Origin: Hyaloraphidium curvatum SAG 235-1
Taxonomy: Eukaryota; Fungi; Monoblepharomycota
Reading direction: 5' to 3'
DNA: 64,000 nucleotides
Assembly (NCBI GenBank): GCA_025558095.1
Contig: JAIVFI010000006.1
Location: forward strand, 744,001 to 808,000
Part shown: positions 1 to 64,000 of the stretch, in pieces
Numbering within the stretch: position 1 is the first letter of the stretch
How the letters are laid out: each line of letters opens with the position of its first letter
Notes under the pieces: generated by a model
Databases searched by the model: none
What the model saw: only the letters and a program-made list of their open reading frames with translations
What the model was told of the DNA's origin: nothing
Made by a program: the position numbers and the translations under genes

Positions 1-1287
1 CGCTCCGGGAACCACGATCGTGAAGTTTGATGCCAGATTCTCCACGGTCACGCGGAACCACTTGGACGTGCCGACGTCTTCGCTGCGCTCCACCATCACA
101 TCGAGACCCGGAACGTTGTACACCACGACGTCCCCGGGGGCAGGCGCCCACGTCCCCCCGGTGATCGAGTTCGGGTCCCCGCCGGGATACGTGAGCGCAT
201 CCGAGTAGCTCCTTATCGCGGCGGTGCACTGCCCAGCGACCGAGGGCGCCGTGACCGAGTTCCCCAGGAGGAACTCGGGCTTGCCGATCGCCGGGTTGCG
301 CGCCACCGCGAGGAATGCCAGGTCCCAGGTCCCGCCGCCGCCAAGCCTATACACGAGCGTCACCACGCCGTTGTCGATCAGGAACCCGTCCGTCGCGTGC
401 GCGCCGCACTCGTTCATGCCCAGGATCTGCCGGTCCGTCGGGATGTACCCCCCGCCGATGCTCCAGCGGGTGATCAGGATGGGCGCCGCCATGGCATTGC
501 ACACCTCGGCCGCGACGGTGTCCAGTGAGCCGAATGGCAGGAGGCCGCCGCCTATCGTGGGGATGGAAATCGGGCAGGCAAAGCCCGCGACGGGGGAGGG
601 CAGCAGCCCCTGCGTGTGCGTCCACACGAAGGCGTCGCAGCACCAGGTGTTTGCCTGCTGGTAGCCATTGTCCCCGAGCAGGGAGACCATCTTGGCGGAA
701 CCGCACTGCAACGATGGGCTCTTAAAGTGGGCGTACTGCCCCGCCGTGGCGCAATCCTCGCCGGGAGCGGGCCAGACGCACGCCGTGCCAGCTTCGTTGA
801 GCAGGCACGAGGGATCGGCGTTGTCCCCGTAGAGCATCACGGGGGTTTGCACATCGCCGACGCAGGCGTAGCGCGGCGGCGTCTGAGGGACCTGTGAGCA
901 CCACCCCTGCGAGCCATCGTCCCCGAAAGCCGCCAGATGCTCCTCGCCGCAGATCAGTGCCGTTTCGTTGGTGATGTCCGGCAGAGTGTGGAACGCCTGG
1001 GCGCAGTCCTCGAAGGTCGGGAACCACTGACAGTTGGTCCCGTCGGGCGCGTAGCAGGCCGCACGCTGGTGCCCAGCGACGCCGAGGTAGGCGACGGCCG
1101 CGGAGGGGGGGCCGGGGAGGCAGCCGTCCCACGGGGGCAGGATCACGATGCGCCTGTCGAGGGCGTGCGGCGGGGAACCGGGGGGATGGGGAATCGAGGC
1201 GCCGTCGCAGGCGTCGAGGGCCGCCGCCAGGGCCGCTGCCAGGGCCACCAGCGGTGCGAAAGCCGCGAGCGTTGCACGTCGCCCCAT
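1..1287 (-). CDS. Secreted Cys-rich protein with two N-terminal disulfide-type repeats; 3' end runs off the window
   Basis: Manual translation from ATG 1287: MGRRATLAAFAPLVALAAALAAALDAC (signal peptide), then CYAPDGTNCQW..C..LICGEEH..FGDDG..WC and CLLNEAGTACVW..C..LQCG..GDNGY..WC. Frame is open to base 1, so it is absent from the ORF track. Confidence 0.75.
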   Translation of the reverse strand, partial: MGRRATLAAFAPLVALAAALAAALDACDGASIPHPPGSPPHALDRRIVILPPWDGCLPGPPSAAVAYLGVAGHQRAACYAPDGTNCQWFPTFEDCAQAFHTLPDITNETALICGEEHLAAFGDDGSQGWCSQVPQTPPRYACVGDVQTPVMLYGDNADPSCLLNEAGTACVWPAPGEDCATAGQYAHFKSPSLQCGSAKMVSLLGDNGYQQANTWCCDAFVWTHTQGLLPSPVAGFACPISIPTIGGGLLPFGSLDTVAAEVCNAMAAPILITRWSIGGGYIPTDRQILGMNECGAHATDGFLIDNGVVTLVYRLGGGGTWDLAFLAVARNPAIGKPEFLLGNSVTAPSVAGQCTAAIRSYSDALTYPGGDPNSITGGTWAPAPGDVVVYNVPGLDVMVERSEDVGTSKWFRVTVENLASNFTIVVPGA

Positions 1288-1562
1288 CTACGTGGTTGGA
1301 CTCGGGGATTGTGTCCTTTCTTGCGGGTGGCGGAAGGCGTCATCCCTCAAATTAGATTCGGGCGGGTTTTCGACAGCTTTGACCGAGATCTCGCAGTTCA
1401 TGTGGGAGAGTCCGTCAAGTACGACGCGAAACATCTCCAATTCGAAGCGGTCCGCACATTTTTTCTTGGGATGGCCAGTTTCGCCGATTGCGTGGGCCTA
1501 ATGTCAGCACCAGAACGAAGGCGGGGCCGTACATCGAGCCGTTTGTTGAATCCGCGATTCAT

Positions 1563-1958
1563 TCAATCGAGAGACAGAGCTTTGGCATCACCGACATCCA
1601 CCACGCCTTCTCCGGCAATGGTCCGTATCCAGTGCTTGCCGCCCTCGACCCACGCCTCGGCCTCCTGGAACCTTAGTCGTCGCGCTTTGCCCATGTACAG
1701 GCCCTTGGACGTCACCACCACGTCCTCCGGCCCGTGGACCTCCAGGATTCCCGTCCACCCTGGTGTTCCCCCGACCGAGAGCACCAGGTCCAGCCTGTCG
1801 CCCTCCGCCGACGCCGATTCGACCTGGTAGTCAATGTCGTTGGGCCTGACGATGGCCGCCTTCCAGAAGCGGATGTTGCCGAAGGGTTTTCGGAGGAAGT
1901 CTCTGGTGACGAGGTCCGCGGCGAGGCCGGCCTTGACGGCGCGGTCGCGCGTGCCCAT
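1563..1958 (-). CDS. Small intronless hypothetical beta-rich protein
   Basis: 131-aa ATG ORF with globular, non-low-complexity composition (GNIRFWKAAIVRPNDIDYQV...); no recognised family. Confidence 0.55.
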   Translation of the reverse strand: MGTRDRAVKAGLAADLVTRDFLRKPFGNIRFWKAAIVRPNDIDYQVESASAEGDRLDLVLSVGGTPGWTGILEVHGPEDVVVTSKGLYMGKARRLRFQEAEAWVEGGKHWIRTIAGEGVVDVGDAKALSLD

Positions 1959-2351
1959 TCCCGGCGATGCGCGATCCCACGCGTCGCTGGAGCTGCTGAG
2001 CGCGACGGGAAGCGGAGAATCGCGTGTGGGTGGAGATCGGAGGCAGGATCGCGTCCGTGGTCGCGTTCGATGCTCCGAGGATCAAAAGGCGGTTCGGAAA
2101 GGACAGGGAAGCGCACTCCGCGCAAATCCCCGAGCGGGAAATAAGCCGGCACCGATTTCACGGAGCTTTCGGTTTCTTCAGCGTGTCTGCGGGGTGTGGC
2201 CACGACCCGACACGGGTCGCGTCGTTTAGCCGAAATCGCGCACGCCCGAAGTGACGTTGCGCCCGATCCGCCGATTCGTCTCCCGCGCAGACGCGGTCAT
2301 CGCGCTCGACTAGAAGACTTACAAGGGGGCGCGCCGCCTAATCTGCCCGCG

Positions 2352-3856
2352 ATGGCCGCCGTCTTCGCCCTCGCGCTGCTCCTCCTCGCGGCGCCCGCCC
2401 GCGCAGCGCTGCCCGACTACTCGCAGCCCGGCCCGTTCCCGGCCGCCCAGCGCCAGATCGCTGTCAGCGGCGTCAATAACGCGCAGTTTACCGCCGAAGT
2501 GTTCTACCCCGGCACGGCTGCCGCCGTCAACGGCACCAAGCTCCCGATCCTCAGCTACGCGCACGGGTACCTCGGCCCCGTGGTCACCTACGTTTCGTTC
2601 CTGCGGCACCTCGCGAGCTGGGGCATCCTCTCCGTGGCCACCAATTCCGAGGGGGGACCGACGCCGAACCAGACGCAGTATGCATATGATATCCTGAGCT
2701 GCTTTGACGCCGTCGCCTCGGACCCGTTCTTCGCGCCGGCCATCGACCTCAACAAGAAGGCCGTCGGCGGCCACAGCATGGTCAGTACTCCTCTTCCCGT
2801 CCGTTGGCAGTTGCTGACCAGGCTTACAGGGCGGGGGCTCCTCCATCGCCGCGGCCTGGCTCGACAAGCAACAGAACAACGGCTCCACGACCCTCAAGGC
2901 CTACCTCGGCCACGCCGCCGCCGGCAGCCGGCTCCTCGTCGACGGGCAAAACCTGACGGCCGTGCAGCTCATCCGCGACCTGGACCTGCCGATCAGGCTG
3001 GTCTCGGCCACGGGGGACACCAGTGGGTTTCCGCGTCTCTGATGATCCCGCTCGATCAAGGCTGATTGGCGGCCCAGTCGTCCCGTACGCGACCAACCTC
3101 GCCATGTACAACAACGCGAGCAACGCCCCGGCCCAGCTCGTGGGCGTTGAGGGCGCCGGCCACTGCGCCTTCATCGACGTGGGCCCCGCCTTCTTCCAGC
3201 CCTCCACGAGATTCTCATCGCCCATCCGTTCCCGCGCAGATCGAGTTCACCGTCCCCCTCTGCGGCGCCGAGACGCTCCCCCGCGCCACCGCCCGCCCGC
3301 TGATCCGCAAGCTGAGTACCGAGTTCCTGCTGCTGCACCAGAACGGCCTGCCGCCCAACCCGGACGCCAACGGACCCAACGAGCTCTGGAACGCCGTGTG
3401 GGGCCCGGGACTGCAGAATCAGCCGCAGTACAGTGGGTTTTCCGCCGGACGTGTTGCCGGTCGGCTGCTGATTTGCCCCCGAAAGTCACCGCCAACCTCT
3501 CGGACCCCAAGTTCTCTCTCGTCCCCTCCGGCTCCTCCTCCGTCGTCCTCCGTTCCACCTTCCCCACCCAGCAGGTGTACTCCCTCTCCGCCAACAACCC
3601 GTCCACCCTCAGCGCGCGCAACGTCACCCTCCCCGGCAACGGCAGCGTGACGATCGCCTCTGGGGACAATGTTCCGGCGGGGATCATCAGGGCGGTCAGG
3701 ATCACGACCGGGGACGGGGACGGGGTGACGGGCGGGGTGCTGCAGATCAACGGGACGACGACGACGACGACGAGGCCGTCTGGCGCGGGGAGGGACGGAG
3801 TGGGGGCGCAGGGCGCCATTTTGGTCGTCGCGGCGGCGATGGTGGTGTTTGCGTGA
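2352..3856 (+). CDS. Secreted alpha/beta hydrolase (chlorophyllase/cutinase-like) with C-terminal hydrophobic, GPI-like tail; multi-exon
   Basis: Signal peptide; PGPF, VFYP and HGYLG motifs; nucleophile elbow GHSM|GGG joined across an intron at about 2781-2829; GAGHCAF catalytic His; Thr-rich stalk then hydrophobic tail. Confidence 0.8.
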
Positions 3857-3924
3857 TCATGGACCCGCTGCGAAGGGGGAAAAAAAGGCTTGTAGGAACG
3901 TAATGGTATTTGCTGATCCGATCG

Positions 3925-4728
3925 TCATCTTTTCCCGAGCAGGTTCTTCAGGGCCTTGGCCTTGAGCACCTTCCGGACCACGCGGAAGGTGAGGCTGACC
4001 CTCGTACCCCTCCCGATCGTCCGCTCCCCCTGCCACGGGTTCAGCAGCAACCCTCTGATCCCGCTACCACCGCCTTCGGTCCCCGTTCCCTGAGAAGAAT
4101 ACTCTTCCAATGTCAAAGCGTAGGAATCCAGCGAGTCCTCGGCGCGCTCGGCGATCGCGTGGCGGTATCGCGAGTACAGCGGGTCCAGCTGGACGTACAG
4201 CGACCCCGGCGGCACGTGCACCGCGAACCGCGTCGGGTACCTTTTCCCGTCATCGGCCGTCCAGAACAGCGCATCGCCGCCGGGGTCTGCCGCCGCGTCC
4301 GCGATGAGCTCGAAATCGAGCACGCAGTGCGCGCCGAGGGACAGCGTGGCGACGCAGGGGAAGTAGAGCGGGCCGTCGGTGTGCCCCAGGATGCCCTGGC
4401 CGGGCAGGTACTCGTTCACCAGCAGGTGGTTCGGCGCCGCGCCCTCCCCGGACGCGTCCGGGGCGCCTGCGAGGTCGAACACGCGCAACGAAGCGAGCTT
4501 CCCGCAGATCGGGACCGACCAGTTCGGCAGCGGTTCGGGCAGCATGCCCTGCGGGGAGGGAACGCCGCCCCACTGCTGCAGGCGCCGGTTGGAGAGCTGT
4601 TTCCACTTTGGTTGCGGCGCCGAGTTGACGCGTTCGACGAGCCGCGCCGACTCCTCCGGCCCGCAGAACGCCTCGAAAAGCGCGAATGTCGGCGGGCACG
4701 GCGCATCGTGCGCGGGGAGCGCGTCCAT
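3925..4728 (-). CDS. ALKBH6: AlkB-family 2OG-Fe(II) dioxygenase, ALKBH6-like
   Basis: KWKQLSNRRLQQWGG, PNHLLVNEYLPGQGILGHTDGPLYFP (HxD), YRHAI, RVSLTFR. Confidence 0.88.
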   Translation of the reverse strand: MDALPAHDAPCPPTFALFEAFCGPEESARLVERVNSAPQPKWKQLSNRRLQQWGGVPSPQGMLPEPLPNWSVPICGKLASLRVFDLAGAPDASGEGAAPNHLLVNEYLPGQGILGHTDGPLYFPCVATLSLGAHCVLDFELIADAAADPGGDALFWTADDGKRYPTRFAVHVPPGSLYVQLDPLYSRYRHAIAERAEDSLDSYALTLEEYSSQGTGTEGGGSGIRGLLLNPWQGERTIGRGTRVSLTFRVVRKVLKAKALKNLLGKR

Positions 4729-5171
4729 CGCGGGGGATGCGGAGCGGCCGGTTCGGGGTCCGTTGGGTGGTGACTCCACAGCTGTCAACACGACTCCCCG
4801 ATCTTCGGCGGTCAAGGCCGGGAAACATGCATCCCAGGAGCCATCCGCATCATCGAATAATGGTTGGAAAGCTGTATCGTCGATCTTGGGGTTGGCTTGG
4901 CGGGGTCCCCGTTTGGCAGGCGGGGGCAATCCCGGGCCGCACCGCTTGCTCAGCCGTCCATCGCCGTCTCTGCCGAAGCGAATCCGAGCCCTAGGCCGGT
5001 CCCTGCGAAAGTGGGCGAGTGCTGGCGCTGGCGACCGGCTTTGGCAACCGCAATTTGGTCCCTGAAGCGCGGTAAGGACCCCTTCAAACAGGACCTGCCG
5101 CATTTCCACACCCTCGCCGGTCCCCCGCCGTTTCCAACCCCTCCCCGCCGTCGCCAGACCTCTCCGCAACA

Positions 5172-6127
5172 ATGGGTGTTCTGTTGGTATATCTGCGCGC
5201 CGGCGCGGCCCTCGCTGACGCCGCCCCGTCTCGCAGGAACTGCTGTGGCCGATTTACGCTCTTCGTCGTGTGCTTGATCATGCTGGCTATCGGCATCGCC
5301 TCCATCGTCATCGGCTCGTGAGTTTTGGACGGGCAGAGCGCGGGCGGCGGCCGCGGCCGTCCCCCGCCGCGGACGGATCTCACCGGTTCCAATCTCTCCC
5401 CGCAGGTACGGCGTGGCCCGCTTCCAGTCGGGCGGCAACATCGTTCTCGGCGGTTTCATTGCGTTTATTGTACTGGGTGCCCTCGCCTCGATCTCGGCCG
5501 GTGGGTTGCCCCGCCGCCTGTCGCCGCTCCCCATCGCCCGTGCTGAGCCGCCCGGTTCCCTCCCCAGTGGTCGGCTTCGCCTGCACCTGCACCTCCGTGC
5601 GTCTCTCTTGCTGCCCAGACCTCCCTCCCCACTCACGCCCTGCCCGCCCGCCCACAGAAGAGGGGGCCGTTCAACGCCCTGCGCGTCCTTCTGATCCTGA
5701 CCCTGATCGCCGCCGCCGCCGCGGCCGGCCTCGGCACCTACATCTACACCAAGTACGGCAAGCCCACGGACGAGTTCCTCCTCCAAGTGTGGAACGATCT
5801 GCCCCAGTCGGCCAGGGACTCGTTCCAGAACACCTACAACTGCACCGGGTTCGAGGGCTGCCTGCCCAACCTCCGCGACATCGCCCAGTACGCCTCGCTC
5901 GCCACCGTCATCGCCGGCTGGGTGCTGTTTGCCGTCACGGTGCGTGGATTCGCTTGCGCGGGAGGTCGGAACGTGCTGACCCTGACGTCCGCCCGGCGCT
6001 GCCCGTTCGGTGGCCCCCCATCCCGCCGGCATTCCAGCTCATCGCCCTCATCTTCGCCTTCTCGATCAAGGCCAGCGACATCGAGGCCCAGGCGGCGCCC
6101 GTCAAGGTCGGCGGCGAGAAGGTGTAG
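5172..6127 (+). CDS. Tetraspanin-like four-TM protein; multi-exon
   Basis: Four hydrophobic segments across short introns; large loop WNDLPQSARDSFQNTYNCTGFEGC resembles the tetraspanin W..Q..CCG loop. Confidence 0.6.
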
Positions 6128-6475
6128 ACGACGCTACTTTCGGGGTTGGCGGAGCTGGCCCTCCGCCGGGTTTCGTTTATGTACGGTATCCACAGAGTAG
6201 AGTGTTTATCGAGTCGCGTAATCTGCTTGAACCTGGTGCCGCATCTTGCCTTGTCCATAAGAGGTCGTCGTCGAGGCACCTCTGCTCGTCCATTTGATTT
6301 GTCTCCAAGCTTTGCTTCCGCCCCGGCAATGAAGTGTCGTGGTCTAAAAGTGCCACAGCTCGTGTGCATCCGCGGGAATTCAAGTGGATTGGCTCGGAAG
6401 GGCGGTTGGGGGGGGTGGGAGTGATGAAAGTCTTCCGGATCGGCACCGGAAGCGAGTCGGACCGGGCAAACAAAG

Positions 6476-7544
6476 ATGTCCGCCCCCGTTTCGCCGCCAT
6501 CGCCCGGCGGGCGGGCGGTTCACGTGTGTGCCACGACGTCTGCGGTCGCAGCGCAGCTCGGCGACCTCGTGGCGCGGCTGGCCGGCGACGCGGTGCGGCG
6601 GCACGGCAAGTTCACCATCGCGCTCAGCGGCGGCAGCCTGCCGGCGGTGCTCGCGCGCGACCTCAAAAAGCGCGCCGCCGACGTGCACGCCGACAAGTGG
6701 GAGGTGTGGTACGCCGACGAGTGGGGCCGCCGCATCCGATGCTAGCCGGGAACCCGCTGACCCGGCCCGTCTTCCTCCACCCTGCTCGATCACACCCCTT
6801 CCCACCGATCACGCCTTCGCACCGATCAGGCGCTGCGTGCCGCTCACGCACCCGGACTCCAACCACGCGCTGTGCCACCAGGAGCTCTACACCCTCCTCC
6901 CCGCCCTGCGGAACTCGCGCATCCACGCGATCGACGACTCGCTCGCCGGCAACCCCGAGGCGTGCGCGGCGGCGTACGACCGCTCCCTCCGCGCGCACTT
7001 CCGCGATCCCGAGGACCTGGTGGACGCCGCCGGCGGCAAACTGCCCGTGTTCGACGCGATCTTCCTCGGCATGGGCCCGGACGGCCACACCGCGAGCCTG
7101 TTCCCCGGCCACCCCGTGGCGGACTTTGCCGACGCCTCGCCGTGGATCCTGCCCATCACGGACTCGCCCAAGCCGCCGCCGAGCAGGGTCACCATGACCC
7201 TGCCCGTGATCAACGCCGCGCGCAACGTGGTGTTCGTGTGCACCGGCGAGGGCAAGCGCGAGGCGGTCCGGAGCGTGCTGCAGGAAGGCGACGCGGGGAT
7301 CCCGAGCGCCAGGGTGGCTCCGAAGGAGGGAGTGCTCCGGTGGTGGCTCGACGAGGCGGCGGCGGGGCTTCTCGACAGGGAGAAGGTGGCGGTGGCGGAC
7401 TACAGAGCCAAGGTGGGACTGCCGCCGGCCGCGCCGGCCACGCCGTTAGGGTTGGGGTTATCCGTGGGGGAGAGCAAGTAGGTCGGCCGAGCCGCGGCAG
7501 CCGAGGGACGCTGACGCGCGGCTGCGGCAAAAAACAGGATGTAG
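6476..7544 (+). CDS. PGLS: 6-phosphogluconolactonase (SOL/PGLS); stop at 7481 if the last intron is retained, 7544 if spliced
   Basis: IALSGGSLP, ADE|RCVPLTHPDSN across an intron, LGMGPDGHTASLFPGH, SPKPPPSRVTMTLPVIN. Confidence 0.93.
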
Positions 7545-7832
7545 AAGCGGGAACTGGCAATGACTTCTTGTACTGGACACGTGCGGAAAAGACACCGACG
7601 ACTCTTTCTCACAAGTTTTTTTTGATGCCGATGCGATAGATAGACTGATAGATACTCAATGAATGAAGATCTCGAGCTCTCGTTACGTTACTAGCATTTT
7701 GTCATGCAATGCAGGCCACGGCAGCGGCAGCACCGCACCGACTCATCGATCGCCAAATCATCCCCGCTCCCCAAGCTCTTCACGCCTCTTCCTCCGTTTG
7801 ATTCGACACCGGATACCCCTCCTGCCCGCGCA

Positions 7833-8380
7833 ATGTCCCGCCCGTCGCTCGCCCTCCTGCTCTCCCTCCTCCTGCTCGCCGGCTCCGCCGCTTCGCACAT
7901 CGTCCACGTCGGCGTCGGCGGAACGCCGAACCCCATTCAGTACTACGATCCCGTGACGACCATCAGCGCCGGCGACACCGTGGTAGGCAGCTTGTCAACT
8001 GGGTGGTCGGCGTCGGCCTGCCGTGGTCGCTGATCGCGCCGTCCTCGCAGGTGTGGAACTGGACCGGCCCACTGCAGCACTCCGTCACCCAGACCACGGC
8101 CGCGGGTTCGTGCGTGCAGTGGGGACCGGGCTTCGACTCGGGGCCCCAGATGGCGCCCTTCAGCTACGCCGTGGTGAGTCTGGCGCCTCGTTTCCTGGAC
8201 GATCCGGCCAGCTGATCACAGCTCCATCCGCAGTACTTCATCACACCGGGAACCTACCACTACGTTCGTGATCCCTCCCTTGCAATGTGTTGTTTTCAGC
8301 TCACGGACGTATGCTCCTAGTTCTGCAGGTTCCCGGGGCACTGCGAGGCCGGAATGGTCGGCCAGATTATCGTCACTTGA
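7833..8380 (+). CDS. Small secreted cupredoxin (type-1 blue copper protein); 3 introns
   Basis: Signal peptide; spliced product GDTV|VWNW..QHSVTQ...GTYHY|FCRFPGHCEAGMVG gives the His/Cys/His/Met ligand set. Confidence 0.8.
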
Positions 8381-8474
8381 CGCCTCCTCTCCTCTCGTCT
8401 TGACTCGCCGGTGATAGAACGCGATCACCTTTGGGGAATCTTTTGCGGAAAGTCTTTGGAATCTCTTTGGCCGG

Positions 8475-9752
8475 TCAATACAGTTCGTCTGCCATGTACA
8501 GATCCCCTTCGTCGGAACCATCGTCGTCAGATTCATCCTCCACCTCGTTTTCGTCCTCATCCTCCGTGAAACCGACGACGCTCCCCATCCTCTCGGCCCA
8601 CGTCTCCAGCATCTCCAGTGCAGCCTCTCCTCCCGCCCTCTGCTCCTCGCCATCCTCGTCCTGGAGGCACACCTCGGCCCCGTGCCCGATCCACAGCCGC
8701 ACCTCGTCCTGCATCCGCTCCAGATCCTCCTCGTCGCCCGGCAGGCCCTCGCCCGTGAATCGGAGCACGATCGTTATTGTGCAGTCCGGCACGCGCGCTA
8801 GCGAAGCCGCGGCCTGCCGCACGCCGGCCTCGGGATCGTGCAGGGTGGGGATCAGGTCCGTTATGAGCAGCTTGCGGAGGTTGGGCGGCAGACCGGAGAT
8901 GAGAAGGTCGGTGCTGTCGAGCCCGGCGACCGTGACCTCCAAGACGGAACTGCACCCGACGACCGCTTCCCATGCGTTGCCGATCGAGTGGGAAAAGGGC
9001 GCCGGGCCCGAATGTTCGATGGTCCTGGGGGCAAAGTGCCCGGCTTCGCGGAGCAGGAACGCAAGCAGCTGCGGGTTCGCCGCGTACCACGTCGTGATTT
9101 TGGGCAGCAGCGGCCACGACAGCAGATGCCTTTCGCTCCCGCCCACGGGGCGGTACCAGTCGGCCGAAATCTCCTCCACGTGGGGACAGCACCGCGCAAA
9201 GGCGTCCAGGACGGTGCGGTCGATGTTGCCGCAGAGGCCCAGCTTCCGAAGCGAGGGGAGGGCAAAGTCGATGGCCGGCGACACGGGCCGGCTCCAGCCC
9301 GCGAGGGTGAGCGTGAGCTCCTCGAGCTTCGGGAGCGGGATGCTCGCGAACTTGACGACGTCGGCGTGCTCCAGAAATCCTATGCCCAGCCAGCGGAGCG
9401 ACGAGCAACGCGGAAGAATGGCGGCGTCGAGGACCTTTCCGGCCGACCGGGGGGATATAGACATCCGCGAGACCTCTGAAAACTTTCCGACATCCAAGAA
9501 ATCCTGGGCAAGCGCCGCGATACGGTCCGTAGACACGCTTCTGAACGGGAGACCGCCCTCGTCCGTTTGAGAGCGCGACGCGTCGTCGAACACGCGCGCC
9601 ACGGCCCCCGGCAGCAACACCACGTGCCAGTCTCGGCATGCAAACGCCATCTTCACTTGCGTCCGAACATCGGTGATGGCCGCTATAGCCAGCAAAAGCT
9701 CAACGGGCAGGGTGGCGTCGTCCTTGTCCGCCCCCGGCTCCGAATGCTCCAT
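8475..9752 (-). CDS. F-box protein with LRR-like C-terminal region and acidic tail
   Basis: LPVELLLAI...MAFACRDWH F-box-like motif; LPKLEELTL, LPSLRKLGL, CPHVEEI, LPPNLRKLLI repeats. Confidence 0.7.
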   Translation of the reverse strand: MEHSEPGADKDDATLPVELLLAIAAITDVRTQVKMAFACRDWHVVLLPGAVARVFDDASRSQTDEGGLPFRSVSTDRIAALAQDFLDVGKFSEVSRMSISPRSAGKVLDAAILPRCSSLRWLGIGFLEHADVVKFASIPLPKLEELTLTLAGWSRPVSPAIDFALPSLRKLGLCGNIDRTVLDAFARCCPHVEEISADWYRPVGGSERHLLSWPLLPKITTWYAANPQLLAFLLREAGHFAPRTIEHSGPAPFSHSIGNAWEAVVGCSSVLEVTVAGLDSTDLLISGLPPNLRKLLITDLIPTLHDPEAGVRQAAASLARVPDCTITIVLRFTGEGLPGDEEDLERMQDEVRLWIGHGAEVCLQDEDGEEQRAGGEAALEMLETWAERMGSVVGFTEDEDENEVEDESDDDGSDEGDLYMADELY

Positions 9753-9993
9753 CCCGCCGCCGACCACGGGGCTAGCCAGGAAAACACTGGTACAATGCTC
9801 GAGAGCAAATTTGAGGCACAGATTTGGGGAACACCGCGCTTCAAAGTGCCGTGACTCCGCGAGGAATGGCGCGACGCGCGCGCGGCGCGCAGGTCGTGCA
9901 AACTCAAACTCCGACACGCAACAGGGGCGCCGCGCTTTCCATTCGTGCGCCGCGCTTGCGCTGTACCGACAAAAAGAGTCTCAGACACCCACG

Positions 9994-10786
9994 ATGGCCG
10001 CCGCGACGAACGGGCTGCCCACGCCCAAGTTCCGGCTCTTCACGTTACCCAACTCGCCCTACGCCCGAAAAGTCATCCTGACCCTGAAGTCTCTCAAGCT
10101 CCCGTTCGAGATTAGCGAGGAGGACGAGTCTCATTTCTCGGCGTCCTTCGAGGCCCTCGGGCCCATCCGCAAGGCTCCGGTCCTCGTTGACTCGTCAACG
10201 GAGCCCCCAACTGTTGTCCCGGATTCTACATTGATCCTTGAGTACTTGGATGACGTGGTTGGCAACATCTGGGGTGGCGGGGCCGCGAAAGAGAAGCTGT
10301 TGGTACCCTGCAGCACTTCCCGAACAACGAAGCTGATCCTGGTGACGACAGGCGAGCCCGCATCCTCGAGGAGGAAAGCGACCTTCTTGCTGAAGAGGCC
10401 ACGCTGCTCGCCCGTGACCGCCTCGTGCTCAACACGTCTGCGGCCGCGTCCCCGCTCTTCCTGCGCGGCGCCGAGGCACGCGAAAACCGCATCGCCCGCA
10501 TCCTCGGCCAGCTCGATAGCGAAATCGCCGACTCGGCCCAGGCGGATTCCGGTGCCAGGGGAGGGCTGGATGCCAACAAGCCGGGGGTGCCCGAGTTCGC
10601 CGCCGTATCGGCCCTCGGCCACCTGAGCTGGAAGGTCGGTGACGAGTGGCGCCAGGCCTATCCGAGGCTTGCGAGGTTCGCGGTGAGTCTTTATCGAACG
10701 TCCTTGGTATCTGGTTTGTTGACTAGCAACCGCAGGACGAGATGCAGGCACACCCTGACGTTCGTGCGACGAACCCGAAAGTGTAG
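9994..10786 (+). CDS. Glutathione S-transferase family protein; 2 introns
   Basis: SPYARKV, PIRKAPVL, DSTLILEYLD; C-terminal WRQAYPRLARF. Confidence 0.85.
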
Positions 10787-10891
10787 ATTCCGAGCATGTT
10801 TCAGCATTCTCAACATTGAGTTCTAGCTAGATGACCACAAGATGGCTCCATGTTCTGCAGACTTGACTTGCTTCCCGTCCTCCGCGCCCGA

Positions 10892-13800
10892 TCAGACGCC
10901 GTCCAGGATCTTCCTCAGCAGCGCCCCTTCCCTCCCAAGCAGGCCCTCAACCTGTCCTTCGATCCCCTCAAGTTCGACGATGCACCTCCTTATGGCGCTC
11001 CCGAAAGCGAAGAGGTACAGCAGCGAAGTCCCGGTCCTCAAGCGGTCGTCCCCACTAGCTTCGCCCGACGCCAGCAGATGTTCGAACTCCTCCTTGCCCC
11101 GCTGCGTCATCCGGACCGAGGCCGCCCTGCTGGTAACCGACGGCGAGAGCGGAGGCAACCTCTCCTTCAGAGCCAGGCAGCTCTCGAGGGTGTTGAACTG
11201 CGTCATGATGGCCGCCAGCAGCCGCCGCCGGTACGGCAAGAGGTTCCGGGCAAGCTGCGACGCCAAGGCGGCCGACGTCCAGTCCGCCGTCAGCATGTCC
11301 TCCATCACCGACATGAGATCCAGCAGATCCTGGCACCTCCGGAGCATCTCGTCGTACCTCGCGACCGAGAACGGGACCTCGAGGTCCGGCTCGCCGGCCG
11401 CGAAGCGGAGCTCTGCCCGCAGATCCTGCAGCTGGAGCCGGCACTTGCTCTTGATCTTCTCGAACCGCTTGTCGGCGGCGCTGACGGCCGAGGCAATGCC
11501 GCTCTCCTTGAGCAGGGGGGCGAGGAAGAGCTCGTTGAGGACGAAGAAGAGCCGGGATTGGTAGTGCAGATGGCGCGACAGCTTGGTGCGCACGGTGATC
11601 CGCGAGAGCTGGGGCACTGCAATCCACGATGAGTGATTGCCAGCTATGCAGACCACGGGCAACGCCGACTCACGGAAGAACCAGACCGAGAACAGGGTGA
11701 TGAGGACGCCCAAAGTCACGTTGATGGTCCGGAACGCTGCAAACAGCGCAAACTCGGAAAGCGTCTGCGGGCTCCCGTTCAACACGAAATCGTAGCCGTC
11801 CAGCCCCACCACCGTCCACGTGATTATCCCCACCAGGCCCGCGTAGGCCACCGACGGCATGAACAGGAACCAGTACGAAAACAGCAGCTCGAGCGGCAGG
11901 AACAGCAGCAGCAGCGGGATGGGCTGCGCCGGGAACCACCACCAGTTCAGGACCACCCAGAACCCGCCGAGAACCGTGCCGAGGATGCGGAGCAGGCCCG
12001 CGGTGGTTGTGGTTCCGGTGTTGGGTTGCAAGATAATGAGAACGGTCAGAGCCATCCACACACCATTGTACGTCGAGAAAAACGTGGCGGAAAACGGGAT
12101 AAAGGCCCACATGAGCGCGATCGTCGAAGAAATGATGATCTTGAGCGCGTACATGGCGGCGGGCGATTGGAGCGCGGCAAAGAGGCGCCGGAAGAAGGCA
12201 ACGAAGATGTTTGGGGGCTTCCCTGTGGCTTCCATGAGCACCGAGCCCCGCGCAGCCCGTTGCGAGGGCTTTTCCGAGAGCGCAGACGAAGGGCCCTGCT
12301 GCGAGATCGGCAGCCGGTCGGCCTGTTCGCGACCCAGGAAGACGGTCATGCGCCGCCTGCGAATGTCGGGTGCTGCGCCGTTAGCCGTCGGCGACAGCGG
12401 ATCCGAATGAGAACCGTTCATGCCGGCGTCGGGATCCGCGTCCCTGACATCCGCAGCGTCCCACAGATCGTTCACTTCGTCGCCGAACCCGGCTTCCGGG
12501 AAATAGAGCCGCCGCCCGCGCAGCACGTGCCTGGCGAACCAGTTGCTGGGCGGTTCGACCTCCCCGAACGTCGTCCAAATCCGGTCGACCAGGTGGTCCA
12601 CCTGCCGTGCCAGCTTTCGCACCGTGAGGAGGAAGAAGGAGGAGTTGAGCGCCGAAGGGGACGGGGTGAAAAAGTCCCAGGACGCGTGGTGAGGATCGAC
12701 CTCCGGCACCGCGGATTCCACGGCCGCGCTCGAGAGCAGGATCGCGTTCTGCACCTCGTAGAACCTTGACCGGGCCGTCCTCAGGAAGCCGTGGGGCCCG
12801 CTCTCCATCGTGCTGTTTTCCACGGACGACGCCCGCTCCGAGAACCTGGGCTTCTGCAGCACCGGCGACACCCGCGCGACCTCTTCGGCCATCACCGTTC
12901 CGAGCTCCCGCAGGGCATCGTCCAGTTCTGCCCGCAGCTCGGGCTGGCCGGCCCCCGTGGTCCCTTTGGATCCCCAGTATGCCCCGGCAGCGAGCGAACA
13001 CCCGCCCAGCTGCGACAGGATCGCCGACACCTCCCCCGCGGCGGCGACGACCCTGTTGGGGCGCACCTTGCCGATCGTCACCTCGTATTTGAGCTCCTTC
13101 ATCAGCCGGCCGAGATCGTCCAGCTGCTTGTGCATGGCGTCCGAGAGGGGGCGGAGGCGCTCCGCGGCCTGGGCGGGGTCGTCGGGGGCCGAGAGGAGGA
13201 AGGAGACGGCGCGGGAGATGAGATCGAGGGAGTCGTGGATGGCCATGCGGAGGCGGTGCGACGCGGTGTCGGGGAAGATCAGAATGTTCACGAGAACTGT
13301 GCGGGAGAGGACGAGATGAGCGGGTTCAGCAAGAACAAGGAGCGGCGTCAAACGCACGGGAGATGATGATGCCGAAGCACATGAGACCGGCTGAGCGCCA
13401 GACCTTCGGAATGTCCGCCGCCTGGATGACTGAAACGTTGACAAAGATGTTGGAAATCATGGTCATTTCCGTCATGATCACCAGGGGACGGAACGTCGGG
13501 AACTTGTAGTGCTGCAGGCACGCCAGCGCGTAGAACATGACCAGGATGAGGACCATCGCGCTGAATCCCGACAGCGACGTCGCGACCGAGCTCGGGTACG
13601 TCGTATTGATATGCGCGATCATCACGTTCTCCACCGTGTTGAAGAGGCCGCCCAGCACGGCGCCAGCGAGGCCCAGGAGCGAGACCTTGATCTGGGCGCC
13701 GAACGTCCGCGCGGGGTGGAAGATTGCGGCGACCACAGGCAGCAGCACGGGCACGTGCGACGAGAGCTGGAAGGCAAAGTCGGTGAACGCGATCGCCGTG

Positions 13801-14249
13801 GAGATGTACAGCGCCACTGTAAGCTTGAGCCAGCTCTTGAGGCGCTCCGGCGTGAAGTAGGTCCTCAGAAATGCAGCCAGCCTGCTGGGCGGCGGCTCCG
13901 GGTACGAGAATGCGGTCGCGGCGCGCTCCGTCCCGTCCAGCTGGCGGGGCTCCGGCATCGGCGAAAGCACGTGCTCCTTCTCGACCTCCTCGTCGAACTG
14001 CTTGACGGCTTCCGGCGGAGGGTCCTCGCCGGGCAGGCCGTTCGGGCCGGGCAGGCCGTTCGGAGCCCGTCCCGCCGTCCTCTTCCCGTCTCCTCCGCCA
14101 TCGCCAGCATATTCCTTGGAAACAGGGCTCCACACCGTGATCCACGCGTCATCATCGGCGTCAGCGCCTTCCAGGCTCGCCAGGTTGTGGAGCGGGACGC
14201 CCGAGTCCGCGGCCTCTGCGCCGCCCGCCGGGGGCCCGCCGGTCGACAT
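10892..14249 (-). CDS. FUSC/aromatic-acid-exporter-type multipass membrane protein (Bre4-like)
   Basis: Two TM bundles (FHPARTFGAQI; YALKII...WMALTVLIILQPNTG...RILGTVLGG...RTINVTLGVL) separated by helical cytosolic domains; intron near 13.3 kb. Confidence 0.8.
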
Positions 14250-14589
14250 GGGCGCCGCAGCAGGACGCCCGCGAGGGGCTGAGCATCAGCGATGGAAGCA
14301 GGTGGCTTCTAGCCCTCCGCCGAACTGCGGGGCCGTTCCGAGAAGGGCGGAAAGATTGGTGTCTCTCAAGCAGCCGACGGGTTGCCGACGGGCCACTGGC
14401 CCACCAGCAAAGAGCGGAATGTTCGAATGCGATCAACACCCCGGCCGGCAATGATAGCAGAAAATCAAGTATGTCCATCGACAATGAAAGAGCTACTGTA
14501 CAGAGCCAAAGATGAACGGCATTTACCAGCGCCAGAGATCAAGATCAATCATCCCCAAAAGCCTCCTTTCCGAAATCCAACGTCGCGCT

Positions 14590-15825
14590 TCACGCCCTAC
14601 TGATCGGAACCCAGACCTCCATGCCCCCTTTCCCCTTCCCTGCCCAAGGCGGATCGTACCGCACGAGGATCTCCGGCCCCGCCGCCTTCCACCCCCTCAG
14701 CCCCTTCCTAACCTTGCCCGCCTCCTCTCTCAGCTCGTCGGCCTCCTTCAGCGGCGCCGCCGCCACCGCGAACTCTTCCCACCTCTCCGCCCGCACCCCG
14801 GGCACCTCGCTCCCCGGCGCGCCCGCGAGCCGGGGCGGGAGCACCGCCGCGACCTCGAGCCCGTTCCCCGCGCGCCGCGAGAGCCACGCCGCGGGCGGGG
14901 GGATCCGCCAGCACCCGCCGTCGGGGGCGGCGTTCAGCCCCGAGGTGTACGATAGGAGGCCGGCGACGGCGGTGCGGGGGAAGGGCGGGGTGTGCCGGGG
15001 GTGCGTCGAGACGGCGAGAGTGAGGTTGTACAGGCGGATCTGGTGGGATTTGGGGGAGCGGAGGAGGGTGTAGGGGGGGAGGAGGTTGGAGGGGGCGGTG
15101 CCGTGGATGTTGGGGCGGTGGTGGGCGTGCACGTGGTATGACTTTTCGGCATCGTGACCGTGGTCCGGCCGGCCCGGGCGGTGCGGCCGGTCGGGGCGTC
15201 CCGGGCGTTCGGGGCGGCCGGGGCGCTCCGGGCGGCCCGGTCGTTCATGAGATCCAGAACCCGAGTCAAACCTGAAGCTGCTCCCGTGAGTGTGCTGCAC
15301 GAAAGTGTGAGGTTGGTCCCATGGCTCGGTCCTCGCCACAGCGAACCTTGTTTCCACCCCTCAACACCTCCTCGTCGTCCACCGCAGGGAGCATCGGAGC
15401 ATCGATGCATTTTGGCTTCTTCGTCGGCACGTCGAACAGCGAGCCGAAGGCCGGGCCGGGGGCGGGCAGGGGTTTCGCGGCCGGGGCGGAGATGCCGGGA
15501 GCCGGCTCCGTGCGCCAGTCCGGGAACTCGTGGAGGCCAAGGTAGCGCGAGGCGTATTCTTTGGGGAATGAGGCGCACAAAGGGAGGAAGTCCGGGTTAG
15601 GCCATGCTCGGAGGTCAGCGGACCCTGGACGGAGTTACCTGCCCACGGCGCCAGCAGCATCCAAGCGGCGGCGGCCAGCACCACGGCGAGCAGTGCCCGG
15701 CCGACGGCCCTGCGGCGGGCGGCAGCGCGGTCCCGCTCGGCCCGCAAAGAAGCGACCTCGGCCTCGAGGGCCGCGAAGCGGGCGGCGGGCGCAGCTCCGG
15801 ATTCCAGTTGTTTCGCCGTCGCCAT
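14590..15825 (-). CDS. SOUL/heme-binding-like protein with N-terminal TM anchor and Pro/Arg/His repeats; multi-exon
   Basis: PPYTLL..HQIRLY, LLSYTSGLN, RYDPPW...EVWVP at the C-terminus; TM segment LLAVVLAAAAWMLL. Confidence 0.6.
15160..15246 (-). repeat. Coding tandem repeat, 18-nt period, (RPGRPE)n
   Basis: Encodes RPGRPERPGRPERPGRPDRPHRPGRPDH. Confidence 0.8.
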
Positions 15826-16167
15826 TCCGCCCAGGTACCCGAGACTAGGGCCTGCTTAGTGCGAAAAGCGGGCCGCGGAGGGCCTGCGGTGCGGCGCGGC
15901 CGCGGGGCAGCGGGCGAGATTCGAGAAAGTCTGCCAGCGCAGCACCGCTCAGGCCAGCTTTCGCAAGCTGCGATGCCCCTATGAAAATCAGTGGAACGAT
16001 TGAAAGGAGGTATGTTTCGAGAGAAGGACCAGCCGATCATGTTCCTGCCGTTCCAATACAGTTATGTTACGTTTCCTTACGCTACCGTCGCGAAGATCTG
16101 TGTCCTTCCTTGCTTTCCGCCCGTCAGGTGACGCCTCCGCCTTGACGGACAGCCGAACCCGTTTCGC

Positions 16168-17007
16168 TCAAAGGGCAGCGGCAACGACCAGCGCCGCGGC
16201 TCCGGCGAGCACGATCCCGGGGACGAGCGTGCCGGCGGCGGCGGGCCTCGAGGTGGTCGAGACGGCGCTGGCTGAGGTGGCGGCAGTGGAGACGGCGCTC
16301 GTCGCGGCAGTGGTCGGGCCAGCGCTGGTCGCGGCGGTGGTGGGTGCGGCAGTGGTGGTGGCAACGGCGGTGGTCGTCGCGGGGGCCTGGGTCGTGCTGT
16401 CGTCGCCGGGATCACGGGATCAGTGGAAGGAAGGAATGAATGAGACGGGTGGTGATCAGCGGATTCCCGGCAAACCCACGTCGCGACGGGCACGGTGCCG
16501 GTAGCGCAGGTGGAGCCGGTCAGGGTGACCGGAGGCAGCAGGCTGGGTGACTGCGAGGCGATGGTGCAGATTTGGGCGAACGAGCCCGCGAGCTCATCCA
16601 CGTCCGAGGCGTTAACACCGGGGAGGCCACCGATGGCTGCGCAGCCCCTCAGGCACGAGGTGTAGGAGGGGATGTTGGGGCACACGCAGTTGAGCGCGTT
16701 CTGCGGGGGCGGCAAGGGTGAGCGGGGGGCACCGAGGGGGGGGGGGGGGGGTGCCACAATGCCGGCAACCCACGCCAAGGTTATCGAAGACATTGCCGTT
16801 AATGTACCTCGAAGTGCATTCGAAGAAGCTGGTGCAGGCGGCCACGGAGCCGCACGCGTTGCTCGTCTCGCACGGGTCGATGTTCTGCCTCTTGGCGAGA
16901 GCCGGGTGGCGAGCCGCGACCGCCGGGGGGAGCAGGGCGAGCGGGTCCAGCGCGGCGGAGGTGCCGAGCACGGACACGAGAACGGCAAAGGCAAGCAGCA
17001 GCTTCAT
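16168..17007 (-). CDS. Secreted Cys-rich, Thr/Ala-stalk, probably GPI-anchored cell-surface protein; 2 introns
   Basis: MKLLLAFAVLVSVLG signal; KR processing site; Cys-rich domain; TTAA stalk; hydrophobic C-terminus. Confidence 0.75.
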
Positions 17008-17783
17008 GGCGGCGAGGAGGGCGGCGGCAGGAAACGCGTCAAGTGGTGGCGGCGGTGGGTGATCCCCCTGGCCTTTGCTGTGCCGTCCCAATTCGGCCTG
17101 ACCTGCCGCATACCGTTTCTCGCGAGCAGTGCGGAATGGATGGGATGCGTCTGTCCGGCGCGGCTTTGATTCTTGGAGATGGATGCATACCGCATCGGCT
17201 GTTGCATTGCGCCGCAGGCAACCAATTGAGCGGAAGCCCGGTTCCGTCCATGCACCCGGCGGAAGATCCCTCGATCGTGGCTTCGGCACTCTTCGGCATC
17301 ACATCGGTCATCTCCAATCGAGCGATACTCTGAGTCGAGCGTCAGTGGGAGTTGTCGCGACGGGATATCTGCTGTATTCACCTCTGGCGCGCTGCTCGCA
17401 GTAGATTCAGGAATCCTCTCCGCGAATCTCCAGATGGCCGACTTTCTCGCGAAAACCACGGGCAGAGCCCCCAATGGCTACGAAATAGCCGGCGCGGCGT
17501 ACGACCGCCCATTGTCGCGGCCCGAGGTCCTCGGCGCAATCGTTTCTTGACCGGCCGAAAGCGAGTTCCACAAGACTGCTGGAGTGCGCGCCTATGGCGA
17601 AAATGCGCAGCCGGTGGGGCCCGGCCGGGACATACCCGTAACCCAGGCATGTAGGGAGACGCCAGCCGGCAGCGCCGACGCCCGTGCAGGATCGAACCGA
17701 GTCCGGGACTTCGGAACGCGGGTCGCGGGCCCCACAAAATCCGGCCTCAATAGGACGCGCCACACTCGACCTCCCCGCCGCCG

Positions 17784-18380
17784 ATGGCCTGCAAACGCGT
17801 TCTTATGTTGCTCCTTATTTCACTCGTGGCGTGTGCCGCGGCAGACTCGGCCGCGAAGGCCCCCCCGCCCGACGAGCGCGCATGGGCGGCGGCCCGCGCC
17901 GGCGACATCCCCGATCTCGGGCCGCTCCTCGACGGCGCGGACATCGATGCCCGCGAACCCGGCACGGGTCAGACGCTGCTGATGGCCGCGGTCCTCGCCG
18001 GCGCCGCCGAATCCGTCAAGTTCCTGCTGCTGCGCGGCGCCGACCCGGCCGTGCCGGAAAAGGACGGCTACACGCCGATGCACGGCGCCGGGTTCCAGGG
18101 GCGGCCAGAGGTGGTCCGCATCCTGCTCGCACACGGGCTGGACCGCGACGACGCGCACGCGGACGGCTTCACCGGCTTCCACCGCTCGCTGTGGGGCGCG
18201 CTGAAGCGGCACACCGAGGCCGCGAGGGCGTTCATCGAGGCCGGGGCGGACGTGAACGCGCGGGCGGGCGACGGCTCGCGGCCGCTGGACATGGCGATCG
18301 AGGCGGGGAACGCGGGGACGGTGGAGCTGCTGCGGAGCCACGGGGCGCTGAGCGACGGCGGGGAGAGGGACGAGCTGTGA
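17784..18380 (+). CDS. Ankyrin-repeat protein with signal peptide and C-terminal RDEL
   Basis: GQTLLMAA, GYTPMHGA, GFTGFHRS, GSRPLDMA repeats; ends RDEL*. Confidence 0.85.
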   Translation: MACKRVLMLLLISLVACAAADSAAKAPPPDERAWAAARAGDIPDLGPLLDGADIDAREPGTGQTLLMAAVLAGAAESVKFLLLRGADPAVPEKDGYTPMHGAGFQGRPEVVRILLAHGLDRDDAHADGFTGFHRSLWGALKRHTEAARAFIEAGADVNARAGDGSRPLDMAIEAGNAGTVELLRSHGALSDGGERDEL

Positions 18381-18431
18381 CATCAAACGACTCCAACTGC
18401 AGCAGATCAACTGCAGCAGGTGCGGTGCTCA

Positions 18432-20339
18432 TTATGACGGCCTGCCGGTCAGCTTGCCCCACGCCCTGCCGATCCCGTCCAGCACCCCGTCCAGCCCCTT
18501 CCCGCCGTCCTCCACCGTCGCCTGCGCGGCCGTCCGCCCAGCGTCCCCCGCCATCCCCACGTCCTGCTGCGCCTGCGGCACCGGCTCCGCGGGCGGCGAG
18601 GTGAGCTGCCTCAGGGCCTCGACGTAGTCTGCGGGCGAAACGGGGGCGTCGGTGCCGGCGAACAGGGCGCCGCCGGCGTGGGCCGCGCGCAGTTCGGAGT
18701 AGGTCGCGCCGCCGAGCACAAAGACGGCGGCGGCGGGGGGAGGGGAAGCGGCGGGTGCGGGTTCCTTTTTCTTGGGGAAGCCGAACGCGTCCCACGGCTT
18801 CTTCTTGGGCGGCGCTCCGACCGGCTCCGGAGGAATGTCCGCGGCGAGGTAGGGAAACAGCGTCGTGTCCAGTGTCCCCCGTGCCGCATCCGCCAGTACG
18901 TCCGCGACCACGGGCACGTACCCGTCCTCCTCCCGCTCCCCTGCCTCGGAAGCGTACTCCCGCCTGTACACACCAAACGAGCCCGCGACAATGTCCACGT
19001 TCGCGAGGGCGGGCAATGCAAGCGGGGACAGCCTCGCCGCGAGCACCAGCTGCGTCCTCGCCGGCTCCGCGGGCCGCAGGGCGACCAGCGCCAGGAGCAG
19101 CAACCTCAACCTGTCCCCCTCCTGCGTCGCCGGATCAGCGAGCAGCCCCCTCGCGGCATCCAGCGCGTCCCCCCCGGCGCCGCCCCGCAGCAGCATCCTC
19201 TCGACCCCGACGAACCGCGCGATCCGCCGGGCCTCGTACGCAGCGATGCATGCCCCGCACAGCGATACGTGGCCCGCGTACCGCGCCTTCTCCTCGTAGT
19301 ACGCCGGGAGCGAGTGCACCGCGGCGCGGAGGCCGTCCACGCTCGCGGTCGCTTTGGCGTCGCCGAGGCCCTTGCGCGCCGCGGCGTTGGTCTTGGAGAA
19401 GGCGTCGAAGGAGGAGGCGATGCTGCGCGCGGCGAGGTCGATGGGGAGGTGCCTGTTTGCCATCCACAGCGGGTCGTCCGGTTCGAGCCGGAACGTGCGC
19501 TTCACCCCTGCCGCGTCGTCGTAGGCCCACTCGCTGCCCTTGAGCCCGAGCAGATCCCGCGCCATGGCCTCGTACGTCAGCTCGTGTAGCAGCGGCGCGG
19601 CGGGGTCCAGGCTGCGGTCCGCGAGGACCAGCACCGGCCTCTCCGCCTCGGTTTCGGGGAACGGGATGCGGTCCAGCTCGGCGCGCACCATGCCAGCGAG
19701 GATCTCGACCAGGGGGCGGAGGTTGGACCGCAGCCGCGATCGGGAATGGAACCGCACGCGGGGGTTGCCGAGCGAGGAGGCGGCCGAGGCGATGCCCCGG
19801 GCGACGGCGCGGAGGTGCGCGTCCAGGGCGGCGGGGGTGATCAGCGGGGAGAGGGCAAAGTAGGTGGGTGTGGGGAGGGGGGCCAGGGGGAGGGCAAAGG
19901 TGCGGGGGCTGAGGGGGAGGAAGTCGGTGCGGAGGGCGTCGACGTCCGACAGGAAGCTGCCCGCCGGGCCGGTCCCCAGCCGTGCCTTGAGGTCGGGCGG
20001 CGGAGGCGCCGAGAAGACAACACTAGCCTCCGAATAGCGCGCCTTGCCGCGGAAGTCGTCCTCGATCGGCCCGACGGATTCGGCTGACGGCTCGACAAAG
20101 TACACCGCCGGCATCTCGGGCCGCGGCACCCTCCGCCGCGTCGCCGCCTCGACCGCGACAATGCGTTTGTCGAGCACGTCCGTCAGCGAGAAGGCGCTGC
20201 CCAGAACGCGGACCGTCGCGGGGTCGACGACGAGGACGCGCCATCGGTCCGCGCCGCCGGCAGAGAGGACGCCGTCGAACAGTCGCCCGCGGAGCACGGC
20301 GCGCAGATCGTTCGGCAGCGCGTCCTGAGGCGGCCCCAT
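18432..20339 (-). CDS. SEC1: Sec1/Munc18 (SM) family protein, intronless
   Basis: WRVLVVD, AVYFVEPS, LVLADRSLDPAAPLLHELTYEAM, DPLWMANRHLPI, VFVLGGATYSELR. Confidence 0.88.
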   Translation of the reverse strand: MGPPQDALPNDLRAVLRGRLFDGVLSAGGADRWRVLVVDPATVRVLGSAFSLTDVLDKRIVAVEAATRRRVPRPEMPAVYFVEPSAESVGPIEDDFRGKARYSEASVVFSAPPPPDLKARLGTGPAGSFLSDVDALRTDFLPLSPRTFALPLAPLPTPTYFALSPLITPAALDAHLRAVARGIASAASSLGNPRVRFHSRSRLRSNLRPLVEILAGMVRAELDRIPFPETEAERPVLVLADRSLDPAAPLLHELTYEAMARDLLGLKGSEWAYDDAAGVKRTFRLEPDDPLWMANRHLPIDLAARSIASSFDAFSKTNAAARKGLGDAKATASVDGLRAAVHSLPAYYEEKARYAGHVSLCGACIAAYEARRIARFVGVERMLLRGGAGGDALDAARGLLADPATQEGDRLRLLLLALVALRPAEPARTQLVLAARLSPLALPALANVDIVAGSFGVYRREYASEAGEREEDGYVPVVADVLADAARGTLDTTLFPYLAADIPPEPVGAPPKKKPWDAFGFPKKKEPAPAASPPPAAAVFVLGGATYSELRAAHAGGALFAGTDAPVSPADYVEALRQLTSPPAEPVPQAQQDVGMAGDAGRTAAQATVEDGGKGLDGVLDGIGRAWGKLTGRPS

Positions 20340-20772
20340 CGCGGAACCGACTACGACCCGCCCACCCGTCTCAGAACCGGCGTGCCTCCCAGCCACGGAT
20401 AGGAGCCGAGCGGCTCGGCACGGTGTGCCCCCAAAAGTACGTGCCAGCCGCTGGCCCCTCAGCACGGTAGAAGCCACGGTTCATCCCGACGCGGAATCCC
20501 CGTAGCTCCTTCCACGAACCCAGGGAACCTTGGCGGTGGCCCAGGCGACTTTCCCTCCTCCACCTTTTCGAACGACACGGCATTCTTGCTTTCGCTCCCC
20601 GTTGTTTACATTGGCCGCACCGTCACCCTGCGACCCTTTCGACCTTACGACAACCACGGCAGCCGCCTTCGCCGCTGATGTTATAGGTACGCAACGCAAT
20701 CGGTCGGCTTTATGTCCCGGTCTGCTCGTAGCCCGGCCTCCGCCGGTGTTCGCGGATCTCGGTCTCTCTCTC

Positions 20773-20852
20773 GCCTCCTGCGCCCGGATGTCCATCCCCA
20801 GTCACCAGGTCGGCCTCCTGCGCCCGGATGTCCATCCCCAGTCACCAGGTCG
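20773..20852. repeat. Perfect 2 x 40-nt tandem duplication, intergenic
   Basis: gcctcctgcgcccggatgtccatccccagtcaccaggtcg twice, with no spacer. Confidence 0.9.
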
Positions 20853-20904
20853 TTCGACGTCAGGTCTTATCCGCACCCGCGGCTTCTCGGTGTGGAAGTG
20901 GCCA

Positions 20905-22583
20905 TCAACGGCCCGGACAAAAGCTCTCCAGCGCCACGTACACGCCGAGCGTCCTCAGCACCGTCCAAATGCCGATCCCCAGGGTCACTGCCGACACCAG
21001 GAAGGTCCTCAGCAGGCCGTACGAGATCGGGAAGCCGAAGAACAGCGCGCGGTAGTCGTCCATCTCCAGGAACGACGAAAGCACCCGGTCGTGCTGGACG
21101 AGCTCGTCCACCGCCTCCGCGGATCCGGGCCCCCCCGGCCGCGCGGCGAGGGCATCCGAAACCAGGACGCGGATCTCCCGCTGCGCGCCGCGGTAGACCG
21201 ACGCGACGGTGGCGAGCTCCTCGTTGAGCGCGGCGAGCCCGACGAGGCTTTCCAGCTCCCAGTTCAGCACGAAGACGATCGTCGCGAGCTGCCATGCGCA
21301 GATGCAGCTTCCGGCGGCCTGCGACGCACGGCGGCGAGGAGATCAGTGAGGTAAGGGACAAAGGAACGGGCAACGACCGACACCCACCATGGTCACAACC
21401 ATACCGACCAAAACTGCAACCGGAACAGTGTAGGTGTACGAGCTGCGCACTATCTTCAGGTTGAGCGAGTTGCGGGACCGCCAGAGACCGCACAGCCTGT
21501 AGTGCAGGCGGACGTAGAGGTACTGGTCGTTCTTGCCGGCGTTGGCCGCGGAAGGCCCGGAATCCCCGGACAGGAGGAGGGCTCGGTACCGTTCCAGGAG
21601 GGAGCGGACGGCGAGCGCGGCGGCGCGATGCTGCAGCCTCTTTTCGACGTCCGCGACGCCGGTGTTGGGGTGCGAGATGAGGGACGTCGCCATGAAGAGA
21701 TACGAGAAGAGCAAGACCGCTGCGATGGTGCAAAGGTCGGTGAGGATCGACCTTCCGAGTGCCGAGGAAACCAACCCAAAAGCGTCAGCAGAAGATATGA
21801 CCACCAGTAGCCGAAAAACTGCGAACCAAAGGTACGGAAAGTCGTGATTGGTATCAGGACGCTGTAGCACCACACGAACGCCGCGTTGCTCGCGACGACG
21901 ACGAGCCCGTGCCACGCCGTGTTCCTGGGCGTCCGTCCGGCGCAGGAAGCTTCCGGGCACGGGCACAGCTCGTCGCCCTCCTTGTGTAGAACGAGCTGTG
22001 ACCGTGGCTTGGACCCCGGGGCCTGTTCCTCGCGCCCGCGGGCGACCAGTTGCAGCCAGCGCGCGAGAGGAGCGAGGCCCGACGCGTCCAGGGAGACCTC
22101 GGGGTTTTCCGCCCTGACGTAACTGGGCAGCCTGCTCAGCGCAACGAAGTAGTACGCGCTCAAGCTCAGAACGAAAAGAACGGCCGCTGCGAACCCCGTG
22201 GCGAGCTGCGCGCCCCCGAACCTCCCGTCGTTGAACCGGAACGCCAGTCCCATGATCGCCAAGGCAACGGCAGCGTAGATGATGTTGAAAGCGAGATGGA
22301 GGGGAATCGGGGCCACCAGCTTCAAACCCGCCACCGCGGTCGCGTGGAGCGCGCCATGGCCGCGGAAGGACGCGAGCATCGAGTCGATCGTCAGCGGCCG
22401 CGCGACGCGCAGCTCCGCCGCGGGATCGGCGGAACGCCACTCGTGGCGGTCGGATTCGGCGTCCGCAAAGGTGTCCAGCGGTGGCAGGGCCGGCGGAAAG
22501 AGGGTGAGCCACTCCGCCGGTTCGAAGTCGAACGGCTCCTCAGCGCCCGCGGGCGGATGCGGCGCGTCGGGCAGCTCGATCAT
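20905..22583 (-). CDS. 7-TM family member A (gustatory-receptor/DUF3537-like candidate); 2 introns
   Basis: DFEPAEW, FNDG, PLARWLQL, HKEGDELCPCPEASC, EKRLQHRA, YLYVRLHY, FFGFPISYGLLRT...ESFCP; shared with three paralogues in the window. Confidence 0.8.
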
Positions 22584-22970
22584 CGTCAAGTGGGGCGTGT
22601 CTGGGAGTTTGGGACGCGCACGGCGGGACGGCGGGACGACACCTGATGGAGAGCGTGTACCCCGGGAGAGTAGAATTGATCGAGCGCGCAGTCATCTTCG
22701 CGTGTCCGACCCGATTCAGCTTCTCTCTCACGCTGATGTCATGGACGTGGATGGTTTAGGATGATCAGAGGTGGAGGACGATCCGTACTACGCTGCAGAT
22801 GGACCGACTATACAGAGCCCGTTACACTCAGGGCCCGTTGCGCTCATGACCTACATAAGCTCATGATCTACCTGACGACACATCAGATCCCAAAGCCAGC
22901 GCGTCCAAAGCCAGCGCGTCCCAGAGCCAGCACGTTTGAACTTCGCATCAGGCCGATCATTCAAAACTCC

Positions 22971-24069
22971 TCACTTGCGGTCGATGGGAAAGTCAAAAGG
23001 CACCACCCATCTCGTGACGGGCAGCCCCTCCACCTCGGCCTCCCTCCCCTTGCCTCCGGCCAGGAACTCGTCCCTCAGCACCGGATGCGCGAGCTGCTCC
23101 GGCGCCACCTGCGGCCCGGCCTTGTTCCCGTGCGCCACGTCCTTTTCCAGCTGCGCGTCAAACTCGCCCGCCGCCAGCCGGTCGGGGAAGTAGATCTGCG
23201 TGCACAGGGTCCTGTAGCCGGGCGCCGAGACGTAGAAGTGCAGGTGGGGCGGGCGGACGGCGTCCGGGTACGAGGCGCCGGTGAGCTTGCAGTAGGCCGT
23301 GAGGAGGATGCCGGGGACGAAGCCGAGGAGGCCGTTGAAGACGTAGAACGCGGCGGCGGAGTACATGCCGATGCTGACGGGGTACAGCGTGCCGATGGCG
23401 TAGCGCCCCGTGGTGGGGTCCGCGGAGTAGACGCCGCGGAAGTCGTAGTCGAGGTCGAGGTCGCCGTACTTGGGGACGCGGCCGCGGGGATCCGCCGCCC
23501 ACGCGCGGAGGGTCGCGTTCGGAACGGGTTTGCCGGTGGCGCGGTCGACGACGCGGCCGAACATCGCGAGGGTGTCCTTGGAGTCGCTCTTGTCTTCGGC
23601 GCTGCGGTGCGACGCGAGGGAGGCAAAGTCGGCGCCGGAGTAGAGGGCGTTGACGACGGTGTCGAGGGGCGCGCTTATAGTGGGGCCGAAGAGCGAGGCA
23701 AGGAAGCCCCTGTGGCCGCTCTTGCGCCGGTCGTAGAGCCAGAACTTGCGCTGGGGAGGCGAGAGCACGTACTCGGGTCCGTCCTGCGATGGAAGGATCA
23801 GAGATGAGCAAAGGTCGGTCCTGCTATGCTCCGCCACGCACCGCATCCTCGAGCGGGTTCGACTGGTCGTAGCCCAGCAACTTGCCGATGAAGGTGCCGC
23901 GGAGCAGGGTGTCCCCGACGAGCGCACCCGGCCAGTAGAACAATCCGCTTGCGACGAGGGCCCCGAGCGCGAACGGCGCCGAGACCCGGGGCGCGACCTC
24001 GTTTTCGAGCTCCGACGCGGAAGCGGCGCCGTTGGCGGTTGCGGGAGCCGTCGTCTTGGTGGCGGACAT
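22971..24069 (-). CDS. Intradiol ring-cleavage dioxygenase-like protein; 1 intron
   Basis: DGPEY, FGRVVD..GKPVPNA..WAADPRG, RPPHLHFYVSAPGYRTLCTQIYF. Confidence 0.82.
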
Positions 24070-24127
24070 GTTCTCTGGTGGCTTGAGGATGCTTTCGTGG
24101 GTGCAGTCAAGGGTTTGTCTCCTTTAC

Positions 24128-24142
24128 GACAATTGAATTGTC
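24128..24142. promoter_or_regulatory. Palindrome GACAATT-G-AATTGTC in an 87-bp divergent intergenic region
   Basis: Perfect 7-bp inverted repeat with 1-nt spacer, AT-rich in a GC-rich context; function is inferred. Confidence 0.35.
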
Positions 24143-24156
24143 ACCCACGGGCAACA

Positions 24157-25139
24157 ATGGCATTCCGCTACGAACCGGTCCCGCAGCGGCTGCAGCGGCC
24201 CCACCTGCGGCTGTACCTCGACACCGCGTCGCCTTTCTCGTATCTGGCCGCGGTCGTCATGCTCCGGCTCCGCGACGACCCCGCGTCCCCCTGGCGCGGC
24301 AAGGCCGACTTTGAATTCGTCCCGATCTCGCTCCCGGAAGTCCGCAAGCGCGCCGACAACTGGCCCGGCCCGCCGGCCATCAGGAGTGGGTTCCCGCCCG
24401 CGGCCGGAGAAACCGGCCGTTGGTTTACCCTGCGGCCCCATCCTCCCTGACCCCCGGCGCGCAGAAAAGGCACGTTACCTTGCCCTGGACATGGTCCGCG
24501 ACCGCCGGACGTACCGCGTCCCGCTGGTCCCCAACCCTGCCGCGTTCCCCGCGCGGACCGAGGAGAACCTGCTACTGCTCACGCACATCAAGGTCAAGTA
24601 CGGCGAGAAGGCCTCAGAGACCGCGACGATGGCGCTGTTCGAGGCGTACTGGGTGAAGGACCAGGATCCGGCAAAGGACGCGGTGATGGAGGAGTGCGCG
24701 GGCAAGGCGGTGCCCGGGGGGCCGGCCAAGGTCCGGGAGATCCTGAAGGCGATCAGGAAGGACGGCAAGCAGGAGAAAGAGTGGCTTGAGAAGTGGGTGC
24801 CGTCACCATTAAGCTCTTTCCGGGCCGGTTGCTGACTGTCCTGCCTCCTCAGATGGACGACCGAGTGCGCCGACTCGGGCGCCTTCGGTGCCCCCTGGTT
24901 CAAGGGCTTCGCCGCGCGTCCGGACGGATCCACGGAGGAGCAAGTGTTTTTCGGGTGGGTACCTATGGCTTCCCGCCCTTCGCGCAAGCTGACCGAGCCC
25001 CTTCCGAACCAGCTCGGACCGCTTCGAGCACATCGCCGACTTCTTCGGGCTCCCCTGGAAGGGCTACATCACGTCCCCCGAGAGCACGCCCGTGCCGCCG
25101 CCGCTGCAATGGCCCCCGCCGCGGAAACCGAAGCTCTGA
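24157..25139 (+). CDS. DsbA-like GST-kappa / 2-hydroxychromene-2-carboxylate isomerase; 3 introns
   Basis: YLDTASPFSY, KARYL..D, GAFGAPWF, FFG|SDRFEHI; ends PKL*. Confidence 0.85.
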
Positions 25140-25716
25140 TGCCAGGGCCAAAAGCCTCTGTCGTTGCACCAAAGTGACGCCGCCAGTTGGGATGGGGGGG
25201 GAAGAGGGGGAAAAAGGAAAGAAAGCGTCGAACCCGTTTCACTTCGCCTCGAGAAAATGGGTCCGAAGCAACCTGCCACGGCCGACTGGTCGAAGTTCGA
25301 CTCTCCGGTCTCTTTGCGCGCTGCGCGACGGCCTCCTCGCCGCCTTCTGCGGACACCTCGCAACGTGGCTTCCGCTATTCGAACGACCGTTGCCGCCGGC
25401 GTTGATGCTTCCAACCGTCATTCATTTCCCGCGAGCGAAACTGAAGAGGCCGAGCACCTGCTGTACGCTGATGAGGCCGCTTCTGGAAGGATGCAGCTGG
25501 AGAGGGTGCAGAATCCCTTTGGACCTCCATGCCCCTTGCTGGCGGTCGGAAACCACCGGCGCGCCGGTGAAGTGGCTTGCGGGGCCAGCGGACGCATCTC
25601 GAGGCGCACATCGTCGTCCGGGCGGGCGTTGGCGGGCTCCCGACGCGTGCCGTTGGGGCCCCGCCTTTGTCTCCCCGGTTTCCTCCGACCCCCGGCGGAC
25701 GCCTTGCTGGCAGACG

Positions 25717-28700
25717 ATGGAGGGGGAAAACGGTGCCGGCAGCGCGTCGCCGACGGCGCCCGCGGAAGACGAGGGCATCGCCTCCCTCCTGTACAAGAAC
25801 AGGCTCAGTGCCCACTCGCTGAAGCCCGGCGCGCCCGTGGTGTTCGCTCACGCCAACTCCCCGCGCAACAAGCCCGGCTGGATGACCACCCTGGACACGA
25901 TGAAAGAAAAAGAGATCAGCAACTTGAACAGGGACAGCCTGTTGTCGGTTTGGAGCAGGAGCGAGGGCACCTTTGTGCTGTACGTGCCGCCACCGACGAG
26001 CGCGTTCGCAGGGAGCTCATTCAAGCGTCCGCAGCTCCCGCACGGCCATTTCGCCCGACTCAGGAAGCGGCAGGAAGGTCTTGCCGCGAGTGCCTCCCCG
26101 CGGCCCGCGCCTGGTACCCCCGACCTCCTCCCCGCCGCTGGCTTCGAGCCCGAGCCCGCCTTCCGAGGGCCCGCTTGCGCAAGGCGGTTCTTCTCCCCTT
26201 GGCCACCGATCCGCTGCTTTGCGGTCTTTCGATGCATCGGAAAGCGAAGGGGAAGAGGACGGGCGGGACGGAGCCCAACAGGGCCTTTCGCCTTCAGGGG
26301 TGGAAGAAGTGGTCGAGTGGGACGGCACGCCCGCCGCCGAAGATGCCGCGGGAGCACCGGACGGAGGTGCCCGGGAAGAATCCGCCTCGCCATCCGTCGA
26401 GGAGGCGTTCGAGGACGCCGAGGACGCGCCCCAGGAGCCCGCCGGCCATCCACCCGTGGAGCACCTCGAGGGCCGGGACGTCGGATCCTTTCCGACGGAC
26501 GGCCGGCTGCTCGAACTGAGCAAGTCCGAAGCGCAGTTCCTCCAAGACCTGCATCAGGTGCGGGAGGAGATCGACGAGGTACTGAATCAGAGCGAACCCG
26601 GAGTTCCCGGACGCCGGCAAGTGCCCGCGGGACCCTCGGAAAGCGACGGACAGCACCCGGCCCCCACGATGCCGGCCGGGTCCGGGAACGCGGAGCACTT
26701 GGAGCCTGCGCAGCCCGCCGGCAGGGAGCACCCGGGTCCCGCTGCGCTTTCCCGGCCCGAGATCTCCCCCCGTTATACCGTGCGCGAGATCAGCCGCCTC
26801 GCCGCCGGCCTCGAGTCCGAACTGGAAGCTCTGGAGGAAGAGAACGGCCGGCTCCGCGCGAGGGAGGCGGAGCGGGACCGCGAGGCGGCCAGAATTCAAG
26901 AGGAGGCGAGGGCGGAAACGGAGGGCCTGCGGAAGCGGATCGCGGAGCTGGAGGCCGAGGCGACGCAGGCGCAGCGCGCGGCCGAGGCAGAGAGGCAGAC
27001 GGCGACCGGGCTCAGGGAGGGAGCCGGGCGCGCCGAGAAGCTGGCGTCGGAGCTGGACTCCGAGCGCGCGAAGCAGGTCGAGCTCACTGGCAAGGTCGCG
27101 CAGATGGAGGAGCAGCTCGAAAGGGCTGCGTCGGCGGTGGCGGAGGCACAAGGGGAGCGCGATCGGGCGGCGGCGCAGCTCCAGTCGGAGCGTTCCGGGC
27201 GTGCCAAACTCGAGGACAGGGTCGTGGAGCTCGAGTCGGAGCTGGAGAAGGCCAGGTCGGCGGCATCCACGGCGCAGAAGGACCGCGATCGGGCTGCGAG
27301 AGAGCTCCGCCAGGCCGCCGATGCCAAGGACGAGGCTGAGCAGAAGCTTGCGCAAGCCGAGGAGGCGGCATCCACGGCGCAGAAGGACTACGACCGGGCG
27401 TTGACGCAGCTCCGCCAGGCGGTCGAGGCCGTGGAGAGCAGGCTGGCTAAAGAAACGAAGGAGCGGACACGCGTCGAGGCGGTCAAGAGGAACGCGCAAC
27501 AGGAACTCAGGAAGACCAGGAGCGAGCTGAAGGATTCCGAGGAAAACGTCAGGCAGCTCATCCGCAAGAGGGAGGAAGCCGCCAAGGTCGGCGACACGAC
27601 GCCGGAAGCCGAGGAGCAACACGACGGTTCGGGTCGAGCGGCAACTTCGGAATCAAGTTCCCTCGCGCAAGCGGCCTCGTCGTCCTCGGCGGATCCGCCT
27701 GCCGTACCGGCGACTCCGACGTCAAGCGGGCGCGCAAGCCCGGCTTCGGCGACATGCGCCTCCCTCCCTCCTGCCCTCTCCGGCTCCAGCACATCCGCCG
27801 GCAACCTTTCCCTCCCCACCCCCACGACCACCCCCGTCCGCACTGCCTCTGAACTGCTGAATCCGAAGGAGCTGGTGCGCGCGGACGTCAAGCATGCCTG
27901 GAATGTCTGCAAGAAACGTCACGCACAAACCGACCGCGCCCGTTCCGAATCAGTGTCGTCGTTGGGCACTGCGCGGCCGCAGAGGGACACGGTCACGGAA
28001 GTGGATTTCGACGCGCTTGGCAGGCGCTTCAACGCAAAATGGTGAGACTTCCCGAGGTCAGCGTGTCACGGCTTGTCACGACGGAATCTCCACAGGCGCC
28101 AGCTATCCCGGGTGCAGATCGCACGCAGGGACGCCGTCGGCTTCCTCCGCTTCGCCAGGGAGGAGCTCGGGTTCCAGCCCTGGCCGGAGGATCCCCCGGA
28201 GCCGTACGTCGAGCCGAAGCCCGACGACGTGGAGGGAGCGGAGAGCGACGCCGAGGGGAATGACGCCGGTGGAGACGGAGGAAACGGCGAGGACCGGAAC
28301 CCGGGCGCGGAGGGCGACGACGAGAGGGAGGTCGGCGGCGGAGACGGGAGCAACGTCGAGGAGCGGAAAAATGGCGGGGAGGGCGACGACGAGAAGGAGG
28401 ACCGCGGCGAGAACGAGGAGCGGAGAAAGGACAAGGGCAAGGGCAAGCCGGAGCGACGAAGCCGGGAGCTAGAGTCGGATGAGGAGAAGACGAGGAAAAG
28501 GGCCAAGACCGAGAGCTCCGCGAGCCCGCCGCGGCGGCCGAAGAGCGCGGTGGCCAAGACGTCTTCATCGGCTGGATCAGGGCAAGGAGTTGCTTCTCCG
28601 TTGGGAGAGCAGGCCGAACAAGGGGTGCTGGGCAAGGCTGCAGACGATGCAGATGACCACGGGGCGGCGGCTTCGAATCCTGAGGTCGTCGTGATCAGCA

Positions 28701-28723
28701 GTGACTCTGATGAATCCGAGTAG
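25717..28723 (+). CDS. Large coiled-coil, low-complexity protein; introns near 25.98 kb and 28.05 kb
   Basis: Long E/A/R heptad region; internal 35-aa duplication (AASTAQKD.DRA..LRQA); basic RKRAK NLS-like tail. Confidence 0.65.
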
Positions 28724-28954
28724 TTGATCTTTTGGATTGTTGCTTTTCATTCTGATGGAATCTTCCCTTGATCTGTGCGCGGAATGATCTTAAGGGGGGC
28801 GTGAGGCTGCGGCCGCGCTGCGCCCTTTCCAGAGCGTCCCGAGTCACCCACGATTTGTCCTTCAAACGCGCCTGGGCACTTTCTCGTCCACCTTGGCACC
28901 CTTCCACTGACATTTCCGTACATTCCGCGGCGAAATTCGGCAGACCGGCTCGCG

Positions 28955-30529
28955 ATGGCTGCTGCTTCGGAGGACGCTTCTGCGTCCCTTCCAGAGGATC
29001 CCCACCGGCGCTCCCTCGACAAGACGCTCCCGAACAACGATTCCGTCTCTCTCCCGCCTAAAACGGACGCTCAGTATTCCCCGGCGCCGGACCTGGAGCG
29101 CGGAGTGCCCGATGCCGAGGGCGAGAGCGCTCTGGTCCGCAGGCTCGACCTTCGGATCATTCCCTGGATCGGGCTCTGCTACCTCTTCGCCTATCTGGAC
29201 CGGTCCAACATTGGCAACGCCGTGATTGCGGAGGGCGACATGCTGGGATCCCTCGGGATAGCTCCGGGCTCTCCCGAGTACTCCCTCGCCCTGTCAATCT
29301 TCTTCGTGGGGTACCTCCTCTTCGAAATCCCCTCCAATATCCTGCTCAAGTGGGCGACCCCGTCCAAGTGGATCGCGAGGATCATGGTGACTTGGGGCAT
29401 TGTGGCGGCGTGCACGGCCGCAGTAACCAACGCCGCCGGGCTCATCGCCGTCCGCTTCTTCCTCGGCGTCGCCGAGGCGGGGTTCTTTCCCGGCGTCATC
29501 TACTTCTTCGCCTTCTGGTACCGGCAGGACGAGCAGGCGAGGCGGATCTCGTGGTTCTTTGGCGCAGTCTCGCTCGCCGGCGCCTTTTCGGGCCTGCTTG
29601 CCTCGGCAATTGGCTTCCTCCACGGCGTCGGGGGCCTAGACGCCTGGCAGTACCTGTTCATCATCGAAGGTGTGCCATCCGTGATCCTCGGCATCCTGAC
29701 GATCTGGATGCTGCCCGATTTCCCTGGCACGGGCGCTAAGTGGTTCGGCCGCGAGTGGCTAACTCCCGAGGAAGACGCGCTTGCGGCGTCGAGGATGGCG
29801 GAGCATGCGCCCAAGGCTTCGGACCCGGCATTCGACTGGATCGAGTTTAAGGAGCTGTTTTCGAACCCGAGCCGGGCACGGACGGCATCGACATACCTCT
29901 TGCCGCTGATCTACTTTGCCTTCGCCTGCGGCAACTATTCGATCAGCTTCTACCTCCCCACGGTCGTATTGAGCTTGGGGTCGTTCCAAACCTGGCAAGC
30001 CCAGCTTCTGACGGTGCCGCCTTACATCGTCGGCTTCTTTGCCGCCATCTCTGCCTCGTGGTTCTCCGACCGCTGGGCAAAGGTACACGGAGACGAGCCC
30101 ACCTTCAAGGCCTCGCGAGCCTGGCAACTCGGCCTTGCATTCACGCTGACTCTCATCGGTGTCTCGGTCTGGGCCGCCGGCGTTTCTGGCTGGGCCGGCT
30201 ACGCCGCCGCCTTCCCCCTCCTTGCCGGCAACCAGGCGGCGGTGCCCATTTTCTGGGCCTACGGGGCGCAGCACTTTTTCCGCGGGGCCACGGGCCATTC
30301 GGTGGGCATCGCCTGGGTGAATAGCGTCGGGAACCTGGGCGGATTCGCCGCGCCGTACTTCTTTTTCGGGACGGGCCAGGAACGCCTCACGAGGGGTTTC
30401 ATGATCAACGCCTGCGTCCTATCGGTAGGGATCGCGCTGCTGGCGCTGCTGGAAGCAATCAGGCTGTCGGAGGCGCAGCGGACTTTGCGGACGACCGTGT
30501 CGGCGGATGAAGAGCCGAGCAAGGTGTAA
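28955..30529 (+). CDS. MFS transporter, allantoate/nicotinate (ACS) permease type
   Basis: RRLDLRIIP, YLDRSNIGNA, FEIPSN, RFFLGVAEAGFFPG, WQYLFIIEG; about 12 TMs. Confidence 0.92.
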   Translation: MAAASEDASASLPEDPHRRSLDKTLPNNDSVSLPPKTDAQYSPAPDLERGVPDAEGESALVRRLDLRIIPWIGLCYLFAYLDRSNIGNAVIAEGDMLGSLGIAPGSPEYSLALSIFFVGYLLFEIPSNILLKWATPSKWIARIMVTWGIVAACTAAVTNAAGLIAVRFFLGVAEAGFFPGVIYFFAFWYRQDEQARRISWFFGAVSLAGAFSGLLASAIGFLHGVGGLDAWQYLFIIEGVPSVILGILTIWMLPDFPGTGAKWFGREWLTPEEDALAASRMAEHAPKASDPAFDWIEFKELFSNPSRARTASTYLLPLIYFAFACGNYSISFYLPTVVLSLGSFQTWQAQLLTVPPYIVGFFAAISASWFSDRWAKVHGDEPTFKASRAWQLGLAFTLTLIGVSVWAAGVSGWAGYAAAFPLLAGNQAAVPIFWAYGAQHFFRGATGHSVGIAWVNSVGNLGGFAAPYFFFGTGQERLTRGFMINACVLSVGIALLALLEAIRLSEAQRTLRTTVSADEEPSKV

Positions 30530-30617
30530 AGACGAGGGGAGCCAATCCTCGAGGCTGACGGGCAAATCCCTCATCGTCGTCGTCAATCGCGTGCCCCCCG
30601 CGTCCTCTCAAACCGCA

Positions 30618-32185
30618 ATGGCCGAAGTGCGCCGCGTCGAGGCCACCGATTTCACGCCCGCGGAGTGGACGGCCTTGTTTCCGGCGCCCTCCGCTCCCGT
30701 GGACACGTTCGGAGGCGAGGACGGCGCTGAGGATCCCGCCGCGGCTGGGCGCGCCGCGGACCCGTTCACGAAGGAGGCCCAGGCCAAGGAATTCGATTCC
30801 CAGCCTCTGAAGGGACTTGCCTGGCTCGGAGAACATCTCGCGGCGTCTGCGTCGGGTTGGAGCCGTTGGAGCGCTTTCATCTGCTGGGCTTCACTGTTTG
30901 CTCCCTCAACCGTTCTCCTCGCCGTCGCGGCGTCCTGGAACAACGGCCAGTACTCCACCGGGAGCGTGGCCGTGGGATTTGCGGGCATCTGCGCCAATTA
31001 CGTGACGACTCTCTCAATTATGGTGCTCGTTGCCAAGATGCTGCCGAACGGTGTGCCGCCCGACTTTTGGACCACCGCCGGTCTCTTCCGCTGGCTCAGG
31101 CTCGTGCGCGCGCCGGGTGCTGATTCGGGCAAAGGCGAGACACCGGCACGCCTGGTGGAGCACGTGGCCGGCGACCCCGTGTGCACCTGCGCAACCTGCG
31201 GCCGACACGCTCAGACTGCTGCGGGATGGCTGGCCCTCATCGATATGCTTACCAACTATTTCCTTGCTTTGGCCATCTTTTTCTTCGCCGTGTATACCCC
31301 TGTTGTGACCCACGGGCCCCGCTTGGGCTCCACCTCCTGGGGCATCACACTACTCACCCTTTACGGTCAGTCCTGCGAGCTCGCAAGCAGAGAAACAACA
31401 AGATGACGACCTCCTTCTCTAGCGATTGCTTTGTTCGCCAATATTCTCGCGTGGACGGACAGGTACAAGCTCACGAGCAACATCGCCTACAGCGGGCTCG
31501 AGCGGCGCCTCCAAACACGAGCCGTGGCGCTGTCCATGCGGGACCTTCTTCTACCTTTCCGCGACTCTTTAGCCAACGGCGCTCTCCCGCCGCGGCTCGA
31601 AGGGGGAGAATGGCTCTACGTTCGCCTTCATTACAGATTCGTCTCCCTTTGCCGCTCCAGGGACCGGCAAGACCAGAGCCTGCTGAGCAGGCTGTACGCC
31701 CTCATCCAGGTGCCGCTCTTGGTCTTGTGCGCTCTTCTCATGGCGGTGGGCTGCCTCGCCTGCTGACACAAACCCAGCTGATCGCCCGATCCGACCAGGC
31801 CGTCGGCCGTTGCCTAAACGTCTGGATCATCGTGTACTTTGCGCATGTGGTTGCCTGGTTCACCACCAACGCCGTCAACCTGGCCGCACGGAACTCGCTC
31901 CTGGATGCCGTCGACGGCCTGTACCGCGATGCTCAGCGCGAGTTGCGAACGCTGATGCTCCGTGCCCGCCCGGGACCGCTCGCGGACGAGGTCGCGCTGC
32001 ATGTTTCCGCTTTGGAGGGCTTTGTCGCGGCCACCGCAGGGCGGGCGCGGCTTTTCGGGTTCGTGGTCTCGTACGGGACGGTGCGGACGATGCTGGTCAC
32101 CATCGTGACTGTCGCGGTGGCACTCTGGAGCGTGTTGAGAGGGCTGGGCGTCACGCTGACCCCGGAGAGCTTCTGCCCGGCGTAG
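30618..32185 (+). CDS. 7-TM family member B; 2 introns
   Basis: DFTPAEW, WNNG, LFRWLRL, HVAGDPVCTCATC, ERRLQTRA, WLYVRLHY, LFGFVVSYGTVRT...ESFCPA; intron positions match member A. Confidence 0.82.
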
Positions 32186-32343
32186 CTCTATTGTAGAGAG
32201 CACTTGATATCGTCGTAAATCGTCAATGCTGCAGTGTTCGGTTCATTGTCTGCCCTTCCCCTAGTTCAGTGCAACGTCCCGCTTCAGACTGACATATTGG
32301 AGCCAATCTGAGCGAAGCAGGGATTCGCTGAGTTCGCAATCAG

Positions 32344-32808
32344 TCAGAGGTCGCGGCACATGAGCACATGTCCGGTCGAGTCGTCCCCAAGACCGGCAGC
32401 CTCCACAGGCGCGTCGCGGCCGGTGACTACGAAGCCAATACGCGTGTGGAACGCGACGGAGGCCTCGTTAACTGTTGAAGTAACGCATCGCACGCGTCGT
32501 ACCCCGCGTGCGCGCACCAGGTCCGCGAAAGCGTCGTGTAGCCGCCTGCCCAGCCCTTGGCCCCGCAGCCGCGGGTCCACGCCGACCATGTGAACGTACG
32601 CCTCGTCCGGGTGGTCCTGCGACACGAAGCCGATGAGGAAGCCGGCGAGCTCGTCATCGGCCTCGGCCACGAGCGACGTCCCGGCAAAGTGTTCCAGGAA
32701 CAGAGACGGCACGAGAGCGCGCAGGTCGCGGCCACCCCACCACGCGGGCATTGCCGCGAGGATGCGCGCGTGGTCGGAAAGGCGCGCGCCTCGCAGCTCG
32801 ACCGCCAT
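32344..32808 (-). CDS. GNAT N-acetyltransferase, bacterial-type, intronless
   Basis: WWGGRDL..LFLEHF, YVHMVGVDPRLRGQGLGRRL (acetyl-CoA motif), N..SVAFHTRIGF. Confidence 0.9.
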   Translation of the reverse strand: MAVELRGARLSDHARILAAMPAWWGGRDLRALVPSLFLEHFAGTSLVAEADDELAGFLIGFVSQDHPDEAYVHMVGVDPRLRGQGLGRRLHDAFADLVRARGVRRVRCVTSTVNEASVAFHTRIGFVVTGRDAPVEAAGLGDDSTGHVLMCRDL

Positions 32809-32816
32809 TCCTTGTT

Positions 32817-33248
32817 ATGAGCCGTGAGGGGGCCAACGATGAAAACTCCGGACCCGCACCCGGGAAAAAGCCGCTGCTCGCACATGCTGCTATCAGTCCT
32901 GTCCTAGATGACGAAGGACCCAAGAAACAATCACCGTGGGATTGACCGGGCGTTCGGTATTTCCTTCTCCATCGTCTTGGCGATCTCGTAATCTCGTGCA
33001 GCCGCGCGAGGGCGTTGGGCTGCTTCAAGGAGTGCTGCTGCCACATCGGCAGGTTGAAAAAGGACATGTTCGGCGGGGACATAACCACGTGGCGGAACTC
33101 TTCTGCTTTCAATCCTGGTGCCCCGCCCCGCGCCAGTGACGAAGGAGAGCTTCAAGCGGTGCGCGAGATGCAAGCTGGCCCAGTACTGCTCGCTCCAGTG
33201 CCAGAAGATGCACTAGCCCATGAATCGCTCGGGATGCAGCACGGCTGA
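32817..33248 (+). pseudogene. MYND zinc-finger pseudogene
   Basis: VISCSRARALGCFKEC, then a frameshift to FKRCARCKLAQYCSLQCQKMH*P; the conserved Trp codon is TAG at 33214-33216. Confidence 0.7.
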
Positions 33249-33558
33249 CCCGAGCTTGGCGTCGACGCCGCGTTGACAGAAGGACGAGTCGGAGGCGCCT
33301 TAGGGCGGGATGTGCTGTTCGGGGCGACAAGACGGGCAGGACGGTTGGAAGCCCATCCAGCGCGCCACGAGTCTCTGTAGACATGAGAGAACATTGAAGT
33401 TGATAATCAAGCTTCGACACGGGCGGAAGTCGGCACCGCCGGAAGTTCCGGAACTCCCCGAAGCGTCGCAAGGGAACGGCCGACGCGCGCCGACCGCCTT
33501 TCGTTGCCTTCCTCGGAGCCCAGCGCGGCTCCTTCCGCTCCGAATTGAGGGGCGTCCG

Positions 33559-34422
33559 ATGGCGTCCGAATCGCCCCAGCCGGGCCCCCCGCCCGAGCTC
33601 CCGCCGGAGCTCACCCTCCTCACGTTCGGCCACCACTTCCCCCCGTACCCGGCCTGCGCGCGCGTCTTCTCCGTGCGCGCGTTCAAGTCCCCCAAGGGCG
33701 CGCTCAAGGGCAAGAACGGCCTCGCGCGGGAGCTGCAGGACGCGCTGCTGGCGGTGCCCGGGGCGCGGGAGCGGATGGCCGAGATCTGCGGGTTCGCGGA
33801 GCGCGCGGCGAGGGATCCCCGGGGGGCGGTGCCGGCCCCGGATGGGTCGGTGTCGAACGACGAGATGTCGGCGGCGAATTCGGACGCGGACCCCGAGAGC
33901 GAGGTCGAGCCGGGGAGGTCGCCGACGCCGCCCTCGGGGACGGCCACCCCGGCGCCGGAGGAATCCCCGCTGCCGCCGGGGCCCGTGGTCGGGATCATGT
34001 GCGACCACGGGCGGCATCGCAGCGTGGCGATGGCGGAGTTGTGCAGGGCGGAGCTGGAGAGGAGGGGGGTCAGGGTGCACGTGCGGCACAGGGACCTGGG
34101 GAGGGGGAAGACGGCAAAGGAGAGGGAAAAGACGGAACGGAGGCTGGCCAGGGAACGGGAGGAAGCGGAGGGGAGGGGGGAGGGAGGGGTCGTGGACGGG
34201 CTCGAGGCCGAGGCGGACCGGATCGCGGTGGCGGAGGTGGCGGACGGGCAGGCCCCGCCCGACGCTCCGCCCAACGCGGCCAACGCAGCCAACGCGGCCA
34301 AGCCGCCTCTTGCCGACGATTTGGAGGGATTGGCGTCGCCTACGCCGACGGACGCCCGCCCCAACGAGCACCACGAGCAACGGCAGAATGGGAGTGCCGG
34401 TGCCCCCGGGAACGGACCTTGA
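33559..34422 (+). CDS. Stand-alone RapZ C-terminal-domain-like protein
   Basis: LTFGHH...VFSVRAFKSP...KNGL and VGIMCDHGRHRSVAMAE...VRHRDL match the RapZ SFG/DVR/CTGGxHRSV/HR pattern. Confidence 0.75.
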   Translation: MASESPQPGPPPELPPELTLLTFGHHFPPYPACARVFSVRAFKSPKGALKGKNGLARELQDALLAVPGARERMAEICGFAERAARDPRGAVPAPDGSVSNDEMSAANSDADPESEVEPGRSPTPPSGTATPAPEESPLPPGPVVGIMCDHGRHRSVAMAELCRAELERRGVRVHVRHRDLGRGKTAKEREKTERRLAREREEAEGRGEGGVVDGLEAEADRIAVAEVADGQAPPDAPPNAANAANAAKPPLADDLEGLASPTPTDARPNEHHEQRQNGSAGAPGNGP

Positions 34423-34601
34423 AAATGTACGTCACCAGGAATTGGAGATCGGAGTGGCCGGCTGTAACCGGTCGAGAACCCAATTCGCTGGACAAGCCGG
34501 ATCAGCTACTTGCTGACCGCGGGGTCCTTGGGACCGAAGCTTCACTCGACACACCAGCACCTTCCCAGAAGCACGTCTCCCGCCCCGCATCTCGATCCGC
34601 A

Positions 34602-36181
34602 ATGACCGCCGCCGCCGACTTCTCGCCCGAGGAATGGCTCGCGATCGTCCCCGCGGCGCTCCAGCCTCCGCCGCCGATCCCCGGCCCGCTCAAGGCGCCC
34701 GCCGACCCGGCGGCCGCCGCCCGCGCCGAGCGGCCCCTCACGGGGCCGGCGATGCTATCCGCCGTCCGCTCCTTGAGCGCGGGCCTCGCGGCGTGGCTCG
34801 ACGCGCAGTTTGTCCTCGCGCCGTTCAACGCCCGCGTGGGCCTGCGCTACGGGGCCGCCGCGGTCTTCGGGCTCGCGCTGTGCCCCGCGTTCGTCGTGCT
34901 GAACGACGGCCGCTTCCCCCCGCGGGCGCTGGGCTGGGGCATCGCGGCGTACTGCCTGCTCATCTTGCTGTCGCACGGGGCCGTCATGCGGGCCGCCTGG
35001 AGGTCGACCGTGTTTGGCAACGCAAAGGCGGGGAGCGCCCCCGCCGATCCGGACCTCGGGGCCCACGCCTTCGCCCCGCTGGCACGCTGGAAGCAGCTGC
35101 TTGACTCGGAGGGTCTCGCACCCGGAGCAGCCGACAGTGACGTGGAGCTCGGCGGGCGTGGAACACCGTGCCCTGCACGAAGATCGCGCCTCGTCGCCCA
35201 CCGCGACGGCGACCCGCTCTGCCCGTGCCCCCTCCCCTCGTGCGCCGGCAACCTCGCCCGCGCCGCCGCATGGTCGCGCACGGCCGAGATCGGCGTCCGC
35301 TACCTGTTCAGCGTCGGCGGCCAGGCCATGGCGGCCTACACCCTCGCCGCCACCTTCGCCCCGCGCTTCTGGACCTCCTGGTTCTGGGCCCTGCTGGGCG
35401 CCCTGTACTTTGCGGGCGTGGTGTGGGCCACGATGCTCGGCGGGCTGGGGAGGGTCTCGGCGTCGTTCCCGGCGATGGGGCTCGTGGAGAGGCTGCACGT
35501 CCGGGCCACGTCGATCGCGCTCGGGTCGCTCCTCGACCGCCTGGAAGCCCAGCTGGCGGGCGATGTTCCTGCAGGGGCTGGGGAAGGGGAAGCGGGCGCG
35601 CGCAAGGGGGAGGAGGAGCTCTACGTGCGCCTCCATCTCGTCCTCTCGACCGTCTGGCAGAAGCGCATCCCGGGGCTCTGGACGGGCAACGCCGCCACCT
35701 TGTCCATGTTTGCCGCCGTCGCCCTCATCTGCATCTTTTTCAACATCGTGGGTTTGCTCGCCGCCACCACAACGCGGGCCTCTGACTCCCCCCACAGATC
35801 GGAGGGCTCTGCATCCCCGCCTACGCCCTCTCCATCTCCGCCTTTGTCCTCTCCATCTTCCTCCTCGACCTCTCGGGCATCGCCGCCGGCAACTCCCAGA
35901 TCCGCTCCGTCTCCGCCCTCTACTCCTCCGCGCAGCAATCCCTCCGCCGCCTGGCCCTCCTGCACCCATCCCACCCCCTGCTCCCCGCGCTGGACCGGCA
36001 CGACCGGATGCTCGGCTCGTTCACGGACGCGCGGGCGTACGAGATGCGGTTCTGGGGGTTCGCGGTCGGGTACGGCACCGTGAGGACGATCGCGGCGACG
36101 GTGCTGACGGTCGGGTTCGGGCTGTGGAGCGTGGCGAGGGGCAGCGGGGTGTACGTGACCCCCGAGACGGTGTGCTACTGA
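34602..36181 (+). CDS. 7-TM family member C; 1 intron
   Basis: DFSPEEW, LNDG, PLARWKQL, HRDGDPLCPCPLPSC, ERLHVRA, ELYVRLHL, FWGFAVGYGTVRT...ETVCY*. Confidence 0.82.
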
Positions 36182-36284
36182 GGCGGGGCTGCCGTTGCCA
36201 AGCTGATTGCTGACGTGGCTGCTTCCACCGTCTGTACCGCATTCAGGAGGGTTGGGCAGGAACTGGACAGGCAGGAGGCATGAT

Positions 36285-36362
36285 CTGCGCGGGTTCAAGG
36301 GGTGCTCGCGCTGCAAGCTCGCGTTTTGCTGCTCGCGCAAAGGACTGGAAGGAGCACTGCGT
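36285..36362 (+). pseudogene. MYND finger remnant
   Basis: FKGCSRCKLAFCCSRK, then DWKEH in a shifted frame (ECQ segment deleted). Confidence 0.55.
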
Positions 36363-37018
36363 GATGTGCAAGCTGGACGGATGACGTGCTCAAGAGGGGT
36401 TTCGTGGCGGTGACGTGGTCGATGATGTGGCCCGGCGCGGACCAGGACGGTAGAGCAGAGCGACAGGTGGACGTGATGAAGTTTACTACATGGGAAGTAG
36501 GACCGAGTCTGGTTCACTGATTCCAGGTCGCGCGGCGAATTGCTCTGATTCCAGGTTGGCTGGCTGCCGGCTTCAGGGGTCGCTCCCCCCGCCGCTACTT
36601 CCCTTGCTAGCAAAATGGGTAGTGAGATCCCCTGCGGGGGGCTTCCGGGCCGGTGGTGGCCGGACCCCGGGTGGAGCGCGCGCCCCTCACGCGCTGCACC
36701 CCTCGGCGCCCTCAACCGCAGCCACGGTCGACGGCGACGGACATGAGAATGGCGGACATGAAGGGGGACGGCGGCGGCAACACGGCTGAGGGGTGGGAGG
36801 GCGGGCGGCATGCCGGGACCGCGGTACCTTCTCACGCCCGGCGCTCCCCGCGACAGGTTCGACGCGCAGGAGGCATTTGCCGACAAGGAGCGCGAGGAGG
36901 ACACGTACGACGATCTGCCTATGTCTAAATCCCAGTCCGACGTCATTTTGTCTTCACTCCCGGAGTAATCTCTCATCGTCGATTGGGTGCGTGCAGTTCC
37001 GGAATGTGGTCGCGCCGA

Positions 37019-37742
37019 TCAGGTCGAATCCGCGTCCAGCTGCCTGCACAACTTGCTGTGCTGCGGCCAATGCAGACGCTGGCATTCCTTCGAGCAGTAA
37101 TGAGGGAGTTTGCACGCCGAGCACCGCTTGAAGTTGTCTTTTGCCGTTCCCGGGAGCAGACGACGCTGTCGCTCTTCTCGCCCGCCAGCTTTTTGTCCTT
37201 GCCGATCTGTCGCAATTGACGGAGTGCTCTTTCGAAACAATCGGCACCGGCGCCGGAGCATGAGAGCACCGTCGTCTTCTTGAAGCCGAGCTCGGCGCGG
37301 AATGGTCCCTCCATGTGGCACGCCGATCTCACGCAATGCGAGGTGTCCATGGCTTCCAAGCCGCAACGCAGTCCGCAACCAAAGCATCGTTGGCTTGCGC
37401 TCTGTCCATTGGTCCTCCCACGCGCGCCCTGCAGTGTCCAACACAGAGGCAGCCCGTTGGATCCGCGGCAAGAGCGTCCTTGTTCACCGCAAAAAGAGCG
37501 TCCCTGATTTCCGGGCCCTGGTTCGCCCCCTCGAACAGCACGAGACGGTACGCGGTGAGCGCCTCTTTCCGACCAACGCGCCCATTGGAGGCGATGGGTC
37601 CGCGCACGCGTGGCTTGGCGGCGCCCAGCATGACATGCAGAGCCTCGCCCGTTTGGAGGTGGGTTTCGTGCAGGCGGCGGGGTCTGAAAAGGGCAGGAGT
37701 TTGCGGACGGATTGGGACCGCGGGACCGTGGTTTCGAATCAT
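37019..37742 (-). pseudogene. MYND zinc-finger gene with two apparent frameshifts
   Basis: KPRVRGPIASNGRVGRKE (paralogous to 42788), RCFGCG...CFERALRQL and FKRCSACKLPHYCSKECQRLHWPQH lie in different frames. Confidence 0.7.
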
Positions 37743-37829
37743 CAGGCCCGCTGTTGGCTTGACACCGCAAAGCTGAGGCCAAAAAAAACGAGATTCATCG
37801 ACGACGGCTTACGCAACTCGATGATAGAG

Positions 37830-39005
37830 CTACGCCGGGCAGAAGCTCTGGGGAGTCAGCGTGACGCCCAACCCCCTCAGCACGCTCCACAGCGCCACGG
37901 CGACCGTCACGATGGTGACCAGCATCGTCCGCACCGTCCCATACGAGACCACGAACCCAAACAAGCGAGCCCTACCCGCTGTGGCCGCGACGAACCCCTC
38001 CAGAGCGGATACATGCAGCACGATCTCGTCCGCGAGCGGTCCGGGGCCGGCACGGAGCATGAGCAACCGCAGCTCGCGCTGCGCGTCGCGGTACAGGCCA
38101 TCGACGGTAACGAGGAGCAAGTTCCGCGCGGCGAGGTTGACGGCGTTGATGGTGAACCAGAGGACCACGTGCCCGAGGTATAGGATACCCCAGACGTTGA
38201 GGCACCATCCGATGGCCTGTTCGCGGGCGTCAATCAGATGGGCTCTCGACCAAGAAAATATAACCCACCGCCATGAGCAAAGCGCACAAAACTAGAAGCG
38301 GGGCCTGGATAAGGCCGTACAACCTGCTCAACAAGCTCTGGTCTTGGAGGTCTCTCGAGCGGCAGAGGGCGACGAACCTGTAATGGAGTCGAACGTAGAG
38401 CCATTCTCCCCTTTCCAAGACGCGGTGCTGGAAGGCCGGTGGCCAAGGATTCGCGGAAAGTCGACAGGAGATCCCGCACTGACAGGCCTGCAGCACGAGT
38501 GTGAAGGCGCCGCTCGAGTCTGCGGTAGGCGAGGTTGTTGACAAGCTTGTACCTGTTTGTCCATTCGAGAAGATTGGCGCACAAAGCAATTGCTGAAGAA
38601 AGTTACCTCATTGTCCGTTCTCCCGTTGCAAGCACGCTGGACCAAACGTAAAGGGTGAGAAGTGCAATGCCCCAGGAGGTGGACGACCGGGGTCTGGACG
38701 GCAAAAAACAAGATTGCATCAGAGAACCCAAGATTAATGACCACATCAATGAGGCCAAGCCATCCCGCGGAAAGCTGAATGCTTCGCCCGCAGGAAGCAC
38801 AGGTGCACCCGCGGTCGCCGGCCACGTGCTCCACTAGCCGCGCCGGAATTCCTCCTTTGGGCGAATCCGTTCCCGGCGCTCGCACGAGCCGAAGCCAGCG
38901 AAAGAGACCAGCGAACGTGTCCACGGGGGCAGAGGGCGCCGGAAACAGGGCCGTCCACTCCGCCGGCGTGAAATCGGTGGCCTCGACGCGTCGCACTTCG
39001 GCCAT
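37830..39005 (-). pseudogene. 7-TM family member D: inverted, degenerate duplicate of member B
   Basis: Identical N-terminus MAEVRRVEATDFTPAEW...VDTF joins directly to AGLFRW (TM1-2 deleted); frameshifts near 38.68 kb and 38.41 kb; 3' exon nearly identical to B. Confidence 0.8.
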
Positions 39006-39206
39006 TGTCGGGCGGAAGGTTCTCGGCGGAAGCGAGGGATTTGCCCCAGCGTTACCGCCGCGGCGCCCACGTATCTCTCTCCGATGTGGAGTGCCGAAGT
39101 AGCAACGGCGTAGGTCCAGGACAACGGCAGAAGAAGCTCCGATGAACACTCCATTGACGACAGCTTCAATTGCCAACACAGATTGTCCGACAGGTCGACT
39201 GCCCCT

Positions 39207-40424
39207 TCAGATGTACTTGCCGCCGACGAGGTGGGGCTCCACCGGGCGTTCCGTGTCCTCGAGCACGTCGGGGTACTTGCGCACGATGTACTCGTAGGTC
39301 GGCTGTCGGTTTCGAGGATCACCAGAAGACAACGGTCAGCACCGAGACAATGCTCACCACCGCACCGGCAAACCGACCTGGAAAAAGAACCACGCCCCCA
39401 GCACCGTGCTCGAGCTCCCGTCCCTCGTCCTGACCGCCACGTCGTGCGGCAGCCAGCTCTCCCTGAGGCTCGCGCCCGCCGCCGCGGCCTCCGCCATCAT
39501 CTGCACCCCCGCGTTCTCCTCCGCCGAGTAGTACCACCAGCACATGTCCGCCACGCTCGCTCCCGCGGCCAGGAACCCGTGGTTGCGCAGGATCACCAGC
39601 CTCGTGCCCCCCTCCAGCAGCCGCCCCAGCTCCTCGCCCTCCTCGGCGGCCAGCACCACTCCGGAGTAGACCTCGTGCACGGCCTGGCGCTCGTAGAAGC
39701 CGCACGCATCCTGGTTGATGGGCTCCAGCACGCGCTCGCGGACGGTCTGGCCCGCGTGGGGGGGGAGCGAGGAGAAGGCCTTGCCCTTGGGGGAGTGGCA
39801 GTGCAGGATGGAGACGATCTCGGGGCGGGTGCGGAAGATGCCGGCGTGGATGGCGAAGCCGGCGGCGTTCACTGCGAAGCGAAGCGGGGGGATCGGAATT
39901 GGTGAGCTTTGTCACTCCGAGGACGTCGAGCAGGAGACCCACTAGGCCTGTTCCCGTGGATCACCTCGCCGGCCTGGTTGATGAGGAGGAGGTCGCCCGC
40001 CCGCATCTCAGTGAACGCCACGGCGAGAGGGCTTTCGTAAGGGGGGCAGGGGGGGGAGAGCGTGAGCGGAACTAAGGATAGAAGTCCTGCGAACCCACTT
40101 CATCCAGAAGCAGTCCGGAAACTCCGGGTCGCGCACGGTGGCGTGCCCCGCGATGCCCATGTCCCAGCCGAGCTCGCCCCACCAGCGGAACGCGGCGGCC
40201 AGCTGTGCCTTGCGGAAGAAGCGCTCCTCCTCGACCGTGCTGAACGACGGCCGCCGCGGGATGAAGCGCGGCGTGCGGTGCGCGGCCTCGACGTGCTGAG
40301 ACGCGCGCGCGCGGGCGGCGGCGGAGAGGGAGGAGCCGGGCGAGGCGGGGGCGGACTCGGCGGCGAGCTTCACGGAGCCCGCCGTGGCCGTCGCCGTCTC
40401 CGTGGTTTCGGTGCCCGACGGCAT
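39207..40424 (-). CDS. Class II aldolase/adducin-family protein; 3 introns
   Basis: LAAAFR, GHATVRDP, NAAGFAIH, HCHS, ILRNHG. Confidence 0.88.
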
Positions 40425-40580
40425 TTCGCGGTAAGGAGGGAACTGAAGCTCCCGAAATCAACGATTGGAGGGCGCCAAGGCGGCCTTGAAGCGGGCGGAA
40501 GTCGATTGCCACCGCGTGAAAGGGAACCACCACCGCTCGCGGGAGACAGCGTGGCGTCACATCTCCACCCCGAAGCACCG

Positions 40581-42083
40581 ATGGCGGCGCCCGGAAACAT
40601 CCCGTTCCCGGTCCAGCATCTCGCTGCCTTTGACCGCCGGCGGCCCGGGACCGTGCAGGAGCGGCTGCAGGCCGCCGAGGCGCTGTTTTCGACCGCGAGG
40701 GAACACGGCTTCCTCTACGTCCGCTACGACCCCTTTATCGAGCAGCGGGACGTGGACGCCATGTTCGACGTCGGGAAGGACTTTTTGTGGGTTTGCCCTG
40801 GGGCGGAAGCGGAGGGGAAGGGCCTGAACGCTTCCCTTGTCTCTCCTCCCCCTTGTGTCCTCTCCCCGCCGGCCCCTTTCTTCTCCTTTGTCCCTGCTCC
40901 ATTTCTTTTCTCTTTCATCTAGTGCTATGCCGCGGGACGACAAGATGCGGTGGAAGATTCCGGGAGATTACTACACCTACAAGGTCGGGAACGACGCGGG
41001 AATGTCAGGGTTTCCTTGTGTTGACACCCCGCGTGTCCGTGGCCCCGACAGCCTGCCGACGAGAAGATTTCCTACAAGGGCATCGGTGCGACGGCGAACG
41101 ACCTGCCAGCGGGCGTGCAGGCCGAGGACAACAAAGGCAGGTCGCCCTTCCTGTGCGGCACGGACAGCTGCTGATACTGCGGATCCTCGCAGAGGTCTAC
41201 AACCTCCCTAAATGGTCCGCGGAGTGGCACCGGACGAGTGGGGCGAAGCTACCGCCGTCCATGGAGCGGAATCGGGCTCTCGTCGAACGATTCCAGCGGG
41301 TGGGCATGTCGATCGCTGCAACGCGACATTGCGCCTAACCGTCATTGTCAAGTCCTGTCACAACGTCGTCGTCGCCATCCTCGACGCCCTCTCCATCGGC
41401 CTCCGCGTCCCCGACTCCCCCTCCGGCCCCGGCGAGACCTACCTCTCCCGCACGGCGCACAACTGGCCCGAGCCCGCGTGGACCTTCACCCGCTGGCTGC
41501 ACTACCCGCCGCTGCCCCCCGGTGCCGACACCACCGACGCCATGCAGCGCACGGGGCAGTTCCGCAACCCGGGGCACACGGACGTCGGCCTCATGACGCT
41601 GCTGTTCCAGCAGGACGTGGGGGGCCTGCAGTACCGCGCACCGGACGGAAAATGGACCGATGTGCCGATCGTGGACGGATGCATGGTCGTCAGTGGGTGT
41701 TCCCGCCGCCCATTCTGTCAATCGTTTCGTTGCTGACCGCCCACCGCACGGCAGACGTCGCCGATACCATGCAGGTCTGGACAGCCGGCCTCCTCCCCTC
41801 CGTCTTCCACCGCGTCGTCTCCCCCCCCTCCCTCCACGCGGCGCAGGAGCGCCGCAGCATGACCTATTTCGCCTACGGGGACAACCGCACGCCCCTCCGC
41901 CCGATCCCGAGCCCGCTGCTCACGCAATCTTGGCCCGAGGTGTACAGGCTGCACGGACTGGACGTGGTGATGCGGGAGAACGCGACGATGGGGGAGTTTA
42001 CGGCCAGGAGGAGCGGGCAGAACAGGCCGGGGCTGGTGGGCGCGGGGACGGGCGGGGGGGAGGGGGTTGCGGCGAGGATGTGA
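40581..42083 (+). CDS. 2OG-Fe(II) dioxygenase, IPNS/DIOX-like; multi-exon
   Basis: HGFLYV, RWLHYPP, HTDVGLMTLLFQQDVGGLQ, HRVV, RRS; ends ARM*. Confidence 0.88.
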
Positions 42084-42149
42084 GGCGTCGGTGGAGGCGT
42101 CGGGGTTTTCCGTGCCGTGCCGGTCGGGGACCTTGTTCTGCATATATTT

Positions 42150-42535
42150 CCCAGTCTGGAATCAGTTGTCATCGAATCGTAAGCAGCCACGCCGTGCTGA
42201 GCACTGTAGCTCTGGCCGATGAAGGAAGCGACGACGTGGCGGACAAACTCTGCGCCTTCCGCCGGAAGACTGCGGTCTGTTGCGGTGGCGTTGGGACCGA
42301 GTGCTTCAAAAAAGTGCTACGGCAGCTGAGAACCCGCCTGCAGCGCGGATCGGAGTCGCAGTGTTCCCTTGAGACTGCCTGCTCGAACCCGGAGTGCGGC
42401 CGCGGCGGAGCCGGGCAGGAGCTCAAGCGCTGTTCCGGCTGCAAATTCGGAGTTTACTGCTCGAAAGAGTGCCAGAGAACCCATTGGCCAGCCCACCGCA
42501 AGCAGTGCGTGCAGCCGGACGCGGACGGGGCCTGA
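42150..42535 (+). pseudogene. 5'-truncated MYND zinc-finger gene
   Basis: VCCGGVGTECFKKVLRQL...CSNPEC...KRCSGCKFGVYCSKECQRTHWPAHRKQC; no in-frame ATG after the upstream gene. Confidence 0.6.
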
Positions 42536-42787
42536 TCGTTCGCGGCGGAACAGGAAGCGCGATCTGTGACTCACCGCACCCGTTGGGCAGCCGGCCTCCA
42601 AAGCTATGAAGAGCAGGCACTAGATTGATGCTGTAGGTTTCCATAGAGAGCGTGCACTGCCCTGGCGCCTTAATTCGTTTTGCGCCGAATCCCTGCGACG
42701 CGCGACGCGCATGCGGCAGCAAAAACTGTAGAACCAGAACCTGCAGCCCAGCGGCATCCATACCAGCGGCCCGCTGCCCATCTTGAA

Positions 42788-43438
42788 ATGCAGACCGCCA
42801 CGGAAAAGCCCCGCGTTCGCGGCTCCATCACCTCGAATGCCCGTGTCGGGCGCAAGGAGGTTCCCGCCTTCTTCAATGTAGAGCTGCACGTCGGGGGAGA
42901 GCCGCTCCCCCGGCTCCTGGATGCGACCTTTGCCGTCAACCGCGCAGCGGTGCCCGAGGAGTTCCGGGACGGCGAGCTCACCGTCGCGCTGCAGCGGGTC
43001 TGCGGGGAGTGGTGCCACGAACGGCTTCTCCCTCTCGACGTGCGATGCTTCTCGTGCGGGACCCGCTTCGGACCCGGACTGAGCAAAGCTGCGCCGAGCC
43101 TCACGTCGACGTCAAGCGAAGGCAATGCTGCGGGACAAGTCAGGGTCGTGTCCAGGTGCTTCATGGCGGTCACTTGCGATCCGCTCCTGGGGACCAACTG
43201 CGCCGATCCTGCACGACGTCACCTCAGCAAGCTGCAGAAGGAATGGCTGAGCGAAAATGCCCATCCGGTCCTCCGGCACCTCTGCTCCAATCCCGCATGC
43301 GCCAAGCACGGGACGAAGGAAAGCTTCAAGCGCTGTGCGGTGTGCAAGCTGGCGAATTGCTGCTCGCGGGAGTGCCAGAAGGCCGATTGGCCCGAGCACC
43401 GGCAGAACTGTCGCCAGGATGAGAAGGACATGGCTTGA
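42788..43438 (+). CDS. Intact MYND zinc-finger protein
   Basis: KPRVRGSITSNARVGRKE N-domain, RCFSCG, CSNPAC...FKRCAVCKLANCCSRECQKADWPEHRQNC. Confidence 0.8.
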   Translation: MQTATEKPRVRGSITSNARVGRKEVPAFFNVELHVGGEPLPRLLDATFAVNRAAVPEEFRDGELTVALQRVCGEWCHERLLPLDVRCFSCGTRFGPGLSKAAPSLTSTSSEGNAAGQVRVVSRCFMAVTCDPLLGTNCADPARRHLSKLQKEWLSENAHPVLRHLCSNPACAKHGTKESFKRCAVCKLANCCSRECQKADWPEHRQNCRQDEKDMA

Positions 43439-43711
43439 TTTCCCTTCGGGCTAAGGAGGCAGTCGACCCGCACCGTGGCCTATCCGTTCTCGCTGTTCAT
43501 TCGGCGCGAAGCTGCAGGAGAGCGCACCAGAAAAACAGTTACACCATCACGGCAAGTGTTCCAGGCAGGCGGACGCGGATGGGGCCCGATCGTGGAATGG
43601 CGGCGATCGGTGAATCCGCGCGGGGCAGAAAGCAGGCAGCTTGACTTTCGAAGCTCTTGAAGTCTAAGCGCTAGATCATGTACTGTAGAGGATCTCCAAG
43701 AAAAGCGAGCG

Positions 43712-44151
43712 GTGTCGCGATGCGTTTCTGTTCTACGTCGAGGACCGTCCGTCCTTGCTGACGTAAGTGCGGATCCTTTTGCGATTCCAGCGTTCGGAAG
43801 TTCGGTCCCTCGCGACCTGGCCGACGCAGACCAACTCGGCTATCACGTTTCAGCGTCGGATGGCGACCTCGAGGGGCGGATCCGGAACGGACTGCTACGA
43901 AACTGGGCGCCGCTACATCAGCAGATGAAGAAAAGCGAGAGAACCGAGAGCACACCGAGAGCCTCGACGTGCCGCAGACCTTCGTGTCGACAATCCGTCG
44001 TGCCCCGCCAAGCTTTTCCGTCGTCCCACTGAGGAGTTCAAGGGTTGCTCGTTGTGCAAAGCGCCGCGAGTACTGCTCGAAGCAGTGTCAGAAGATGCAC
44101 TGGCCCGTTCATCGCCATTCATGCCTGCGGTCGGACGTAGATTCGGCGTGA
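43712..44151 (+). pseudogene. MYND zinc-finger pseudogene
   Basis: CRRPSC; FKGCSLCK and REYCSKQCQKMHWPVHRHSC are separated by a one-base frameshift at about 44059. Confidence 0.65.
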
Positions 44152-44548
44152 TCGTGCGGTGGGACTCCACCACCAGCGGCACCAGATCGACGAAACAGCT
44201 CATCGCCCGCAGCTAGCGGACAACTTGGAACTGGGCAAGCTAAAAAGGCGCGACAGAACAGCACGGTAACGGGTATACTCGTGTCAAGGGCTTACTATAG
44301 AGCGTGTAGAGCAGTGGCCGGCAGTGTCAACAGGCAGCATGCGTCCAAAGAGCCCGCGACCGAAAGATTCCACGCCGTGCCATGCAGAGTTGAAACACCA
44401 TCTATTTGTCTTTGACAACAAAGGTTGAAATGAGGTAGAAAATGAGCCTGTCCTAGTATGTGAAATCCGAAGCCAAAACAAGGTCTGGAGAGGCCAAAGG
44501 CGTCATCGATCAGCGCCAGTCTGTGGCACGCACAGCTTTATCTCACCT

Positions 44549-45213
44549 TTAGGTGGCGCAGTTGGCGAGGCCGTCCGCTTCCGGGTTCGGGCAAGCGCCG
44601 CGATCCTTCTGGTACCAAAGGTACGCACCCGTCTCTGGAGACCACTTTGTGCACTCTGAGCCGGCGTAAAGCTTGCACGAGCCATTCCCGCTGTTCCACG
44701 AGAAGTTTGCGCAGTTGTTGTTGGCGTCGCACAGGGCCTCGCAGGCGCCGCTGTCGATCGTGGTCGACGACGATAGATACGCCGTGCCGCAGCCGCAAGT
44801 GCCTCCATCCAAGCAACCGTATTCACCGTTGGCGTCGTAGCGGCGGAGGAGAGAGCGGGATCCCTTGCTGTAGCTGACGCAGGCGATGGAGCCTGCGGGG
44901 GTGCCTGGGTAGCCAAACTCGCTGCAAGAGCCGTCAGCTCCCGCGTGACGGCAACGCCAAGGCGGAAGGCAATACCAGTAGGCGGCGGCGTCGCAATCTC
45001 CGCAGGAGCGCTTGAACAGGACCGTAGTCGCCGTTGCGGGTGCGGCGTCAGAGTGCCTGGGACCGCGGAGGGGGGTGGGGAGAGGAGTCAGCCAGGTCAG
45101 GACCGCCGCACTGGCGGGAGCTGCCCGCGCCAGACTCACGGGACGAGCGCCAAAGCGGCGGCGGCGAGCACGGCCAGGCGGAGGCCGCCGAGCGAGAAGT
45201 GCAAGCGAGTCAT
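44549..45213 (-). CDS. Secreted Cys-rich protein with PAN/apple-like domain; 1 intron
   Basis: Signal MTRLHFSLGGLRLAVLAAAALALVP; CEALCDANNNCANFSWNSGNGSCKLY. Confidence 0.72.
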
Positions 45214-45611
45214 TGTACGTGGGCGTGACGAAATGGGGGACCGGCGGCAAGGAGCGTGGCGGAACCCAAACAAAGAGTCGGAGGGCGAGCTGGCGGTCTC
45301 CGGAGTGCCGACCCAGCGGTTGGGCCGGTTGAGAAGCGGTCACCGGGTCGGTCGGTGAGATTTGAGTGTGGGAAGGCAGATGGCCCTGTGTCCCTATCCC
45401 CAGCCCCGACGACCCTCAACACCAGCCTCCAATTTTCACCCGCTCGGGACGAGGGACAGGGGTTGGCGGAGCGTTTGTGCGCACATTCAGGGCCATTCAT
45501 CTGAGCGCCTGTGGGAGTGCAGCACGGTGCTCTTTGACCTGCCTCCGCCCCCGTCGCTGCTCTTTTCCCGGCGTTTGGGCCACTGTGAACAGGCGTTCAA
45601 CTTCGCATAGA

Positions 45612-46730
45612 TCATCCCTCGGCTTCGTAGTAAAAGAACCAGTAGACAGCCGCCGCGGTCCTGGCCAGAACGTCGTGGCGGACCTCGCCCGGCTCCGTCT
45701 CGCCCCGTGCGATCTGCCCCTCGCCGTTGCGGATGTAGCCGGCAAAGAGGACCGTACCCAAATTGTCGGGGAGGATCACGTAGCTGGAAGGATGCCAGGC
45801 AGTGAGGTGGATACGCGAACGCGCTCGCCGCGAGCACCCACCCGATGTCGTTCTGGCACCCGCGGATGGTCCCCGTCTTGTTGCCCGCCCTGACGCCCGG
45901 CGGCATCCCCGCGCGGAACCGCCTCGTGTCCCTGCACCGCGACATGACTCCCGTGATCCGCTCCCTGGCCTCGGCGCTCGCGCCCTCCCCGCTGAACATC
46001 TTGGCCATCAGCTTCACCATCCCCGCCGGGCTCGCCTTGTCCCGCGCCACGGCGTCCAGCGCAGCGGGGTTGGGGGGCATCCGCGAGGCCTGGTACCGCT
46101 CCGCCAGCTCGGGTTGCTCCCGTTCCAGCTTGGCGTACTTGTCCCTCAGCGGCGTCTCCGTGTCCTCGACGTCGAACAGCTCGGGCCAGCTCCGCTGCAG
46201 GAACTCCTTGGTCGTCGAGACCGGGTTGATCTCCTTCCCGTCGCCGACCTCCATCCCCATCGATTCTAGGTGCTTCCGCACGGCCGCGACGCCACCTATC
46301 CGCCGCAGGAGGACGTCCGTGGCCGTATTGTCCGACAAGGTCATCATCATCTCCAGCAGGTTGGCCACGGAGAAGGCGGCGCCGGGGTGTCCTCCCTGTT
46401 CCCGTCCGGAGCGTCAGACGCGCCCTCGACGCGTCGATAACGGCGACGACCCACCCACACCACTTCTGGGTACTCGATGGAGACGTCCATGACCTCCACG
46501 GGTATCAACTCCCCCGGCGCGATCTCACCGCGCTCCTCGGCCGCCAGGACCGCCAGCGCCACGGGCAGCTTGACGGTCGACGCCATCGGGAACAGTTCGT
46601 GTGCGTTGTACTCCAACGAAAGCCCGGATTCGAGGTGCAGCGCGGCGACACCGAGGCGGCCCGACGTCAAGCGCGAGAGGGAGGCGAGGGCCGCGAGGGC
46701 GCGTTCCCGCGGCGTCGGAGAAGGACCCAT
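45612..46730 (-). CDS. Class A beta-lactamase-fold serine hydrolase; 2 introns
   Basis: GRLGVAA, FPMASTVK (SxxK), SDNTATD (SDN), NKTGT (KTG), NDIG|YV. Confidence 0.88.
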
Positions 46731-46850
46731 CGCGGGCAGGCAGCAGGGAGGGAGGAATGCGGGCTGTGCCGAGCGCGCTTCGCCGCCGAAGCATCCACCC
46801 AACCCTGGTCGACCCTCAACCCTGGTCGGAGCGGGTTCCGAACGAGAATC

Positions 46851-47436
46851 ATGGTGTTCACCGCCCACACGACCGCCACTACCTCTCTTTCGGACTCGAG
46901 GCCTCCCTCGAAGCCGTCCGACTGAACAACCTGGGCGGCAAGCACGCGTCCGCGGGCCGCTACGGCCTCGCCATCGACGCCTTCAACCGCGCCCTGGAAA
47001 TCAAGGAGCGGATCTACGGGAAGATCAGCGTGAGGGGGACGCGGAGAAACTCGAGAAGGCGCGGGCGGTCGCCGAGGAGATGCTCGCCATCGCCGAACGC
47101 ATCGGCAGCGCGGAACAGAAGCGCATCGCCAAGGAGATCCTGGCGGACATCGCCAAGCTGCTCGGCGGGAATGCCAAGCCGATGAATGCCAAAGACGACT
47201 CGAAGGAGTCCACCGTGCTGTCGGCGGAGAAGGGCGCCACCATCTCGGTCGAGCCCCCGACCCGGAGGTGCTTCAACCCGCGGTGCCCGCACTCGACGAT
47301 CAACGGCGCGCCGGTGCCCAACGCGGACGGCACCGAGCGGCAGTTTCTCCGCTGCTCGAGGTGCAAGAGGGTCTATTACTGCGGCGCGCAGTGCCAGAGG
47401 CAGGCGTGGGCAGAGCACAAGCGCTCGTGCGAGTGA
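46851..47436 (+). pseudogene. TPR + MYND protein, apparently frameshifted
   Basis: LNNLG...AFNRALEIKERIYG TPR in one frame; CFNPRC...RCSRCKRVYYCGAQCQRQAWAEHKRSC in another. Confidence 0.6.
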
Positions 47437-47455
47437 CGGGACCGTCGGTGTGGGG

Positions 47456-48554
47456 CTACAAGGAAGCCCCGTTGGCGGCTGCCTGGTAGAACGTGTTCTC
47501 CCCGTACCCGGCCCTCGTCGTCATCCCGCCGTCGATGATGTGCTCGGCGCCCGTTCTGCGGAGAGGAATCACTGCGTCAGTCGCTGTGCGCGGCAACGGG
47601 TGCAGCGGACCCACGTGAAGGAGCTCTCGGTGCTCGCGAGGTACAGGATGAGGTTCGCGACCTCGATAGGGTTGCCGAGGCGGTTCATCGGCTGCGCCTG
47701 CTCCAAGCGGGCGAGATTGGCTTGCTGGATCGCGGGGTCGAGGGCGGGGTCGCGGAGAGCACGGTCGAGCAGCGGTGTATCAAAATAAGTTGGGTGAACG
47801 GAATTTACTCGTATGTTCTTGGGCGCGAGGAAGAGGGCAGCGTGCTTGGTGAGCCCGCGGACGGCCCACTTCGTCGTCGTGTACGTCATCCCCGTCATCC
47901 CCGTCAGGCCCGCAACCGATGAAAAGTTGATTATCGACTTGCCCTCGGGCACGGGGTTCTTCTCCATCGATGCCGCGCCCGCCTTGATCCCGAAATAGAA
48001 GCCGTCCAGATTGATCGCCATCATGTTGCGCCAATCCGATGTCGGGTGCTGCGAGATGCTGGCGTCCAGGCTGCGCATGTAGTCCGCGTACTCGAAGCCG
48101 ATGCCCGCGTTGTTCAGCAGGACGTCCTGCGTTCGCCATTGTCGTGAGCGGGGGATGGCGGACCCGACCGGAGCGGGAGACGAACCAAGGGGCCGTAGGT
48201 CAGCTCGGTAAACTCCACCGCCTTTGTCCATTGCTCCTCCTTCGTCACGTCCAGGGGAAACCTGCCGAAGTTCCGTTCAGACGCCGTCCGGACGAATCCC
48301 GGGGAAACGGACCAAGCCGCGCGCCCGCCCTCCTTCTCAATCTCGGCCGCCAACGCCTTGCCCCTCTCATCGAACACGGGCAAATCCGTCAGGACGATGC
48401 GTGCGCCGTGGGCCGCCAGCAGCTTCCCGCACGTGCTCCCGAAGCCGCCGTCCGACGTCGCGCCCGAAATCAGGACGACTCGGCCCTGCCCCGTCGACGC
48501 GTTCAGCATGCGCGGGCCGGTTCCGGCAGCGCTGGCAACGGCGGGAGACGCCAT
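47456..48554 (-). CDS. Short-chain dehydrogenase/reductase; multi-exon
   Basis: ISGATSDGGFG, NNAG, NFSS, YTTTK, RVNSVHP, IIDGG. Confidence 0.9.
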
Positions 48555-49241
48555 GCTGCGGCCGCGCCGTGGGAGGAGACTGCGGGATAGCGGGGGAGAC
48601 AATACGGCGGGTCGAGGACTAGGCGGAACAAGGGCCGATAGGAGGCGGGCGGAACAGCATCGGACGAGCAGAAGAAGGACCCTTCGTGACCAGAGAATGC
48701 CTCGCCTTTCTACATCCTGTGCGGAGTTGTATGGACGTCTCGCGGACACTTGATCCATGTCCCGCGGAGCCCGCTTTCACTACCCCACGGGGTGGTGCCG
48801 ATTGGACGGCAAGGTCACCGTCCTCAGCATCCTATGCCAAAGCGTTACATCCGTCCTCGACATCCGTGTGGGGTGCGGCGGCTGCCTTTGCGTTCGGATC
48901 AACGGCACAGCTCGGTGCGGCAGGGCGGAACGAACTTTGCGCTGCCCCGACGCTGAGCCGCGATCGCCGGTCCCACGTCGTCCGAACCCCCCCCCCCCCC
49001 CCGCCCTTCCGGACAGTCGCGCACCCACGATCACCAGCCTGCTTCGTAGGGAAACCACAGCAAGGTGCCGCGGCGGCCGCGATTGGCGGCGACGGCATGT
49101 CTGACGGCTCATATCCCTCGCGGTTGGAACCATTGCCCGCACACCACATCGCCGACGGTATCGACATCGGTTTCCCTCGGAAACCGTCTCGTCGCCTCTC
49201 GGAACATCCCTTTGTCGCCAGGGGCCGTTATAGACCCGGAA

Positions 49242-49983
49242 ATGAAGATCCTCAGCTTCGCCCTCGCTGCCGCGCTCGTGGCCGCGGCTCTCGGCTCCGC
49301 CGGCGCGGCGACCGTCAACGTGCAGGTGGGGCCTGGCGGCACCCTGACGTACAACCCTGCGAGCGTCACGATTGACGTGGGGGACACGGTCCAGTGGTTT
49401 GTGGCCGCTCCCGATGGACCCTCTACGAGGATCACTGATCTCGCCCTTCCTGCTCTCCTCTCCACCGATCTCGCCCACGCGGCCCTCGTTCACAGGGACT
49501 GGGTGTCCGGAACTCACGACGTCATCATGTCGGACTCGGCGACCAGCTGCAACCAAGCCGCCAACGCCGTCTTTGCCAGCGCCATCTTCACCGGCGCCGG
49601 CAACACCTTCTCCCACACCTTCACCGCCGCCGGTACCTTCCCGTACATCTGCACCGTGGGCATTCACTGCCAGGCCGGTAGGTGTCTTGATTTTCAGAGT
49701 CCCGGGGAAGGGCCGGGCTGATATGGTTCCGTCAGGCATGAGGGGCGTCGTCATCGTCCGGCAAGCAGCCACGACCGCCACGACGGCAGCGACCGCCACC
49801 ACTGCCGCCCCGACCACCAGCGCTGCCCCGACCACCAGCGCTGCCCCGACCACCAGCGCTGCCCCGACGACCAGCGCCGCCCCGACCACGACCTCGCGGC
49901 CCGCTGCTGCCGGCCGCGTCGGGTCCGGCCTCCTGCTGGGCGTCGGCGCCGCCGTCGCGGGCGCCATGGTCGTGGCATTCTAG
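49242..49983 (+). CDS. Secreted, GPI-type cupredoxin with Thr-rich stalk; 2 introns
   Basis: Signal; GDTVQW|..THDV; YICTVGIHCQAG|MRG copper ligands; hydrophobic tail. Confidence 0.85.
49804..49890 (+). repeat. Coding 18-nt tandem repeat, (AAPTTS)x~5
   Basis: gctgccccgaccaccagc units. Confidence 0.85.
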
Positions 49984-50136
49984 GATCCGTCAGCCGCTAG
50001 AGACACCTGGAGATCGTTTAGGAGCAGACATATGGGGTATCTACGTCATTTCACTTCAGGAAGATACAGCAGATCGCAATAACATATCCCCCCTTCCTCC
50101 ACCTGCCCGTGCCCAAAATTCTCGTTGCCACGACGA

Positions 50137-53100
50137 TTAAGCTTCCTTGACGCAGAGAACCCTGAACCTCCTCGTCCGCTCGTCCCACTCCAACCCGTGG
50201 ACGTCGTGCTCGAAACCCGGCCACCGCCGGTCGAACTCGCCCAGCGCGACCAGGTAATCCAGCACTGCCGTGTCCTCGGGCCCCGTGGCCGCGCACTCCC
50301 CCGGCATCAGCACCGGTATCCCCGGGGGATACGGCGTCACCGCCACCGCGGCCGTCCTCCCCATCAGCCGGTCCAGCGGCACCTGCTCCACCTGGTTCCG
50401 CACCAGCCGGCGGTACGCCTCGGCGGGGGTCAGCCTCGCGCACGGGGGGCGGTCGAACGCGCGCACGAGCAGGCGCAGCTGGTCCTGCCCGCGCTTGAAG
50501 GCGTGCATCTCCTGGCAGAAGTCGGAGAAGAGCACGGGGTGCTCGGGGCGCGCCGAGGCGGGTTCCTCGGCGTCCGTGTCCGAGACGGAGAGGTCCAGGT
50601 TGGGGGAGCTGCCGCCCACGGGGCCGTACGCCGATCGGTACTCGGAGACCAGCTCGGGGAGCACGTCTGAGAGGGTCGCGGTGTCGCTGTCGTAGAGGCG
50701 CTTGAACTCGGCCAGCGAGTTGAGCAGCGTGTTCCACTTGCTCTCCGTCACGCCGAGCGAGAATACTGCGCGACGAAAAGAGAGGTGTCAGCTCGCCGTA
50801 GAGAAGCCACTGCGACGAAGACTAACGGAAAAGCATGGAGTAGTCCCCGGTTTTCTCGACCTGGATCCCGCGCTTGTCCAGGAACTTGGTCACGATCGCC
50901 GCTGGGATTCCGCACTCGTTCATGCTGCCGTCCACGTTGCCCCCGGGGGTGAGGATGGTGACCTTGATGGGATCGAGGAAGCAGTAGCGGTCCTGGAGGC
51001 CTTCGAATCCGTGCCACTTGTCGGCAGGATGGAGGCACCAGCAGTCCGGATCCGAAACCAGCTGGTCGATGTCGGCCTCCAGGAACGGCTTGCGGTCCTT
51101 TTCCGGCACGGTCGAGACGCCCGGCACGAGCTGCGGCTGCCACACCTCGAACCACCACGACCTGTCCAGTTTCTCCCCGTCCGCATCCTCCGCGAAGCTC
51201 AGGTTCAGCGGCGCACCCTTCTCGGCATTCCGCATCGCGTACCGCATCGCCTGCGCGCGATAGCTCTCCCCCATCCGCGCCATCTTGCGCCTGAACCTGA
51301 CCGCCTCGGCGATGCTCGCCGCGATGATCCCCGACCCCGCCCAGCCGGCCTTGCCCGGCCCCGCGCCGAGGCTGTTCTCCACCATCGCCCCGGCGACGTC
51401 GATCGAGGCCATGATGGCGTACTGCGGGCTCGTGGAGCTCTGCATCATGAAGCTCTCGTTGAGGTGCGGGTGCGGGACGTTGCCCCGCGCGCCGGCGCGG
51501 ACGTGCAGCATGGCGGCCTGGGAGAGGGCCGCGAGGAGCTTGTGCGTCGAGTGGGTGGCGAAGATGGTGGGGCCCAAGGGGGCGGGGGGCTTGGGAGCAT
51601 CGGTGCGGGAGTTGGGGCTGCTCGAGAGCTGCGAGACGGTGGAGCCGTTGGTGGGCGGGCGGGTGAGCTGGCCCTTGCGCGGGAGCGGGTTCCGCCTCTG
51701 CGCGTCCTCTTCGAAGGAGTACATGCCGAAGCGGTCGCGATACAGCGGGTGGAAGCGGGAGTAGGCCGTCCACGCCTCGTCCCAGTGGATACGCTCCACC
51801 CCGGCAGGGTCGAGCAGCTCCTTCACCATGCCGGTGTGGTAGCACAGGCCGTCGTAGGTTGAGTTGGTGATGACCGAGTAGACCACCGGGCCGTCGGGCT
51901 CCTCGTAGTGCTGTGCGAGGGGGTTGCGCCGGACCGCGTCCCAGACGGCCTCGCGGGTGAGAGAGGCAGGCCGGATTGGGCCAATTATGCCCAGACCGTT
52001 GCGCTGGGGGAGGAGGAAGGTCGGAATGCCGCCCGTCGTCTGCATGCCCTGTCGTGGAACAAATATGAGCACGGCGTGCAGCTCGTGCAAACTGAAACGC
52101 AGCAAACCTGGATGACGGACTTGTGGCAGTTTCGATCAACCAGGGCGCGGTCCCCCCTCGTCACGCAGGCGCCAATGATGACACGGTTGGACGTTGATGT
52201 CCCGTTGGTCACAAAGTAGGTCCGATCCGCGCCAAACAGCTTCGCAGCCTTCTTCTCCGCGACCTTGAGCGGGCCCGTGTGGTCGTTCAAGGAGCCGAGC
52301 TGGCTCACCGAGACCGAAAGGTCCGTCCGGAGCAGCGGCTCGCCGAAGAAGGCGTGGAACGCGGCGCCGGTCGGCGTGCGCAAGAAGGCCTGGCCGCCCG
52401 AATGTCCCGGGGTGTGCCACGAGTAGTGGCTTTCCTGGGCGAACCGCACCAGGGCGTCGAAAAAGGGGGCCGCCTTCATCACCGAGTCGACGTACTTGGC
52501 GATCTTGGCCGAGATGCGCCCCACGACGTGGGCGCAGGAGGGCTCGTTGCGGAAGACGATCTCGTTCGCCAGCTGCGAGGCCCATTCGGGCAGGTCCTCC
52601 TCGCCGTACGCGGCCGGTTCCGCCAGGATCACTATGGGGATGTCCCCGTTGATTCGCGAGCGCACGGTCAGGGCCAAGTCCTCGGCAGCCTCACTTCCGG
52701 GCTTGCGTGCCTCTGCTGGCGAGTGTGAGCCGCGCGTGTCGTTCGAGTCGGCGGTGTACGATCGAGCGGGCGACGGCGAGCGGGCCCTTGATCCGTTGAC
52801 CGCCCATCCGTTCCGCGGCAGGTCCAGCGAGCCGGGGAGCGGCGCCCGCGGCGGCGCATCTGCGTCCCGGCCTCTCTGCGAAGTATCGTGCGAGGAGAAG
52901 CTCCAGTTGTGCGCGTGCGCGTCGCGGTCGTCGGGCTCCGCGCCGGGCAGCGCGACGACCACCGCCGAGAGGCCCTGGCCCGCGTCCGAGAGCACCGTCG
53001 CCTTGGCGGCACGCAGAGACGTGACGGGCGACACGACGTGCCCGGCCCGCGACAGCTCCTGGATCAGGTTGCGGATGAAAGTGCCTCCGCCTCCACGAGC

Positions 53101-53166
53101 TTCCAACCCCGGGTCCGCGACGAGCACGTTGTTCAGCAGCCGGGGGGACGGCCCGGAGTTGGCCAT
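50137..53166 (-). CDS. Bacterial-type Orn/Lys/Arg decarboxylase (AdiA/LdcI-like, PLP fold I, with N-terminal wing-like domain); 2 introns
   Basis: WHTPGHSGG, LGSLNDHTGP, VTNGTSTSN, DRNCHKS, NSTYDG, DEAW, THSTHKLL (PLP Lys), STSPQY, DPIKVTILTPG, PYPPGIP. Confidence 0.93.
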
Positions 53167-53384
53167 TTGAACGGGAATGGATTCGTAACAAATTCAGATA
53201 GGGGGGTTTGGCCCCCGCCGGGCCCGCACCGCACGGGGAGGGGAGAGGTCGGAAGATGGGACGCGTGACCGCTCGGGCCCGAAGCGCCTCGCCAAAGCAA
53301 GATGGGCAAGACCCCTGGCAACGATGATATTCGTAGAAGCTCTCATAATGAAGAATGATGCTTTCACTGCTACCAACATCCAAT

Positions 53385-54071
53385 TCACGCCTGCGGCCAG
53401 TTTTCCGCGATCCAACCGCGCGCCTCCCTGATCCACAACTTGCTCCCCGCCCTGGCCTCCACCAGCGCCGCCGCCTCCCCCAGCGCGATCTTCGCCTCGT
53501 CCTTGTCCTGCGCCAGGGAATGGTGCCGCCTCCCCAGGTTCCAGAAGTGGAACCGCGACCTGCACTCCGAGCCGTACTCGTCGGCGCCCTCGTCGTAGAC
53601 TGCGCCGTCCTCGTCCAGGATCCGCCTTCGAATGCGCAGCTCGGCGAGGGAGAAGCGCACCGTGCGGCCGTACAGTTCCGCAGAGGCCAGCGCGCAGAGG
53701 TGCCGCGAGGCGCGCGCGAGGGTGGCCAGGGCCGCGTGGTCCATGTGCTTCATGAGCTCGGGCCAGAGGTCCTCGGGCCAGCTCCCGATCGGCACCACCG
53801 ATTCCGCACCGCAGACGGCCGCGGCATCCGTCGTCACGGGCGCGTGTTTGACGGGGGGCGGCCACCGCGGCGAGTTGGCAAAGGGCAGGAAGCTTCCGTA
53901 CGGACCGATGCCTAGCAGCGAAAACATGCGCTTCTGGTGGTCGTCGACCTCGACCGCCGAATGCGCTGGGTCACCGTGGTGCCGGACCATGCGGCGGCGC
54001 GCGTCGCGGAGGAAGGCGAGCGCGGGGGGAGATAGCGCCGGGGTCGCGGACGAGGGCGCGTCGTGCGGCAT
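53385..54071 (-). CDS. Hypothetical protein with F-box-like motif
   Basis: WPEDLWPELMKHMDHAALATLARASRHLCALASAELY. Confidence 0.55.
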   Translation of the reverse strand: MPHDAPSSATPALSPPALAFLRDARRRMVRHHGDPAHSAVEVDDHQKRMFSLLGIGPYGSFLPFANSPRWPPPVKHAPVTTDAAAVCGAESVVPIGSWPEDLWPELMKHMDHAALATLARASRHLCALASAELYGRTVRFSLAELRIRRRILDEDGAVYDEGADEYGSECRSRFHFWNLGRRHHSLAQDKDEAKIALGEAAALVEARAGSKLWIREARGWIAENWPQA

Positions 54072-54405
54072 CGTCCGTGCAATGGAGGGGGTCTGCTTCG
54101 CGGAGCTTGCTCGTGAGGAACGCGTGGAATGACGCAGGGGGTGTTTGGAGCCCTTATCAGGGGCCGTCGAAGTTCTGGGAAAGGGTTCCACGGAGAATTC
54201 CGCGGTGACGTCAGGCGACCTGACCATCCCGGCTTGTGATTCCCGGACGGCCTTCCGGCATGACCCGCGTAGCAATCAAACGCGGAAGAATGAGAGACAT
54301 AGCTCTATGGTTCCGATATCGATGGTAGTCATACAAATGCAAGCACTTCCCGCGGCAGTTCCTATCTCTTCCTGTTTCCAAAGCCAACCGCGACGGCACG
54401 ATGGC

Positions 54406-55705
54406 CTAGTAGCACGTCACGGTCACGTTCCTGATCGTCATGCCGAAGCCCTGCGACGCGTTGGGCTCCGTGAGCCACTGCGTGGCGCCGCCGGCCCACT
54501 CGCGGGTGCCGGGGGCGGAGAGGGCACCGCCGCCGTCCCAGATTCCGAACTGCAGGAATTGACGGGGTGATCAGCTTACGAGGCGGACCAGCAGCAGAAC
54601 AACAATGTACCTGGATGTTCGGGGGCTCGGTCGGGAACATGACCACCGCGGTGCCGTTGGGCATGATGAGGCGGTTGGCCGGGTCGGCGCGGTTCACGCG
54701 GTAGCACTCGCGGTCGTTGAGCAGGAACCGGATGCGGTCGCGGGTCCACTCGAAGTCGTACTTGACGAAGGTGTAGCGCAGGTTGGCCGGGTGCCGGCAG
54801 ATGCCGCCGCGGCCGTAGAAGCCGGGCGTGTCGGTCGGCACGCCGCCCTTGAACCAGTTGGTCCACACGCCGAACTCGCCCGTCTGGGTGGACCCCAGCG
54901 TCCACTCGAAGTCGATCTCGTCGTGGTTGGGCGACATGGTGATGAAGGCCAGGACCACGCCTGGGCCGTTGCGCGGGCCGGCGCGGAGGGTCGCCGACAC
55001 GCGGCCGTAGCCCCAGCGCCGGCGGTGGGTCAGCACGGCGCCGCGGCCGTGGTAGCCGCGGGTTCCGGTGGTCTCGCGGGTGGGCGGGCGCAGGAGGCGC
55101 ATGTTGACGGAGCCGTCGGGGTTGCGCTCCACGTTGCGGCCCAGGCCGTTCCACGTCGCCATCCACTCGGTCTCGGTCTCGTTGTACTCGTCCTCGAAGA
55201 TGGCAAGGGTGGGGGCGCTGAAGTCGGTGTAGACGCGGTTCTGGCACGGCAGGTCGATCGGCTTGCCCTTCGCGATCAGCTCGGGGCGCGCCGGGGCCGT
55301 CGAGACTGCCGCCTTCGTGGTCGTCTTCTTGGTGGTCGTCTTCTTGCGCTTTGTCGTCGTCTTCTTCCTCTTCGTCGTCGTCTTCTTCCGCTTGGCCGTC
55401 GTCTGGGGACGGGCAGCAGGGATAGCAGGGGAAGGGCACACCGACGGCGACGCGTTGGCAAAGACAACCCGAACGACGGCAACGGTCAGTGCCCATCGCG
55501 ATGCATGCGTGCCGGCAACAGGGCCGCGAACCTTCTTCAGCTGGCGCCTGGCGAGGTGGGGCCCATCCGCCGGCCCGCCGACGGCCGCCTCGGCGACCCC
55601 GACGTCCGCCGACTGCGCCGGCACCGCGAGCAGCGCCACCAACAAAATCAAAGCGGCGGCGACCAGCGCCGCGCCGAGCAGCCTCTTGCCCACCGCGCGC
55701 GACAT
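54406..55705 (-). CDS. GH16 glycosidase/transglycosylase (Crh-like) with polybasic Lys/Thr linker; 2 introns
   Basis: Signal; GVVLAFITMS..DEIDFEW catalytic motif; last exon FGIWDGG...GTREWAGG. Confidence 0.88.
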
Positions 55706-56352
55706 GGCAGGCAGCTCTGCGCGCCCCGGTCTCCCCGCCTCGCCCGCGTCCGCCCGGCGTCGCTGCCCGGTGCGCGGCCTCGGTGGCCCGCGAAGCGCTG
55801 CGATGCGGCGGCGGCGGCCGGCAGCGCTCGCTGATCAGGCGCAAAGGCAGGGGAAAAGTTCGGGTGCGAGGCGGAGCGGGCTGGGGTGGGACCTTCCCTT
55901 CTGGGGGATCCCTGCCCGCAGATCAACGCGATCGCGGGGCAGCGGGAGGCCATCGCGGGCCAAAAACCCGCCCGATGGACGTCTCAAGCTATGGTCATCA
56001 CGATTGCGGGGCCTGGCGGGGCGGCCGGCCCGAGAATGAAATGCCTGCGCTCCACCAGCTGGCAAGCGGCAGCTGCGGTTCGGCTGCGGCATGGCACTCC
56101 CCCCTCGAACCCTGGACCCTGGGTGGCGTTTCTCCCCCGAGAGCAGACAGATGTTCAGCAGAGCCGTCTTAAGAATTAATCTTGGCCTTGGACCGCTCCA
56201 ACGAGACAATTCAGTTGGCCTGGGCGGAATTTTCCGCGGGCTCCTCACAAGGCTTCTCAACCGTCGATCAAGACGCAGTTGCAGCTCTATACCATGGAGA
56301 AAAGAACAAGACGAATCTAGACCATTCCTTTGCTTTGTCCGCCCGCCCCAGC

Positions 56353-57874
56353 TCAGACAAAGTGCTTGAGCACCTGCGCCGTCAGGATTCCAGTGCCAAA
56401 CATGGATGCCACCGCGACGACCGAGTTGACCGAAAGCAGGGAAAACCCAGACAGACCTGAGACGAACGGCATCCGTCAGCTTCCGCGACACAGATGGTAG
56501 GCAGCAAACCCACCGTGGCCCGAAGTGCACCCCAGCGCCGTCCTGGATCCGAACCACAGCAGCACCCCCGCCAGCACCGGCTGCACCAGCGGGTTCGCCT
56601 TGGAAAGCACGATGCTCGGCGCCCCCACCCCCGCGCTCGTCAGCCCCTCCACGAGCCTCCTCGTCCCGCCGAGCTTCGCCGCCGCGTACGCTCCCGCGGC
56701 CATCATGGCGACGAACCCCCATCCCCCGACGACCGTGCGCACCGAGGCCACGGGCATCCACTTGGAGATCTCGGACTTGGAGTCGGCCAGGCCCAGCCGG
56801 TGGAAGAGGCGGCCGGCAGGGGCGATCAGGGAGAGGAACTGCGAGGTGGTGCCGAGGAAGGTGTCGCCGAAGAGGAGCATGGGCTGCAAGGAGTGGGATG
56901 TGATCGTTAGCATGCCGTTTCCGGGGGGAGCGAGAAGGAACGCACCATCTGCAGGCTGCCGATGAACATCCCGGCCGCGAGCGGATTCCAGGACTGCGCC
57001 TTGAGGGGTCCCAAAAGGCCGGTGATCGCCGCATCCTCGTAACGGTGGCTGTTCGGTCCGTAGACGTTGAGCGCCACCGCGGCTGTTCCGAGGGCCGCCG
57101 ATGAGACCAGGGCGAGCTTGGTGAAGTCCGTGTACCACGGAGCCGGTCCCTCGGCAGGCGGTGGCGCCTGCAGCGCCTTCTCTACCCTGTTCTCCACCGT
57201 CTTCCGCGAGGCGAACAGGGGCGGGAGCACCGTCCTCTCCGCGGCCGTGAACAGACTGACACCCAGCAGACCCCCCGCAAGTACCGCGCCCGTCCCGGGA
57301 ACCCCTGATCCGGCGGCGGCGAAAACCGTCCCGGGGCAGGCGCCGGCCAGCGACATGCCGGCGCCGAGGATGGCGGCGCCCGCGGCGGTCGAGGTCGAGC
57401 CGCGCTGGGAGCCGCGCTGCGTCTGGTAGCTGTCCTTGACCTTGCGGAAGTGGCGGCCCAGGAAGCGGAGCACCTGCCACTTGGATTCCTCGGGGACGGC
57501 GTTGAGGAGGCCGAAGAGGAGCTGCGAGGTCGAGACGGCCGAAAGGAACATACTCATCATGGTCATGTCGCGCAGGAGGAAGAGGTCTGCCGAGCCCGGG
57601 CATCAGATCCTCCCCCAATAGCATCGAATCATACGAGAGGCCCACCTTGGACGACTTTCGGCTCGAAGACTCTCCCCTTCTGGAGCGCGAACCCGAAGGC
57701 CATCGGGACGAACCCGGCCGAGACGAGGTACCGCACAAAGGCCTCCCAGTCGTCCGGGGCGGCCGCGGCCGACTGCGCCGCGGGGGCGGCGACCTGCTTG
57801 CCCGGCTGCGGGGTCGTTTCAGGGCCCATGGCGTGGCGGAGGTCGGATTCGGGTGCGTGCTGGACGGGTGCCAT
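56353..57874 (-). CDS. YeeE/YedE-family sulfur-compound transporter, copy 1; 3 introns
   Basis: FGFALQKGRVFEP, GAGMSLAGACPGT, FGSRTALGCTSGHG. Confidence 0.85.
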
Positions 57875-58146
57875 TCCTGCGCAATTCCGGTGTGCGGAGG
57901 GTCGGGAGCGGTTCTTTGCCGGGCGGAAAGTGATCCGACGGGTCGCGTGCGTAGCGATGTGCGCTTTCTGTGGCTGGGAAGTGCTCTGCGCCGCGCGGCG
58001 GGGTGGTGGGGGTGTTTTGTCTAGGCGCTGACAAAGCAGCCCACTAAGCCGGTCCCTGAACACCGAAAGGACCGGCCCAGGGTTGCCACCATAGATTCTA
58101 TCTATTTCGCATTAGCCAGACAAAGGCAGTTCAAGCAGAAAGCTGG

Positions 58147-59615
58147 TTAGAGGACGGCGTTGAGCACTTGCGCTGTCAGGATGCCGGTGCCAAACATGGC
58201 AGCGACCGCCACGACCGAGTTGACGGAGAGGAGCGAGAATCCGGAGATACCTGCGACCAAATTGCGATGAGAAGACGCATATAATGCGACGTGCTGCGCC
58301 GGACCCACCGTGGCCAGAGGTGCACCCGAGCGCCGTCCTGGACCCGAACCAGATCATCATCCCCGCAAGCAACGGCTGCACAATCGGGTGATCCTTGAAC
58401 AGAAGGATCGACGGGCCGCCCACACCGCCTTCGAGAAGCCCGCGCACGCTCCCGTTGACCCCGCCGAGCCTCGAGGAGACGTAGGCGCCGGCTGTGAGCA
58501 TGGAGAGGAAGCCGAGGCCGCCAAAGAGCGTCTTGGAGCTCAAGAAGGGCGCCCAGCGGGTGACCTCGGACTTGGAGTCGGCGAGGCCGAGGGCGGCAAA
58601 TACAGGCTGGAAGGGCGCGAGGAGGGAGACCATCTGCGATGTGGTGCCCAGGAAGGTATCGCCGAGAATGACCATCGGCTGCAAAGCGTCGGATCAGCGC
58701 GGTTCCGAAATATCTCGAAGAAGTCGGACTCACGATCTGAAGGGTGCCGATCACAGCACCCGACACAATCGGGTTCCAGGCCGGGGCGCGAAGCGCATCC
58801 AGCAGGGAACGGATCGGGATTTCTGGATACGGGTGGCTATTCGGCAGGAAAAGGTTGAAGGCCAGTGCGGCAGCGCCGAGTACGGCCGAGGAGATGAAGG
58901 CCGCCTTGGCATAGCTCGTGCCCTCTCCCCAGACCGCTTTTTCGAACGCGGGTTCGGCAACCCTCCCCTTCTCGAAGAGCCCGGGGAGGACCGTCCTTTC
59001 CGCCGCCGTGAACAGGGTCAGCCCCGTCAGACCGCCGGCCAAGACGGTCCAGCTCCCCTTGACGCCCGAGCCCGCGGCTGCGTAAACCGTGCCGGGGCAA
59101 GCGCCGGCGAGGAGCATCCCGGCGCCGAGCACGGCGGCTCCTGCGGCAGCCGAAATGGTCCCGCGCTGCGAAGCACGATTGGTCTGGTAGGTGCTCTTTG
59201 TTTTGCGGAAGTGCTCCCCGAGCCAGCGGAACGTCGGGTTCGCCGAGTCGGCTGGAACCGATGACAGCAGAGCAAAGAGGAGCTGCGATGTCGAAACAGC
59301 CGACAAGAACATCGACATCATCGTGAAGTCCTTGAGCAGGAAGATGTCTGCGGCGGGCCACGGATCAGAGTCAGCGTCAGCACGTCCCCCGCGCCGGGCC
59401 AGTCCACCTTGGATAACTTTCGGCTCGAACACCCTCCCCTTCTGCAACGCAAGGCCGAACAGGAAGGGGACGGCGCCGCTTACGGCCAAGTGCCGGAGAA
59501 GCGACTCGGAGAGCAGTTCCGACTTGCGGACGCCGGCCGCGGGCAGGTCCGACAGTGTGTGCTGCAGCGCCGGGCTCTTACGGCCATCGGCGTCGATAGG
59601 CTTGTGATCCGGCAT
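58147..59615 (-). CDS. YeeE/YedE-family sulfur-compound transporter, copy 2; 3 introns
   Basis: Same motifs and the same three intron positions as copy 1. Confidence 0.85.
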
Positions 59616-59830
59616 TGCAGAGTGCTGCGATGCGCTCTCGGACACGCCCGGGGGGGTTCGGTGGGGGGGAAATGAGGAAACACGAGTGGCAAGGGCAGCG
59701 GGGGACCCGATCGCGCCATCTGGCACGCAGAGCCCCCGCATCGGGAAAGCTTGGCGCCGAGGTCCGTTTGGATGAACTCGAACCAAAGAATCAAGATCTA
59801 CATCGGCAAATTGACAGATTGTAGCGCATT

Positions 59831-61771
59831 TCACGAAAGCGCCCACAAGTAGGTGGCCCCGCCAACCCCAACCTCGACCCAATCGTCCACCTCCAACGCC
59901 TCCACCATGATCGGCTCCTCGTTGTCTCCGGCAAATTGTCCGTCCGAGTCCGACCCAAGCAGCATCCTGGTCCCGTACCCCGGCAGCCCGGACCTCCCCG
60001 CACCCTTGATCCCCCATTCCCAGGCCCGAACCTCGGCCGATGCCCTGGCCGCGCACCAGGAAAGCACCCTCGCCGCATCCGCCTTCCCCAGCCCTGCCAG
60101 TCGAGCGGCCTGAAGCGACACGTCCGGATCCGCCAACCCTCCCAGTCCCCGCACCGACAACCGGGCCCGCGCAAGGCGGAATACGGCCGCCAGGAACCCC
60201 GCGACCGCGAACATCCCTGCCCCAGGCTGCGCGCACGCCCATCCGGCCTCCTCCAGCCCGGCAAGAACCGCATCCGCAACCTTCTCCGCAGCCGCGTGCG
60301 CGCCGGATCCCACCCACGCGCCCAGCGCCTCCAGCCCCCGCACCTCGCCGGCTTCGACTTCCTCCCGGGGGGCGATGCTGACCTGCGCGCGGTGGAGCAG
60401 GCCCGCGGCGGCCTGCACCGCGGGGCGGGGAATGAGGAGGTACATCAGCGCCGTGCGGAGGAGCTGGGCGCGGTACGCGCGCTGGGGATCGGGAGGTCCT
60501 GCGTCGGCGGATTGGAGGAGGAGGAGGCGGGCGAGCAGGAGGGGGTCGGGTGCGGAAGGAATGTCACCGTCCGAAGCGATAGCGCATTCGCAGCAGAGGT
60601 CGAAGAGGAGGAGAACGCGGGCCGTGTGTGGCAGCGAGTTCCAGGTCTGCACCGCTGCCTCGCCGCCCTCCACCAGCGAATCCGAGACGTCGCGAAGCAA
60701 GGGGGGCGGCCTGGCAGGCCTCATCCAAGTGCTGGATGATTCGAAGCAGGGCACGCGCAGGGTTCGCGGCACCGTCACCCTGGGCGCAATCTGCAGGTCC
60801 AACGTGGTGGCGCGGTCGAAGATCAGGATGGCGAGCCAGATCCTTCGCCATTCCTCGGCCTCAATCCAGTCAGCGGTGTCGGCCATGTGTTCGGTGATAC
60901 CCATCTCGCCAAGCACACCAACGACAAGGGAGAAAATTCGCAGGCCCAGCGCGTTCTGTTTGCGGCCCTCAATCGTCTGCGCCCGCTCCCTCGCCAGCTC
61001 CGGGTAACCACACGAAGCGAGTCGCCGCCCTAGAGCGCTTACAGCATGGCTGGTTGATTGGGAAAACAACAGAACAAGGGCGGTTTGGACCGCGGTCCGC
61101 AGTTGGGAGAGGTCGGTGGCCATGAGGGCGGTGGGCAACGACTCGACCAGACGGGGCAGGAGTACGTCGCTCCAAGTACGGACGTCTGTGTCGGCCAACG
61201 AAAAGTTCGGGTGCGGCAAATCGCCCCGCGCTTCCAGTTTGGAAGCGGCGCACAGGAGCACCGCGGTCCTCAGTTCCTCGGGCAGGGAACCGAAAGAGGA
61301 GACCAGGGTCGGCAGGTGCAGGAGCGGGAATTCCGGTTGGATCTCGGTGCAGTACGTGAGGAGGAGGTGGGCCGAGAGCTCGGGTGTCAGGAGCGAGCCG
61401 GGGGAAATCGGGGTAGTGGGAGAGATGGTTCCCGACAACCCTGGCGACGACCCCGCTCCGATGGGCCTCGGTCCCGAGTCTGACGACGAGTCCAGCGGCG
61501 GGGTGCCTTCCGGTGGCGGTAGTGATCCCGACCCCTCGGACGACTTTTGCGCCCCGGGCCCCCTCGGTTTGGGGCCTCGCTTCGCGTGCTCGCGGCCCCA
61601 GTCACACTCGGTGCCCGTGCGGCGGCAGCGGCCGCAGACAGGCTTCTCGCCGTCGCATTTGTGCTTGACTGTTCTGCAATGCAGGCACGCCTTAGCCGTC
61701 AGCTGCGACGGCGGGTTACGGCGGCGTTTCGCGGGTTCGACTGCCGGTCCGCCGGCGCTGTTTCCGCGCAT
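59831..61771 (-). CDS. Zn(II)2Cys6 fungal transcription factor
   Basis: CLHCRTVKHKCDGEKPVCGRCRRTGTEC, KRGPK; middle region FPLLHLPT, EEWRRIWLAILIFD. Confidence 0.92.
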   Translation of the reverse strand: MRGNSAGGPAVEPAKRRRNPPSQLTAKACLHCRTVKHKCDGEKPVCGRCRRTGTECDWGREHAKRGPKPRGPGAQKSSEGSGSLPPPEGTPPLDSSSDSGPRPIGAGSSPGLSGTISPTTPISPGSLLTPELSAHLLLTYCTEIQPEFPLLHLPTLVSSFGSLPEELRTAVLLCAASKLEARGDLPHPNFSLADTDVRTWSDVLLPRLVESLPTALMATDLSQLRTAVQTALVLLFSQSTSHAVSALGRRLASCGYPELARERAQTIEGRKQNALGLRIFSLVVGVLGEMGITEHMADTADWIEAEEWRRIWLAILIFDRATTLDLQIAPRVTVPRTLRVPCFESSSTWMRPARPPPLLRDVSDSLVEGGEAAVQTWNSLPHTARVLLLFDLCCECAIASDGDIPSAPDPLLLARLLLLQSADAGPPDPQRAYRAQLLRTALMYLLIPRPAVQAAAGLLHRAQVSIAPREEVEAGEVRGLEALGAWVGSGAHAAAEKVADAVLAGLEEAGWACAQPGAGMFAVAGFLAAVFRLARARLSVRGLGGLADPDVSLQAARLAGLGKADAARVLSWCAARASAEVRAWEWGIKGAGRSGLPGYGTRMLLGSDSDGQFAGDNEEPIMVEALEVDDWVEVGVGGATYLWALS

Positions 61772-62011
61772 GGCGCCTGAGGGCGCTCGGGAATTGGTGA
61801 ATAGGAAAGCTAGGACGGCCTATTGGCCGACCCGGCGGGGATGCGCAAGGTGCTGAGCGAGAACCCGCACGGCCAGCGCAAGCGCCGCGGCGCTTGGCTC
61901 GATCGGCGATCAACCACCCCAGGCATAGCTACGACGGCAGAAGCCATCGACGATCTCTCTTTCATCTCTCCGAGCCACACTTAAGAGCTGTGCTTAGCAT
62001 CTGGCCAAAGA

Positions 62012-64000
62012 TCATTCCGCCTCGTTGCTCTCGAAGAACCGCCTCATGTCGGCCTCGGGCAGAAGAAGTGCCGCAGCGATCGCCTCTGCCGGATCCGCCG
62101 CGGCCTCGATGTTGCCAGAGACCGTCCTCCCCAACTGCAGGCTGACTGTCGGTGCCCCGTCTGTCATGGGAGCGGGGCTGTCGGGCCGCACGCCCGACGC
62201 TGCCATGGCCTCCCGGAAGTTGGCCGCGATCTGCCGCATAAGGGGCCCGAACCGCTTCGCGAGCCAGTCCAGCGTCCGTGCCGCGACCTTTGCGTCCTGC
62301 TCGAGCGCGTCCGCCACGGCTGGATCCCCTCCCGACCCGCGGACCAGCGCCGCCGCGGCGAGCCCCAGCGATCCGAGGCGCAGCGCCGGGTTCACCGGAA
62401 CAGAATGGGCCAGCTCGCACGCCGGATCCTCAGCCATCATCCCCGCCAGGGTCCGCGAAAGCAGGAGAGCCCTTTCGATCAGCTGGACCAGCGAGGGCGA
62501 AGCCACAAGCGACGAGCCGCCGCTGCCGGGGAGCTCAGGGAGGAGGTGGTGCTCCATCATCATGCCCTGCAGGGAGGCAGCGACCCCGGCGACGGCGACC
62601 GCGTGCGCCCGGTCGGCGAAAAAGTCGCGAGACTGCGAAAACAGTGGCCCCGTGACGCCCTCGGCGAGGGCAACCCCAATCCCAGATGGCATTGAGGTAA
62701 AGAAGGCGTTCAACACAGCTGTGGAGACATCCACAAGGTCCACATAAAGTCTCTGAACGGGAGTGAGCTCCGAATCGGGCCGCCCGAGAATCTCGGCGGG
62801 CTGGATGCTCTCGGCGGCGGCAAATGCCCGAATGCGGATGCGCAGACAGCGAAGGAGGTTGCCCACATGGTAGATGGACAGCTGGCTCGCACGGCAGGCA
62901 AAGACGGGTTCCACCAGATCTTGGACAGCGCGCGCGGCGTTCTCGGGCGTCAGGCTCCGAGCGTAGGCGGAAAAGTCAACCGAGGCAGCCGGCGCAGCAC
63001 GACCCTCCTGCGTCGAAACAAGGAGCCGGAATGCTTCCTCGGGGTCGGGATGCTGGAAAAACACTTCGGGCGCCGGCAGGGGCAGGCAATGCGGTCCGAA
63101 GAAGTCGACCATGGGCTCCCTATGAACCACGTACGCGTGCGACCCTTCGATGCTGGCCAGCACGATCCACGCGCGCAGCACCATCTCGTTCCGGAGCCAT
63201 TCGTTGACGTCGGCGGGTGGTTGTGACCCGATGAAGCTCCCATCAGGAAGGATCGCCATCCGCCTCAGGAGTTCTAGACACGGCTGTATCAGCGGGCTGG
63301 CCTTGGGGATCTGCCCCAGCGGCAGAGCGACATTCCAGACCAGCAGCATGGTCTGCAGCGCTTCGAGGTCCGTCATCTGCGCGGAACCGGGTGCGCAGTC
63401 CAGGTACCCTGCGCAGACGAGCTCGGTCGCGGCGGCGAACAGGGCACGAGCAGAGGAGAGCCGAGTCATCTCGTCCAGGAAAGAAACCTCGGGGCCCGCG
63501 TCAATCAAGCCCCAGGCAGCGGCGGCGTAGGCCAGGGCGGCCGGGCGTTCGCGTCCGTAGAGTGGACCTCCGGGGGTAACAAAGGCGGCCTCGAAGACCT
63601 GTCGATGGAGGAGCGGGACCTTGCGATTGCGTCCCGAGAAAAAAGAAGAAAGAGCTGGATGCAGAAAGTCGCCGATGGTGAGGTCCGCGCCAGCCGGTGG
63701 TGGGGACGGTATCGAGTCGCCTGGGGATGGGAGTTTGGGGAGGAAAGTGTCCTCTGCGGGAACAAAGATGACCTGGGGCTGGTCAAAGCCGGCAAAAAGG
63801 ACCCGGAGGTCCGCCTGGCTCGAGTGCGAAGCGCTGGAGATCGACCGCGTATCCGTGGGGCTGGCGAGGCGACTCTCGGGACCGTCGCGAGTCCCAACCG
63901 GGGCGGGCTTGCGCCATTTCGCTTTCCTCGCGGCAAAAGCGTTGAGCCCGCGCCCGCCCGACCGAATGAGCGCTTCACGCTTTCGTCGCGAGATGCTGTA
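62012..64000 (-). CDS. Fungal-specific transcription factor domain protein; 5' end outside the window
   Basis: Frame open from 64000 (YSISRRKRE...); VPLLHRQVF, LEALQTMLL, EMVLRAWIVL typical of the Zn2Cys6 middle homology region. Confidence 0.75.
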   Translation of the reverse strand, partial: YSISRRKREALIRSGGRGLNAFAARKAKWRKPAPVGTRDGPESRLASPTDTRSISSASHSSQADLRVLFAGFDQPQVIFVPAEDTFLPKLPSPGDSIPSPPPAGADLTIGDFLHPALSSFFSGRNRKVPLLHRQVFEAAFVTPGGPLYGRERPAALAYAAAAWGLIDAGPEVSFLDEMTRLSSARALFAAATELVCAGYLDCAPGSAQMTDLEALQTMLLVWNVALPLGQIPKASPLIQPCLELLRRMAILPDGSFIGSQPPADVNEWLRNEMVLRAWIVLASIEGSHAYVVHREPMVDFFGPHCLPLPAPEVFFQHPDPEEAFRLLVSTQEGRAAPAASVDFSAYARSLTPENAARAVQDLVEPVFACRASQLSIYHVGNLLRCLRIRIRAFAAAESIQPAEILGRPDSELTPVQRLYVDLVDVSTAVLNAFFTSMPSGIGVALAEGVTGPLFSQSRDFFADRAHAVAVAGVAASLQGMMMEHHLLPELPGSGGSSLVASPSLVQLIERALLLSRTLAGMMAEDPACELAHSVPVNPALRLGSLGLAAAALVRGSGGDPAVADALEQDAKVAARTLDWLAKRFGPLMRQIAANFREAMAASGVRPDSPAPMTDGAPTVSLQLGRTVSGNIEAAADPAEAIAAALLLPEADMRRFFESNEAE

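Follow-up and report, generated by a model that had tools for sequence, protein, structure and literature searches.

A large seven-transmembrane family with a predicted OR/GR-type fold in the unicellular fungus Hyaloraphidium curvatum

Genes and neighbours in the window

The analysed window, a stretch of 64,000 nucleotides from Hyaloraphidium curvatum SAG 235-1 (contig JAIVFI010000006.1, positions 744,001 to 808,000), harbors four paralogues of a seven-transmembrane (7-TM) family, here named A to D. All four were found, from ATG to stop, where the original prediction had placed them; tblastn and a family HMM returned the same four copies and no fifth. Splicing and translating A, B, and C gave full reading frames. 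The features are listed below.

20905..22583 (-): gene A, intact, 517 aa; exons 22583-21776, 21719-21388, and 21318-20905; DFJ74DRAFT_703269
21720..21775 (-): gene A intron 1, 56 nt, phase 1, inside TM4; position common with gene B intron 1
21319..21387 (-): gene A intron 2, 69 nt, phase 0, in the TM5-TM6 loop directly before G-x-C
21942..21986 (-): gene A His-x3-Asp-x2-Cys-x-Cys-x4-Cys cluster, predicted cytosolic TM2-TM3 loop, candidate metal site
30618..32185 (+): gene B, intact, 485 aa; exons 30618-31365, 31423-31745, and 31799-32185; DFJ74DRAFT_703274
31366-31422 and 31746-31798 (+): gene B introns, both absent from run X1 contigs
31161..31199 (+): gene B His/Asp/Cys cluster, last spacer shorter (sequence and alignment)
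32057..32176 (+): gene B beta-hairpin, TM7b, and C-terminal Cys region; conserved, found by pattern match; the stretch quoted in the original prediction
34602..36181 (+): gene C, intact, 509 aa; exons 34602-35747 and 35798-36181
35748-35797 (+): single intron of gene C, equal to family intron 2; removed in run X1 contigs
35199..35243 (+): gene C His/Asp/Cys cluster (sequence pattern)
37830..39005 (-): gene D, pseudogene, inverted duplicate of B (B/D alignment)
18435-20477 (-): Sec1 family neighbour
22974-24110 (-): intradiol dioxygenase neighbour
28955-30526 (+): MFS transporter neighbour
32347-32808 (-): GNAT acetyltransferase neighbour
39357-39911 (-): class II aldolase neighbour
37058-37123 (-), 42431-42496 (+), and 47353-47418 (+): MYND-type zinc-finger motifs (strict pattern)

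The spliced models of A and B were identical to the H. curvatum hypothetical proteins DFJ74DRAFT_703269 (P0004) and DFJ74DRAFT_703274 (P0035), respectively, while the GenBank model of C (P0003) comprised the last 232 aa only. Some introns of the family stay in frame without a stop and have misled gene callers; P0001 and P0003 are such faulty models. An apparent frameshift in gene A turned out to be intron 1, and the frameshift reading was dropped. The intron positions had been described as common to all copies; this was true of intron 2, whereas intron 1 occurs in A, B, and D and is absent from C. In contigs of run X1, which may derive from the reference strain, both introns of B and that of C were skipped exactly at their GT..AG ends, and exon 1 of C was mostly covered. 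Thus, B and C, the two genes covered by this transcript check, are transcribed and spliced. One X1 contig ran 630 nt upstream of position 30500, reaching the MFS gene.

Gene D lacks 366 nt spanning TM1-TM2, a deletion that its first 92 nt adjoin, and its frame is shifted by the loss of 23 nt and the gain of 1 nt near 38418; an open frame persists in the last exon. DNA identity to B was 77-85%, but reached 95% in the first 92 nt (38914-39005 versus 30618-30709), which suggests recent gene conversion. For the last exon, dN was 0.078 and dS 0.50 relative to B, and this low dN indicates that D probably remained functional through most of the period after the duplication.

No functional link to the family was seen for any of the listed neighbours. 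The strict MYND pattern matched 185 times genome-wide and 0 times in the control, revealing a second large expansion. A fixed pairing of 7-TM and MYND genes was considered and not supported, as only 1 of 70 loci had such a motif within ~1.5 kb.

Family size, spread, and selection

The four copies had been described as locally expanded. This is not a local expansion: identity among A, B, and C was 29-33%, close to the family mean of 27%, and the nearest kin of each lie outside the window. A and B belong to a common clade of eight members, C is distant, and B and D form the sole local duplicate pair among the four.

When the genome was searched with the last exon of C and with that of A, the best 150 of 526 (C) and of 527 (A) matches all had E <= 1e-16, and the union of both lists contained at least 201 loci. 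Two independent, exact DNA patterns were counted: (i) the C-terminal G-R-T-W-R-G-C spacing, with 270 genome matches and 1 control match; and (ii) the His-Asp-Cys-Cys-Cys spacing, with 313 genome matches and 1 control match. These patterns recovered 80 and 97, respectively, of 143 sampled proteins. Corrected for this sensitivity, the counts give ~480 (420-565) and ~460 (415-525) loci, i.e. a genome-wide family of ~460-480 loci for unannotated membrane proteins, with pseudogenes and a small number of duplicated segments counted in. Identical matches occurred on different contigs (L025/L026; C17:638892/C47:84361; C17:659815/C47:105286); these represent either segmental duplications or haplotigs and slightly inflate the copy count. 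A family profile run against 1.84 billion proteins yielded 465 representatives at 50% clustering, most but not all of those checked being from H. curvatum. Word-based searches for homologues retrieved no more than 5-8 proteins, all from H. curvatum, and clearly missed most relatives.

Relatives beyond H. curvatum were found in Logan contigs of SRR26194948, which contained three family representatives (L072, L073, and L074) from a fungus of ~55% GC whose TRP-channel and PALP-enzyme genes were 57-74% identical to those of H. curvatum. This fungus carries four or more members of the family, two of which form a tandem pair on one contig. As the three proteins fell into different clades (FastTree support 0.78-0.92), the radiation probably predates the split of the two fungi. 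More members were present in JGI and ENA metagenomes. Scans of metagenome contigs with B and with P0140 gave no relatives, and no non-fungal relative was among the best 150 matches. The top-scoring member, P0006 (DFJ74DRAFT_696950), was 50-54% identical to its metagenome relatives P0159/P0134 (L075, L076), compared with ~30% for other cross-species pairs; speculatively, it could be a conserved, Orco-like member.

Intron content was patchy among loci L002-L070, with many members intronless and others carrying intron 2 before G-x-C. One protein, P0061, has an annotated C-terminal SIMPL (DUF541) domain, probably owing to a merged gene model. Of 73 listed loci, 60 lay in the outer half of their contig, an enrichment towards contig ends (p 2e-8). 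Close paralogues showed dN/dS of 0.25-0.49 (0.40-0.49 for C and its nearest paralogues), with higher identity in the C-terminal part, and dN/dS was below 0.5 in every pair tested. Together with pseudogene D, these estimates support the birth-and-death evolution originally proposed. The intronless members, the few doubled loci (L025, L026), and pseudogene D would also be expected if the family had spread passively, by segmental duplication, retrocopying, or assembly duplicates, with most copies non-functional. That explanation is largely refuted by the low mean identity in the presence of near-invariant Cys, His, and Asn residues, by the dN/dS values, long open frames, and spliced transcripts, and by the placement of the members of the second fungus in different clades.

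Membrane anatomy and predicted fold

Anatomy was derived from an alignment of 106 family members, with residues numbered as in gene A. Family-averaged hydropathy and the AlphaFold (AF2) models of A and B agreed, as predicted for the intact copies, on seven TM helices, and there was no signal peptide; TM3 of C alone fell below the cut-off in single-sequence hydropathy. The first 45 residues lacked a hydrophobic stretch. Short and long loops alternated as anticipated, with medians of 8, 13, and 4 aa for TM1-2, TM3-4, and TM5-6 versus 75, 79, and 72 aa for TM2-3, TM4-5, and TM6-7. Lys and Arg clustered in the N-terminus and in the long loops, a charge pattern that indicates a cytosolic N-terminus and an extracellular C-terminus.

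Within the TM2-TM3 loop, His200, Cys207, Cys209, and Cys214 were each conserved in 105 of 106 members and Asp204 in 101; this cluster probably binds zinc in the cytosol. On the outer side, Cys385 in the TM5-TM6 loop (105/106) and Cys514 in the tail (102/106) probably form a disulfide. Conservation was lowest in TM1-TM5, which are very variable (identity 0.15-0.19), higher in the anchor (0.32-0.36), and highest among membrane segments in TM7 (0.46). Six TM7 positions on one helix face were 71-100% Ser/Thr/Gly, a polar stripe suggestive, and only suggestive, of a pore lined by TM7b.

In the model of A, helices 260-281 (continued by 289-320), 337-383, and 388-438 extend TM4-TM6 into the cytosol, and B shows the same arrangement. 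According to AF2 secondary structure, TM7 of A is split into a cytosolic helix (444-463), a short beta-hairpin (~470-478), and a second helix that lies in the membrane (480-503). A mildly hydrophobic helix (77-89), read from secondary structure and hydropathy, precedes TM1 and may correspond to the N-terminal re-entrant loop (TM0) of 7TMICs. The animal GR/GRL TM7 motif (T/S)Yhhhhh(Q/K/E)(F/L/M) was not found; if Thr492 (103/106) is taken as its first residue, the remaining positions hold V/L, S/T/G, and V/I/L.

The two models (pLDDT 89.5 for A and 91.8 for B) were compared with known structures. Both independently ranked all OR/GR representatives first, with full-length alignment and in two programs; for B, the top 8 VIA and the top 14 Foldseek matches were all OR/GR. 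GPCR, MFS, MATE, ALMT, and other folds ranked far lower. Atlas shape matches included a cnidarian cluster of 395 aa (TM 0.48/0.60), and language-model feature matches included DUF3537 and 7tm_7 clusters. None of the outcomes named beforehand as refuting the OR/GR assignment (N-out topology, a TM count other than seven, no OR/GR likeness, or a better match to another fold) was observed, and the structure matches together with the charge pattern support the predicted OR/GR (7TMIC) fold with N-in topology. We consider it very likely that the family belongs to this fold. That a lineage-specific helical bundle unrelated to OR/GR converged on the same shape is very improbable given two independent models, two programs, and the cnidarian and cluster matches, and given that the family matches OR/GR in topology, in loop asymmetry, in the split TM7, and in its conservation pattern.

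The assignment to plant DUF3537, in contrast, did not hold. Exon-by-exon Pfam scans and scans of 57 family members gave no significant match, including to PF12056 (DUF3537; 0 of 57), PF08395 (7tm_7), and PF12129; genome searches with these three profiles, run without positive controls, were blank, and a PDB sequence search returned spurious matches only. In the language-model search, DUF3537 scored 0.91 and ranked below ciliate and TMEM39 clusters (TMEM39B 0.93-0.94). Likeness to DUF3537 consists of the 7TMIC Class-A topology, this weak similarity, and the G-F-x-V-D hairpin, which may resemble the DUF3537 end.

The family resembles insect OR/GR proteins (MhOR5 7LIC, AaegOR10 8V02, AgamOR28, BmGr9, DmGr43a, and Orco) in predicted fold and N-in 7-TM topology, TM4-TM6 cytosolic anchor, split TM7, conserved C-terminus, variable N-terminal helices, and a large birth-and-death repertoire. 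Identity in structural alignments, however, was 7-12% and rmsd 5-6 Å. Unlike insect OR/GR, the family has a long TM2-TM3 loop with the His/Asp/Cys cluster and a predicted extracellular C-terminal tail with a conserved Cys, and of the TM7 motif Thr alone is kept. GRL1 of Spizellomyces punctatus and S. palustris is likewise an early-diverging fungal 7TMIC, in which a single position of the four in the TM7 motif is conserved (PMC7746228); no chytrid GRL was among the matches listed for the family profile.

Possible functions and biological meaning

We favor the interpretation, with a probability of roughly 0.55, that the family is a lineage-expanded repertoire of ligand-gated 7TMIC channels. By analogy with insect OR/GR, subunits would assemble into homo- or hetero-tetramers through the anchor, the Thr/Ser/Gly face of TM7 would line the central pore, and each paralogue would accept different small molecules in a TM1-TM6 pocket. 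Ligand binding might then cause a cation or Ca2+ conductance by which the non-motile cell adjusts growth, spore release, dormancy, or defence. Since H. curvatum has no flagellum (PMC6899921), the output of such receptors cannot be swimming.

Possibly, the fold serves instead in internal membranes, as in PHTF/TMEM39-like proteins, or in transporters, scaffolds, or metabotropic receptors, with the metal-binding loop coupling to partners. PHTFs are conserved genes, one or two per genome, and their Class-B 7TMICs share the mark of a long first intracellular loop with the family (median 75 aa); TMEM39B outranked DUF3537, and rmsd to OR/GR is moderate. The family loop, however, bears a distinct Cys cluster, and neither the Pfam scan nor the genome search without positive control matched PF12129 (PHTF1-2_N). 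A housekeeping role leaves hundreds of divergent paralogues, variable TM1-TM5, and a conserved TM7 unexplained, and the outer Cys pair and polar TM7 stripe fit a surface channel, so that we regard a non-channel role as rather improbable.

Another alternative differs from the channel-repertoire interpretation mainly in biological role: parasites, grazers, competitors, or damage would open the channels and elicit defence or cell death, in place of a role in sensing nutrients or odours. A very large, old, fast-turnover family in a non-motile cell, its enrichment towards contig ends, the parallel MYND expansion, and ongoing pseudogenisation are in line with such non-self or danger surveillance, although ten long members had no fused effector domain save for the SIMPL match, MYND genes are not fixed neighbours, and all tested pairs had dN/dS values below 0.5. 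We deem this role unlikely.

The 7TMIC superfamily and single chytrid members have been published (PMC7746228; bioRxiv 10.1101/2023.08.30.555482). Our literature search found no description of the H. curvatum family or of any fungal 7TMIC expansion, although silent inclusion in the Himmel 2023 supplementary sequences is possible. Outside animals, 7TMICs are single genes or small families, with one per Spizellomyces genome and 4-12 in plants (PMC7746228), compared with hundreds here. In its widest form, namely that Hyaloraphidium and relatives evolved, independently of insects, a repertoire of at least ~450 ligand-gated chemoreceptor-channel genes with a new cytosolic zinc-type module on the OR/GR fold, we hold the proposal to be evenly balanced.

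If true, no other chemoreceptor-channel repertoire described outside animals would come close in size to that of H. curvatum. The predicted shape suggests an insect-sized sensory repertoire in a single-celled, non-motile aquatic fungus, raising the question of what so many receptors would detect for such a cell. For a very divergent branch of the 7TMIC fold, the paralogues also constitute a deep natural alignment. Several hundred copies in a culturable unicellular fungus suggest that the fold was recruited twice for diversified sensing, and H. curvatum would offer a tractable system for asking whether the ancestor of the superfamily was already ligand-gated.
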